From Rhizophagus irregularis (Eukaryota), in contig NC_089434.1 of the NCBI RefSeq assembly GCF_026210795.1, positions 1,736,001-1,800,000 on the forward strand: 64,000 bases of DNA, in the 5' to 3' direction. Positions 1 to 64,000 of this stretch are shown here, one piece after another (within the stretch, counting starts at the first letter, position 1; every line of letters begins with the position of its first letter). Below the pieces are notes generated by a model, which worked only from the letters and a program-made list of their open reading frames with translations, searched no databases and had not been told where the DNA came from. The position numbers and the translations under genes are program-made.

Positions 1-2256
1 GTCATGTGTCATCTGGCGAATCAGAGACATGCTTACAAAGAAAGTTAAGATATACAGTGGTGATCAAAATTATTTGATAACGAGGCGCATTATTGTTGAT
101 CATTTCCAAAAGGTGGTTCTCTCTGATATTACAAATGGCATAGCTCCACCCGATTGCTGTATTTACGTTATATCACACTGTGCTTGCATAAATTTGTAAG
201 TCTCTTACTTTCCATATGTCTATCAAAAAATATTACACATGTCCACATTGTTTCATAGTAGATAGCGATTTATTTTTTCCGAAGTTATCAGGTCCAATGA
301 CAGTAACACAAGATATATAATACTTTGATTAGTAGAAAGAACAAAATACAGTACTTTCTTAGGCTATGAGATAACATGTCTAAATGAAGAAATTCGGTCT
401 AAATAACGTATATTACATGGTTAATGATCAATACATATTAAATAGATATAAACGCAAAAAGGACATAGGTTATGCCTACGAAGTAAATTTTAATATTTTT
501 ATTGACAAGAAATAGAATAACTAATAAAACAAAATAAATGAGAAGCAGGTTGTTTTAAGGGAGGAAACACTCGAGCCCTAACCCATAAAACGAGAGTTCC
601 TTCCCCACTACTCATTATTTCGTACCCACACACTAATCTTATCTAATGTTTTACACTAGAAACCTAGGTTTCTAGAACTTCCTCTGCAAAGGTTTTAGGA
701 AATGTGTTCCTAATACTATGAGAGTTATTCTTATGATAAAAATTTTTCACAGTTTGTGCGCAAATCTTTCCTATGCCATAATCACTAATTTCAATTGCTA
801 TTCTATTGCATACTTCATCCAAAGTTAATTTTTTTTCGGACATAATTCTATCGGTAATGCGTTTAAAACGAGTCCAAATGTTGCACGAAATACCTTCGGA
901 TGATGCATTGGACGAAGAGTTGACGGATGAGTTAATTGATTCTGTCTCATTTTGCCCTTGGGCGGTCTCCGACTGATTAACTCTTTGCACTTCCTCATGT
1001 CTTCTTTTTTCTTCATAGAGAATAATCATGTATTTTATGTAACTATACATTTTACAGCTATTATTGTCTCAACTATAAATGATTTTAATGTAACAATGAG
1101 TATTTGCTATAAATAAATATAATTATTTTCGTTGCTTGTTAATATTGACAGTATCCGACATTGAATAAATATTGCAAAAGTATATTCCACATTGCTTCTA
1201 CCGGCCAACCATGATCCTTTCATCATTTGTGCTACAAAATAAAGTTTGATATTTTTTATTTTTTTCACAATATTTTTTCCACATGTATCACAAAAGATAA
1301 TATATAACTATTTCAACAGGATTAATTTATACGCTCATCTTTCATTTAAATATTTTATTTTATATATTGAAATTTACTACAACTTATATTAGGGGAAACA
1401 ACAAAAAAAAAATTGCAATAAAAAATGAATAAAAAAAAAATAGTAGCAAATTATAACTAGAGAATGAGACTTATGGGAGGAGTCCGGAGCGTGATCAGGG
1501 GTCCTTTCACTCATTTGTATAACATTTACTTGTTTGTTTGACGTCAATATGATGTCCCAATCAGAAATGACACGACGTGCACAAACGGAACTAACCGAAA
1601 AATAAAAAAAAATGCTAATAATTTTTCGGTTTTGAACTGAAAAACAACAATAGAAAAAAGTTTACAAAAAATAGGTATTGAGCTAAAAAACTAAAATAAA
1701 AAAAAATTAAAATTTTTTCTTCGATTTAAAAAAAAAAGAACCAAAAAATAAGAATATTAAAATAAGTATTATAGTTATAATAATTATTTGAAACAAATTA
1801 TTTGTCTAATTAAAAATTTTATTAATTTTTAGTTTAAATAAAAATAATTTATTTATTCTAACTGAATAAAATCACACAAATTACACGAATTATTTATTTC
1901 GATCTTGATCATCGATCCAAACCTAAAAGGCAAAAAAAAAAAATTTTGGTAAAAATAAAAATAAAAATACAATATCAAAATCCAGTTAAAAATTATTAAC
2001 CAGACATGACAAATATGAACGACGGTACACAATTCAAATTATTTGTAATCTAAGCATGACAAATTTTAATTATATAGTTTATATAGATATGAAAATAAAT
2101 TGAATTATTCAAATTACAAACTAAGAAACCTTACTACTCTAGTTTTAGTGTTTAAATAATTTAGATACAAGAATACATATTTGTAATAATTTAATAAAAA
2201 ATTAGCAATTGAAGTGAACATTATCACATTTTATTTGTTAAAAAAAAGTAATTTAC

Positions 2257-4450
2257 CATCAGGAATTTCCAATTCATTTTGTTCTTCGGAATGAAGATTT
2301 GGGTTATTATATATTTCAATTTCGTCTTAATTATCAAAATAAATAAATTGAATAAATACAAAAAAAACGATAGTATAAATAAATAGATTTGACATTTTAC
2401 TTACCACTAACGATATTAGACCCTTTTGTTTGTTGCGTTGTTTTTTATATTAAATTAAAATTACAATTAGTAAGTGTATGTATTGATGAATAATATTAGT
2501 TAATATACTTACTATTCTTTATTTGTAGCTTTTCAAACATTTTGGATAATTTTTTACTATTAGCTAAAATTTAAAATTTAAATTATTATAATTTACCCAA
2601 TTATTCTCTATAAGAAAACTGCTATAGAAATACATAAATAAATTTACTAACCTTTATTATTCATATTTGATGACATACAATCATTCCTATTGCTTGACTT
2701 ATAAAAATCATCAACTAGAGAAAAGTTAAAATTAATAAATATCTAACTACAAATATAATTTGAAAATACTTACTATTATTTGGAATATTAAAATCATATG
2801 ATTTTTTACTATGAAATTCTGTTTAAAATAAATGTCTAATTATTTATTACTGTTATGTAAGTAATGCAATATTATAAAATAATTTTAAATGAAAAGTTGT
2901 ATTTATATTACCTTCTAATTCCTCTATTTAATATAAAAAAAGTAATACTTATTAACAAATATTTTAAATAATAGAAATAATGTTTGTTTAAAATATTACC
3001 TTCTGTTGCATTTCTTGGTTCAGATAGATTTTCAAATTGATGAAATTTACTTGTAAGTAATATACTGTTCGTACTACTATTTGTTTTATCTAGTTCTAAA
3101 TTCCTATCTATTTCTGATTGAAATGATTCATCCGTCATATTTTGATAATATAAATTCGTTTTTTGTATCTTATAAAAAAGCGTATTATGATCAGGTCTTT
3201 TTGATGGATCAGCATCCCAACATTCTTTCATTAAATTTTTATATTCTACAGGAGTTCCTAGTACAACTTTTGGTCTAATACCATTAATAATATTTATTGC
3301 AAGATTATAATCATGCTCACGATTAATAAATGGTGGTTGTCCAGATGAAATTTCCCACATAAGTATTGCAATACTATAAATATCGGATTTAAAAGTATAT
3401 TCTTTTCCATTAATAACTTCTGGTGCTATGTAAGGAAGATTTCCATATATACATGTTGACGATTTATCAGCAACGCCACAAAATCCAAGATCACTAATAT
3501 ACCACCGATTACTAATTTCTGAAAACAATATATTCCCTGAATGTAAATCTCTATGAATTGCATTTTCCTTATGAATAAAATGAAGTGCCCTCACTATTTC
3601 AAAAGTAATATTGATATTTACTTTCCATGTAAGTTTATTATAATTTTGTTGTAAATATTCTCTTAAATTTAAATCCATAATACGCATTACAAGCATATAA
3701 TTTCTATTTGATATGTTTTGTGTTAAACCAAAGCATTTGACAATAGTAGAATATTTATTGCCTATAGTTAAATGTGATTTAGCCTATATAAATTTAAAGA
3801 CTTGTTAATAACATAAACCTGGTCACAGTAATTATAAATACATTATTTAGATCACAAACCTCTTCAAACCAACTTTTATTTGCGCTTTCAACATTTTCTA
3901 ATCCTTTAAGTATCACTTTTAATCTTCCAAATCTTTTTAATTGTTGTTTTTTAGAATCCCATTCATCATATCTTCCATCAATCCAATCTGCTGTATAAAT
4001 TTCAGAGAAACCACCTTTCGTTAGATACCTGATATTTTCTAAATCATTATATGGAACCCATTCAATTATCACATTTGGTTTAAGTGTTTCCATTTGACAT
4101 TTCTGGATTAAGTTATCAATATTAACATTTCCAGATGTCCAATTTGAAAATTTTGCTTTTAAATAATTTCGAACACAAAATTCACAATATAATGTAGCTA
4201 AACATTCTTGTTTACAATTTTCACAAGTCCTTTTTGATCCTGAATTATAAAAAATTTTATCTCGATCATAACCTCTAATTAACCGATTTATTCCATAAGT
4301 TTTTTCATCTTTAGTAAGAGAATTATCAGCAAGAACTATTTGTTTTAGAAATTCATGCCGTTTGTGTATATCATTATGGACATTATAATCTATTAATGCA
4401 CCTGATCTATTAACTGCTGCACGAACAATTTCTTCTCGAATAACAGACAT
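2257..4450 (-). CDS. TKL-like protein kinase, copy K1 (multi-exon)
   Basis: Exon 1 4450-3860 has CENCxQECLAxxYCEFC, WTSGNxxIDNLIQ, TKGGFSEIY and VILK. GT-AG intron follows; exon 2 3783-3000 has HRDLHSGN, DLG, PYIAPE. Then a 12-nt micro-exon near 2912-2923 and further short exons ending NNPNLHSEEQNELEIPD at 2257. Terminal exon not resolved. Confidence 0.9.
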
Positions 4451-4957
4451 TGAATTTTTTTTTTTTAAGCAAGCTTTAGAAGGAAGGAAGTTTTATAAAT
4501 TAAGAGCTAAGAAAAATTACGGCAAGAAAAAAAAATAGGCTGAACGAAAGTTTTTGTAGCAGAAATTGTTAGGTAATGATGATCTACGGTCTTACTAATC
4601 ACTATGCACCAAATATCGTACAAATTCTACTAAGTATTGTAATGCCGCGACTTACTTAGTAGAATTGTTAATTGTGGGGCGCAGTATTATATTTAGTTTT
4701 AGTGTATAAATTTTTTTAGTATTATAAATGTGTAATGTTGCAACCGTATGATGTATGTGTTCACTTTTATTTTTAGATATAGGAACGGGAACTAGGATCG
4801 AGATATAACTATAATAAGAAGTAGGTTCGAAGATCAAAAATTGAGATATTTTCCATGTAGAGAAAAAGGTTTACTAAAAGTAAAGAAAAATAAAATAAAA
4901 TATTTTTTATGAACTTAGAATTTATTTTGATGAAAATCATTTCTTACAAAAAGACGT

Positions 4958-5624
4958 ACGGTGTACCGTTTGGATGAAAAGTGCCAAAATTTCGAAAAAT
5001 TGATTTTTCGATTTTTGAATTTTCAAAATCTCCTTTTATGGCAATGTAACGTTACACAAATGTCCAAATAAGGAAGTTAGTGTTACAAAATTTCCTTTTT
5101 TGGACGTTTTGTGTAACGTAGATCTATCCTATAAAAGGAAAATTTCCTTATAAGGCGATTTTAAAAGTTCAAAAGTTCAAAATTTCGAAATTTCAAAAAA
5201 AAATTACCATAAAAGGGATTTTTTTTAAGATTTTTGAAATTTCGAAATTTCGAAATTTTGAATTTGAAAATCGCCTTTTAAGGAAATTTTCCTTTTATGT
5301 AAGGGATCTACGTTGCACAATATTTAATTTATAGTGCCAGCCAGAATTATAATCTCCTTATACGGAAATTTTGTTTAAAAATATTTTTTTAACAAATCTG
5401 GTGGCTAAACTATTTACCCGAATTCCGAAATCATGTGTTAATATTTATTTTTACCAAAAATTGGAGTAATTCTGGCCGGATTTAAGAAAAATATTAATGT
5501 AACGTTACACAAATTTCCAAAAAAAGGAAATTTTGCTTCTCGCAAAAAATTGGAAATTTGGTTTCACAAATACTCCAAAAAAGGAAATTTACATGGCGAT
5601 CACTTAATTCCGGCCAGCATTATA
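4958..5624 (+). repeat. Left TIR of MULE (~667 bp)
   Basis: Near-perfect reverse complement of 12330-13030; lacks a 34-bp segment present in the right TIR. Confidence 0.95.
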
Positions 5625-6559
5625 GCTTAATTATAGTGTGATAATTTTTTTAATATTCTTTTTAATATTCTTTTATATTCTTTAATTTTTATTTAATTTA
5701 TTAGTAGTATTACTACAAAATTTTTTTTTTCATGATTTTTTGGCTAGCATTATGAACCATATGATAAATAAGATCATAATAAATAGATTTTAATTACTGA
5801 AAAAATTCTGTTTTTAGAATACTTATAAAAATGGAAATGTGAAGAGTATTTAAAGTATTTATTATATAAGGTGATAAATTTTTGCTATGATTATATAAGA
5901 AAAATTTTGTAATAATACTAAAAAAGCTATTTATTACAGACATTATACTTTCTATTTTTTATTTTCAATAATTAATCTGTTATTATTTATTATTATCTAA
6001 TGGTAATGTTGTAGGCTAAATTTTAACAATTGTTTAAACTGCTAAATTTTATTTTAGATAATTTTACCTAAAATGCAAATTAATAAAATTTTTTTTTTAA
6101 TAAATTTTTTATATTTTTTCCAATAAGTCTCTCCAATATTTGCCTTTAATATCCTTTTTATATTATTTTATTATAAGTAAATTTATTCATTACATATATA
6201 ATGCATTACACTTTCCTTTTTGAAAAATGTCTAAAGTAGAAGTAAATTATATAATTTCAAAAAAAAATTTTTTTCTAAATAAAATTTTCACCATATATAT
6301 AAAATAATACAATCTCTTAAACATATATATTAAATGTACTATTTTAATCTGCTCTATAAGTTTACTTAAAATACAAAATGAGGTTTTAAATGCCATTTTC
6401 TTGTTTTTCTATTTTTGGATATAATTAGCAAAATCTTTGTTTAAATATAAAGTTAAAAATAGTATTTAAAAACTATTTTTTTTCTTTAAGTAAACTTATA
6501 AAACAGATTAAGATATGCTTATTTTATGATTTTCAAATTTATATTAATTTTAATTTATA

Positions 6560-7760
6560 AAAAAAAGAATATTTATTAAAACAATTTATTAAAAAGAAAA
6601 AAATATTAATTAAAAAGAATATTTATTAAAAAATTTATTAAAAAGAATATTATATAAGTTTTATCATATATTGCTTTTTCTTTATTAAAAATATTAATAT
6701 ATCGCTTAAATACAGATATTGGAAAATGCTAGCTATTAGTAAAATTGAAAATCATTTTGTATAATTGAAAATAATTTGACAAAAAAAACAAAAAAAAATT
6801 AAAAAGTTTATTAAGAAAAAAGTTAAAAAGTTTTTTAAGAAAAATTAAAAGATAAAATATAATAATTATAAAAAAATTTATTAAAAAGAATATTAAATAA
6901 GTTCATTATATATTGTATATATTGTTTTCTTTTTATTAAAAACATATTTAATATATTACTTAAATACAAATATTAAGCCATTAGTAAAATTAATAATTAT
7001 TTTGTATAATTAAAAATTTGTTAAAAAAAAAAAATTAAAATGTTTATTAAAAAAATTAAAAAGCTTATTAAAAAAAAATTAAAATGTTTATTAAGAAAAA
7101 TTAAAAAGTTTATAAAAAAAGTTTATTATAATTTATTAAAAAAAATATAAAAATTATTTAAAAAAAATATTATATAAGTTTTATTATATATTGCTTTCTT
7201 TTCATTAAAAACATTAATATATCGCTTAAATACAGATATTGGAAAATGCTAGCTATTAGTAAAATTGATAATTATTTTGTATACAGTCAACCCTTGATAT
7301 AGTGAATTTTTCAGACAACTATAATAAATTTCCCCTTGTTATAATGAATTAACCAATTAAATCTCTTAAAATCTTCACTATAACTATATAGTGAAGTTGA
7401 GGTCTGGAATCTAGGGTTCGTTATGACAAGGATTGACTGTAATTGAAAATTTGATAAAAAAAAAAAAATTAAAATGTTCATTAAGAAAAATTAAAAAGTT
7501 TATAAAAAAAGTTTATTGTAATTTATTAAAAAAAATATAAAAATTATTTAAAAAGAATATTATATAAGTTTTATCATATATTGCTTTCTCACTATTAAAA
7601 ACATTAATATATCGTTTAAATACAAATATTGGAAATGCTAGTCATTAGTAAAATTGATAATCATTTTGTATAATTGAAAATAATTTGACAAAAAAAAAAC
7701 AAAAAAAATTAAAAAGTTTATTAAGAAAAGTTAAAAGAAAAAAAAGTTTTTTAAGAAAAA
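6560..7760 (+). repeat. AT-rich subterminal direct repeats of the MULE (~250-300 bp unit, about 4 copies)
   Basis: Recurrent AAGAATATTATATAAGTTTTATCATATATTGCTTT...AAATACARATATT...ATTAGTAAAATTGATAAT..TTTTGTATAATTGAAAA. Confidence 0.85.
7284..7439. mobile_element. 156-bp Tc1/pogo-type MITE nested in the MULE
   Basis: TIRs CAGTCAACCCTTGATATAGTGAA / TTCGTTATGACAAGGATTGACTG with TA on both sides. Sister repeat units show the empty site TTTTGTATAATTGAAAA. Confidence 0.9.
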
Positions 7761-8312
7761 TTAAAAAATAAAAAAATAAAAAAATAAAAAAATAAAAATG
7801 GGTTTTATTTTTTATCATACCTGTGTTATGTCACATTCCTATAACATATTACATATAAAAGTCAAAATGACAATCTAAATCTCTTTTGATATATTAAGAA
7901 AACTTGCAGAGCGGTCAAAAATACATATAGTATAAGGTTTCTTATAGTACATAATAAGTGCATAAGGTTTCACACCAGGATTTTTTAAAAAAATGGAAAA
8001 TCTTAACAAAGTCATGTGATCAAAATGATCAACATAATTAATATATAAAAATTACCAAAAAAAAGGAAGATGTGACATATTGCAGGTGAAAAAAAAACAT
8101 ATTCCTATAAAAATTATAAAAAATTTTATAGTAAATTTATATACTGCGGGTGCGATATTATCACCGTGTTGCATTATCATCACGTGTTTAAATTTATTGA
8201 TTTATGTCGTCATACAGTAGTCATAGTGGCTTAGATAATATTTATATGATTGATTTTATCGACTCAAATTTCGTGTTGCAACCTCTTCTTTCAGTACGTA
8301 CAAAAATCGAAA

Positions 8313-11300
8313 ATGGAATGTCTGTACGACAATACTCAAGGTAAAAAAAATATTTTATTTTATTTTGACGTTCTAGAGACTATAGTTGCTCTAAATACTT
8401 TAATGTAGGTACACTAGCTGAAGAATTTAATCTCGAAGAAACTATAGAAGTCATTGAAGGTATGTATTTATTTTATTTTTTTCCTCTATCTTTACTATTT
8501 GTCTTTGAAATAAGTGTAATAACTGTGTATTTGTATATAGATGTCAAGAATAATGATGAAAGTAATATAACTTCGGGACCCATTTTAGGACTGGAGCTTG
8601 AAGGACAAGAAGCTTCAAATTATCCATTGTTAGCTCAACCTATAGAATTATCTGTTGGGACACGCTTTAGTTCTTGGATAATCGCTGAACACTACTTAAA
8701 GGAATACGGAAGACAGAAAGGATTTGTAGTTAATCGTTACAGAGTTGAATATAGCAAATCATCTGCTGACCCTAATAATCGTATTGTTAAAAAGAGAACA
8801 TTTGCTTGTGAGAATGCTGGGAGATATAAACCTAATAAAACAAGGCCTATTGAACAACAACGTAATAAAGGGTCAAAGAAAACGAACTGCAAATGGCATA
8901 TCAATTTGAGCAAACCTGAAAGTAATGGTTTTATACATATAACTTTCGTTTATCTTGAACATAACCATACTATAAATGCTGATAATACAAGGTTTGCCAC
9001 TTCATTTCGGAAATTTGATAATGAGATAATGTCCCAAATAGAACATGCAGTTGTACATGGACATTGTGATGCACATACCATAAGAAATTTATTACAGCCT
9101 CTATTTCCAAACCAATTATTTCTTACGCAAGATCTCTCAAATGCAATTCAAAAGATCAAACGAGAAAAAAAGGTTGCTGGATCTGATGCGTCACAATTGC
9201 TGAAATTTCTTCTTAAACAACAAAAGGATGAGCCTACAATGGTTGTCCAACCATTAATTAATGTAGATAGCAATCGTTTGTGTGGTATATTTTGGATGAC
9301 GGCTAACCAAATCTTATTGTGGTCTCGATATTCAGATGTCATCTTACATGACAATACCTCAAGAACAAACAAATATAATTACCCTTTATCATTGTTTATT
9401 CTTGTTGATAGTGATGGCAAATCGCGTTTAGGAGCACAAGCTTTCTTGAATGATGAAACTCAAGAAAGCTATGAATGGATCTTACAACAGACTTTAGATG
9501 CTACCGGTATAGAACCACAAGTAATAATGACTGATATGGATCCCGCAATGGATGCTGCATGTCACGTTGTATATAAAAATGCATATCATGTACATTGTAT
9601 ATGGCACTTGTCACAAAATTTACCGAAGAGGCTTAGATCAAAGCTTGGAAATACAAATTTCAAATCCTTTATACATGACTTTTGGAAAACACGAAACTCA
9701 TTGTGTGTTGATGTTTTTGAACAACGATTTCAATCTTTATTAGAAAAGTATCCTAATGGTAATGAATACTTATGTAATACTATTTACTCAATTCGAGAAT
9801 CTTGGGCTTGTGCCTTTACAAATCGAATATTTACAGCAGGAATGCAATCTACACAGCGGGTTGAATCTATTAATGCGGTTGTTCATAAAGCAGTTGCTTC
9901 TAGTTCCAGTATGGCTGATGTAGTTGAAGCTTTGGATTCTCGAATGCAAAAAGAAGCATTAAATAAAAGTTTTATTGCATGGAAATATAACACAACAGTT
10001 TATCATCAACCATTTGTTATAGAAAGTTTTTTTAGTAAGATTAATAGTGAGATCAAGAAGTATTTTTCCCCACGAATTGTCGAAGAGATTCATAAACAAA
10101 TGTGTGAGTCTATACTTTATAGATGTGAAAGAATAGATATTGATGAGGCTTTTGCGTTTGATGATGATCAATTGGTAAGAATTTTTATTAGAATTAGGTG
10201 TATTTAGGGTGAGAATTAAGATTAGGTGTGAGTTAGGATTAGGGTTAGGGTGCGGGTTTAGGGTTAGGGTTAGGTGTGGATTTAGGGTTAGGATTAGGGT
10301 TAGGATTAGGTACGGGTTTAGAGTTAGATTTGGGGTTAGGGTTAGGTTAGGGTGTGGGTTTAGAATTAGATTAGAATGTGGGTTATGGTGTTGTTTTAGG
10401 TTTAGGATCGTGAATAGGATCAGAAAGATATTTTATTAATGAATTTTACTTTCTTTTTTAGTACCAGGATGACCTAGCTAAAAATAGTATGGATCAGATG
10501 GTGAGAATATTCAATATTATTGTATTGAATTTGTTTTTGTATATTATTTAACATTTCTTTTTACTCTAGGATCTAGATATAACAAGTGAGGCTGAGATTA
10601 TTAAAAATAATGAAGATTGCTATGACTATTGACAGGTTTATTTGAAGGCATTATTAAAATCAACTTCAAGAGGTTCAATTAGGGAGATTTGGCGAATTAT
10701 TCCTTATATGACAACAAAAACTTACCAACATATTATTATACTTAATGATGGTACCCATTTGTGTACCTGTTTGTTATTGTTTTCCCATGGAATTATTTGT
10801 CGTCATTACTTCAAGCTAATGGTAGAAAATCAGGATGCTGTATTTCATATTTTGCTAATGTCAGCAAGGTGGTTGCAAGATAATGCATGGGAAAATATAG
10901 AATCTCTTTATAATGAGCCTTTTATTAGTGCAGGTGGTCATAAGTCTCAGAATACTACTTTACAAGGATTTATTCCTAGACATTATAACAATGTTCAAGA
11001 AGTTCAAGTTCGCCATCAGATGTAGAAAAAGATGGAATATGGTCGAATTATGGGCCATTTTAAGAAAGCATTAAATTATTCAATAGAAGAAAATGATCAA
11101 AAGAATTTAGACAATCTGATCTTATCTTACATTGCTAATAAAGAAAAACAGCGTGAAAACACTCAATTGGCTGTTATTGAAGGACATCAAACTTCGGATG
11201 ATATTGTAAAGTTATCTGATGGACGTGTTTATAATGCTAGTGATATTAAGGATCCATTAGCACATCGTGGTAAAGGCAGACCTCCTACAAAACGATTAAG

Positions 11301-11463
11301 AGCTTTTAATGAGGAAACAAATAAAGCAGGCACTAGTAGGAGACAACAAATTAATGTTGGTTATGAAAAAAATGAAAAAAACAATGTAGGTGAACGTAAA
11401 TGTGGTTTGTGTCACAAAACAGGCCATTATGCTCCTAAGTGTCCTGGCAAAGAGAACGTATAA
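8313..11463 (+). pseudogene. MULE/FAR1-like DDE transposase with SWIM finger and C-terminal zinc knuckle; two nonsense codons
   Basis: Predicted exons 8313-8340, 8409-8459, 8541-10174, 10462-10500, 10570-11463. Domains: FAR1-type C..C..HNH finger; MULE core (HDNT, TDMD, HCIWH, QRVES); SWIM (CTC..GIICRH); CGLCHKTGHYAPKC. In-frame TGA at 10630 and TAG at 11023. Confidence 0.9.
10190..10410 (+). repeat. Degenerate (TTAGGG)n telomere-like tract inside a transposase intron
   Basis: Many perfect TTAGGG units mixed with TTAGGA/TTAGAG/GTGCGG variants, between a GTAAGA donor (10175) and a TTTTTAG acceptor (10461). Confidence 0.9.
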
Positions 11464-11669
11464 CAAAAGTTATAATGTCTATAGTAATGTTGAATAATAA
11501 GTTAGATAATTATTAAATGTATATAAATTAGTATTGATATATGCCAGTAACTGTAATTTTTTAATTTTTATTAATTGTAATTACTAATTAATTAATAAAG
11601 CGATGTCATGTGATATCACATGATATACCAGGCGATGTATAACATTTATTGCACCATGCGTTGAATAAA

Positions 11670-12300
11670 TTTACTAAAAATTTTATTAAAAAGAATATTA
11701 AATAAGTTTATTATATATTGTTTTCTTTTCATTAAAAATATGTTTAATATATCACTTAAATACAAATATTGAGTTATTAATAAAATCAGTAATAATTATT
11801 TTGTATAATTGAAAATTTGATAAAAAAATTAACAAAAAAAATTAAAAAAAATTAAAAAGCTTATTAAAAAAAATTAAAATGTTTATTAAGAAAAATTAAA
11901 AAGTTTATAAAAAAGTTTATTAAAAAAAACATAAAAATTATTAAAAATTTATTAAAAAGAATATTATATAAGTTTTATCATATATTGCTTTCTATTCATT
12001 AAAAATATGTATTACTCAAATACAAATATTAGAAGATACCAGCCATTGGTAAAATTGATAATTATTTTGCATAATTAAAAAATTAATATAATGCTACTAA
12101 TAATTATTATTATTATTATTATTATTAAAAAAAATTAAAAAGTTAAAGTTTATTAAAAGTTTATTATTTTGATGATTGCATTCTATTGGATGGATATAGC
12201 TTATGATAATTTGTTTATATGGTATATGAACTTAATATTAATAAAGTATATATTGATCATTAAAAAAAAAAATTAAAAGTTTATTAAAAAAATTAAATTT
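11670..12300 (+). repeat. Same subterminal unit downstream of the transposase (about 2 copies, same orientation)
   Basis: Matches the 6560-7760 unit as a direct, not inverted, repeat. Confidence 0.8.
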
Positions 12301-12329
12301 TTTTTAATTAATAAAGAATATAAAAAATT

Positions 12330-13030
12330 TATAATGCTGGCCGGAATTAAGTGATCGCCATGTAAATTTCCTTTTTTGGAGTATTTGTGAAACCAAATTT
12401 CCAATTTTTTGCGAGAAGCAAAATTTCCTTTTTTGGAAATTTGTGTAACGTTACATTAATATTTTTCTTAAATCCGGCCAGAATTACTCCAATTTTTGGT
12501 AAAAATAAATATTAACACATGATTTCGGAATTCGGGTAAATAGTTTAGCCACCAGATTTGTTAAAAAAATATTTTTAAACAAAATTTCCGTATAAGGAGA
12601 TTATAATTCTGGCTGGCACTATAAATTAAATATTGTGCAACGTAGATCCCTTACATAAAAGGAAAATTTCCTTAAAAGGCGATTTTCAAATTCAAAATTT
12701 CGAAATTTCGAAATTTCAAAAATCTTAAAAAAAATTCCCTTTTATGGTAATTTTTTTTTGAAATTTCGAAATTTTGAAATTTTGAACTTTTAAAATCGCC
12801 TTATAAGGAAATTTTCCTTTTATAGGATAGATCTACGTTACACAAAACGTCCAAAAAAGGAAATTTGGTAACACTAACTTCCTTATTTGGACATTTGTGT
12901 AACGTTACATTGCCATAAAAGGAGATTTTCCTTATAAGGAGAATCTCCTTATAAGGAGATTTTGAAAATTCAAAAATCGAAAAATCAATTTTTCGAAATT
13001 TTGGCACTTTTCGTTCAAACGGTACACCGT
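12330..13030 (-). repeat. Right TIR of MULE (~701 bp)
   Basis: Reverse complement of 4958-5624; built from sub-repeats such as GAAATTTCG and AAGGAAATTT. Confidence 0.95.
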
Positions 13031-13812
13031 AAAGACGTATTTTTAGACTGAATTAATTTGGGATTTTATATTTACATTAACATTTATTATGAATTACTTT
13101 ATTTAGAAATATTATTAAACCAAGCATTATATTATTATATTTGTGTAATCTTATATTATTAATAAAGGATTATTTTTGTTAAAGCCGCAATGGCAACGTG
13201 ATTTTTCACGGGCGTAGGCTTTGCAGTATCTGCAAAACTCCGTAAAAATGAGCCTTTCATGGAAATGAAAATAATTCGGTTACTAATTCCGTAAACGTGA
13301 GCCTTTTACGGAAAGAAGATAAGAAGATGGAATATAAAAAACGGATCGATTTTTTTTACTGGGCTGCATTCACGTTATGCCTCAGTAGTGATTTGTATCC
13401 AGATCTAACACACCCGGATATCCGGATTTTCCTACCATAACGGTTATCCGGATGTGATCCAAATATACTATCTATTTATTGAATTTATTTAAGTTTATTG
13501 TCTTATTGATTACCATAAAATCGCAAAACTCCATTTATTTTTAAACGTTTACATTTCAAATGCCAAACTGTCAAAGTAAAATTACATCCTTTTTATCCTA
13601 ATCTTTTGACTGTTAAGAGATCAAGAATCAAACTTGAATTGTTTGATCGTGAGGTATTCTTCCAAAATTTTATCATAATTTTATTATGATTCATCCTCCA
13701 GTTGATACTCAATTTATGACAAAATAATATAGTAAAAAATAAATAATATTAATTTTGAATTTCATAATAAGATGCAAGAAAATACATGATATTATCCGCC
13801 AAAAAACCATTA

Positions 13813-14032
13813 CAGCTGATTTCATACCTAGTCACATACCGAGAGACAGCTCGGTACATTTGGTAAAACTCGGTAAAGTTCAGAATAAGGTAAAAACCAT
13901 ATTGTTAGATTCGGAGCACTGGTCAGCACATTGGTGTAGTTTTTAAGTTATACCGAATCTTACCGAGTTTCTCTCGCCATGGAGTCCATGGAGTAAAAAT
14001 TATGGGTATCCCGTATATTATGGAATCAGCTG
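13813..14032. mobile_element. 220-bp Tc1/mariner-type MITE
   Basis: TIRs CAGCTGATTTCATA / TATGGAATCAGCTG, each flanked by TA. Confidence 0.75.
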
Positions 14033-14578
14033 TAAAACAACCGTTAAATATCCGCGAAATTAACAGATTAATCTGGATGTTATGCGGATACTATCCAATA
14101 GGATAACTTGATATAGAAATCCTTGACTGTAAGATCAAATTTTACTAGTATTATAATTAGATTAGTGGCGCAGTTCAATATTTATTTTCAGTATGTAGTT
14201 TATTTTTGAAGTTTATGTGGTTAATAGTGATCCACAAAGTATATGATTATGATAGAAGAAAATACGTTTATTATGAGATGTCCGAAAAGATAGGATTAAC
14301 ATTTATCTTTAACCAATCATTGAATAACCAATAGAAACTATGTAGATCCAGCCAAAAAAAAGCAGACTCGTGATAATTGCCGCAATTCTTTTATCAGAAT
14401 TCCAGAAACCGGTTAAATTTTTTTGCTGAACGTAATAGACTCTTACAAATTTGCATGTTAAAATTGTACCTGACCTAAAGGAAAGCTACAAACTAAAAAT
14501 TTGTAAACATACTAATGACTAATAATAATTCTATAAATAATTAATAAAAACTAAAAAAAAGTCAATCTTTAATACAAT

Positions 14579-16913
14579 TTAAAATAATTCTGAAAAAATG
14601 AATAAAATACAAATTAATAATAAGTTTAATTATTACTTTTAGAAACAGTATCAAAAAAAAAATACTTACCATCAGGAATTTCCAATATATTTTGTTCTTT
14701 TGAATGAAGATTTGGATTATTATATATTTCATTCTCGTCTATAAAATATATTTGTTAAATTATAAATAATACAAATTTTAAATAAAAATTTTGATATAAC
14801 ATTTTCACATACCATTAATATTAATATTAATATTCGCTCTTTTTATTTGTTGTATTTGTTGTATTGCTTCTTTTTTATAATAATCTCGAATATCTTTTAT
14901 TTCAAAAAAAAAAATCATTGAATATTTTAATAAAGTTCATTGTTACTTGTAATTTCTTTAAATGATATAAAATTATATTTACCATAATTTAGATTTACTT
15001 GTGACATTTCAAATATTTTGTTGGACAATTTTTTACTATTAACTAAAATCAACATACAAATTAATCATTAATGTTTGTATTAATTTGATGAATAAATAGA
15101 ATTAATTACCTTTAATAGAAATATCCACATTCTGAATATCTGACTTATTAAATTCATTAACTAAAACAAGAAAGCAAGCGTAAGTCGATCATTATACATT
15201 TTATTGTACAATTTTAAAAATATTAATAATTACTTACTATTATCAGGAATCTTAAAACCATATGATTTACTATAGAATACTATTAATATAATATTGTTTT
15301 AAAAGTTATATCAATAATATTTAACAATCATAAATAAAAAATACCATTACATACCTTCTTGTTCTTCTATTATTATTAAATTAAAAAAATTAAAACAAAA
15401 ATATTAATATACTGCATAATATATTGCATATTAAAAAAAAAATTTATAATAGATAGTAAGAAACTATACCTTCTGTCGCATTCTTTGGTTCGGGTAAATT
15501 TTCAAATCTATGAATATTACTTGAAATCAATCTGCTATTTGTAGAATTTGTTTCTAAACCATTAGGTTTATATACTATTGGTTGTAATAATTCATTTTCC
15601 ATATTTTGATATGATAAATAAATTTCTTTTATCTGCTTCCTAAGCGTTTTTATATTAGGTCTTTTTAATGGATCAGCATCCCAACATTGTTTCATTAGTA
15701 GTTTATATTCTAAAGGAGTTTCTGGCACAATTTTTGGTCTCATGCCGTTAATAATCTTCATTGCTAGACTATAATCATGTTCATAATTTATAAATGGTGG
15801 TTGCCCAGATGAGACTTCCCACATAAGCATTGCAATACTATATATATCAGATGCAAAAGTGTGTTCACTTCCAGCAATTAATTCAGGTGCTATATAAGGA
15901 AGATTTCCATATATACACTTTGATGATTTATCAGCAGGTCCACAAAATCCAAGATCACCAATAAGCCAACAATCAAGAACTCGTAAATACAAAATATTTC
16001 CTGAATGTAAATCTCTGTGAATGGCATTTTCTTTAACGATTCTATAAAGTGCATTGATTATTTCAGAAATAATCTTAATCCTTTCTTTCCATGTAAGTTG
16101 ACTATGTTTTTGTTGTAAATATTTTCTTAAATCCATATCCATTTTTCTCATTACAAGCATGTAATTTCCATTTAATGGATCTTGTGTCAAACCAAAACAA
16201 CGGACAATATCTACCCATTTATTTCCTATAGTTAAATGGGATTTAGCCTATAAAATTTAAAACTTTTATTATACAGTAAAATATAAAATGTATTTAATTT
16301 TAAATGAAATTAGATAACAAACCTCTTCAAACCAATTTCGATTTATACTTTCAGCATCATCTAATCTCTTAAGTATAACTTCTTGAGTTCCATTTCTTAC
16401 TAATTGTTGATTTTTAAAATCCCATTCTTCATAATATCCATCAATCCAATCTGCAGTGTAAATTTCGGAGAATCCACCTTTTGTAAGATAATTAACGTTT
16501 TTAAAATTATTATATGGAATCCATTCAATTACTTTATTCGGCATGAAAGTTTCCATTTGACATTTTTGTATTAAATTATCAATATCATCATTTCCAGATG
16601 TCCAATTTAAAAAATTTTCTTTTAAATAATTTCGAACACAATATTCACAAAATGATGTAGCTAAACATTCTTGATTACAATTTTCACAAACTCTTTTTGT
16701 TCCTGAATTATAAATAATATTATTTCGATCATAAAATTGACATAATATTTTTATTAATTTAGTTTTTTCATCATCTGTAAGAGATTTATTAGATAAAAAT
16801 AATTGTTCATGAAATTTATTTCGTTTGTGTATATCATTGTAAATATTATAATCAAATGACATATGTGCTTTCAAACACAATTCATAAATCAATTCATATC
16901 GAATATTAGACAT
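14579..16913 (-). CDS. TKL-like protein kinase, copy K2 (multi-exon)
   Basis: ORFs 16269-16913 and 15444-16190 are exons 1 and 2, with the same motifs and intron position as K1. Downstream short exons are traceable to NPNLHSKEQNILEIPD (14670), with an inferred last exon E-L-F-stop at 14589-14579. Confidence 0.9.
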
Positions 16914-17204
16914 AATGAAAATTAATTACGAATTCAATCAATAATATTGGATTAATAATAAAAAAAATTTTTGAATTTGATAAAAAAAAAAGCATGAAAA
17001 ATTTCAGAATAGGACTTTTAAACAATTTATATTCTATTTCGTAAGTAAGTTTCCGCGATCAAGGATCAGCGTTTGTAAAATTGCGCCAATTTCTTTCTTT
17101 AGCAAATCATTTCTATTCTAAGATTATAAAACCTTTTATTTTATATTTTTACATACAAAATTTCATTCAACAATGGAATTAAAAATTTTGAGTAATTTAC
17201 GATC

Positions 17205-17238
17205 TATATATATATATGTGTATATATATATATATATA
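17205..17238. repeat. (TA)n microsatellite
   Basis: Read directly; absent from the paralogous K4 upstream region. Confidence 0.8.
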
Positions 17239-20200
17239 CGTATGTACATATATATGTTTACTTGTACACCTTTGTGAATTAATTTTGAATAATAACTTTT
17301 TTATTGTTTGTTTATGCAAATTACTTTATAACAATGAATATGAAACATACAATAGTTTTATTATTTATATCTTGCATGCATTATTGAATTAGAAAATAAT
17401 TATAAATTATTTAAAAAAGAAAGAGAAGGCCTGAAATACGGCCGAGTCGGTCAGGATAATAAATATTTAATATATTGTATATGACGAATTGTGGGCTGGA
17501 ATTGATATAAATATATATGTCGCCCGGATATCCGGGTCCGAGCGACCAATTGCAGGCCTCTATATCGGATAATCTTAAGCCTTAGCCGAGTTATTTAAAA
17601 AATTTATCTGCATTGTCTATAATACTATCATCGTTGTGAATATCTAAAATAATTTATATGTTAAAAATATTTTATCTTAATAATAATATCTCATTTTTAT
17701 ATCTGCAGAAATCATTATCTTTTACATTAAAAATGTGAAGATCACTACAATTTTTTTTTTTAAATATTGTCATATCGAATAATAATTTGTTGATTGTGAA
17801 AGAAATGATTAGCATCCAAATAATAAATAATGCATCGTTAAAATTTCTTGATGTATTATTTTGATAAATAATTACTTATTATAATATAATAATTGATAAA
17901 AGTCTTGTCCTATGAACTTTTTCATAATGGTCTAAATACTTTTCTTGTAAATAATTCAAATATTTTCTTTTTCAACTACGAAATAGTTTCTCAAAATCAT
18001 TTATTTATTATTTAAAAGGAGAGAGTTTTTGATTGGTTAGTTATAATTTTAAATTAAACGATAATGGTGGTTTTTGTGACGTAATTAAATTCTTAATCAA
18101 TTTTTTGCAACTCGTTTGAGATCTTATTGGGCCAAAGTCACATGATAATATGAATGTGATGTTTAGAGTGACAGACATTTTACTAATCAAAATACTTATA
18201 AAGTGGTGGGGGTGAACAATATTTTTACAAACACGTGACTGAATTTAGGACGTATGCCAATTATGTAATCGTTACATCTTGTTCTAATTATTACATTCGC
18301 TGAAGTTACAAAATCCAAAGGACATGTAGCGATAATACACCATGTAAATTACTCGTTCATATTAATTTAATAATATTAGGAGGGCCAAGCAATTTTTTAA
18401 AAATCTACGCTACACACATAACAAAAGTCATGTGATTTAAAATATCTTCGTTTAAATATCTTAATTGCGAATTGATGATAAATTAATTTGTAAACAATCT
18501 ATGATCTAATAAGTAAACTTGATGTCCTTTTCTTACATTGCACATATAATAAAAGTTTTGTGATTTAATATTGGCAAGATTCGTAATAATACAATGAATA
18601 ATATGACATATAAGACGTAATAACAGTTTGAAAGAATAAGGCAAAATGCTGAAGCCTTTTTACCAGTTTATCGAACTTAAAATGCCAATTTTAATTTTAA
18701 ATACGAAATGTTATTGCCCGTGGTGATTGTCACACCTCGCATCACGAACGAATCTCCAGTGAAATAAATGGAAAAATATGAAAAACGAAAAAAAGATTAC
18801 AGAAAAAAACGATAAAGATCATAAGTCTAAACAGTATGTTATTACATTCTTATTATGTAATCTATGAGAACTTGAAAATCTTAACGAACCCGCTTTTTAA
18901 TAACAAATTTCTCATGTTGGTAGGTTTACAAAATAATGGTCTATTATAATGAGTCGGGTATTGTGACGGATTTTGTAATAAATTACTAAATTTTCAGTTA
19001 AAAATTTAGAAAACTTATTTTGGCAAATAAAGAAGAGGGTAAATAATTAATTATAAATTAAAATTAATGGAAATTTTTTTTCTTTACGACCCAAAAAAAA
19101 AATGGCAGCCGGATTTGTTCCCAGGTTACACAATTTGCGCACATGGTCCAGATGATTATTTTCGGTAATTTATTATAAACTTTTTATTGATCGATCGTTG
19201 TTATCCTTAACGGTTTAAACAATTCTAATCGGAAAAATTTCAATACCTTTCACCGATTGAAATTGGTGATTTTCTAAAATTAGTATACAAGAAAAAAAGA
19301 ATTTTACCATATCGGAGTTATTTATTGATTGTGAAAATGGGACTGGATCTACAATTACAAAAAATAAGGTTACAAATCTTGCTTATCATATGTAATTTTT
19401 TTAATAATTTTTCTAGAAATTAATTACTTAATTGCTTAATAATGTTTATTTGTCATATTTTGTTATTTTGCTAGTATTTTGTATACCAATTCAATAACGA
19501 AAATCAATACTTAAAATAAAGTTAAGGTTTGCAACATAAAAAAATTTTTTATTATTATTTTGTAAATAATTAAATAGGAAAGTTATTGAAATTTACATTT
19601 GTAAGTGAAATGAATTGTCTTACACGTACTTTATTATTAAAAAAAGGGTAATAAAAAGGAAAACAACAGATATAAAAAAGGAGAATAAGGATTAAGATAT
19701 AAAGTTATAGACTTATAGAATTTGATGAAGTTAATGAATAAGGTTTATACGGAAGTTTCTTTAACTTTAATAAAAGAGGAAGTATTAGACGCTATACTAG
19801 CCTTTCACAATTACATCATATTTTAATATTTTTGGTACCAAAATATTCAATAAATCATAATACTGCGGATTTATTAATTTGCGTGGCATACAGTATATAC
19901 ATAAGCAGTATCTAGTGTGGCCATTTTTGTTTATACTTAGAAAATTTTAATTTTCACGTAGTAAAAAAAAAATATTTGACAAATGTCGCAACGACTGGAA
20001 AATTATCACGTGTTTAAATCGTGTTTTAACAATCATCCTTTCGTAAGTAATTTACTGCGCCTTTTTTCTGAAATATTTGTTTCAAATATTTCAACGGACT
20101 CTACTCTATTAAAAAGGATTTTATCTCAACGGGCTCTTAATAAAAAAATCTCTTATGGTTGATGATGTTTTATGTTAACAATTAATTCTTACTGGAGTTA

Positions 20201-20659
20201 TAATATAAATTCATTATGAGCGTTTAATAAATCAAAATCATAGTACATACTGTAACACACCACGAAAATTAAATACTTTTGTATAATCATTATTTTTTTT
20301 AGTATTGGGGAAAATTAAAAATTTAATCAACCCCAATGTCAACGTAAGTAAATACATTGTATCAATAAAGTATCTGTCTCGTCACTTTCACAATCCTCCG
20401 AGTAACCTGATTTTGCGCGACACGTTTCTTTTTTTTTCCTTTGATACTTTATATGTTCTTATCATTAAAATATTCCTTCGGATCCGTTAGACTATCCCTT
20501 GTACCATAAATTGTTCGTCTTCCGACTTTTTCGATACATTATTGTTTGAGTTCATTTAGATCTTCCTTATCCTAAAACTATCGCCCTTCCCTATAAGTTC
20601 GTCTTGACTTTTCAATTGTAGCCCTTCCCCATATCATCTTCCATTCCCGATTTGTATCA

Positions 20660-20989
20660 TCATTTATTAAAGTATATTAAGATATATCTAATTTTGTTAA
20701 CTTTTCCGAAAAATCCTCCATATTTCGTAATATTTTCTTTAAAAATTTCACCGTCTGTTGCATTACTTTCAATTGAAATTTTTTTACATGCTTGCCATCC
20801 GTATCTATTTCTTAATTCTTGTGGACTTAAATCAGGGTCGAACTTTCTAAAGAAATATTGACGACCGTTCCTTATAATTGTGATATTAGCTCCACATCGC
20901 TTGTACGTATTTTCGTACTCTTTGGTAAAGCGCAGCTTAGCTCTGACCATCTTATATTTATAACATTGTTTGACAGTAATTTTTTCCAC
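20660..20989 (-). pseudogene. Degraded coding fragment of unknown function (possibly a kinase N-lobe relic)
   Basis: 109-aa ORF of coding-like composition ending in GGFFGKV, which resembles a Gly loop; no further intact motifs. Confidence 0.3.
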
Positions 20990-21150
20990 ATAACCTACAT
21001 CTCTTATACATTCATAGATATCATCGTCCGACCAATACCATACAATGTCATATCACTTGATTTATCGGAATAACTATTTACTTTCCATTGATATATTTAC
21101 TTACATTCTTTTTAAAAAGGTGCTTAAAATAAAATTACCAATTATTTTAG

Positions 21151-21312
<162 letters not shown>

Positions 21313-21395
21313 TAATTTTGTGTATCTGAATTTTTTCCGACTTTTACGCCTCCTAATTGTATCTTTATTCTTCGTTATAAATTTTTTAAAAGAAT

Positions 21396-22253
21396 TCAGT
21401 AAAAGTAATTGTAATTGTTATTATAATTGATATTGTAATTATTGTAATTGTAATTATGAACATTAAGAGTTTTAATGCCAAATTCTTTCATAATTCGTTC
21501 ATCGCGTTCTTTTTCCTCAGCAAGCATCATTTCAAGTTCTGTAACTTCAACCTTACTATTTAAAGCAGCTTCAGCTTCGGCTATCATAACAGATATTTTA
21601 CTATTAAGTCTTTTAAGGATAATATCTTCTTCTTCTTCTTCTTCAACATTATTATCGGATGTATTATTGAAATTATTACTCATTTTTGAAGATGATTTGT
21701 GATGTACAAATCTACGGCCACGACGAACACGGAATTGTCTTCTTCGTGAAGTTGAATTTGTTGGTGAATGTGTTGGTGTTGATTGAGTAGTTGGGTAATT
21801 TTGTTGCGGAGGTGATGTAGAAATTGTAAGAGAAGGTTTATCAGTCTGAGTAGTTGGATAATCTTGTTGTGAGGGTGATGTAGAAATTGTAAATGAAGGT
21901 TTAGTTTCAGACTGAGTAGTTGGATAATCCTGTTGTGAGGGAGATGTAGAAATTATGAGTGAAGGTTTAGTTTCAGTAGAATTATCGTAAGGTGGAGGAG
22001 GTTCTTCATCTTCAACGGTTTCTACATTTTCATCCCAAGTAGAAACATCTTTTTTCTTATGATCATAGACATTTTCATCATCATCGATATAATTTTGTCT
22101 CGTTGAATGAACTCCAGTATTTAATGTATTCTCAGTTAATATATTTATAGCATCAGTGGCAAAATCGGAAGTATAAGTAGCAAGTTCTACAACTTTATAT
22201 ATAAAGTTTGCCACAATTCCAGGACGACATATTTTAAAAATTTCTTCTTGCAT
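21396..22253 (-). CDS. Hypothetical protein (~285 aa) with internal Ser/Thr/Pro repeats and a C-terminal coiled coil
   Basis: Intronless ORF; likely start MQEEIFK at 22253. Three repeats of KPSxTISTSPxQQxYPTTQ; Arg-rich NLS-like RRRQFRVRRGRR; AEAEAALNSKVEV helix. Confidence 0.75.
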   Translation of the reverse strand: MQEEIFKICRPGIVANFIYKVVELATYTSDFATDAINILTENTLNTGVHSTRQNYIDDDENVYDHKKKDVSTWDENVETVEDEEPPPPYDNSTETKPSLIISTSPSQQDYPTTQSETKPSFTISTSPSQQDYPTTQTDKPSLTISTSPPQQNYPTTQSTPTHSPTNSTSRRRQFRVRRGRRFVHHKSSSKMSNNFNNTSDNNVEEEEEEDIILKRLNSKISVMIAEAEAALNSKVEVTELEMMLAEEKERDERIMKEFGIKTLNVHNYNYNNYNINYNNNYNYFY

Positions 22254-22433
22254 TTTGTGTTGATATTTTTTTAAAAAATTTGGGTATATAGTAATATGGA
22301 AAAAAAGTAGAATAAAGAGCAACAAAAAAAATAAAAATCGATTTTTGTTGCTCTGTGCGAGGTATTTTTTTATTATATCTTTTTCGTACAGGTATTGGTA
22401 AAAAAAAAAAGAAAATTTTGTATGTATGTATGG

Positions 22434-22580
22434 ATATATATATATAATTTTTTTATACATGTTATTGGATGACTCAAAGGATGACTCAATATTTTTAAGT
22501 GGCTCAACTTGTGAATTTTTAATAGAAAAATGTCTTTGATCCGATGATAAATTTCACGATAAAACTGTAATATGAGTCAT
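22434..22580 (-). promoter_or_regulatory. TATA-like tract plus three AP-1/Gcn4 (TGACTCA) sites upstream of the hypothetical gene
   Basis: TGACTCA at 22470-22476 and 22482-22488, ATGAGTCAT at 22572-22580; TATATATA near 22434-22446. Confidence 0.55.
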
Positions 22581-22749
22581 AATAATTTGTAATTAGATAA
22601 TTAAATAATATTTATTTGTAATAATGTGATATATAAAGATATATTATATAATATACATATAAGTAATATATAATATAATAAGTGTTGAAGAATTTTATAT
22701 TTTTTAATGTTATTAATAGAAAGATTTATAAACATTTCTTGATATTTTC

Positions 22750-24920
22750 TTTTTTGTAAATTTTGGGTTCAAGAACGGAATGCAAAAATACATGGTACAT
22801 TTCACAATAGGTGTTGTTTTTTGTGATAGTAGATGTATAATAGAATAAGCGTAATTCGCATAATATCAAATTGTAGTATCACCAAATTTCAGATTTTTTG
22901 ATTGATAAAATCATTGATCATCAACAATCAATAAATGTATATTTTATTTAGATTGAGTAAATTTACAAGCAACTTCATTTAAAATACTACTTAATGATTA
23001 ATTATAATATAATCATACGCAGTAATCTTTAATCTATCAAAATTTTGCACTTTAATATTATACAACCCAAATCTCTTCACTTCATCTTTAAAATCAAAAC
23101 AATTCATCATCATAAGTTTTCACAAAATTAAATTTTTTAATAGCCAAATACTTAACCCTTTTCTTTTTCATAATATATTCTTTTATAGAGGGTAAAATAC
23201 TTTGGTCATTAAAGTAATAACAGATTAATAATTTCTTAATAAAGGTATTTTGAGAATTCTTTTGAAATACTTCTTCAATGTGGTAAAGTTTCAAATGTAA
23301 ATATTTTAATTTAGGAGGAAGAATTTGTCCTAAATTTTGTAATATTAGTGAACTATATTCAGTTCGATCACCATGGACTGTACATTAATATTTTCAATTA
23401 AATATAATTTTTGGTACGTAAACTGACTTCCAATTGTATAAAAATCAAAACTAATTTTATATTTTTACAATATTTCAAATAATAATATTTGTGATACTTG
23501 CTATTAAACCTAAAGTTATTGTATTTAAAGTATTTGAACAATTATATATATTTGATGATAATAATGATTTAAATAAAGATAAATAATTTTTATTTATTAA
23601 AATTTTCTGTAAATGAACTATTGATTGTAATATGGAATTTTTAATTATCCTACATTGAGTAGGGATTGGAACCGTCAAAAAAAAGCTTAACCGGTTAATA
23701 ACCGGTTAATTAGAGCGTCTAACCGGTTAATAGTCGGTTAATTAATCGGTTAATTAACCGGTTAATTTGTAATGAGGCTAACCGGTTAATAACCGGTTAA
23801 TATATAAATTTTATATTTTAACGTGTGTTTAGAGGCCTATTTTTTGTATTTTAACGCGCGTTTAAAGATAAATTTTTGTGTTTTTAACTAAATAGTATTA
23901 TTTAAGAGTAATTTCTGGTAAATATTTATATTAAAATGTATACATTAGTAAAAAATTACATACAATATATTGTAATTACTTACTACCCAGTCATGCAGTG
24001 GTCACCGGTATCAGCACTAAGTTGAAAAGTTTTTTAATTATATTTTTAGTTCTATCCGAAATTCCATTCCAATTCTGATGGCCACTGCAGTATTCAAATT
24101 TTTGCATTTTTTCTTATTTAAAATACTATACCCGATCATATGCTGATTTCTGCATAAATCAAGGTTATAACTTTAGAATATTTTAACATAAATAATGTTA
24201 AATTATAAATATCATATGCAATATATTATATTAAAATATAAGATTGCAGGTTTATCATCGAATCTATTAGGGTGGGCAAAATTAAAGTTAATGCTAGTAA
24301 AGTTAAAGTTAGAAGTTGGCTAGGAATTACTAATTTAGGATGATCTGTATTTTAACCGGTTAAGTTAGCCGGTTAATTAGTCGGTTAATTTAACCGGTTA
24401 AATTAACCGGTTAACCGTTTTTTGAGAGGTCTTAACCGGTTAACCGCCTTAACCGGTTCCAATCCCTAACATTGAGTGTCATTGATACTATAAAATTTCA
24501 AATTTCTAATATTGTGAATAAAATTTGTATTCTGTAAAATTAATTCAAGAATATTATTGATAAATACGTTACAAAAAATCATTGTGTCCTCAATTTCGAG
24601 GGTATGTAAATTTATTTCATTTTCAAAAAATATTGTTAATAGTGGTACATATATATTTAACCTATCAATATGATATAGTGAATGTAATTTAACAGATAAA
24701 ATAAAATTATATGTATTTAAATATTTTAAAAAACTATAGTGTATTTGAAGGTAATGAATTATTTATTTGATTTCATTTTAATATCATCATTTAAGTAAAT
24801 ATTAATAACACGATATTTTGATTTTCCCATAATAACGGAATCGTTAAACGACACCATAATCTGTTAACTAAAATACATGAATGTAAAGTTGAATGATCCT
24901 TTTGGAAATATTTTATAATT
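22750..24920 (-). pseudogene. F-box-like (Glomeromycotina-type) pseudogene interrupted by a hAT-type element
   Basis: Minus strand 24919-24821 translates IIKYFQKDHSTLHSCILVNRLWCRLTIPLLWEN. Downstream fragment FIKKLLI...ILPSIKEYIMKKKRVKYLAI at 23094-23294; frames broken in between. Confidence 0.75.
23660..24468. mobile_element. 809-bp non-autonomous hAT-type element
   Basis: 15-bp TIRs TAGGGATTGGAACCG / CGGTTCCAATCCCTA; perfect 8-bp TSD ACATTGAG (23652-23659, 24469-24476); subterminal clusters of palindromic AACCGGTT. Confidence 0.93.
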
Positions 24921-26688
24921 TTTTATGTTAAAAGGGGAAGTATCAAATTGTTATTATTACGCCGATCTTAGTAAATTTGATTACGATATTGTCGCACAAT
25001 TCGTCATATTTTATGAAGTCGCAGTAACTGACATGGCAGTTTGCTATTTACCACCGAAGGAAAATCGCAAAATGTCGGAATAACTATTTACTTTCCATTT
25101 TCCATTTGGTAATTGTGTATCTGAATTTTTTAACCGAGTTATCCTTGACATTTTTGTGAGATAAACTCACTTTTCCGGTAAGAATTCTAACTACTTCTTA
25201 CTCTAATTTTATTCGTTCTTTAACCGTTAACATCAACTTCCAACTCCCTAAGTCGATTTTCCAAATTTGTAGTCGTTTCTTTATATTTATCTATTTCCTC
25301 ATCTTTACTCGATATTATTCGTTCCTTTTCTTTTACTTCAGTTTCTATTTTGCGTAATTTTTCTTCTTCCAGCTCACGTGATATTGTGTTGTTGCACTCA
25401 CCGGTAAGAAGTGCAAGGAAATTCTTAAAAATTTTTTAAAAAGCTGAAGTATCATAGTCTACTAAAAAACACACTGTAAACTGTAAATTCTCTGGCCTAG
25501 CTTGTCCATCTTTAAACATACGCGGTCAGTTGTCCCTGTAAGTCCATTTGTATCCAACAGTGTATTTATCTTAGTTGAAAACTCGTCACACTCTTCACTT
25601 TGTATATCTCCTGCAATACTTATCTTCCAAGTTCGATAAACTATTCAACAAATATTGTTATGTAAGTTGTAAAACAACCTCTTCCTGCGTTACAGCTTTT
25701 GTTTTTGACATTTTGTATATATCTTTTGTTATAAAAATGTTTTTTCTTCCACTAAAATTTTGGCTTGGAATTTAACTCATTTTTTCGTATAATTATTTTC
25801 CATAGAAACTTGCCTCTTGTTTAAAATAAACACAATAAACTATTTTTAAACATGCTTAATAGTTATAATAAATACTTTTACATTTTTTATAAAGAATTTA
25901 CCAAGAATAAGTTATAAAAATTAATTTATTTTAATTTGAGTTTTATGCAAGCTGAATTTTTTTCTTTTGAAAACCCTAAAATCAGTAAAACAAAAAAAGC
26001 ACATATTATGGAAATTATGGAAGCAACAATTTTAATTTCCTATATTACTATCAAATATGATTACTGAACAATTGATATTTTAACTTTTAATGCTCATAAA
26101 TTTTAAAAGAAATATGAAACTTGATATTTTCATCATCTAATGATTATACAAAAACAAATTAAAGCTTATTAGATTTATTTTACACTTGGATATTAATATG
26201 AACAAGCCAAAAAGGAATTGGAAATGATAAATTATATAAAGAACTGTCAAAGAAGTAAATTATGATGCGGAAAAGTGCCTTACATTATTAGTACATAAAC
26301 AAGGCGAAGTATTGTAAGATTTGGAAATTTTTTTAAAACTAAGGAATTTAAATTTATGAATATTATAAGTGAATACTAGTTATTTTTAATTTTTTAAAAA
26401 TCTTTCTAGTTTATAACAATTCGATTTAAATTCTTACTAATATTTTTGCTTTTTTCTGGACTAAATAACCTTTCTTGTTTTTAATCTTCATACTATTGTT
26501 TCACGGATTTTTTTTGCGTTTTTGATTTAATAAATAATGAATTAGATTTATTGAATAATATTGATAATACATGATAAATAAAAAAAAATTATTTAAATTA
26601 CAAACTAAGAAACGCGTAAAATATTTTTACTATTCTAGTCTTAGTGTTTAAATAATTCAAAATAAAATTTCCAATATCGTTTGTTATT

Positions 26689-28966
26689 TTAAAATCCATC
26701 TAAAAATAGAATACATATAATAATATAAATAAGTAATTAAGATATCATTTATACAATATTAAGAAAATATTAAGAAACTAACCATCAGGAATCTCAAATT
26801 TATCTTGATCTTCTGAATGAAGGTTTGGATTATTATTTATTTCGTCATCATCTATAAAAGGACAAAAATATTTAATTTAAATATTGCAAAAATAAAATGA
26901 AAATTTATAGTAAAAAACATTACTTACCATTAACTGATCCTTTCATTTGTTGCATTGTTTCTTTCTTATGATCATTTTGAATGTCTAAATTTTTAAATAA
27001 ATAAGATTATAATAAATATTTTCTAATAAACGACTAAAATTTAAAATAGTATTACTTACCATTCTTTGAACTTATTTGTAAGCTTTTAAATACTTTAGAT
27101 AATCTTTTACTACCACCTAAAATTGAGATAAATTTTGTATCATTATCTCAAAAATTTGAATATATAAATAAATTACCTTTAATAATACTATTTATTCTTG
27201 ATGTTTTATTAATTCTCTGATCGTTTGAATTATTAAAATCTTCAACTAAAAAACGAAAATTTGATTAATAAATATTTCATCAAATGAAACAATCAATAAA
27301 TACCTACTATTATCAGGAATACTAAAATCATATGTTTTACTATGAAATGCTATTTAAAAAATAAGAAAAATAGGTTATAAATTATTTAATAGTTAATAAA
27401 ATAACAATAAAAAAGCTAACCTTCTTGTTCTTCTATAATGTATAATAATTTAAATTAAAAAAAATTAGTAACGTCATCATATCAAACAAAAAACTTAGCA
27501 AATAATACCTTCTGTTGCATTTTTTGGTTCGGGTAAATTTTCAAATTGATGAACTTTGCTCGTAAATAATCTGCTGCTTATATAATTTATGCTAGTTTTT
27601 ATTTCAAAATTATTCATTGCTTTTGATTGGAAAAATTCATCTGGCATATTTTGATATGATAGATGAATTTCTCTTATTTTTTCCTGAAGAGATTTAATAT
27701 CAGGTCTTTTTAATGGATCAGCATCCCAACATTGTACCATTAAATTTTTATATTCTAAAGGAATATCTGACATAATTTCTGGTCTCATACCATTAATTAT
27801 ATCCATTGCAAGGTTATAATCATCATGCTTATAATCAATAAATGGCGAATATCCAGATGAAATTTCCCACATAAGTATTGCAATACTATAAATATCAGAT
27901 GCAAAAGTAAATCCTTTTCCATTAATAACTTCTGGTGCTATGTAAGGAAGATTTCCATATATACTTTCCGATGATTTATCAGCAGGTCCACAAAATCCAA
28001 GATCACCAATAAACCATCTATCATTATGTTGTGAATATAATATGTTTCCGGAGTGCAAATCTCTATGAATTGCTTTTTCAAGTTGAATAAAATAAAGTGC
28101 ATCAATTATTTCAAAAGCAATTCTAATTTTTTCTTTCCATGTAAGTAGATTATAATATTGTTGTAAATATTTTCTTAAATCCATATCCAATTTCATCATT
28201 ACAAGCATGTAATTTCCATTTGATAAATTTTGTGTTAAACCATAACATCGAACAATTTCTGCCCATTTATTATTTATAGTTAAATGTGAGTTAGCCTAAA
28301 TGATACATGCCATTGTTAATATAAAAAACTTTAAATCTCATAAAAAAATTTAAAATATAATCATATTGTGTATACCTCTTCAAACCAACTTTGATTTGCA
28401 TTTTCAACATTTTCTAATTTTTTAAGTACTACCTTTTCATCTCCAAATCTTTCTAATTGCTGTTCACTAAAATTCCATTTTATATAACTTCCACCAATCC
28501 AACTTGCTGTATAAATTTCAGAAAATCCACCTTTTGTTAGATATTCAATATTTTTTAAATTATTATATGGAATCCATTCAGCTACCGTATCTGGCACAAG
28601 TGTTTCTAATTGACATTTCTGTATTAAATTATCAATATCATTATTTCCGGATGTCCAATTTTTAAAATTTGCTTTTAAATAATTTCGAACACAATATTCA
28701 CAATATGATGTAGCTAAACATTCTTGATTACAATTTTCACAAATTCTTTTTGTTCCTGAATTAGAAAGAACTTTATTTCGGTCATAAGTCTCAGTTATGT
28801 AATTTATCGCTTCAGTTTTTTCATCATCTGTAAGAAGTTTATCATCAAGAATAATTTGTTTTTGAAATTCATATTGTTTGTGCATGTCAGTGTGAATATT
28901 ATAATCAATTAACGAATATGCTCTCTGAACTGTCGCATAAACTAATTCATATCGGATAGTAGACAT
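26689..28966 (-). CDS. TKL-like protein kinase, copy K3 (multi-exon)
   Basis: ORFs 28361-28966 and 27495-28208 carry the kinase motifs HRDLHSGN/DLG/APE. Micro-exon AAGAACAAGAAG is present; the last exon is D-G-F-stop after a tttttag acceptor at 26700. Confidence 0.9.
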
Positions 28967-31239
28967 AATGCAATTTTTATTATAAAGGTTTAAAATGAAA
29001 ACTTTTTTTTATTTTATTATTAAAATAAAAATAAATTGTAAAAATGAAATTTTTTTTTTCAAAAAAAAATTAAAATTCAAAATTCCGAAACAAAGAATTT
29101 TGGAATGATCTGAAATGTTATGTAACAATTACACAAACAAGTTTAAAATAGACATCATAAACTATTTTTAAACATGTTTATCGCTATAATAAATTTTACA
29201 TTTTCTATAAATAAATACTGTAACTAAAAATAAAAATACATCTAAGTGTAAAGTTATAAAATAATTTCTTTTAATTTGACGAAAGAATTAAAAGAATGAA
29301 AATAGTAGTGATTATATTATCGTTACTTCGTGGCTATGATTTTTTTTGCAAACTGAAAATTTTCTTGTAAAATCAGTGAACCAAAAAAAAGTATATATTA
29401 TGTAAAAAGAATAACTCAATTCTATATATTATAAAATTTTCCTATAATACTAACAAATTTATCAATAAAATAAATAAAAAATTTTGAACAGTGTCTCAAT
29501 TTATAAAATTCATAAAATTATAATTATTAAATAGTATTTATTTTTGGTTTCAAATTTTCACAGCAAAAACCTATAAGAAAATAAACAACATGTTAGAAAA
29601 AACGTTCTTTTATAAAGTTATCAAAAGTCAAGTTCATAGTTCAAATTTCTATAATATTGTCTTGCAAGTTGATAATGCACCTCTTAATACTTTTCCGCCA
29701 AAAACTAGATCGAATCAATATAAACGTAGGAACATACACATAATATTCGTACAATAGAAGTAATTATACAGTAAATGTAAATTATTTTATGCACTTTTAC
29801 GATGATATAAATATTCTCATCTATAAGCATTTGATCTAAAAAATATATCTTAAACGAGAAGTTAAACATCAACATCTCACTTTCGGTAGTAACATTTTTA
29901 AGCTTGTTTTTATCATTGTAAGCGATGTCAACCTTTCAAAGGTACGGTTCCTATGATTAACTTTATCACTTATCTCTCGATAGATAAGAAACTTGAGATC
30001 TCCAATTTTATCACAATCGATTTAACGTCACTAATAAGGTTATTATTACAAACGTTAACCGAGAAAGTATCACTAAAAAGAAATCTTTCCTAGGAATGAT
30101 ACAACCATTTCGGAGATAATTCTATGAAGTGATAATAAAATGAATTTTGAAAGTTTGAAGGTATATATATACTTGCAAAAATCTTTCCGGATTCATCATG
30201 ACTAATAATAAAATAGACTCTTGTTCAGTGGATTATAATGAATAAATAATAAGTAAAAAAATTAATTTATTAGTTAAAAATTTATGCGAAAGAAATGTTT
30301 AATATGATTTACATGAAAAATTCTCATGAGTATTTATCATGAGTATTTATCATGAGTATTTGTTGAATTATTGTTATGAAATTTTTCGGTCATACGATAG
30401 CCCGCATTTGAGTGCGGAAAATGTGACTTTGTTACAAACCTAATTTCAGAATTTTTCATGGAAATGAGTCATGAGCCAAAAGAGACGAATCTTGATAATT
30501 CGCAAAATAAAAATGCCATATATCACAGCCGGCTTATCTCATATTAGAATGTCTGAATGTACGATAGAGAATTCAGAGATCTGTTGGTCATCATTTGCCA
30601 TTGATCAAGGACCGCTTCAAATAGAAAAGACTTCATTTTTATTGAAATTTAAAACTACCAATTTATACACGCCGTATTACCCTTAAATAATCCGTCCAGA
30701 TTTTATTTACATAATTACTTTTTTTATTAATAAATTTATTAAAACGTCATGTGAAATTAAATTATGTCCTGGTAAATAACGACCAGTCACGTGACATAGA
30801 AAATTCCTAACTATTCTTTTAAAATATATTAACTAGTTTGGGTTTGAAAAGGAGGACCAAAAATAAGAAAAAAAAATATTTTCTGGTTTTGAAAAAAAAA
30901 ACTGAATAAAAAAAAATAATAAAAAAAAGGTAAGCGGCAACACGATATACTGCGGCTGATCGCATCACCCAGGGGAATAAACTACCGTAGTATCATAACA
31001 AAAAAAAAATCTGATCAAGCTTTCCTGAATTAGCCACAAAAATCTTCACGAGTCAACCAACTGAAATAGATCAGACGCAGATATCGCAGATATATCGTTA
31101 TTTAGGCCATCTATTAGTCATGACCATGAAAAATTACTCATATTGTCATATTGTCAAACAATTGTATTATGCAAGATACTATATATCTTATTATTAGTCA
31201 CTGTGTATTCGAAAAAGTATTTATATACCCTCAATACCC

Positions 31240-32470
31240 CTCTTTTTTTTCATCATCTTTTTTTTTCGTCAACAATATTATATATACACAATATATACTT
31301 TCATCATCTTTTTTTTCGAGGTCTATCTTCTCTCTATCTGCCTAGGCTTCTCTTTATTAGTCTTCTATCTCTTAGGCCCTTTTCTTTACATCTTCCTTTA
31401 GAGTGTGGGGGGAAGTGTGGTTGAGTTTGTGTGTGGTTTTATCATATTTATTTTCATCTTTATTCTTATTAGGTTTTCTTAGACCCTTTTTTTTCATTTC
31501 GTCATCCTTTTTTTTCGTTTCGTCATCTTTTTTTTCGCTTCGTCATCTTTTTTCTTTCGTTTCATCAACTTTTTTTTCGTCAACTTTTTTTTCATCTTTT
31601 TTTTTAGGTCTATCTTCTCTCTGTCTAGGTCTTCTCTTTATTAGGTCTTCTTTTGGCCTCTCTCTCTTAGGTATGTGGGTTGGGAGTGTGGGAGCGTGTG
31701 GGAGTGCGGGTTGGGAGTGTGGGAGTGTGAGAGTGTGGGTTTGCGTGTGGGTTGGTGTTTCATTTTATTTTTTTCGTCATCTTTTTTTTAGGTTTAGCTT
31801 CTCTCTGTCTATCTTCTTTTAGGCCCTTTTTCTTTACATCTCTCTTTAGGTATGTGGGTTGGGAGTGTGGGAGTGTGGGAGTGTGGGCGTGGTGGTGTTG
31901 GAGTGTGGGTTGGGAGTGTGAGTGGGTGTGGGAGTGTGGGTTGGGAGTGTGGGAGTGTGGGTTGGAAGTGTGGGAGTGTGGGTTGGGAGTGCGGGTTGGG
32001 AGTGGGAGTGTGGGCGTGTGGGAGTGTGGGAATATGTGGGTTTGTGGTTGGGAGTGTGGGAGTGTGGGAGTGTGGGTTTATGTGTGGGTTTGTGTATGTG
32101 GTGTTTCATTTTATTTTTTTTTCGTCATCTTTTTTTAGGTTTATCTTCTCTCTATCTAGGACTTCTCTTTATTAAATATTCTTTTAGGCCCTTTTCTTTA
32201 TGTCTCTTTTAGGTATGTGGATTGGGAGTGCGGGTTTGGATGGGTTGGGAGTGTGGAGTGTGGGAGTGTGGGCGTGTGGGCGTGTGGGCGTGTGGGTTGG
32301 GAGTGTGGGAGTGTGGGAGTGTGGATGTGTGGGTGTGGGAGTGCGGGTTGGGAGTGTGGGAGTGTGGTATTTTAACTTATTTTTTTTCGTCTTCTTTTTT
32401 TTAGGTCTATCTTCTCTCTCTGTCTAGGTCTGCTCTTTATTAGGTCTTTTTCTTTTAAGCCCCTTTCTTT
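31240..32470 (+). repeat. Composite array of alternating pyrimidine-rich units and (GTGTGGGA/GGGTTGGGA)n blocks
   Basis: Unit TTTTCGTCATCTTTTTTTAGGTCTATCTTCTCTCTGTCTAGG...TAGGTATGTGGG recurs about 5 times; G-rich blocks at ~31400, 31670, 31850 and 32212. Confidence 0.9.
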
Positions 32471-32949
32471 ACGTCTTATTACGTTCCACAAGATAAGCAT
32501 AAATCGATTTATAATATTTTTTCTTTTTTGAACATATATTCTGACAGTATTTTTTAGTTTATAAACACATATAATTAATTTTATTAATGTTTAAATATTT
32601 GATTATATGAATTTTGAAAAATAACAATATGTTTTAATACTTTAAATTTTTAATTGAACTATTTATTAATAAATCATGCAGAATATAAATGATGTAAAAA
32701 AGTTATTTAAATGAAATTTTACAAACTGGTCCAGTAATAATAAACAAATTGATAGATTAATTCAAGAAATGCAATTAAAAATTAGTTTATCATAAAGATA
32801 TACAATTAAATGAATCCAATGGCTTTAAAATGTTTAAATGATTTCCAGTATTTTCTAAATGATGTAAATATTTAACTATTTGAACACTTTTTTTAAATAT
32901 TATAATTAACTGGTTTCTTTCTTTAGGTTAAAACATATTCAATTGATAA

Positions 32950-33712
32950 TTATCCCTTAAACTGTAAGCAATTGCGGGCAAATTTGCCCGCAATTTTACC
33001 AAATTTCAGCTCTCATCTAATTTTATGAAAAATAAAGCAATTTTAATAAAATTTTTTTCCAAGATAGTTTAAATTATATATTGTGCAGCAATTATTATCA
33101 TTTATTAATTATATATTAGAAAATCGAAAATTACCCATTGGTCAAAAGTTGTATTTTAAGATAATCACAAAATTTTAAAAAACTTTGCACTTAACTTCGA
33201 CGATTTCATTGATAATTAATTGTAGCTATATAAAAGCTTAATAGAATATGTAGAATTTGGTATGAGAAACGACTTTTGTTAATATGATTTTTGATATTTA
33301 AAAGTAGGATTTTGACTTTATATAGAACCTTAATGAAAATTTTATTATGCATTTTAATTATATATTCATAATAATTGATTTTTTTTTATCTCTATTTTGT
33401 TTATTATAATGCAAAATTTTTATAATAAAAATAAAAAGTTATAATAAATATTCAAATAGAGAAAAAATATGGTAAGAAAAGTTTAAATTTTATTATATAA
33501 AAATTCCGATACTATTTTTGCGGGTTAATTTCTAATCCAATTTTAATGATCAACTGTATATCTAACTCATACAATTTATGGCCAGAATGTAGATCAATTT
33601 GGCTGCAAAATTATGTGACGATCTGGCCAAAATTAAAGAATTTTTTATAGCGTCATTTATTCTAATTTAGAAATTGCGGGCAAATTTGCCCGCAAAACAG
33701 TTTAAGGGATAA
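32950..33712. mobile_element. ~760-bp non-autonomous TIR element with subterminal GC palindromes
   Basis: TIRs TTATCCCTTAAACTG / CAGTTTAAGGGATAA; palindrome TTGCGGGCAAATTTGCCCGCAA just inside both ends; TAA on both flanks (boundary ambiguous by 1-4 nt). Confidence 0.85.
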
Positions 33713-34117
33713 TAACTTTGATAATTTCTGATGGAATTCTAAAAATATATGGTATATCAGGACTCTGAGCAAATATATACTGTATAAGGTGTCAAAAAAT
33801 TTTATAATAGCTAGCTCTACGCAAGGTTTTTATTAAGATAAATAAGCAAATACAACGTGTGGCTTCACGAATTTCCAAAAAACAAACAATCAAATCATAA
33901 CCTTATAAAAATTTTTTAGTATGAAAAAATCACAATAATAAAATATGTTGATAATTTCCAATTATTGTCATTTTATTTTTCATTTTATCAATTACCTCGC
34001 GATATACAATTTAACATTTCATCATTTTTTTAATAATGTCATCCCAACCAAAATATTCATCATATTTCTTTTCATTCCCTAGCTTTAGTATATTACCATC
34101 AATTAAAACTTTTGTTT

Positions 34118-34233
34118 CTGAAAGAAATTCATCAAAAACGGATTGTTCATCGTGATTTTCATCCAGGAAATATATTATTATTTAAGGATACTTATCATTT
34201 GGCTACTTCAAATCATATTTCAGATATGGGATG
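34118..34233 (+). pseudogene. Isolated kinase catalytic-loop fragment (different subfamily from K1-K6)
   Basis: Translates LKEIHQKRIVHRDFHPGNILLFKDTYHLATSNHISDMG; no N-lobe or C-lobe adjacent. Confidence 0.75.
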
Positions 34234-37200
34234 GAAAACCTTTCAAAGTACATAATACTTGATTGCTTAGACTGAGGTAAAATACGAAATAGAAGATGAA
34301 GTTCATGCAGGCAATTTATTTTCTTTTTTCTTAATTCTATTAATTGCTTTGTTTCTTTGTTAAAATAATTATCTATTAATATAGTTATTAAACTAAAAAA
34401 TACAATATTCTAAATTACTTTTATTGATAGTTTTGTTTTTTGATTAACTGGTAAGTAAAAATTATGATAGTGGGTCAAAAGAATTATTCTGAAAAGAAAT
34501 TAGACATTTCAATAGTGTATTCATAATTATTGACCTAATTATTTAAGTTATATACAATAGGTTTCATATGATGCCCATGTTTCTAGTCAATTAAAATATT
34601 TTATTTTAGTTTTATTTCTTGTTTAATATCTTTAATATATTTTAAAATAAATAAAAAATACGGAAAATCTTATTATTTAAAAGTGATTTTTTTTAAAAGA
34701 AATTTAAATGTTCAAATCATTATTTTTCTAGATGTTATACAATAAAATTATGTATTTATAAATAATTAATTTTTTTAAAAATTTAGATTTTATTTCATTC
34801 TTTAATTGTAAAACAATTATAAATCATGAAACAATTAAAACATGAAAATGAAAATATTGTAATAATGTTCATCAGGAAGCATTGCTTGGAATAATGATCA
34901 TAGTTTTGCAAAAATTACATAATTTTTCATAGTGTGAAGCAGTATTTTAATTATTTCCAATAATATAAATATTTAAAATTAACTTAAATTTACATTATAG
35001 TCAAAATCTTATTATGCTCGCGCAAGATCTTTTATTTTATTACGCTCGCACAAAATCTTTTTTAGTTAAAATAAGAAGGAATGGTATAATAATATGAATG
35101 TGATCTTTGAAGGTTTATAAAACTTATAATTTACAGGTTTCATTATATTGTCTACAAGCTCTTAGTGGCACCCTCAGTAAAATTACCCGATAATGCAGCT
35201 TCGATGGTTTCTTGTGGTCCAAAAATTCAGATAATCTAGAAATGTGCAATCTAAAAGCACTTTTTTTATCATTGGCAATAATTGTGCTGAGTGTACTACA
35301 AATGTTAACCTGGAAAACATAATTAGATTCATATTTCTGTAAAGTATAATTCAATCATTTTCGCGTATTTCCCTTCTTTAATAACAATTTTTAAAACAAT
35401 ATTAAAGTTTTTTGTTACATCTTTATTAAACAATTTAAACATTTTATTTTTTAGTAATATCTACATCTTAAAAATTATATATTAATAACTTAACTTCAGT
35501 AGTGATTTTTTTTTTAAAAAAAGAGCTGTGACGCCATTATCTCCAAGTTTCCAACTCAACGGGTCGGGACTGACCCAAAACTTTGATTTTTACGATCCAT
35601 TATACGCAATATGACGCTAATATTATGAATAAAATTTTTACGTGATATTCAATACAAAATGGTGCTAAAAATCCAAAAATATGTAAAATATTGCTTGCTC
35701 TTGGCCAGTTATAAACTTACAACTGTTACTCCCGAACACCACGTAGAGGTGGCAAGCTTCGTTCAGGGAAAAAAAGAAACCACTTACCTGTATTCTTATA
35801 CAACCAGTTTATAATTAATAGGATTAAAAAAAAAAATAATAATATTTGGGTCATTAAGAACAAAAATTGAGCAGAGACGTTCGGACATATAGATATATAA
35901 TATAATAACATTCACAACTTAACAAATTCTATATGTAAACTGTGTTTTTTTAGTTATGTTCTGGCCCTAGATACTACTACTTATGCACATATGCATTAAA
36001 AACAAGAAAGAAAATTATAAAATTATTTATGTAAAAATCAAAACAAATAAAACAAATAATGCACATGTGCATCAGAACAAGAAAGAAAATTATTTTTGTA
36101 AAATCAAAAATAAGCTTTCTCATTCCCCCATCAAATTATTTGGTTTACATATATACACAATACGTACTATGTACATACATACATAAAATACGTACGTATA
36201 TATACGTAATGTGGGAAAGTCGATCGAGCATTAAACACAGGTTTCTCTACTCAATTTTATTGAAAAATTTTGTTTAAAGTATGGCTTTAACTTTTTAAAG
36301 ATTTTAACGTGGAGTTGGTCGTACCTATGGTTTAAAATGAGGTGTGGAGTTGGTTGTACCTTACCTATTACCATACTTAACAAGAAAAAAAAATAAAAGA
36401 AAAAGAAAAGCGAGAAGGAATAACTAAGAAAGGAGAGAGGGGTTAAAGAGAATAAGAGAAAAAAGTGGCTATTTTATATATTAACCATGAGTCATGTTAT
36501 AAACACGTGTACATCACGTCCATCATGTGTTGAATCACCGATTTTTTATTATCATTTTCAAAATAATCAACTCAATTTATACTACAATAATTTTTTTATT
36601 ATCTATTAAAACAATTATGCTCTTTGACTAGCAAATCATTATTAGGTGTATTTGAGGTCTTCCAAATGCGAAAATTCTATTTTTTAAGGCAATAAATTTA
36701 TCTTTGAGTAACTGACTGTTATGCTGAAAATATTTATGAACGGTTCTCTCTTTGGAAAACTGATGATTATCATCAACGTGAGAAATAAACTTATCACGTA
36801 TCTTATTGGAGGACCTAAACTGTTTTGGGAATTCGATGGTATTCGGATCCAGTCATAAAAGTACAATGTATCACCATAGTTATCACATCCTGAGGCGGGG
36901 CACAGCTGAGAATGGAAATTGGATAATAATTTATTGTTTTGTAAAGCTGTAAAATAAGCCTTTTGGGTGTAGAAGTATAATTTGTAAACATAAAGACGGT
37001 GAGAAAAAGCTTTTGCAAGTAGAAGGACGTAAAAGGGCTAGTAAAACAAGTTGAGGGTTGTTCCTAAATTTTCAAAAACTCGTAAATGACGAAAATATAA
37101 CTACAAGAATAAAAAAAAAAGTGTAAACAAAAATTACGAGAAAGAGTTATCATCCCTTCTATTTTTTTTTACAACTTAAATATTTTTAAATCATGTTATA

Positions 37201-38297
37201 CAATATAAGTTGCAAAGAACATAAAGCCTAAGAATATATATTTTGTTGGTCGTTTCACTAGATTAAACTATATTATCTCAATCTAATTATAGATTCGGAA
37301 AGAAATAGTTGACAATAATGTTTGGTTTCTTTTCCCTTTTTTCTTTCCTTTTCATAGCAAGAATATTTTTCTTAAATTTTTTTTCAATGAAGTACAGTAT
37401 TGATGAGGGTACAAATAATTTATTGATGGTTTAGCGCAAGCCAACATTATTAACAATTAGTATGTAACAATGTATATATAAAGTAAATATTATTTATATA
37501 GCTAAAATAGGTACAAATGAACAGTCCGAAAACCTGAAAAACGTTAACTGGTTAAGAACCAGTTAAATAAACAATAGTGAAAATTATGAATTTATGAAAA
37601 TATTAATATCTTCCAATATTATTGAATATTGTTCATCGTAAGTGAAATTAGAACCTACTGTAATTTTGATATCAGGATAACAAATGTAAACTCACAAAAC
37701 TCTTACGAGCATAAAAAAGGCCAGTAACTTTATGCTCCGCAAACTGAAATGCATCCCAAAAATTTTTGATTAGAATATCTAACGTATTACTAAGAAAACG
37801 GGAATAATTATAAGTCTGTCGCATTATTTAAAATTCTTTTATAAATATAAAAAAAATCATTTTATAAAAAATTCTAAAAAATTGTCTAACAAAAAAAAAA
37901 ATTACAGTCAAAAAGGATAATCCATGGTTCGAAAATAATATGAAAATTAATCTTTTTTTTTCTGAATGATAGAATTTAAATATTCTGTTTAAATATCCTG
38001 TTGTTTTATTATGGGATATTATAATATCCTAAGGACATTCCAAATTTAAAAGGGAGAGATCAAACTAAAAGCTAAGTTGATAATCATATTACATTGAAAT
38101 AATATATCTTTATCATAATGTGATATGTATTATTTTCGATTATCGACCAAAACAGATTGCCCGAGTCACGTGATTTTATCGCAATTGTGTTACATTCTTA
38201 ATTAGTTCATTGTACTACTTTCTTTTTTCCACTGCAAAAAGACTGCAATAAATGTACCAAAAATTTTAACCTAAATAAATCATTTTTACACCTAATA

Positions 38298-38750
38298 ATG
38301 AAAAAAATATACTCAACATCCATTTCCAAGTTTTACTATACTAACAGGAGGGAAGTCTGAGTACTGCTGGAAGCGCTAAACAACCATCGGATATCAGGAA
38401 GTGCAGGGGCTACTCCATCAACTCAATCAGAGGGAAGTGCACCGTCAACTCAAAGAGAACGTTTCGCCGTTGGAGATGTATTACCTAAATTTAAAGATTG
38501 GGCGATGCAAACAAATAATTTCCTTCTTTTGGGTAATAGAATCATCAGTCACGCGGAGCAAAACAAGATTTTGCAGGAATATACGAAGCTCAATGATTTC
38601 ACAAATAAACTAAAGGAGGAGCACCGATGGACAGATGAAAAAGAGACTGGAGAGAAATGGCCAAAACCAGCTTCACCATTAGCTGTTGAGATTACAAGGA
38701 AGAAAGAAGATGATGAGAAGGATGGGAAGAAGAAGCAACGTGAAGATTAA
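38298..38750 (+). pseudogene. Small coding-like region of unknown function
   Basis: Single frame from ATG 38298 to TAA 38750 with one TGA at 38358; TACTAACAG branch/acceptor-like motif at ~38339-38347; bracketed by GTCACGTGAT at 38165 and 38794. Confidence 0.4.
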
Positions 38751-39444
38751 GAAGGGCACGACCAACAAGAGAAAATTACATTTGTTAATCGAAGTCACGT
38801 GATTTCACGTAAAAAATATTACCGATAATAAATTTTAGAATAAATGTAATTTAATAGTTTAGTTTATTAACTTTAAAAGATTGAATAATTGTTTACTGGG
38901 CGTGGGGCCGTTGGGACTCATCTATTTTTATAGCGCTAAGCTTCAGTATTTATTATAAATTTTCACTCATTTTGTTTTTCTTTTTTCAAGGATTAGGAAC
39001 GGGTTTGATTTTCTTTTATATTTATTATATTTTTTTTTTGTTTTGTTCTTCATTAAGATAGATATACTCTTGTTATAGAGGCGTTTCGGTTTTGCACGGG
39101 CGTTTCTAGGTATCTATATTTTATGGATGCAATTTTATCCTAATAAAAGATACGTTACAAGTTTTAATAAAAAAAAAACAAAATACGTCATGATTAGGTA
39201 ATTAAAAGCCATAATATAACCATACGTATTGATACTGTTGAGTAATTGATTTAATTGATTGCAGATATTGATATCATTTATACTTTTTCTATGATCATTG
39301 TACAACAAAAAAATAATATTTATACAGTTCTTTTCTTTTTTTTAATACATATCTCTCCTCCATCTCTTTCATTCCTCCTTCAAACACAACTAAATACTTT
39401 TTTTATAAATACTTTCTTTTCAAATGAATATCTAACAAATACCT

Positions 39445-39808
39445 TTTTTCACACGCAAATAAATACCTTCTTTTTTCACGCGTAAGTACAAAAGAAATAC
39501 CTTTTTTTCACGCGCAAGTAAATATCTTTTTTTTCACGCGCAAGTAAATATCTTTTTTTTCACGCGCAAGTAAATATCTTTTTTTTCACGCGTAAGTAAA
39601 TATCTTTTTTTCACGCGCAAGAGAAATACCTTTTTTCACGCGCAAGTAAATATCTTTTTTTTCACGCGCAAGTAAATACCTTTTTTTCACGCGCAAGTAA
39701 TTTTTTCCACGCGCAAGTAATTTCTTTTCACGCGCAAGTAATTTCTTTTCACGCGCAAGTAATTTCTTTTCACGCGCAAGTAATTTCTTTTCACGCGCAA
39801 GTAAATAC
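39445..39808 (+). repeat. Tandem array of TTTTCACGCGCAAGTAA (14 copies plus 1 degenerate; ~26-bp then ~21-bp period)
   Basis: CACGCG cores counted at 39477, 39509, 39535, 39561, 39587, 39612, 39637, 39663, 39688, 39708, 39729, 39750, 39771, 39792. Confidence 0.95.
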
Positions 39809-40251
39809 TAACTACTAAGACGGAAAAAAAAGATATATCAACATCAAGAACTGTATTTACTGCCTTTGGACAACATATGGGTAATGTCTTTCATTAGCTA
39901 TTAAAACTTGTTTGTAAGTGAAAAACCATTCTAACTACTCCTGTCAGTTTAGACGTTTTGTGGTTCTTGCCAAATTTAGTACCTACTGTATTTACGATAC
40001 TGCAATTTTATTACTGTTATCATTCTTCCTTTGGTTATGCATCGCGAATATTCACTTGTTTTCACTTCTCAATAGAGCTTGTATAGGAAGTAATGAATAC
40101 TAAAAATACCGCTGAACTTACCGCTCTGGAAAACTCTTCTCTTGAAGCCTCTATTCACGCTCCAGCTTCTGGTTCCGTTTCTTCTACTACTAGAGCTCCT
40201 TCAATAGTGGACAAGCTGACACTAAACGAAGCTAGGTCATATCATTAAGTG

Positions 40252-40689
40252 GTAAGTATAATTATAATAGTTCACCGGATGGACGTATGTGTAGGTGTAA
40301 CACTGCAGGGTTCACTGAAAGTCTTCCGGATGGTGAACTGTTATAATTGACATAGGGGTTTATGTGCTCGTAGTACGTACCATTTGCTACAGGCTAGTAG
40401 CTATCTGCTTTTGTGCACGAAGGCATAGCTACAATGATGCCATATAGGTGATCCCCAAGCTGATCCATATGGAAGGGAAGGCCAGGTTCCCGTTGGAAAT
40501 GACACATATCTCCTATGCCATGTCACTTACTTAGTAATTGTTATTGAATACTATATGAGTCCATTTACCATAGATCCTATGATGGTCACATGGGTGTCCT
40601 GGGGTTCCCTGCTTAGGCATAATTAACAGGGTGGTAAACCTCATATGGTATGAGGTGATAGTGACTAAAAAATTTTGTAAATTTTGTAG
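40252..40689 (+). ncRNA. Putative highly structured RNA within an intron-like segment (family unassigned)
   Basis: GTAAGT donor at 40252, TGACTAA at 40662-40668, TTTTGTAG at 40689. Long helices 40260-40276/40332-40348, 40351-40366/40503-40517 and 40531-40559/40640-40668 with nested hairpins and G.U pairs, all paired by eye. Confidence 0.55.
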
Positions 40690-43206
40690 GGCATGTATCA
40701 ATTCATTTTTTCTTTAAAATAGGTGTCTTAACGTTGGCGCCAGGTGAAATTCTTACTTCTTATGCAATTATGGCTATTAATCAGGGTAATTTTGAAGGGC
40801 AGTTGAAGATGTAAACTGGGATATAGATTTTTACTTCCATAGACAAATAGAACTCTTCATTTTTTCTTCTCTTTTTAGTTTTATTTTTAGTTTTTTTTCT
40901 TTTTATTCTTGTTGTTTTCTTTTTTCCTTTTAATTATAGATGTAACTATTCTTTCTTTTTCGTTTCTCATTCTGTTTGATGTTACATTTAATATCGACTT
41001 AGTAATATTATGTTATTTTGTTAAATATGTAGCTTTTTATTTAAATGAAAAAGAGATAATAAGTTTTTTACATTCATGATATCTTTATAATTAATTGGAT
41101 TTGGGAAAATTTTTGTGTATAAATGTATATGAGCGTATGAAGCTATATAGTACGTATATAAGATAATAAAGTACACAGACATAATTGTATTAGTGTAAAA
41201 AACATATAAACAATGGAAGATACGACTAAAATATATTTATTCTTTATTTTAGAATTTAAGCTGTCGGTATGTAATAACTCTATTCATATAAGAAAAAAAA
41301 ATATTTCGTAAACGTTAAAAAAAAATGAAATATATTCCATGAAAAAATTTTCAATAATTCAGATTTGAACACTGTATATCATTCTTTTTCTTCTTTCAAA
41401 ATAAACGTTCATTAAACTAGTTAAAACATATTCTTGAATATACCAACTTGTAGCATAAATAGATATGGTAATAATTAAAGCCTTAAATTCTTTGATTAAA
41501 TATACACAAAAATCCATAATGTATCTGTAGGATTATTAATCATGGCTGATTCAAATGATGTATAAAGTGAATAAGTGAATAAGTGAAACGAAAAAATTTG
41601 AAAAGATATAATAAAGGAACAAGGATTTTAAATTAAATCATTTTATTAAATGAATAATATAAGTATTTAAAAATATGAATATTTACTAACTCATTAAAAA
41701 ATATTTTCTGGTACTATATTGAGAATACACTTATTTGAACCCAATTTGTACGATATATGATGCTATTTCCTTTACATGTGTAAACTAAGAATGTGTTTAT
41801 AGATTTAAAATTTTAACCAGGTGATATTATTATTATGAAATAATCTTTTGTAGATTAAATGAAAATATGACTTCAAAAGTGTAGTAATGTCAGTTGTATT
41901 TACTAATATTAAAAAATCATATTACTTTCGTACTTTTCGTTAAAAAAAAGAAAATTGAATTATTTTTTGTTTTATTAATTGTAATCATAATTATATATCA
42001 ACATTATATAGAATGGTTATCGGTTCTATTTTTATTAATAAAAAATCAATCTTTTTATTTTTATTTTTCTAATTAAAAAAAAAATTTACTTTGTTAATTT
42101 GATTGTTAAATTGGATCTGTCCACATGATCACTTTTCAATAATAATTCCGCAGCTGAATCGTTACTGTGCGACCGTTGAATGATCATCACATGAACTGAA
42201 TCAGCTGATCAATGATAAATCCACAATCATTTGATATTACATTAGATATAAAATATTTCATTGCACCCACGAGTCAAAATTCAAGTTGAAGACTCAAGTA
42301 TCAACTCGAGTTATATAACTTGGGTACTTTTCAAGTCAGAAATTTTTCTTGACTCATTTTCCACATGTAAGTTTACATAAGGTTACATGGATTTTTGTAA
42401 GAACACAAGATTACAAACTAACAAATTTCCTGATGGAAACTAAAAATAACTAAAATATAAAGTCATAAAAGATTATTTTATCCAATTATGGTAAATTGTA
42501 TAGTATAATGAAAGAAGCCTTATATTCTTTGCAAGAACTATTGGTAATTGTGAACTTTATGAAATTATCATGACATAAACAAATTCTGTAAAAATATTCT
42601 TAACAAGAACATTTTATTAAGTAGAAATATAGAAATTTCAACAAAGTAATATCTGATATCTGACGAGACTAAACCAAATTTAGTGTGATTTGACCTTGGC
42701 CCAATTCGTCAATCAATGGTGAATTTTGCATTATAAAATTGTTAGTTCAATATTCTAGTTTGTGTTTATAAATTTATTGACACATAACAAAAAAACAATA
42801 GACTTTTTTATCTTGTATAAAATATTAAACTGTATGTTTAACAAATAAAATGAAATAAACAATATATTTATTAACAATTGGTTGTAAAAATAATACATTA
42901 AGTAACTAAATATGTTATCCCACTTTTCTAAAATTATTAATAAATTCCAGGCAAATATAGCCAGAATACAGTTAGAGATAAATACATCATAATATACTAA
43001 GAAAAACAGCCTAAAATCCGAATGGATAATATCAGGACGGTTTTCTGATATTAATAAGGCCAAAGTTTCTGAGTAAACGTAAATTATAATTCAATTTTGT
43101 ATGTTAAAACTTAACCTGACTTAAAGGAAGGTTACAACTCAAGATAAAGATTTAAGTAATTAATAAAAACTATTTATATTAATAAGTCAATTTATGATAC
43201 AATTTA

Positions 43207-45476
43207 TCATAATTCTAAAAAAAATGAGTGAATACAAATTAATAAAGAGTATATTTTTTTTTTATATTATTTAAAAATAATGATTATACTAACCATAAGG
43301 AATTTCCAATTTATTTTGTTCTTCCGAATGAAGGTTTGGATTATTATGTATTTCATTCTCATCTATAAAATATATTCTTTAATTTACAAATAATACAAAT
43401 TAATTAAATTTTGATAAATATTTTTCACATACCATTAATATTAATCATCGTTCCTTTCATTTGCTGTCGTATTGCTTCTTTTTTATAATAATCTCGTACA
43501 TCTTGTATTTAAATAAAAATCATTGAATATTAATGAAATAATAATATTATCATTATTAAATATTTTAGATGAATATATGATTGTACTTACCATAATTTAG
43601 ATTTACTTGTGACGTTTCAAATATTTGGGATAATCTTTTGCTATTAACTGAAATTATTAACATACAAATTAATGATTATATCATAATTTAATGCATAAAT
43701 AAAAATTAATTACCTTTAATAGAAATATCACCATTTTGAGTATTCAATTTATCAAAATCATCAACTAAAGTAAGCGTAAGTAAGTCGTAATACAATAATT
43801 TTATACATATAAATAATTACTTACTATTATCAGGAATAGTAAAATCATATGATTTACTATAATATCCTATTTGCATAATATGATTTTAAAATTATTTATA
43901 TTAATAAAATCTGACGAACTTTAAATAAAAATTATCATTACATACCTTCTTGTTCTTCTATTATTATAAATAGTAAAAAATTAAGATGTTAAATAATAAT
44001 AAATTTATTAATAATAAGAAAATAACTATACCTTCTGTTGCATTCCTTGGTTCAGGCAAATTTTCAAATTTATAAATACCACTTGAAGACGACCTATCAT
44101 TTATATAATTTGTTTCTAAACCATTAATTTTATTTATCTTTGGTTGTAATAATTCATTTTGCATATTTTGAAATGATAAATGAATTTCTCTTATCTGCTT
44201 CTTGAGCGTCTTTATATTAGGTCTTTTTAATGGATCGGCATTCCAACATTGTTTCATTAATATCTTATATTCTAAAGGAGTTGCTGATACAATTTTTGGT
44301 CTCATACCGTTAATAATCTTCATTGCAAGGTTATAATCATGTTCATGATCTATAAATGGTGGTTGTCCGGATGAAATTTCCCACATAAGCATTGCAATAC
44401 TATATATATCAGATGCAAAAGTATATTCGTTTCCAGCGATTATTTCAGGTGCTATATAAGGAAGATTCCCATATATACTCTTTGACGATTTATCGGCGGG
44501 TCCACAGAATCCAAGATCACTAATATACCAATAATCATTGAATTGTGAATATAATATATTTCCAGAATGTAAATCTCTATGAATTGCATTTTCTTTAAAA
44601 ATTTTATAAATTGCATTAATTATTTCATAAATAATTTTAATCCTTTCTTTCCATGTAAGCTGATTGTGATTTTGTTGTAAATATTTTCTCAAATCAAAAT
44701 CCATTTTTCTCATTACAAGCATATAATTTCCATTTAATAGATCTTGTGTTAAACCGTAACATCGAACAATATCTTCCCATTTATTGCTTATAGTTAAGTG
44801 TGATTTAGCCTATATAGGGATTTAAAATTTTTTTTAATTAATAAAAATATAATGAATTTTAAATAAACAAATTTAGATAACGTACCTCTTCAAACCAATT
44901 TCGATTTGCACATTTAACATTTTCTAATCTCTTAAGTATAACCTTATGAGTTCCAAATCTTATTAATTGTTGTTTTTTAGAATCCCATTCTTCATATTTT
45001 CCATCAATCCAAATTGCAGTATAAATTTCGGAGAATCCACCTTTTGTAAGATATTTAATATCTTTTAAATTATTATATGGAATCCATTCAATTATTTTAC
45101 TTGGTATGAAAGTTTCCATTTGACATTTTTGTATTAAATTATCAATATCATTATTTTCAGATGTCCAATTTGAAAATTTTTTTTTTAAATAATTTCGAAC
45201 ACAATATTCACAATATGATGTAGCCAAACATTCTTGATTACAATTTTCACATATTCTTTTTGTTCCTGAATTATATATAATTTTATCTCGATCATAAAAT
45301 TTATATAATATTTTTATCGCTTCAGTTTTTTCATCTTCCGTAAGAGATTTATCAGATAAAAGTGTTTGTTCATAAAATTTATATTGTTTGTGTATGTCAT
45401 TGTGAATATTATAATCAGTTGACGTAAATGCTTTCATACCCGCTGTATAAACTAATTCATATCGAATATTGGACAT
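43207..45476 (-). CDS. TKL-like protein kinase, copy K4 (multi-exon; closest to K2)
   Basis: ORFs 44859-45476 and 43964-44722 show the same exon series. Introns and flanks align with K2. Confidence 0.9.
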
Positions 45477-46853
45477 AATGAAAAATTTTTCAATTACAAA
45501 TTCAATTAATATTATTAAATTGATATACGGTAAAAAATGAGCGAAATTTTAGAGTCCGTTCAGTAGAATATCCGATTTTGTGTTAATCCGGATAAAACGG
45601 ATAATTAAAAAAAAATTCCTTTACAGTGCCGGCCCTAAATTTTATAAATCACGTGACTTCGGATAATAGTTTGGACGAACTTATTCTACTTTACTCTGGG
45701 TTCAAGGTTATTATCCTAGACCCTATGTATAAATAATTTTTTTAAGTATCTTTCCCGTGATAGTTCAATTGAGGTCTAGGTTATTATCTATTTTAAGGAC
45801 ACTCAAATAGCTTAGCAACCGGAATATCCGTGTAAAATACGGGGTTTTTAATCAATTTATATTCTATTCCGCAGTAAATTCCCACGATCTAGGATCAGAC
45901 TTTCACCAATTTCTTTCTTTAGCAATTTATTTACTACTCCTTGTATTCTTGTAATACATTTAATTTATTTCTTTAAATATTTTAAAATGGAGATCTAATT
46001 TTGAACAAATTTCATTCAATAATAAAACTTTAAGTAATTTACGTGTTACTTATTTGTCGTACTACATCTTTGTGAATTAATTATGTTGATTATGATTGGT
46101 AAACTTTTTCTTTTGTTTGTTTACGCAAATTTCTTTATAACATTGAATAAAGAAACAGACAACAATAATAACTTTTTTTATTGTTTATATCTTGCATGCA
46201 TTGTAAATAACTTTATTAAAAAGGAAAAGTAAAAGCCAATTTCATTGCATTGCTGAAAATATGGTCGAGTGGATTTTATTATTTATTATCAATTATCGTT
46301 ATTTTTATACATTTTATTATTTATCAATTATCAAGATAATGAATATTTCGTAACATACTGTACATGACAGATTAGAAGTCAGGATTAAAATATATATGTA
46401 AATATTAAGTTTTATGTCAATCACTCAATTCAGTCCGGCGCAAGCCTCTGTATCGGATAATGTTGGCTTAATCCTGAACAGAATGATTTATTTAAGAATT
46501 TATCTGCGTTGTCGATAATACTATCATCGTTGCAAATATTATATTTTCGAAAATGACCGATTTTGCTTATGTTATATGTATATATACACACACTTTTAAT
46601 AATAAGGTTTCATTCTTTATACCTGAAAATATTCAGGATTATTAGATAATTAGTTTTCTGATAGACTGATTTAGAAGATCTGGACGAATGTGTAGATAGA
46701 GAAACTGTGGTTGACTTACATGAAATAGTTCCCTCATTAATTAGTGAAAAGGTCCGAGGGGAATAAAGATTCCTCCTATTCATTTGAGACAGACTCATCC
46801 GAAGATTTTGATTCAGTTGAGACAATCGTGGTAAGAGAAAAAAAGGCTATCCC

Positions 46854-47327
46854 TCATAAGCAACGAAGGAAGGCACGACCGAGAAAGGTTAAGCGATTGA
46901 TGGTTTGAAGTGGGCCGAGCCAGAGGGGTTCGAAGAACCAGGTGTTTGCATGATCATTGGTAATTTTTATTGGACTTATTCTTATGTTTATGAAGATCAA
47001 CGTCAGGATAATGCTAGGTTCAGAAAATTTTTCTTCTAATAAAATCGAGACAATTGTATCTTTCGTTAAATCTAAAACATCTTTATTCACAATGTCTACA
47101 ATCATAATTAATCCAAAGGGATACCCAGCCTCCGTTATCAGTAAATACCGATTCTGAATGAATTGAGAAATTATTACTCCGGAGCCTAATATATTTTTCT
47201 CATAGTTTTTATGGTATGCGCCATCAGCTAATATTTTGAGAGGATCTTCATAAATATACATTTCTCCTGCAAATCCATCCAAGTCGCTTGGATAAATGAG
47301 AAGAATACGTCTTTCTAATCGATTCAT
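46854..47327 (-). CDS. Hypothetical protein, intronless, in a higher-GC island
   Basis: 157-aa ATG-initiated ORF; no motif recognised. Confidence 0.4.
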   Translation of the reverse strand: MNRLERRILLIYPSDLDGFAGEMYIYEDPLKILADGAYHKNYEKNILGSGVIISQFIQNRYLLITEAGYPFGLIMIVDIVNKDVLDLTKDTIVSILLEEKFSEPSIILTLIFINIRISPIKITNDHANTWFFEPLWLGPLQTINRLTFLGRAFLRCL

Positions 47328-48036
47328 ATTTTAAAACATGTAAGTTCTATACTTAGATTTCAAATTGATATGCTATTCCGGAGCTGTGATCATCAGCTCG
47401 GAAGATTTATTGCTGAACTGAACCACATGCATGTACTCCTGTGCGACAAAATAGATTGATCACCGGATAGGGTCTGTGCGACATAATAATTTTCAAAGAA
47501 AATATATATGCTAACTACCTCTATTTTTTTCCCACACAAACATGAGAAAAATGTAAAAGAAAGTCTACACGCAATACAGGACCTACCGTAAAAGTAAATA
47601 TTGACGACAAAAGCATATGTTATGAAGAGCTAAGGGACTCGCAATTTCAAGATCTACACGAATTAGCCAACTTTGAGTCTTGCGGGTAGATCTCCATGTG
47701 AAAAGGTATGAAGATTCCATATACATGTGCTTTCATAGAGCTCTTGGCATCATACGACAATGCTAATCACTTTTCTTATCTCCTTAACTTTTCCCCAGCA
47801 AGATATAAAGCATGAAAGAACTCGTGGAAGTTCAGCCAACCTTCCCGCAAAAATATTCCCAAAAAAATAACGTAAAATAAGGTATGTATATACCAGAGGT
47901 TACGCTTGATGAGAATGAAAGTTTCTCACTGTGGCCTTGTATTTAGGAAATCAAGATGTCTTCCAGTGTAGATAATGAATTATAAGTCTTAACTTCCGTT
48001 ATCGTAATGCAGGAAATAAAAACGTAATTTTCGTGA

Positions 48037-48328
48037 TTGAGATTTCTAAGGATAAACATGTCTCTGATTATTGAAGAAGAAGTAAGAAAGAAGTTAAAGA
48101 AGTTAGGGCCAATCAATCATAATGACTTTCTCTGTCAAATTTATCCTGAGGAGAGCCTATTTGACGACATTCTTCGCAGAATAAAAAATATGGGTCCAGT
48201 TGTTGACAGAAATGAGGTTATGCGCTGTGAATATATTTCAACAATTCTTTACACAGCTGTCAGTCTTCTTAAAGATTTGCTTATCTTACCTCAGATGACA
48301 GTAACAGGTGCTGAAAGTTCCGGTCGTG
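48037..48328 (+). pseudogene. Crinkler-type REase-fold domain, N-terminal half
   Basis: DDILRRIKNMGPVVDRNEVMRCEYISTILYTAVSLLKDLLILPQMTVTGAESSGR; breaks where the family normally continues VDYAIK (family recognised from memory). Confidence 0.65.
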
Positions 48329-49571
48329 ATTTAATTTACAGTATATTCTATAATTAGACACCTCTAGTTTAACATAAAAATGCCACAACTCTGTCAACAA
48401 TTTTATTGTTAAAAAGGAGCTTCGTTTGGCCCAAAAGATTCAAAAGCTCCACGTTATTGTGCTACGCATAAGCCAATTGGTCATGTTAACGTGAAGACAC
48501 AGTGTCAAGAAGATGGCTGTTATAAGTTTCCTCATTTAGGTTTCTCTAGCTCAAAAGCAACTTCATGCGTCACTCATATGAAAGATGGAATGATTCACTT
48601 AAGGGTCAGAAAATGCTTAGAACCTGGATGTACTACACGCGCGGTTTTTAATGTTGTTGGCTTAGATAAGGGCAAATTCTGCGCTAAACGCGCTAAACAC
48701 AAAAAACCAGAAATGATTGATATCCAAACTAAAATTTGTAAATATTCGGGTTGTCAAAAAAAGGCGCTCTTTGCTGTAGAGGGTCATCACAAACTTTCTG
48801 TGGTCAGCATAAGCAGGATGGCATGATTATTATTGCAAGCAGAAAGCGCGCACACTCAGATTGTTATACTCGTCCTTACTTTAATGTCCTGGGAAAGCAC
48901 AAGGCCAATACTGCGCTAGACACAAAACAGCTGGTATGGTTGACGTAGTAAATCGGCGGTGTGAAAAAGCTTGTTGTATGACCATACCGACTTTTAATCT
49001 TTTGGAGAAAAAAGTGCACGTTTTTGCGAAGCCCACCGAAACCCTGAAATGGTTAATGCTGTTGGCCCGAAGTGTAATAATATTAATTGTCAAAAAAGAG
49101 CACTATATGTTATAAAATGTCACGATGCTTCACACATAAAGATAAAGGTATGATAGCACAATCTTCACGTTTATGCATGATCTCAGATTGTAAAAAGCCT
49201 GCTACTCACGGACTTTCTAACCCAATTAGGTGCGAAAAACACTCCACAGATAATATGGTTGATCTAGTCCAAAAAATATGTTCTAATTGTGGATTACTTG
49301 ATATCCTTTTACAGGATCAAAAGTGCGCTGATTGTAGCACTTATACTAAAGCGAAAGCAAGAGCACGTTTGGCAAAGCAACTTCGAGTGAAATATATTTT
49401 AGACGTGAACAATATTCTATACGAAGCATACGATTCCATTGTAGAAGATTGTGTGTGTTCAAAAAAGCGTTCAGACTTTGTCATTGATGCAGACACACAT
49501 AAAGTTGTACTGGAAGTAGATGAGTATCAACACAAGAAAGGGGAATATAACTGTGAGGTAAAAAGAATGTG

Positions 49572-49806
49572 ACGGATGAATTTCATAATAAAATTAATGA
49601 AGAAATCGTTCATCATAACATCATGTTGTAGCACAACCCGCTTTTATCATTCTAAGTAAACTTGCCCTTAACAATGCTACAAAAATTGGAGAGGCAAGCT
49701 TATCCGAGGTATATACGACGTACGCGCCTGAATTTACTTCCACACTTATATACTTCAGAGAAGCTATTTACGGCATACGGGTCTAATTTTACCTGTATAC
49801 TTATTC
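49572..49806. mobile_element. 235-bp insertion splitting the endonuclease at R-M|W-D-I
   Basis: Bounded by TGTG on both sides (49568-49571, 49807-49810); removing it with one TGTG restores AGA ATG TGG GAT ATT. Confidence 0.7.
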
Positions 49807-49863
49807 TGTGGGATATTGCGCAAGCACTTGGCATCCCTACTCTCTTTATTCGCTATAATCCTG

Positions 49864-50359
49864 ATAGTTACGAAATGTTCAACGGAATTACAAAAGATAG
49901 TAATGATAGGGAGAGAAAACAAGAATTGTTATATGCTTGAGCGATGCAGTAAAATCGCCATCTGCTGAAGAATTGTCGTGAGGAAACATGCTGACGAGAG
50001 AAAGTATCCTGAAAATGGAGGAAGTTTATTATAGTTACGGAATGTTCAATGGAATTACAAAAGATAGTAATGATAGGGAGAGAAATCAAGAATTGTTATA
50101 TGCTTGAGCGATGCAGTAAAATCGCCATCTGCTGAAGAATTGTCGTGAGGAAACATGCTGACGAGAGAAAGTATCCTGAAAATGGAGGAAGTTTATTATA
50201 GTTACGGAATGTTCAACGGAATTACAAAAGATAGTAATGATAGGGAGAGAAATCAAGAATTGTTATATGCTTGAGCAGTAAAATCGCCATCTGCTGAAGA
50301 ATTGTCGTGAGGAAACATGCTGACGAGAGAAAGTATCCTGAAAATGGAGGAAGTTTATT
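49864..50359 (+). repeat. Three tandem copies of a 167-bp unit
   Basis: Copies start at 49864, 50031 and 50198; nearly identical, with the third missing 5 bp. Confidence 0.95.
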
Positions 50360-50877
50360 AAAAAAAGAACAGTTTAATAATAAGGATGATAATATCACTC
50401 TCCCTTCTACACAAAAGTTGCTAGGATCCAGAATTCCTTCGAGTTGTCTATCTGTTCTATGATGGATACGATAGCACTAAGTACAAGATAACGACTATAT
50501 CAGAAGTTTGATTCAAGAATGAAATACATGAAAAAGCAGATAAAGCATTATGAATTTGTATAACTATTGTGAAATTGACCCAAACAAACATTTTGTTTCT
50601 GTCATGTTTTTCTGTATTTCTGTGATGCAATAAATTTTTTTTTTAAAATCATCATTAGTGAGAAGGTTATGAACAATTTTTTTCCTGAGATCTATAATCG
50701 AAAGAAGGGCGTACACTCGTTAAAATAGCATAACACATCAGTTTAGTAGTGATCGTTTAACGGACACATGTTTCCGATATCCTACTGCGCATTTTTCAAC
50801 AGGTGAGAAAATGTCTCTAGCAATCTTTTTTTTTGCTTTGCATCACTATTTTCACTAACTCGGTTCACAATTTCTTA

Positions 50878-51101
50878 GCCACGGACTGGTATTTCATCCT
50901 ACATAGTACCGAAGGTATCTACTGTACAAGTAAGACTGAGTATCGAATCTTACTAACGGAAGACGCCATCAAAAATCACGCAAGAATGTGAAGAGGGTTT
51001 TTGAAATTATAGTGTTTGCCGTGTTAAAAGATAGGGTATCGGATAGTGAAGAACCCGCAAATAAGAAGCGCCGTGTAGAAGAGATAATCAAGAAAAAATA
51101 A
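50878..51101 (+). pseudogene. Crinkler-type REase-fold domain, C-terminal half
   Basis: ATDWYFILHSTEGIYCTSKTEYRILLTEDAIK, then a frameshift, then RKNVKRVFEIIVFAVLKDRVSDSEEPANKKRRVEEIIKKK-stop. Confidence 0.7.
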
Positions 51102-53489
51102 TTATATAGGACACTAGTAGTCTAGTACTACGATCTTGTATCTATTTTTTCGCATATTTTAATAAAAAATTTTCTTGACAAATTTCGCTTATGGCCCGAC
51201 GGCCCGTCAGGAAAAACACGTGATTTTTTTTGGCACACAAAAAGGGGTGCAATTGTTAGTGTGGCAGATAAGAAGTGAAATAAGTTTTTACCAACCAAAA
51301 ATTTTTATATAATCTCTACGGAAAAATATTAAAAAAAAAATTCTGTTCCCAGAATACTTAATATACTTTATTAAAACAAAGTGAAGGCGTGACATAATTA
51401 CGTAACTGAATTTTTTATGATGAAAAAAACTGTAATTGGCATGTGATATAAAATCTACAAATATTGTAACGTCTGCATACTCGCTGAATTCTTATACAAA
51501 ATCCAGAATACTTATAAAAATGACTGAAAGGATAAATACTCCATGTAAAGCAAATGTATATTAATTCCAGATTGAACAGAATTTTGCGATATGTAACTAT
51601 CATGAAATTTTTTTTCTTTAAGAAAAACAATAATAAAAAGATCATTGCTGTCCTAAACAAGTCTTTAGAAGACTGATCACCAAACACTGAGAAACATCAA
51701 TCACGACAGGGGGATAGGGTAAGAGAAGAAAGGTAAAGAAAAGATGGGCAAAATTTTTAATACTAATTTTGTTGTCATTTTTAATCCAGATTTGAAAAAT
51801 AACATTAAAATAATAAAGTAATATTTTGTCTATTTAATAAATCTTTATATTCTTTTTTAAATTTAGTAAGTTATGAAATAATCCATTAACCTTATTAAAT
51901 TTAATCTTTTCTTTCAGATAATCGTTTACACTTTACATTAGTATAAGAATGATTAGAAACGTCATACATAATGTGTAAGAAACATGTGAATGATTTCATG
52001 TGACTGGAGAATCCCGTGACTGTATTATGATCGGCATAGGGTCGGCCGATCGGGTAAGTTTACTGTACTATATGAATACAATCCGCTTTAGAGACTGTGT
52101 AAAATCATGAAACAAAAAAAATGGTGCGACTATTGGTATGAGTAATTTGTCGTACAGTAGTATATCTTTAGTATAACATTAGTTAAATTTACCTGCCGTA
52201 TAACAGGGGTAATTTTTCTATACTATCTAAGATAGTGAATACGAAGCCCCAAAAGGTTATATTAGCAATCCGCTGACAAAGTTCATGTAACTTCCATTGC
52301 ATTATCATTTGTTACAAAGTACATTTTTCGCCTATATAAACAATAGCAAAAATGACAAACTACAAAAAAAAGAACAGACGAATATGAATATGTATCGACT
52401 AAATAATCTCTCTAATGAAACAATAGCAACAATAGGAAGCGTTATAAGCAATGCAACAGAAGAATTCGAAGAAGTATTAAACCAAATAGAAAATCAAGGA
52501 GACAAACAACAAAGAACTTATAACTTGAGGAAATATTATAGAACTATAAAACAGAAAATTAAACGCAAAGGAAATAAACCGAAACTCTTAATCTTACGTC
52601 AGAAAGCAAAAGCTTTATTTAAGAAATGAAAGAAATATGTTATCAAAATAAGATCACACCGGTAAAACGAAACAGAAGTTCATCGCAAAGAAAATCTATT
52701 ACGGCGACAAAAAAACTCAAGAATAGATAGAAGGCACTAAAAATTATCGATATTATTTATTTTAATTTCGTATGTGCTTGTTGGGGTGTTATTACAAGTT
52801 ATTAAGCTTTTGTTCAGACTTTCAAAATCTTCCTTTATTCTTATCTTCCCAAACACTTAATTGACTAACTTTACAATTTTATTTATTTGTCCGCAGTACG
52901 TAACTGTAATATTTTTTATTTTTTATTTATATTTATATTTGCAACATTTGCAACATTTGCAACAATAAAACTTTATGTATTATGCATGAGTTTGCCCAAT
53001 AATATATATTTTCGTAGACCTTACTTTAAAGATACCATCCTACGAATTATTTAATCTTCGTTGTATTTTACCTTAAGATAATTAAACCAATTATTTGTTA
53101 TAATTTTTTATCATGTTAATTAAAGGTCCACTATTGTTAATTCAATAACTGCGCGAATTCCTCCTTCATTCGTGTGTTTAATTCATAAAGTGCAATGCAG
53201 ATATATTTATCATATATTTATCATTCGATCTTATCACATGATGTTAGGTATCTATTTTAGAAATATGGAATATATATTTATTATATATATTAATAGAATT
53301 TTTTTATAATCGTCGTTATAACTTTTAATAGTGTTTAACATTACGTGGTTTAAAATCTTTTAACGTTAACGTAAATGACGTAAGTCATATATTAAAAGCT
53401 AAAAAAAAAAGTTTAAAGTTTTAAATTTTCAAGTAATATTATTAATTTATTATATATGTAACTATAAAGATGAATAAGGATATATTGAG

Positions 53490-54080
53490 CTCGCGTTCAT
53501 TTATTTACCCAATTTTATAATATCATAATGTATTTTTTCCACTTTTGTTGTTCAATTTATTCATGCAGCATATTGCCAATATCATTTTTATGAAAGTTTA
53601 ATAAGATTCTAGGCGCAATACTAAGAAATTTATAATCTTCAACATTAAAAGTTTGTTGTTTTTTTCAATTATTCGTTGATTAATTTATTTATTTTATTCA
53701 CTTATTTATTTGATTTCTTTTTTTAACTTTATTAAAAAGATGATTTGCTGTTACGTAATGATATATTACGTTCGCGTTTATTTATTTATAATATTACTAT
53801 AATGTACTTTTTCCTCTTTTGTTGTTTAAGTTATTCATGCAGCGTGTTTCTAATATCATTTTTGTGAAAGTTCAACATTATTGATAAGATAGACGCATTA
53901 TTATTACACTAATCCAATTTCTTGATGATTTTGACATTGATCGTTCATTACGTGTAGACAAAATTCCTATGAAAATTATTGTCCAGCTGACTGCAGCATT
54001 TTAAATATATTAAAAGTTTGTTGTGTTTTCAATTATTCATTGATTAATTTATTTACTTTTTATTATTTATCTATTTATTT
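53490..54080 (+). repeat. Diverged local direct duplication upstream of K5
   Basis: TCGCGTT..TTTATTTA...TTTTGTTGTT..ATTCATGCAGC...ATTAAAAGTTTGTTGT occurs from ~53490 and again from ~53771. Confidence 0.7.
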
Positions 54081-54660
54081 ACTTTTTATTTATTTATCTA
54101 TTTATTTGCTTTTTTTTTATCTATTTATTTGCTTTTTTTTTATCTATATATTTGCTTTTTTTTAAAAAACAAAACAAAGCGATTTATTATTTTGAATCAA
54201 TTCAAGCAAAGCTATTACTTGATATGATAATTTAATTATTTTTTAGCCCATTAATTTCTTTGAATTTTTTTTTATTTTTAGGTTTATTTTTTTTAAAAAA
54301 AAATATTAATCATAGAAGAAAAAAAAATACTTTTTTTTATTGTATAATGCCGTGACATAGTAACAAATTTTTTTTTTGTACAAAAAGTACAAGAAAAATT
54401 ACATTTGGCATTTAGGTAATACGCTTCTAAGTTCTAACCATAAATGTATACTAATTTAATGAGTTTATAATAAATAAGATTACAACTTTATATGGTGTAA
54501 CATTATACAATAGTAAATCATGCTAAATTTGAATGTATAGTTTTAAAAGGGCGTAAAGACTTGTTTTTTGTTTCTATTTGTTTATTATACCAATTTATTG
54601 TTTAGAGTTGATAAATATAGTAGATATTCTCTTTTTAACAAATTAAAATTTTATAATATT

Positions 54661-56974
54661 ATGTCTACTATTCGAGAGGGATTAATTCATGCAACAATCA
54701 ATAAAGCAATTACATTAATTGATTATAATAATTACGATAGTGTACACAAACAATTTGAATTTGTAAAACAAACGATTCTTGCTGATAATTCTCTTACAAA
54801 TGATGAAAAAATTGAAGCAATAAGTTCATTTAATAAAGATTGTAATCGAGAAAAAATTGTTCGTAATGAAGGGACAAGAAGAATTTGTGAAACTTGTAAC
54901 CAAAAATGTTTGGCTATATCATATTGTGAATATTGTGTCCAAAATTATTTAAAAACAAAATTTTCAAGTTGGTCATCTGGAAATAATAATATTGATAATT
55001 TAATACAAAAATGTCAAATTGAGTCACTTATGCCAGATATGATAGTTGAATGGATTCCATATAATAATTTACAAAATATTGAATGTCTAACCAAAGGTGG
55101 ATTTTCTGAAATTTATACAGCAACTTGGATTAATGGAGGATATGAAGAATTGGATTCTGAGAATCATCAATTACAAAGATTTGGAACTCATCATGTAATA
55201 CTAAAAGAGTTAGGAAATATTGAAAATGCAAGTCAAAATTGGTTTGAAGAGGTTTGTAATAAACTAATAATTTACTTTTAAAGGATTTAATGTTTAAATT
55301 ATAATTTGAATTTAAAATTATTTTTTACAGGCTAAATCAAATTTAACTATAAGTAATAAACATCCATCAATTGTTCAATGTTTTGGTTTAACACAAAATC
55401 CATCAAATGAAAATTATATGCTTGTAATGAGAAAGAAAAATGCTAATTTAAGAGAATATTTACAACAAAATCATAATCAACTAATATGGGAAGAAAGAAT
55501 TAAAATTGCTTTTATAATAATTAATGCACTTTATTATATTCATAAAGAGAATTCAATTCATAGAGATTTGCATTCTGGAAATATACTATTATATTCCAAA
55601 TTTAATAATTATTGGTTTATTAGTGATCTTGGATTTTGTGGTCCAGCAGAAAAACCATCAACAAGTATATATGGAAATCTTCCTTACATAGCACCTGAAA
55701 TTATTAATGGAAAAGAATATACTTTTAAATCTGATATTTATAGTATTGGCATGCTTTTGTGGGAAATTTCATCTGGACAACCACCATTTAATAATCATGA
55801 ACATGATTATGATCTTGCACTTAATATTATTAATGGTATAAGACCAAAAATTATATCAGAAATTCCTTTGAAATATAAAAATTTAATGATACAATGTTGG
55901 AATGCTAATTCATTAGAAAGGCCTGATACTAATATGCTTTTAAGAGAAATAAGAGAAATTATGTTATATTATCATAATAACCCAAATGAATTACCTCAAC
56001 TAAATGTAAATATAGATAAAAAAATAAACTATGAAAACAAAAGCAACAAATTATTTACAAGTAAAATTTATAAATTTGAAAATTTACCTGAACCAAAAAA
56101 TGCAACAGAAGGTATAATTTATTAATATTTGTTAACTATATTTAATTTTCTCTGTTATTATTATTACTAATTCAATCATTTTTTTTTAATTTAAATAATA
56201 ACAGAAGAACAAGAAGGTGATATGAATTTAATACTTATTCTTATTAAAAAACAATTAATCATTAACAAATTAAAAATATATCTGTTTATTTAATAGCATT
56301 TTATAGTAAATTATATGACTTTAATATTTCAAAAAATAGTAAGTGTTTTTAAGTTTATGTTTAATTATATGGTCTAGTGTAAATAATTATTCTATTTTTA
56401 GTTGATGATTTTGGTCAATCAAGTAATCAGAATAGTAAAAGAATAAATAATATTATTAAAGGTAATTACAAATATTCAGCCTATATTAAATAATTACTAA
56501 CTAGTATTTTAATTTTAGCTAGTAGTGAAAGATTGTCCAAGGTATTTAAAAATTTACAGATAAATTCAAAAAGTGGTAAGTAAATTATTAAATAAATAAA
56601 TACTCAAATTAGAGTTTATTTGTTTATTTATAAAAAATAAGTACTTATTAAATGTTATTTTATTGATAATAGTTGATATACAAAATAACAATTATAGAGA
56701 TACAATATATCAGCCACAAACTGGTGATATTGATGGTAGGTAAACTATTATTTATTTATTAAAAATTTTTTATTAGACAATAACTAATTGTATATTATTT
56801 TTGTTTCATAGATGATGATGAATGTAATAATCCAAATCTTCATTCAGAAGAACAAGAATAATTGAAATTCCTAATGGTTTGTTTATTTTTTTTCAAAATT
56901 ATATAAAACTATTTATATTAATATTTACTAATGCATTTATTTATATCATTTATTTTAATTTAGATGGATATTGA
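54661..56974 (+). CDS. TKL-like protein kinase, copy K5 (inverted relative to the others)
   Basis: Exons read directly: 54661-55251, 55331-56111, 56205-56216 (12 nt), 56297-56338, 56402-56461, 56519-56575, 56673-56735, 56812-56876, 56964-56974. An in-frame TAA at 56859-56861 trims the last few conserved residues. Confidence 0.9.
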
Positions 56975-57462
56975 ATTATTTTACAAATTAAATAAATTAG
57001 ATTTATAAGTAATATCATTTATCTTAAGTGCTTAAATAATTTCAATTTCGAAAAAATAAAAAGTAGTAGAAATTTCTTAGTTTGTAATTTAAATAATTTT
57101 TTTTTTTTTTGCCATATTAAATTATCATTAAATAGTATGTTTTTATTTTACTTACGATTTATGCTATAATAACACTAATTATCACAATTTCAGCAATGGG
57201 TTTATTTGTTTATCTCGTGTAGTGGTCAATATGAGCATTAAAATTTTGCAAAATTGTGTAATTAGGGCTTTTATGCTAAGGGTACTAGTGCAAATCACAG
57301 TAAGATACAACATATGCTGTAATACAAATAAGAGTTTTTTTATATTTAAAAATCTATCTTGCTTGTTCATTGATCACCGCTAATAATTTTCACATTTATT
57401 TTGGCCAAAATTAAATTAAATTATTACTTTACTACCTCGTATGTATTAATGACAAAAAATAC

Positions 57463-57820
57463 TTAATTGCCATCCGGATAAGATTGGCACTATCACTATA
57501 CTGATAAACGTATTAGTAAATGTTGGGGAAATTTATTATGATTTTTTATCATTTTGAAATCTGAGCTGCGTTCGTAGATAAGTCATAAATATAAAATATA
57601 ATTTTATTTATTTTACTGTATATGTACATATACCAATTAAGTATTTTGACAAATTTTCAAAGATTTTCTTAAAATATAAAAGGTGCTTTCTTATAAGCTC
57701 AAAAAATCAATTCTTCGAATTTATAATTATTTCTATGTACAGTAGATTCAGACTATTAGTAATTTTATTAAGTACCTAATTTATAAAAATAGTGACGATC
57801 TTATCCGGGTTGCCAATTAA
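57463..57820. mobile_element. ~360-bp degenerate MITE
   Basis: Imperfect ~31-bp TIRs TTAATTGCCATCCGGATAAGATTGGCACTAT / ATAGTGACGATCTTATCCGGGTTGCCAATTAA. Confidence 0.7.
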
Positions 57821-59130
57821 AGGGTTGATGCAAGAAGCAGCTACCTCAAAAACTAATGTCTGCAACCCTATGTGCAATCATATGACGATATAAAATTTTT
57901 GTTCGAATGCACACAACTTTTTGAAATGATTAAAGATGGACGATAGGAACTTTTTACTAACCCTTTGAAAATCTGGAAATGCTCAAAAAATTAATTTTCT
58001 TAAAAACTTCAGTTAACTTCATACAAATCTTTTAATAATATATAACAATAAAAAGAATTTCTGTTGACTCATATATCATTGTCCCTCCCTTTTAGAATGA
58101 CTTTTATTTCAATAAATTTCCATGAGCTTTAAATAACAACAATAACAATAAGATGGTTTTATTTGCGAAAAACTTATGTCTTGATTTCATGGGAGATATC
58201 TTTTCTGAGATTGAGATTAAATAAACCAAATAAAAATTGCATCATTACAGTGATAAACAAGTTGAAATATTGGAATATATTCAATTAAGGTGATTTATAA
58301 ACTTTAAAAAGAATATTCAGACGATACCTAATGAAGATGATAAGATGACTGATGTCATATTATTCAAAAGCTGAGTTGAAATACAAGTTGTTATTGTTAT
58401 TATTTAGAGTTAAAGATTTTTATTATTTTTGCATACATAAATACTAACTGAATAATAATTTCTTTTTGCTAATAAAAGAATGTTCATTTCTTTATTGTAA
58501 GTAGGAGGATGTACTGTACCTAAGTTATAATATAACATTTTAAAATATATTATCACTTAGCATAATATTCATCATTTTACTAACTTTTTAGCTGAATATC
58601 ATAAAAATCTAACATAGATTACTTGAAAAATTTTTCGATTATTATTGTTAGGTCTAACGTAAAAATGAATTTTTAAGTTACTAACTCGCTATATCTTCAG
58701 TTGATTTTGATAAAAATTTTAATAAAGGTATAAACTCACCCAATTAACTATCCCACATTTAAATCTAGCGTAAAAATATTAGTATATTTATCCGACGTAC
58801 TAAAAGAACTATGATCCAATCACAAGTTTATTTCCGGTAATTGTCGATGATAGATATTTTGTGATCAAAAATCTCTAGAATAGAGTTTCAGGCCATGTTC
58901 TATCTGCACCATAACAATTTTTATATTATTTTCATGTGATACCTTGGTTGGGAAGGACTTTATAATAAAAAGCTGGCTTAAAACTGAATAAATATCAGTC
59001 TCTTTTAAAGTAAAGAGCGCTTAAAGCGATATTTTGTGCAATACTAGACTGTCCAGAGAAGTAGATAATAATTTTTTTTTTAAATATACAGTAAACTGAG
59101 TAAAGTAATCTATATAAAAGGATTATTCAT

Positions 59131-59310
59131 ATTACAAACTAGGAAATGTATAAATTACCTTGACTTAGTATTTAAAGAATTTAGTATTATTAATAATTTA
59201 GGTTTGGATTATTATATACTTCAACTTCATACATAAAGTAATTAACAATTATTTTTTCATATTATCAATTGAACATTGTTTTTTTTAGTAAATCATTTTC
59301 CGAACATCTA
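59131..59310 (-). pseudogene. 3'-end relic of a seventh K-family kinase gene
   Basis: Minus strand encodes DEVEVYNNPN and a preceding short-exon remnant; retains the family 3'-flank motif ATTACAAACTA. Confidence 0.55.
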
Positions 59311-61269
59311 AAAAATTTTAAAAAAAATTATATTTATATACTTCCAGTTTGACAATATTAAACTGATATATTTATATATTACATCATTATTTTAATGGTG
59401 TCGCCATTATTTAATTAAGGGATGAAATTAAAAAGATTTTTCTTTTAACTTTTTTTTAATATAACACTTATTGTGTATCGAATAAGTGATCAATAGTTTA
59501 AATGTAGGATTAATACCAAAAAGAGTTAGCACTGAAAGCTTTAAAAATCTCGTCTCTAATAAAATTTTCTGCAAAGTTGTAAAGTTTAAGGCGACACAAC
59601 TGGTATTTATGGTTTACATACTATCTAAAATTGGCTTAGTGTGACCCGGTCAACTGTTTTTAAGTCAAAAAAATTTTTTGGCTAATAAAATTTAACATTA
59701 GTTACCAATCTGGTCACTCACTTAAAATTATATTAAAAAAATTTTTGTGCTGCGCATGATGTAATAAAATTTATCTATAATTATTTTTTCACAAATATTG
59801 TTTAAGTGTTCGATGAATTACATCAAATAATTTATTTTTTTATAAAATATAACGGTTGAATTAAATTTGGATGTTATGAGATTAGCAAATAGTGAACATC
59901 CACGTTTAGTAATTGAAGTAGCAGTTCTAGCGTTTCAAAGAGACGTCTGAGGTGGAAACAGGGCAGTAAAGATAAAGGAAAGCTTTCAGATATTGAATGT
60001 AATGTTTTATTTAGTCAAGATATACTGTATTTTTATTTTTCAACGTGACGATTACAAGAGCCAAAAATTCAAGATATACTTGTATACAGATAATACAATG
60101 CTAATTTATCACATGATATTAAACGCAATTCTTATTGGTCTATTATATATAAAAAAATTGGTACGATTTTAATGACCCGGCCGGGATATGTAGACCATAA
60201 TTACCAGTTTGTACCGACTAAATGTGGGATATTTATTTGGGTGAGTTTTTAAAATTTTCCATTAGAACGAATAAAACTAACTAAATGTATAGTAAGCGAT
60301 ACATGAAATTTATTCTCATTTTAGATCTATAATATCTCGGAAATTTTTTAATTCGTTTTAACAATAATAATCGATTTTAAAAATTTCAATGCAATTTATC
60401 GATTTTCTATGTTGGGATAAGACTAACATTCATATTTTGCCCTTAATGAATAATAACACGAAATTATTGGCCTACGTAAAAATCTGATTAAAAATTTTAA
60501 AAGTACCAACAGATAAATTTTGCAAATATCATATTATAGCGCTGCATAAATCAAAAAAATCCCTTTACTTACAATATTTTGATAGCAAAAATAGGAAAAA
60601 AGAAACAGCCTTTGAATAATAATGATAACGGTTATCATGGAATTGATGATTAGGTATTGCCTGGAGATTTTTTTAAATTATTAATTAAACAAAGCTTTCT
60701 TTAATAATTTTAATTGAATACATTTCAAAGTAAAAATACTTCTTTGCTCTAAGCTTGTTTAGCAAAATAAATCAGGATTTATAATAAGCAGAATTAATTG
60801 ACTCGTTTGGCTTAACAACATAGTATATCCATGATTAAATTATATATGATATATCAAACTCAGTTGATTAGGAGTTCTATTCGTGGTATTTTTACTTCAA
60901 ATTAAATTCTGTCTATCATAGTAGCCTATTTTCAAGATCATTGATAAAAAAAAATAATTTCCTAATCATGTGATAAGGTCAAATAAAAAGCAATCTTACA
61001 TAAATTTTCATATTTTTTAAAAAAATATCAATTGAAATTTCCTATTGTTCACATTAAAAGTTTCAATTATTAATTATTTATTTTTCTCTGTATTTTAATT
61101 TAACAAGTAAAAAATATTGATTTTAAATTTATTAATAAGTCATAATATATAAAAAAAAAATTATTTAAATTACAAACTAAGGAATGCATAAAATATTTTG
61201 CTACTCTAGCCTTAGTGTTTAAATAATTCAAAATAAAATATTCAATATTGTTTGTTTATAATTATAATT

Positions 61270-63548
61270 TTAAAATCCATCAAAAAAAAAATGCATATAA
61301 ATAAACAACAATTAGTAATTAAAATATTATTATTTATAAAATATTAATATTAAGAAACTAACCATCAGGAATCTCAAATTCATCTTGTTCTTCCGAATGA
61401 AGGTTTGGATTATTATGTATTTCATCATCGTCTATAAAAATATAAAAAAGTATTTATTTAATTAAAATATTGCAAAATTAAAAATTTATAATAAATATTC
61501 TACTTACCAATAACTGGTCCTTTCACTTGTTGTATTGTTTCTTTTTTATAATCTTTTTGAATTTCTATATTTTTTTAAATAAAATAAATAAAATTTATCA
61601 AATAAATATTGCATAAACAATAAACTAAGATTTAGATTTATTTTACTTACCATTCTTGGAATTTATTTTTAAAGTTTTAAATACTTTAGACAAACTTTTA
61701 CTGCTGGCTATAATTGAGATAAATTTGTATTATTATTTCAAAAATTTTTGGATATATAAATAAATTACCTTTAAAAATACTATTCATTTTTGATGTTTTA
61801 TTAATCTTTTGATCGTTTGAATTATTAAAATCTTCAACTAAAAATGAAAATTTGGTTAATAAATATTTCATCAAATGAAATTTTAATAAATACTTACTAT
61901 TATCAGGAATACTAAAGTCATATGTTTTACTATGAAATGCTATTTAAAATGGTTAAAAAATTATTATAATAGTTAAGAAATAGTAATAAAAAATATTAAC
62001 CTTCTTGTCCTTCTATAAACATTTAAATTAAAAAAAGAAATTAGTAATGTCATATCTTATAATCAATAAACAAAAAAATCTTATAAACAATACCTTCTGT
62101 TGCATTCTTTGGTTCAGGTAAATTTTCAAATTGATGAATTTTGCTTGTAAATAATCTGCTACTACTTGTATAATTTGTACTAGTTTTTGTTTCAAAATTA
62201 CTTTTTGCTTTTGATTGAAATAATTCATTTGGCATATTTTGATATGATAGATGAATTTCTCTCATTTTTCTCCGAAGAGATAAAGCATCAGGTCTTTTTA
62301 ATGAATCAGCATCCCAACATTGTACCATTAAATTTTTATAATCTAAAGGAATATTTAACATAATTTCTGGTCTCATACCATTAATTATATCCATTGCAAG
62401 ATTATAATCATCATGATTATAATTAATAAATGGTGGTTGTCCAGATAAAATTTCCCACATAAGTATTGCAACACTATAAATATCAGATTTAAAAGTATAT
62501 CCTTTTCCATTAATAACTTCTGGTGCTATATAGGGAAGATTTCCATATATACTTTTTGATGATTTATCAGCAGGTCCACAAAATCCAAGATCACTAATAA
62601 ACCATCCATCATTAAATTGTGAATATAATATATTTCCAGAGTGCAAATCTCTATGAATTGCCTTCTCTTTATGAATCCAATATAGTGCATTAGTAATTTC
62701 AAAAGTAATTCTAATTCTTTCTTTCCATGTGAGTCGTTCATTATTTTGTTGTAAATATTTTCTTAAATCCATATCCAATTTCATCATTACAAGCATATAA
62801 TTCCCATTTGATGGATTTTGTGTCATTCCATAACATCGAACAATGTCTGGCCATTTATTATTTATAGTTAAATGTGATTTAGCCTGTAAATATAAAAACT
62901 TTTATTGTAAAACAAAAAATTGGCTAATTTTATAAATACATTTAGAATACAAACCTCTTCAAACCAACTTTGATTTGCACTTTCAACATTTTCTAATTTT
63001 TTGAGTACTACTTCATGACCTCCCATTCTTTTTAATTGTTGTTTTTTAGAATCCCATTCTTCATAACATCCATTAACCCAATCTGCAGTATAAATTTCGG
63101 AGAATCCTCCTTTTGTAAGATATTTAATATTTTCTAAATTACTATATGAAATCCATTCAATTATCACATTTGGTCTAGTTGTTTCCAATTGACATTGCTG
63201 TATTAAATTATCAATATCATCATTTCCAGATGTCCAATGTGAAAATTTTCCTTTTAAATAATTTCGAATACAATATTCACAATATAATGTAGCTAAACAT
63301 TCTTGATTGCAATTTTCACAAATTCTTTTTGTTCCCGTATTTTGAAGAATTTTATCTCGGTCGTAAGATTTAGTTATATATTTTATTGCAAAAGTTTTTT
63401 CATCATCTGTAAGAAGTTTATCAGCAGCAAGAATTGTTTGTTTTTCAAATTCATGTTGTTTGTGAATATCAGTGTGAATATTATAATCAATTAACGAATA
63501 TGCTCTATTAACTGTTGCATAAACTAATTCATATCGAATGGTAGACAT
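61270..63548 (-). CDS. TKL-like protein kinase, copy K6 (multi-exon; closest to K3)
   Basis: ORFs 62868-63548 and 62050-62826. The N-terminus MSTIRYELVYATV is shared with K3. The acceptor of the last D-G-F-stop exon reads TG instead of AG. Confidence 0.9.
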
Positions 63549-64000
63549 AATGCAATTTAATTACAAAAGTTTAAAAAGAAAAATTTTTTTATTGATTTAA
63601 AAAAAAAAATAAGTATATGAACTGGGAAAAGAATTTTTGGACAACGAAATTTAAGTTTCAAAAGATTCCCGAATAGTGTAACCATAAATTCGAATTTTTA
63701 GTATGATCAGCAGAATAATGTCATGTGACAATTACACAATTAAAGTTCAAAGATAAACAAAATAATATATTTTTAGATATGCTTGTTGATCATCCCTATA
63801 AATAATTATTTTTTTTTAAAAAAAAAACTAAAAATAGAAGATAGCGTGATGAAAAATTTAAAAATAACATTGACAGTAGTGGTGATAGTGATACATGAAT
63901 TTTTTTTTTTATACATGGAAAAATTTCTTGTAAAAAAAAGCTTTAAAATTAGTAAATAAAATAAAAATAAATTATATTATATGAAGCAGAATAAATGAAT

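What the first reader, a model, noticed from the sequence alone, without database searches (positions are those of the whole stretch)
40252..40689. Intron-bordered ~440-nt segment folding into three long G.U-rich RNA domains
Seen: directly after a perfect GTAAGT donor, almost every base can pair. Domain 1 is a 17-bp stem (16 WC + 1 G.U; 40260-40276/40332-40348) with inner helices. Domain 2 (40351-40366/40503-40517) closes a junction of four hairpins (40370-40390, 40397-40432, 40440-40472, 40475-40491). Domain 3 (40531-40559/40640-40668) has 20 WC pairs, 6 G.U, a tandem G.A/A.G and one other mismatch, and it buries the branch-like TGACTAA. Transition-type mismatches in these stems are G.U on the + strand rather than A.C, which points to selection on a + strand RNA rather than a DNA foldback. 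ACTTAC at 40525-40530 is complementary to the donor, which could allow a splicing switch. I recognise no tRNA, snRNA, SRP, RNase P/MRP, hammerhead or group I/II core. Inference: an unclassified structured intron or intron-hosted ncRNA, or an introner-like/retroelement-borne RNA.
Basis: partly seen in the sequence, partly recalled or inferred. Interest (0 to 1): 0.85.

Follow-up and report, generated by a model that had tools for sequence, protein, structure and literature searches.

The report
Self-sealing folded intron of mycorrhizal fungus
An intron repeated at many places in the genome of a root-symbiotic fungus is predicted to fold into three large RNA domains and carries an internal stretch exactly complementary to its own predicted lariat joint, so once spliced out it would likely survive as a sealed circular RNA of a kind that matches no catalogued RNA family.

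Summary
40252-40689 folds on the + strand (z -3.7); stems D1 and D3 are as described, with G.U:A.C mismatches 7:0 against 88:103 in other inverted repeats of the window. It is a GT-AG intron: one RNA contig of a related copy skips exactly these 438 bases; no DNA run shows that joint. It is not a lone intron: the whole ~1.5-kb unit, with an upstream CACGCG array and a micro-ORF, is multi-copy in Rhizophagus irregularis. A divergent relative keeps hairpin H2 (7 of 8 pairs, 9 of 16 letters changed). New here: 40525-40535 is the exact 11-nt complement of the predicted lariat junction (branch A40668 joined to G40252), so D3 continues across the 2'-5' bond; 20 of 20,000 shuffles and 0 of 148 other donor/branch pairs reach this. 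Best reading: a non-coding host yielding a sealed 417-nt lariat circle that escapes debranching. No circle read was seen, full-length homologues could not be fetched, and function is inferred. No Rfam hit; ribozyme, RNase MRP, snoRNA, telomerase and introner tests failed.

The parts
39457..39807 (+). Tandem array of 21-26-nt units with core CACGCG, directly upstream of the unit; likely promoter (inferred)
   Evidence: TRF, 13 copies; 14 of the window's 16 CACGCG sites lie here; the same unit stands upstream of other copies (loose ends before 39813-39816)
39881..39947 (+). Ordinary short intron candidate (GTAATG ... CTAAC ... CAG, 67 nt) of the host transcript
   Evidence: sequence; gene models P0004/P0026 fit this join; splicing not seen in RNA
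40093..40248 (+). Micro-ORF, 51 aa here (59 aa in most copies), S/T/A/P-rich, stop 3 nt before the donor; coding status uncertain
   Evidence: no Pfam family, no Atlas hit; 5 of 7 listed substitutions synonymous (by hand), but frame and upstream part differ in divergent copies (loose ends)
40252..40689 (+). Structured GT-AG intron, 438 nt, 41% GC (window 26%)
   Evidence: joint 40250>40689, skip 438, GT..AG, in one RNA contig; gene model P0011 makes the same join; folding
40252..40668 (+). Predicted lariat loop / circle, 417 nt, filled by D1, D2 and D3
   Evidence: circular fold -142.8 kcal/mol, z -4.94, 0 of 60 shuffles; only 1 of 9 closure points tested lowers the energy
40259..40349 (+). 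Domain 1: 19-bp stem with a weakly defined branched top
   Evidence: 4 of 5 substitutions seen in the stem keep the pair
40351..40517 (+). Domain 2: closing stems and four hairpins (H1, H2 firm; H3, H4 weak); 40350-40401 is the part shared with the most divergent relative
40397..40432 (+). Hairpin H2, 15 bp capped by a UGCA tetraloop; kept with compensatory changes in a divergent relative
   Evidence: z -4.55; X17 record 3 loose end read by hand
40525..40535 (+). Junction seal: exact reverse complement of 40664-40668 joined to 40252-40257
   Evidence: its translation is intact in 27 of 30 gene models that cover it
40531..40668 (+). Domain 3: 29-position stem with 6 G.U and a three-way junction; ends on the predicted branch A
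   Evidence: variant 40536 A>T turns the A.G mismatch into U.G in about half of the depth
40662..40668 (+). Branch-site motif; A40668 is the predicted branch nucleotide
   Evidence: second A of CTAA by the fungal consensus (recalled); not mapped experimentally
40690..40814 (+). 3' exon (second acceptor at 40722, in frame, 33 nt further); no conserved reading frame evident
40938..41125 (+). AT-rich downstream block shared by the copies; possible 3' end region. The unit's true 3' boundary was not found
   Evidence: depth profile and records running over the end

Best explanation
A spliceosomal intron in a ~1.5-kb unit repeated at many loci of Rhizophagus is predicted to fold into three domains and holds an 11-nt segment exactly complementary to its predicted lariat junction, so the excised intron would likely persist as a sealed, 417-nt folded circle that is probably the unit's real product. 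Steps: (1) Pol II transcription from the CACGCG array through short, poorly conserved exons (inferred). (2) Splicing at 40252-40689 (shown for one related copy, one contig). (3) Branching at A40668 (inferred from consensus). (4) After excision the exons are gone, 40525-40530 pairs with the donor and 40531-40535 with the branch site, giving one continuous helix across the 2'-5' bond that runs on into D3 (complementarity shown, helix computed). (5) The buried bond resists Dbr1, the 21-nt tail is trimmed, and a circle accumulates (inferred by analogy to stable lariats). (6) The circle acts in trans as a protein-binding scaffold or decoy through D2, the part best kept in relatives (inferred, weakest step). 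The family spread by DNA-level duplication of the whole unit, since all copies seen keep intron and flanks (inferred).
For: Folding z -3.7 linear and -4.9 as circle. G.U:A.C 7:0 against 88:103 in controls. Exact intron skip in an RNA run, absent from the 11 joints listed for 4 DNA runs. Junction complement 11 of 11 nt for A40668, at most 9 for the 11 other adenosines tested; 20 of 20,000 interior shuffles reach 11 or more; 1 of 149 donor/branch pairs of similar span in the window reaches 11, and it is this one. Closing the circle at A40668 is the only 1 of 9 closures that lowers the energy. The three domains fill the lariat loop from 7 nt after the donor to the branch A. The seal's translation is intact in 27 of 30 gene models, while the neighbouring pairing with the 3' exon is broken in 3 of them and by a 3-nt deletion in one DNA contig. 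Multi-copy: 54-153 contigs laid per DNA run; at least 6 loci under one accession series. Exons rearrange in divergent copies while the intron still aligns (joints and loose ends). H2 in X17 record 3: 9 of 16 stem letters differ, 7 of 8 positions still Watson-Crick, loop kept (by hand). Of 7 RNA records on the unit, 5 lie wholly inside 40252-40668, and one divergent one has depth 726 against 2-3 for the rest (weak hint only). [quoted passage not shown]
Against: No read or contig joins 40668 back to 40252 in 4 of 4 RNA runs (depth 2-3, contigs only, so a weak test). The splice rests on one 151-nt contig of depth 2 from a copy about 91% alike; one RNA contig runs unspliced across the donor; RNA libraries may hold DNA. 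The junction match was found after the fact, and 5 of its 11 nt belong to the D3 stem already selected; the branch A is not mapped and CTAAA is a weak consensus. The same pairing in the pre-mRNA would hide donor and branch site from U1 and U2. 3 of 30 gene models (one truncated subfamily) lack 40525-40542. Single substitutions at firm pairs are not significant: 7 of 9 transitions keep the pair, p 0.09, and both transversions break it (unphased, table cut at 40 of 179 rows). No full-length homologue could be fetched, so there is no alignment-based covariation test. The depth-726 contig is of unknown organism and only 52 nt of it align. The micro-ORF shows 5 of 7 synonymous changes, which hints at a coding host.
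Confidence: 0.47

Rival explanations
1. The structure acts in cis on splicing of a micro-ORF message: it shortens the long intron and holds donor and branch site side by side (zipper or clamp), or switches between hiding the donor, the exon end and the acceptor; the intron is then degraded normally.
For: Three alternative pairings of 40519-40530 are within 0.2 kcal/mol; the intron starts 3 nt after a stop codon; 5 of 7 listed ORF substitutions are synonymous (by hand); one spliced and one unspliced RNA contig; unchecked earlier notes describe clamp stems in other fungal introns.
Against: Pairing with exon or splice-site sequence is no better than shuffles (413, 159 and 312 of 500); the ORF's frame and start differ in divergent copies; a zipper does not need a conserved four-hairpin domain and a conserved tetraloop hairpin.
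Confidence: 0.2
2. The intron is, or descends from, a mobile RNA: a viroid-sized circle that entered the genome by reverse splicing and reverse transcription, or the cis signal of a non-autonomous element; the seal is the replicon's own rod structure.
For: Size, G.U-rich stems and closure as a circle; tens of dispersed copies, the intron part deeper than its flanks in DNA runs; a divergent version at depth 726 in an RNA run; one copy lies next to a helicase-like fragment (P0035).
Against: Copies share exons and the upstream array; no empty site among DNA joints; no terminal repeats, LTR pair or second copy in the window; no ribozyme core on either strand; no match in viral contigs; the minus strand folds much worse (-106.9 against -142.8).
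Confidence: 0.16
3. The intron is debranched and trimmed to a linear RNA, as intronic snoRNAs or insect RNase P RNA are; it may be a highly derived member of such a class.
For: Non-coding multi-exon host; precedent of intron-embedded, multi-copy RNase P RNA (PMC4287351, passages); a CR-I-like GAAAGUC at 40317 and a weakly complementary stretch at 40355-40362; a UGCA-capped 15-bp stem like an RNase III site (recalled).
Against: No Rfam hit down to E 10; no GARAR loop, CR-IV or S domain between the two motifs; the P4-like duplex is -3.2 against -9.4 kcal/mol for the competing stem; no properly placed C/D or H/ACA boxes; it does not explain the junction complement.
Confidence: 0.11
4. The long stems D1 and D3 are Dicer substrates and the unit is a small-RNA precursor family.
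For: Long imperfect stems; this fungus has miRNA-like loci (PMC6399891, passages).
Against: Branched tops and a conserved multiloop; none of the 5 of 10 mature sequences visible resembles the element (by eye); no small-RNA data laid.
Confidence: 0.04
5. A neutral DNA foldback or chance structure inside a repeat.
For: The window holds palindromic repeats with stronger z-scores; D2 alone is z -1.95.
Against: Strand-asymmetric G.U bias, compensatory changes in H2, exact intron boundaries and the junction complement.
Confidence: 0.02

Closest known systems
Stable lariats / circular intronic RNAs (ciRNA, sisRNA, slb-snoRNA; PMC12238851 passages and part of the reference list, PMC8609340 abstract and introduction)
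   Same: Spliceosomal origin, lariat loop as the lasting species, escape from Dbr1 helped by sequence or structure near the branch (predicted here).
   Different: Those described rely on C branch points, short GU/C-rich motifs or a hairpin closing pair, and are by-products of protein genes. Here an A branch would sit inside a continuous 11-bp helix formed by a third, internal strand; the loop is a three-domain fold; the host looks non-coding and is multi-copy.
Intron-hosted ncRNAs in non-coding or recipient genes (snoRNA hosts; insect RNase P RNA, PMC4287351 passages)
   Same: Pol II host, conserved intron, variable exons, several gene copies.
   Different: No snoRNA boxes, no P/MRP catalytic core, no Rfam match; the fold fills the whole lariat loop.
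Introners / introner-like elements of fungi (recalled)
   Same: Long, structured, repeated spliceosomal intron.
   Different: Copies keep the same flanking exons and promoter-like array; no empty site seen.
Viroids and viroid-like circular RNAs (PMC11210808, start of abstract)
   Same: About 420 nt, non-coding, highly paired, G.U-rich, predicted circular.
   Different: Genome-encoded, would be made by the spliceosome with a 2'-5' bond, no ribozyme found, no sign of replication.
Zipper or clamp stems in long fungal introns (earlier scan notes; unchecked)
   Same: A stem brings the ends of a long intron together.
   Different: Here the clamp is exactly in register with the lariat bond and the intron holds extra conserved domains.

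Membership tests
Spliceosomal (U2) intron | GT-AG ends, branch motif, removal from RNA but not DNA | tested here: met
   skip 438 GT..AG in 1 of 4 RNA runs, 0 of 4 DNA runs; one contig, related copy
Stable lariat / ciRNA | Branch junction placed in structure | tested here: met
   computed only: 11-bp helix across the junction, p(pair) 0.97-0.99
Stable lariat / ciRNA | Reads crossing the branch, RNase R resistance, loop more abundant than tail and exons | tested here: inconclusive
   no back-joint in 4 RNA runs; 5 of 7 records inside the loop; contigs of depth 2-3 cannot decide
Any Rfam 15 family | Covariance-model match | tested here: not met
   0 hits at E<=1 and at gathering; at E<=10 only FIE3, E 2, 21.5 of 40 bits, on the AT-rich 3' end
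RNase MRP / RNase P RNA | CR-I with a P4 partner | tested here: inconclusive
   GAAAGUC at 40317 and a possible partner at 40355-62 (motifs recalled); duplex -3.2 against -9.4 kcal/mol for the competing stem
RNase MRP / RNase P RNA | P5/P8 with GARAR pentaloop, S domain and CR-IV between CR-I and CR-V (PMC13184271, PMC10966300, passages) | tested here: not met
   only 27 nt, the 3' arm of D1, lie between the two motifs; no GARAR loop
Hammerhead ribozyme | CUGANGA and GAAA cores | tested here: not met
   no CUGANGA on either strand; one 1-mismatch site on the minus strand without the rest (motif recalled)
HDV-like ribozyme | Nested double pseudoknot P1-P4 | tested here: not met
   own descriptor found none on either strand; no Rfam hit
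Twister ribozyme | UAA-P2-GC, CCY-AA-GC loop and GAGGG linked by P1 and P2 | tested here: not met
   all three recalled motifs occur in order (40298, 40454, 40472), but P2 and P1 cannot pair (by hand) and the first motif is altered in other copies
Group I / group II intron | P/Q/R/S core with terminal G after an exon U; domain V | tested here: not met
   motif scan negative on + strand; Rfam negative
snoRNA (C/D, H/ACA) | Boxes at the ends, correct spacing | tested here: not met
   C-like and D motifs are not terminal or are 20 nt apart; no H box in the hinges, no ACA tail after D3
Telomerase RNA | Template complementary to TTAGGG | tested here: not met
   no CCCUAA on the + strand; telomere unit taken from recall and from the repeat at 10232-10389
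Introner | Same intron at unrelated sites, empty alleles in DNA | tested here: not met
   shared flanks, no empty site among listed DNA joints; contigs show presence, not absence, so unrelated sites are not excluded
Viroid / viroid-like RNA | No DNA form; RNA-to-RNA replication | tested here: not met
   present as multi-copy genomic DNA; replication not testable
Conserved structured RNA (general) | Statistically significant covariation in a full alignment | not testable with these tools
   no full-length homologue obtainable; fragments only: H2 compensation, single-site test p 0.09

The most novel reading that the evidence does not exclude
Arbuscular mycorrhizal fungi carry a multi-copy gene family whose purpose is to make a viroid-sized, three-domain circular RNA: the spliceosome closes the ring and a built-in guide strand seals the 2'-5' joint inside a continuous helix. 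The circle is abundant and stable and acts in trans, or is itself a domesticated or still mobile RNA replicon that uses spliceosomal lariat formation instead of a ribozyme.
Probability: 0.3. Interest if true: 0.9.

Novelty: new variant of a known kind. Interest (0 to 1): 0.7.

Why it matters
Stable lariats are known mostly as by-products; a dedicated, amplified gene family for a structured lariat circle with a sequence-encoded seal would be a new way of making a circular RNA and a new structured RNA class in a symbiont of most land plants. It gives a direct test of how structure protects a branch from Dbr1, bears on the old question of links between introns and viroid-like RNAs (recalled), and offers a design for making stable circles. 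It also shows that dozens of 'hypothetical proteins' in R. irregularis annotations are probably mis-translations of this RNA.

Tried and rejected
Presence/absence polymorphism: word shares of 0.57-0.65 in other DNA runs equal the stretch minus the intron, but all 30 bins were covered in 4 of 4 runs and no empty joint was listed; rejected. Guide for the ligated exons (40519-40529): 413 of 500 shuffles do as well; rejected. RNase MRP/P, twister, hammerhead, HDV, hairpin, group I/II, snoRNA, telomerase: see membership tests. Loop-loop pseudoknots: only 5-bp, G.U-rich candidates. H4 compensation: fragments disagree; not counted. Homologue hunting: no genome held; metagenome scans empty; viral scans empty; the single prokaryote hit L001 is a chance match in an unrelated coding stretch; protein searches returned only R. 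irregularis models and two unnamed ENA members; the representative-protein search never ran, so more distant relatives were not sought that way. X19 record 8 (41034-41070, AT-rich, under 90% alike) was dropped before the count of 7 RNA records... of 8 records in all. Literature: ten searches showed no description of this element in listings; supplements were not opened and could list these loci as small-RNA or repeat loci. Earlier scan findings by sequence, place and words gave nothing on this element.

Full report
Setting. The window is AT-rich (26% GC) with many kinase genes. Protein searches with frames of the locus return only gene models labelled Rhizophagus irregularis, so the source is this species or a close relative (inference). 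No genome was held.

Observation. The 438 nt fold at -142.7 kcal/mol, z -3.73 on + and z -2.49 on -. D1 and D3 carry the signal (z -4.35, -4.43); D2 as a whole is weak (z -1.95) although its closing stems, H1 and H2 have pair probabilities of 0.9 or more; H3 and H4 are about 0.5. 71% of bases pair. In the ungapped D1 and D3 registers G.U outnumbers A.C 7:0 (p 0.008); other inverted repeats of the window, found without regard to strand, give 88:103. This points to selection on a + strand RNA.

It is an intron. In RNA run X16 one 151-nt contig (depth 2, about 91% alike) joins 40250 to 40689, skipping 438 nt with GT..AG ends. The 11 joints listed for four DNA runs do not include it. Gene model P0011 makes the same join. 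X19 has one contig that crosses the donor unspliced.

It is a family. Each of four DNA runs gave 54-153 contigs on 39810-41200, of 80-100% identity, covering all 30 bins. Gene models place the unit at six or more loci under one accession series and at several loci in other assemblies. The models disagree on exons and frames and mostly translate pieces of the intron; none of the frames tested has a family of its own. Copies share the upstream CACGCG array (loose ends; 14 of 16 CACGCG sites of the window). In divergent copies the exon region is shortened or replaced while the intron still aligns (joints 39951>40260 and loose ends at 40204-40212). The 51-59-aa ORF before the donor shows 5 synonymous of 7 listed changes (by hand), but its start and frame differ in divergent copies, so a coding role is open.

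Conservation of structure. Only fragments were available. Best case: X17 record 3, one contig, aligns over 40350-40401 and continues with a hairpin that keeps the G-UGCA-C cap of H2; anchored on the loop, 9 of 16 letters of the upper stem differ, 7 of 8 positions are Watson-Crick, 4 by double change (read by hand; other gap placements change the count of double changes, not the helix). Overlapping loose ends suggest C-G to U-A at 40401/40428 (not phased). In D1's stem 4 of 5 substitutions keep the pair; 40536 A>T adds a pair to D3. Overall the single-site test is not significant: 7 of 9 transitions at firm pairs keep pairing (p 0.09), 2 of 2 transversions break, from a table cut at 40 of 179 rows.

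The seal. 40525-40535 is the exact reverse complement of 40664-40668 followed by 40252-40257. A40668 is the branch nucleotide by the CTAA consensus (recalled). In the lariat, G40252 is bonded to A40668, so the donor helix and the base of D3 form one uninterrupted helix. Of 12 adenosines near the 3' end only A40668 gives 11 nt (others 7-9); 20 of 20,000 shuffles of the interior reach 11; of 9 closure points only this one makes the circular fold more stable than the linear (-142.8, z -4.94, 0 of 60 shuffles). Among 149 donor/branch pairs 300-500 nt apart in the window, this is the only one above 9. The segment's translation is intact in 27 of 30 gene models; the 3 exceptions are one subfamily that also has an unrelated 5' part. 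Pairings with the exons are not above chance. The feature was found after the fact, and half of it is part of D3; given D3, the chance of the next six bases matching the donor is about 1 in 4,500 by composition.

Expression. Of 8 records laid from four RNA runs, one AT-rich match outside the unit's core was set aside; of the other 7, five lie inside 40252-40668, one is spliced, one unspliced. One divergent record has depth 726. These are contigs, may include DNA, and no back-joint was seen, so accumulation of a circle is not shown.

Mechanism. I commit to a Pol II host whose excised intron is sealed at the branch, escapes Dbr1 and persists as a 417-nt circle that binds proteins through D2 (0.47). 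Shown: sequence, copy family, one splice, complementarity. Computed: folds. Inferred: promoter, branch position, escape, function. Rivals: cis-acting splicing clamp or switch (0.2), mobile or viroid-derived RNA (0.16), linear intron-hosted ncRNA (0.11), small-RNA precursor (0.04), neutral foldback (0.02).

Comparison. No Rfam family matches. Recalled ribozyme, box and template motifs fail. A CR-I-like word resembles RNase MRP, but the elements that papers define for MRP and P are missing (PMC13184271, PMC10966300: passages). It would work like a stable lariat (PMC12238851: passages and part of the references; PMC8609340: abstract and introduction) and is organised like an intron-hosted RNA gene (PMC4287351: passages), but membership of the stable-lariat class is untested. 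Fungal structured-RNA surveys do not mention Rhizophagus in their main text (PMC5640933, PMC8216456: passages and word counts). PMC13465315 (abstract and outline), PMC9849065 (passages) and PMC6399891 (passages) do not describe it in what I saw. Ten searches found no description; supplements were not read.

Verdict. A real, undescribed, multi-copy structured intron with a statistically unusual seal over its predicted lariat bond. New variant of a known kind; interest 0.7; 0.9 if the circle proves to be the dedicated product or a mobile RNA (probability 0.3).

Noticed in passing
window 39457-39807: Array of 13-14 CACGCG-containing units, resembling cell-cycle (MCB/E2F-type) boxes by recall; shared by other copies of the unit.
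   Followed up: partly
X17 record 3, matching window 40350-40401: 207-nt contig at depth 726 in an RNA run where other matches have depth 2-3; a divergent relative of D1/D2 from an unknown organism.
   Followed up: partly
P0015, P0047, P0048; X6 records 22 and 24: A subfamily lacks 18 nt at 40525-40542; another record has an 18-nt gap within 40553-40680, possibly the opposite arm of D3 (not phased).
   Followed up: partly
window 40316-40327 and 40355-40362: RNase MRP CR-I-like word with a possible P4-like partner; G>A variants at 40356 would improve that pairing and break the competing stem.
   Followed up: partly
window 40671-40686: Two AAUUUUG words (Sm-site-like) in the lariat tail; may just be the pyrimidine tract.
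   Followed up: no
window about 4985-5620, 12330-12990, 23690-23800, 24350-24460: Palindromic, MITE-like foldbacks with strong z-scores and no G.T bias; the first two are related to each other.
   Followed up: partly
window 8369-11463: MULE transposase ORF (PF10551, FAR1) interrupted by a telomere-like GTTAGG run at 10232-10389, with further pieces on the minus strand.
   Followed up: no
window 48413-50360: ORFs with EsV-1-7 cysteine-rich repeats (PF19114) followed by a 167-nt tandem repeat; virus-like or element-borne fragment.
   Followed up: no
window 38166-38810: 129-aa ORF without Pfam match, flanked by GTCACGTGAT palindromes, just upstream of the unit.
   Followed up: partly
window 2908-4492, 15444-16925, 27495-29008, 43964-45548, 54547-56125, 62050-63560: Six copies of a two-exon-block kinase gene typical of this lineage's expansions.
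   Followed up: no
P0029, P0035: One copy of the unit is annotated as fused to a decayed helicase-like fragment (Pif1-type motifs by recall; weak AAA_19 hit).
   Followed up: no

What the first reader, a model, noticed from the sequence alone, without database searches (positions are those of the whole stretch)
48037..51101. Viral-type endonuclease gene sits in place of the catalytic core of a Crinkler-type nuclease gene
Seen: two colinear + strand fragments that read as the N-half (...NEVMRCEYISTIL...ESSGR, ending ~48328) and C-half (ATDWYF...KDRV...EEPANKKRR, from 50878) of one domain. They are separated by ~2.5 kb containing an unrelated endonuclease gene in the same orientation. From memory of the family, the missing middle (VDYAIK...TEGK...QN) carries the REase catalytic residues. 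This resembles a homing-type or recombinational invasion of one nuclease gene by another. The right junction also has CACTAAC...TTTCTTAG, and splicing from weak GT sites at 48323 or 48326 would rejoin the halves in frame; this last point is speculative.
Basis: partly seen in the sequence, partly recalled or inferred. Interest (0 to 1): 0.75.

Follow-up and report, generated by a model that had tools for sequence, protein, structure and literature searches.

The report
Viral nuclease invading fungal nuclease genes
A DNA-cutting gene whose closest relatives are in giant viruses sits, now broken, inside the active site of a mycorrhizal-fungus nuclease gene, and related copies occupy the same spot in other members of that gene family, so it is likely a self-spreading "homing" element in a fungal nucleus.

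Summary
Both halves come from one subfamily of AM-fungal SAM + PD-(D/E)xK nuclease genes, and 261 nt of host DNA, including ExK and QN, is missing. The insert is a decayed EsV-1-7-repeat + Vsr/EDxHD-like endonuclease gene. Its nearest non-fungal relatives (about 40% identity or less) are free-standing giant-virus genes.

Corrections: the cassette starts at 48341, right after the D-Y-A codons, not at about 48328. CACTAAC/TTAG belongs to a native 76-nt host intron (50803-50878) that RNA contigs splice normally. No splice across the insert was seen.

New evidence: metagenome locus L021 shows the same junction cleanly, in a host 229/230 identical to an empty gene. Three Funneliformis gene models fuse other paralogues to the same cassette at about this site. 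Filled hosts are not one clade (p-AU 0.005), cassette copies cross genera, and the nuclease shows purifying selection.

Best reading: a homing-type, site-specific element, with the core loss probably a later deletion. Cleavage, a clean right junction and splicing are not shown. The cassette starts with GT at the exact boundary, so a nuclear spliceosomal homing intron is not excluded.

The parts
47469..48160 (+). Upstream repeated block (also upstream of host paralogues L036, L038), followed by an L068-like piece that stands where the host's SAM exon and first intron should be; supplies the gene models' ATG at 48064
   Evidence: blastn 71-80% to L036, L038, L057, L068; no tblastn hit of the SAM part of P0007 in the window
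48161..48340 (+). Host N-half (exon 2 of a SAM + PD-(D/E)xK gene) up to the insertion site after the D-Y-A codons; last 12 nt scrambled in this copy
   Evidence: 154 of 162 nt to empty L022; junction alignment
48341..48379 (+). 39-nt leader of the cassette, beginning GT exactly at the host boundary
   Evidence: identical but for 1 nt in filled locus L021
48380..50553 (+). Decayed endonuclease gene: EsV-1-7 cysteine repeats, a CxxC pair and a Vsr/EDxHD-like nuclease domain (intact relative P0042, 488 aa)
   Evidence: PF19114; tblastn pieces mostly 74-89% to P0042; fold search
49572..49810 (.). Secondary ~240-bp insertion inside the nuclease domain, flanked by a TGTG duplication; a repeat with other copies in the same runs
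   Evidence: absent from L018, L019, L040, L051; depth 2-3 times the single-copy level
49864..50360 (.). Tandem triplication of a 167-bp unit, which includes part of a further ~125-bp insertion
   Evidence: TRF 3.0 copies, 97%; an RNA contig of X17 skips 329 nt here
50554..50652 (+). 3' tail of the cassette shared with L018/L019 (88%), including a T-run; weak likeness to about 50680
50653..50793 (.). Unassigned single-copy filler at the right junction
   Evidence: no significant match to loci, window or host middles; single-copy depth
50803..50878 (+). Native 76-nt host intron (GTGAGA ... CTAAC ... TTAG)
   Evidence: same position in L022, L023, L024, L030, L031, L032; spliced in RNA runs X16 and X18
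50879..51101 (+). Host C-half exon, with a frameshifting 10-nt deletion near 50977
   Evidence: 94 of 98 nt to L023/L024; alignment to L024

Best explanation
The insert is a decayed copy of a mobile endonuclease cassette that sits just after the conserved D-Y-A codons of a multi-copy fungal nuclease gene family and likely spreads by homing. The intact enzyme is predicted to read a long site with its cysteine-rich repeats and to cut empty family members near that motif with its Vsr-like domain; repair from a filled paralogue would then copy the cassette in (inferred). Because the target family has many paralogues, losing some would cost little, so the element would not need to self-splice (inferred). 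The gene was likely acquired once from a giant virus by Glomeraceae and then moved between paralogues and genera. In this copy the nuclease, the host SAM exon and 261 nt of host right of the site were later lost or broken; that the core loss is secondary is inferred.
For: Same left junction in the window and in L021 at DNA level. Gene models P0031 (F. caledonium), P0040 and P0043 (F. geosporum) stop host sequence at G-E-E or E-S-S-G and continue into the cassette. The site lies in the most conserved motif: 30 of 30 empty sites read continue with ATC. Each filled host is nearer an empty gene than another filled host, apart from a near tie for the window (L022 48/51, L021 47/51): L021 50/51, P0043 50/51, P0040 47/51; one clade of the 4 filled hosts is rejected, p-AU 0.005. 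L021 is 229/230 nt identical to empty L024, and 4 informative sites group window+L022 against L021+L023/24, with 0 grouping the two filled hosts. Rhizophagus cassette copies are not one clade, p-AU 1e-5 and 0.004. Nuclease dN/dS is 0.22-0.40 against four loci; P0042 is an intact single-exon ORF. The fold's top two matches are Vsr (Z 8.0, rmsd 4.5, 135 aligned) and homing endonuclease I-Bth0305I (Z 6.6, rmsd 3.9, 93 aligned). Fungal copies form one clade (SH 99, 8 of 92 rows); the best named non-fungal hit is Terrestrivirus at 38%.
Against: No cleavage or homing was tested. No clean right junction was seen: L018 and L051 run 670-1000 nt past the nuclease into a convergent different nuclease-like gene, L040 into a convergent host-family gene end, and L019 is 5'-truncated with no host upstream. 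Only 1 of 31 readable sites in metagenome loci is filled. At DNA level, monophyly of window+L021 is not rejected (p-AU 0.089). The Funneliformis evidence is predicted proteins only, so exact junctions are unseen, and mis-framed gene models or mislabelled assemblies could distort the cassette tree. The trees use 51 and 444 columns. Viral relatives in the 17 loci examined are intergenic, not inside split genes. Foldseek alone gave no match at E 0.001 or better, and Z near 8 is within the tool's range for common arrangements.
Confidence: 0.55

Rival explanations
1. One old insertion of a viral gene at this site, later spread passively by ectopic recombination or gene conversion among paralogues through the left-hand homology; the nuclease plays no part.
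For: Shared downstream gene in L018 and L051 at the same ~91-92% identity as the nuclease; truncated copies without host (L019, and a second diverged copy in the DNA runs); DNA monophyly of two filled hosts not rejected; C-terminal module swapping is described for CRN genes (PMC6131194, passages).
Against: Purifying selection on the nuclease and cross-genus tree incongruence are unexpected for passive cargo; host identity switches right up to the site.
Confidence: 0.22
2. A sub-case of homing: the intact cassette is a spliceosomal homing intron (shintron) running from the boundary GT to an AG before the host's ATC, so filled hosts stay functional; this copy lost its 3' end.
For: GT (GTA) at the exact boundary in both filled alleles with DNA, chance about 3-6% from base composition; codon-boundary insertion; host exon of L021 intact, with host dN/dS 0.04-0.21 on small counts; no group I/II signal; VSR-like shintrons are described in mirusviruses (PMC12768974, passages).
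Against: GTATAT was 0 of 43 native donors sampled, though 26 of 43 begin GTA; no acceptor followed by host sequence in L018, L019, L051 or L040; the window's AG|ATC at 50688-50692 is not followed by significant host likeness (20 of 600 background at best); an RNA-run contig crosses the left junction unspliced (X15, 48310-48460; may be DNA).
Confidence: 0.2
3. Replacement is the design: the element always deletes the ExK/QN core, which holds its cut site, like an engineered drive.
For: In the window the lost 261 nt start exactly at the left boundary.
Against: The window's right end is not shared with any of four other cassette loci; the filler is single-copy; the locus has many other lesions.
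Confidence: 0.1
4. A random one-off insertion or an assembly chimera.
For: The locus is heavily decayed and lies in repeat-rich DNA.
Against: Both junctions are bridged in 4 of 4 DNA runs; same junction in L021.
Confidence: 0.02

Closest known systems
Vsr-like / EDxHD homing endonucleases (I-Bth0305I; 'fractured genes' of Dassa et al. 2009; PMC3239194 and PMC2677866, passages read)
   Same: Vsr-like nuclease domain behind a modular N-terminal repeat region; a free-standing ORF in the same orientation between two halves of a conserved gene, including an intein-less case
   Different: Those are phage or bacterial, with NUMOD repeats, group I introns or split inteins. This one has EsV-1-7 repeats, no group I or intein signal, lies in a eukaryotic nuclear genome and targets a dispensable multi-copy family.
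Shintrons, spliceosomal homing introns of mirusviruses (PMC12768974, abstract and passages read)
   Same: Endonuclease ORF (VSR-like among the types) inside an element starting with GT at a fixed site of a target gene family; no self-splicing RNA structure
   Different: Splicing and a 3' acceptor are not shown here; the host is a fungal gene, not a virion gene. The authors report an apparent lack of eukaryotic equivalents.
EsV-1-7 repeat + endonuclease genes of Nucleocytoviricota (e.g. Terrestrivirus AYV75498)
   Same: Same architecture and invariant R-P-D, E-x-D-E-x-Q-H and R-x-N-P-D motifs
   Different: Viral copies are intergenic, next to major capsid protein, TFIIS or topoisomerase genes; whole-protein identity about 40% or less.
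Crinkler-associated REase genes of AM fungi (PMC6131194, PMC5289972, passages read; Zhang et al. 2016 not held, known only through these)
   Same: Multi-copy PD-(D/E)xK nuclease genes; one paralogue is named 'Crinkler family protein' in UniRef and one lies beside a Crinkler-header gene
   Different: The host proteins carry a SAM header, not the Crinkler header; secretion was not tested.
Target-specific retrotransposons with REase-like endonuclease (R2; site preference recalled, fold hits)
   Same: Fixed insertion site in a multi-copy gene; zinc motifs plus an REase-fold nuclease
   Different: No reverse transcriptase in the cassette; no poly(A) end seen.

Membership tests
EDxHD / Vsr-like homing endonuclease | Vsr-like nuclease fold | tested here: met
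   AF2 model of P0041, pLDDT 79.8; top two of 48,161 chains are 1cw0 Vsr (Z 8.0) and 3r3p (Z 6.6); moderate Z, and Foldseek E only 0.015-0.03
EDxHD / Vsr-like homing endonuclease | Conserved acidic and histidine active-site residues | tested here: inconclusive
   D74, E87, D89, H93 and D124 invariant in 14 of 14; residue-by-residue superposition on I-Bth0305I not done; the window has P to S before the D
EDxHD / Vsr-like homing endonuclease | Occupies a fixed conserved site, with empty alleles elsewhere | tested here: met
   (DNA for 2 filled alleles, gene models for 3)
EDxHD / Vsr-like homing endonuclease | Cleaves the empty allele and drives homing | not testable with these tools
   needs biochemistry
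Group I/II intron | Catalytic RNA core | tested here: not met
   no Rfam match at E 1 or better in the window region; only one chance lncRNA hit in five cassette loci; distal parts of longer copies unseen
Spliceosomal homing intron (shintron) | GT donor at the insertion boundary | tested here: met
   GTATAT at 48341 and in L021; hexamer not among 43 native donors
Spliceosomal homing intron (shintron) | Branch point and AG directly before the resumed host sequence | tested here: inconclusive
   no intact right end available
Spliceosomal homing intron (shintron) | Removal from mRNA | tested here: inconclusive
   not among 15 of 16 joints shown in 4 RNA runs of contigs; only the decayed allele was tested
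Crinkler (CRN) effector (host gene) | Crinkler N-terminal header PF20147 in the protein | tested here: not met
   0 of 16 paralogues; SAM_1 in 5 of 16; a separate header gene upstream in L038
PD-(D/E)xK nuclease (host gene) | Profile match spanning the D...ExK core | tested here: met
   PADLOC PD_DExK E 1.7e-8 to 2.5e-9 in 3 of 3 paralogues; Atlas lead HSDR_N 0.90; the AF2 model of this domain was unusable
TIR DNA transposon or retrotransposon | Terminal repeats, transposase or reverse transcriptase | tested here: inconclusive
   no transposase or RT domain; no repeat of the left end over 8 nt in available downstream DNA; true right end unseen

The most novel reading that the evidence does not exclude
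A giant-virus Vsr-like endonuclease has become a nuclear spliceosomal homing intron (a natural gene drive) in arbuscular mycorrhizal fungi. It inserts at the active-site motif of a Crinkler-associated nuclease family and moves between paralogues and between genera of these supposedly asexual fungi.
Probability: 0.2. Interest if true: 0.88.

Novelty: new variant of a known kind. Interest (0 to 1): 0.72.

Why it matters
Homing endonucleases in eukaryotic nuclei are known mainly from rDNA group I introns and inteins (recalled). A virus-derived one that targets a multi-copy protein-coding family would be a different survival strategy: redundancy of the target replaces self-splicing, or the spliceosome does the job. 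It would show a giant-virus gene staying active as a selfish element after entering a fungal genome, beyond the decayed viral region reported in PMC10640383. Homing between genera would also imply DNA exchange among AM fungi. An intact 488-aa enzyme and natural empty target sites exist, so the claim is directly testable, and it would give EsV-1-7 repeats a measurable DNA-binding function.

Tried and rejected
No own genome was held. Scans of viral contigs with fungal-clade alignments found nothing; prokaryote genome contigs gave nothing. The 12 viral matches to the 17-nt left end carry neither protein and are taken as chance.

Rfam found no group I/II intron in the cassette. Of 16 viral-type loci one has a group I hit, 2.1 kb downstream of the nuclease and not enclosing it. 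PDB sequence searches found no relative of the nuclease. The AF2 model of the host nuclease domain failed (pLDDT under 50) and was not searched.

I tested whether the right-junction filler is degenerate host middle or distal cassette: not significant (best 25 of 200 shuffles; 20 of 600 background windows at best, post hoc anchor). The RNA joint 48328-50877 was rejected as a splice: AT..TT ends, and its 46-nt side equals a GGLV-type paralogue piece. RNA runs lack cover over parts of the insert; this is not taken as evidence. Terminal repeats were not found.

Five look-ups of earlier findings for this element returned nothing. Ten literature searches listed no paper describing this element; subscription papers, Zhang et al. 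2016 and all supplements were not seen.

Rows dropped: gene models of the window's own locus (P0001, P0002, P0034, P0038) and mis-spliced P0026 from the host protein tree; P0031 and P0023 lack the 51-aa stretch and were not in it; P0034-P0039 and P0047 were removed from the nuclease tree where present.

Full report
Setting. The window is AT-rich fungal DNA with many kinase genes; gene models from this locus are R. irregularis database proteins (P0001, 100% to the N-half). No whole genome was held, so evidence comes from proteins, one metagenome scan (62 loci) and contigs of 8 sequencing runs.

Host gene. The halves belong to a large AM-fungal family of SAM + nuclease proteins (27 hits; alignment). 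The C-terminal domain matches a PD-(D/E)xK profile (E 1.7e-8); D185, E204, K206, Q207 and N208 of P0007 are invariant or nearly so. None of 16 paralogues has a Crinkler header, but L038 has a Crinkler-header gene just upstream (E 2.7e-9), so 'Crinkler-associated' is the fair label. Both window halves are closest to the same empty subfamily, L022-L024. The window copy is a relic: its SAM exon is replaced by unrelated DNA and its last exon has a 10-nt deletion.

Breakpoints. L021 shows the clean left junction: host codons run through R-V-D-Y-A, then a 39-nt leader beginning GT, then the nuclease ATG. The window has the same leader from 48341, preceded by 12 scrambled nucleotides. All 30 empty sites read continue with ATC. 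On the right, cassette homology ends at 50652 (weakly to about 50680), a single-copy filler follows, and host resumes at about 50794-50797. The host has lost 261 nt: 199 coding and a 62-nt intron. The D codon lies left of the site; ExK and QN are in the lost part. The CACTAAC/TTAG signals belong to native intron 50803-50878, spliced in RNA runs X16 and X18, where the contigs continue from insert-side DNA into the last exon. Contigs bridge both junctions in 4 of 4 DNA runs.

The cassette. It encodes EsV-1-7 repeats and a nuclease domain with invariant R-P-D, E-x-D-E-x-Q-H and R-x-N-P-D. The predicted fold (pLDDT 80) ranks Vsr and I-Bth0305I first and second of 48,161 chains (Z 8.0 and 6.6); Foldseek gave only weak rows. 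The window copy is dead (a stop, at least 4 frameshifts, two insertions and a triplication), but F. geosporum holds an intact 488-aa single-exon version (P0042). Fungal copies form one clade (8 of 92 rows, SH 99). Named members are Rhizophagus and Funneliformis only. Other whole-protein hits among the 120 listed of 680 are 28-40% identical, the best named one from Terrestrivirus. In 17 viral-type loci the homologue is intergenic, beside major capsid protein (3), TFIIS (3), topoisomerase II and others. Origin from a giant virus is inferred from this; the tree was not rooted and no donor is identified.

Recurrence at one site. Besides the window and L021, gene models P0031, P0040 and P0043 join host sequence ending at G-E-E or E-S-S-G to the cassette. 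That they stop there implies a junction within a few codons, but the DNA was not seen. The hosts differ: P0043 is 50/51 to empty P0007/P0010 and 40/51 to the window; L021 is 50/51 to empty L022-24; holding the four filled hosts in one clade is rejected (p-AU 0.005). At DNA level L021 matches empty L024 at 229/230 and the window at 153/162, with 4 informative sites against and 0 for a filled clade, though the AU test is not significant (0.089). The cassette tree mixes genera (p-AU 1e-5 and 0.004). P0031 matches the window even in off-frame stretches (34/34, 13/13), which implies very close DNA; contamination or gene-model artefacts are not excluded. Nuclease dN/dS is 0.22-0.40 (L018 and L019 are near-identical, so three independent comparisons).

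Results against a simple picture. No other copy shows the right junction. L018 and L051 continue into a shared convergent gene of another Mucoromycota family; L040 meets a convergent host-family end; L019 and a second diverged copy in the DNA runs are truncated. Only 1 of 31 readable metagenome sites is filled. The cassette may therefore be longer than the nuclease gene, or some copies are displaced relics.

Mechanism. Shown: a fixed left boundary in a conserved motif, empty and filled alleles, a polyphyletic set of filled hosts, and a conserved Vsr-like nuclease. Inferred: recognition and cleavage of the empty site, copying by homologous repair between paralogues, and later deletion of the core in this copy, in line with its many other lesions. 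Open: whether the intact element is spliced. The boundary GT has a 3-6% chance by composition, but GTATAT was not among 43 native donors, and no acceptor-host junction was found. In the window the donors at 48323, 48326 and 48341 would all be in phase with the 50878 acceptor, yet none was seen used.

Comparison. It works most like the Vsr-like/EDxHD homing endonucleases of phage fractured genes (PMC2677866, PMC3239194; passages; review PMC3943268, passages) and may parallel mirusvirus shintrons (PMC12768974, passages). Membership of either is not established, since cleavage and splicing are untested. Other papers seen: PMC12477816, PMC6131194, PMC5289972, PMC10640383 and PMC8647823 (passages) and PMC12957317 (abstract). 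Ten searches listed no description of this element. Earlier notes of this scan report GIY-YIG or other nuclease introns in fungal housekeeping genes; they are unchecked AI notes that raised my prior for the intron reading and are not support.

Verdict. This is a real, site-recurrent, virus-derived nuclease cassette and a new variant of homing-type elements. Interest 0.72.

Noticed in passing
L038 1065-1541 (+), L021 1-318 (+), L036 447-848 (+): Short ORFs lie just upstream of the SAM-nuclease genes; the L038 one is a stand-alone Crinkler header (E 2.7e-9), L021 a weak hit (E 0.049), L036 none. With a shared upstream block and a downstream coiled-coil gene (L024, L038), the host may be part of a repeated multi-gene unit.
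   Followed up: partly
window 47500-47900: Multi-copy block, strongly covered by RNA-run contigs of many variants, found upstream of several host paralogues; function not examined.
   Followed up: partly
window 49572-49810: A ~240-bp repeat with a TGTG duplication, inserted in the nuclease domain and shared by R. irregularis gene models P0035, P0036, P0037, P0039 and P0165; possibly a small non-autonomous transposon.
   Followed up: partly
window 49864-50360: The 167-bp triplication is polymorphic: an X17 contig skips 329 nt.
   Followed up: partly
L018 1060-1696 (-), L051 860-1252 (-): Convergent gene of another Mucoromycota family with a nuclease-like GEVAGG motif (label recalled) next to cassette copies; Atlas cluster unnamed.
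   Followed up: partly
L010 6824-7156: Group I intron hit overlapping the end of a giant-virus major capsid ORF, downstream of an EsV-1-7 nuclease gene.
   Followed up: no
L035 and L047: Two host-family genes of different subfamilies in tandem about 3.5 kb apart.
   Followed up: no
window 46857-47330 (-): 158-aa open frame without a Pfam match.
   Followed up: partly
window 2911-4492, 15447-16925, 27498-29008, 43967-45548, 54547-56122, 62053-63560: Six paralogous two-exon-plus kinase genes of the expanded AM-fungal type.
   Followed up: no
window 48329-48340: Twelve scrambled nucleotides right at the left junction while flanks stay 95% like the empty allele; could be an error-prone repair scar.
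   Followed up: partly
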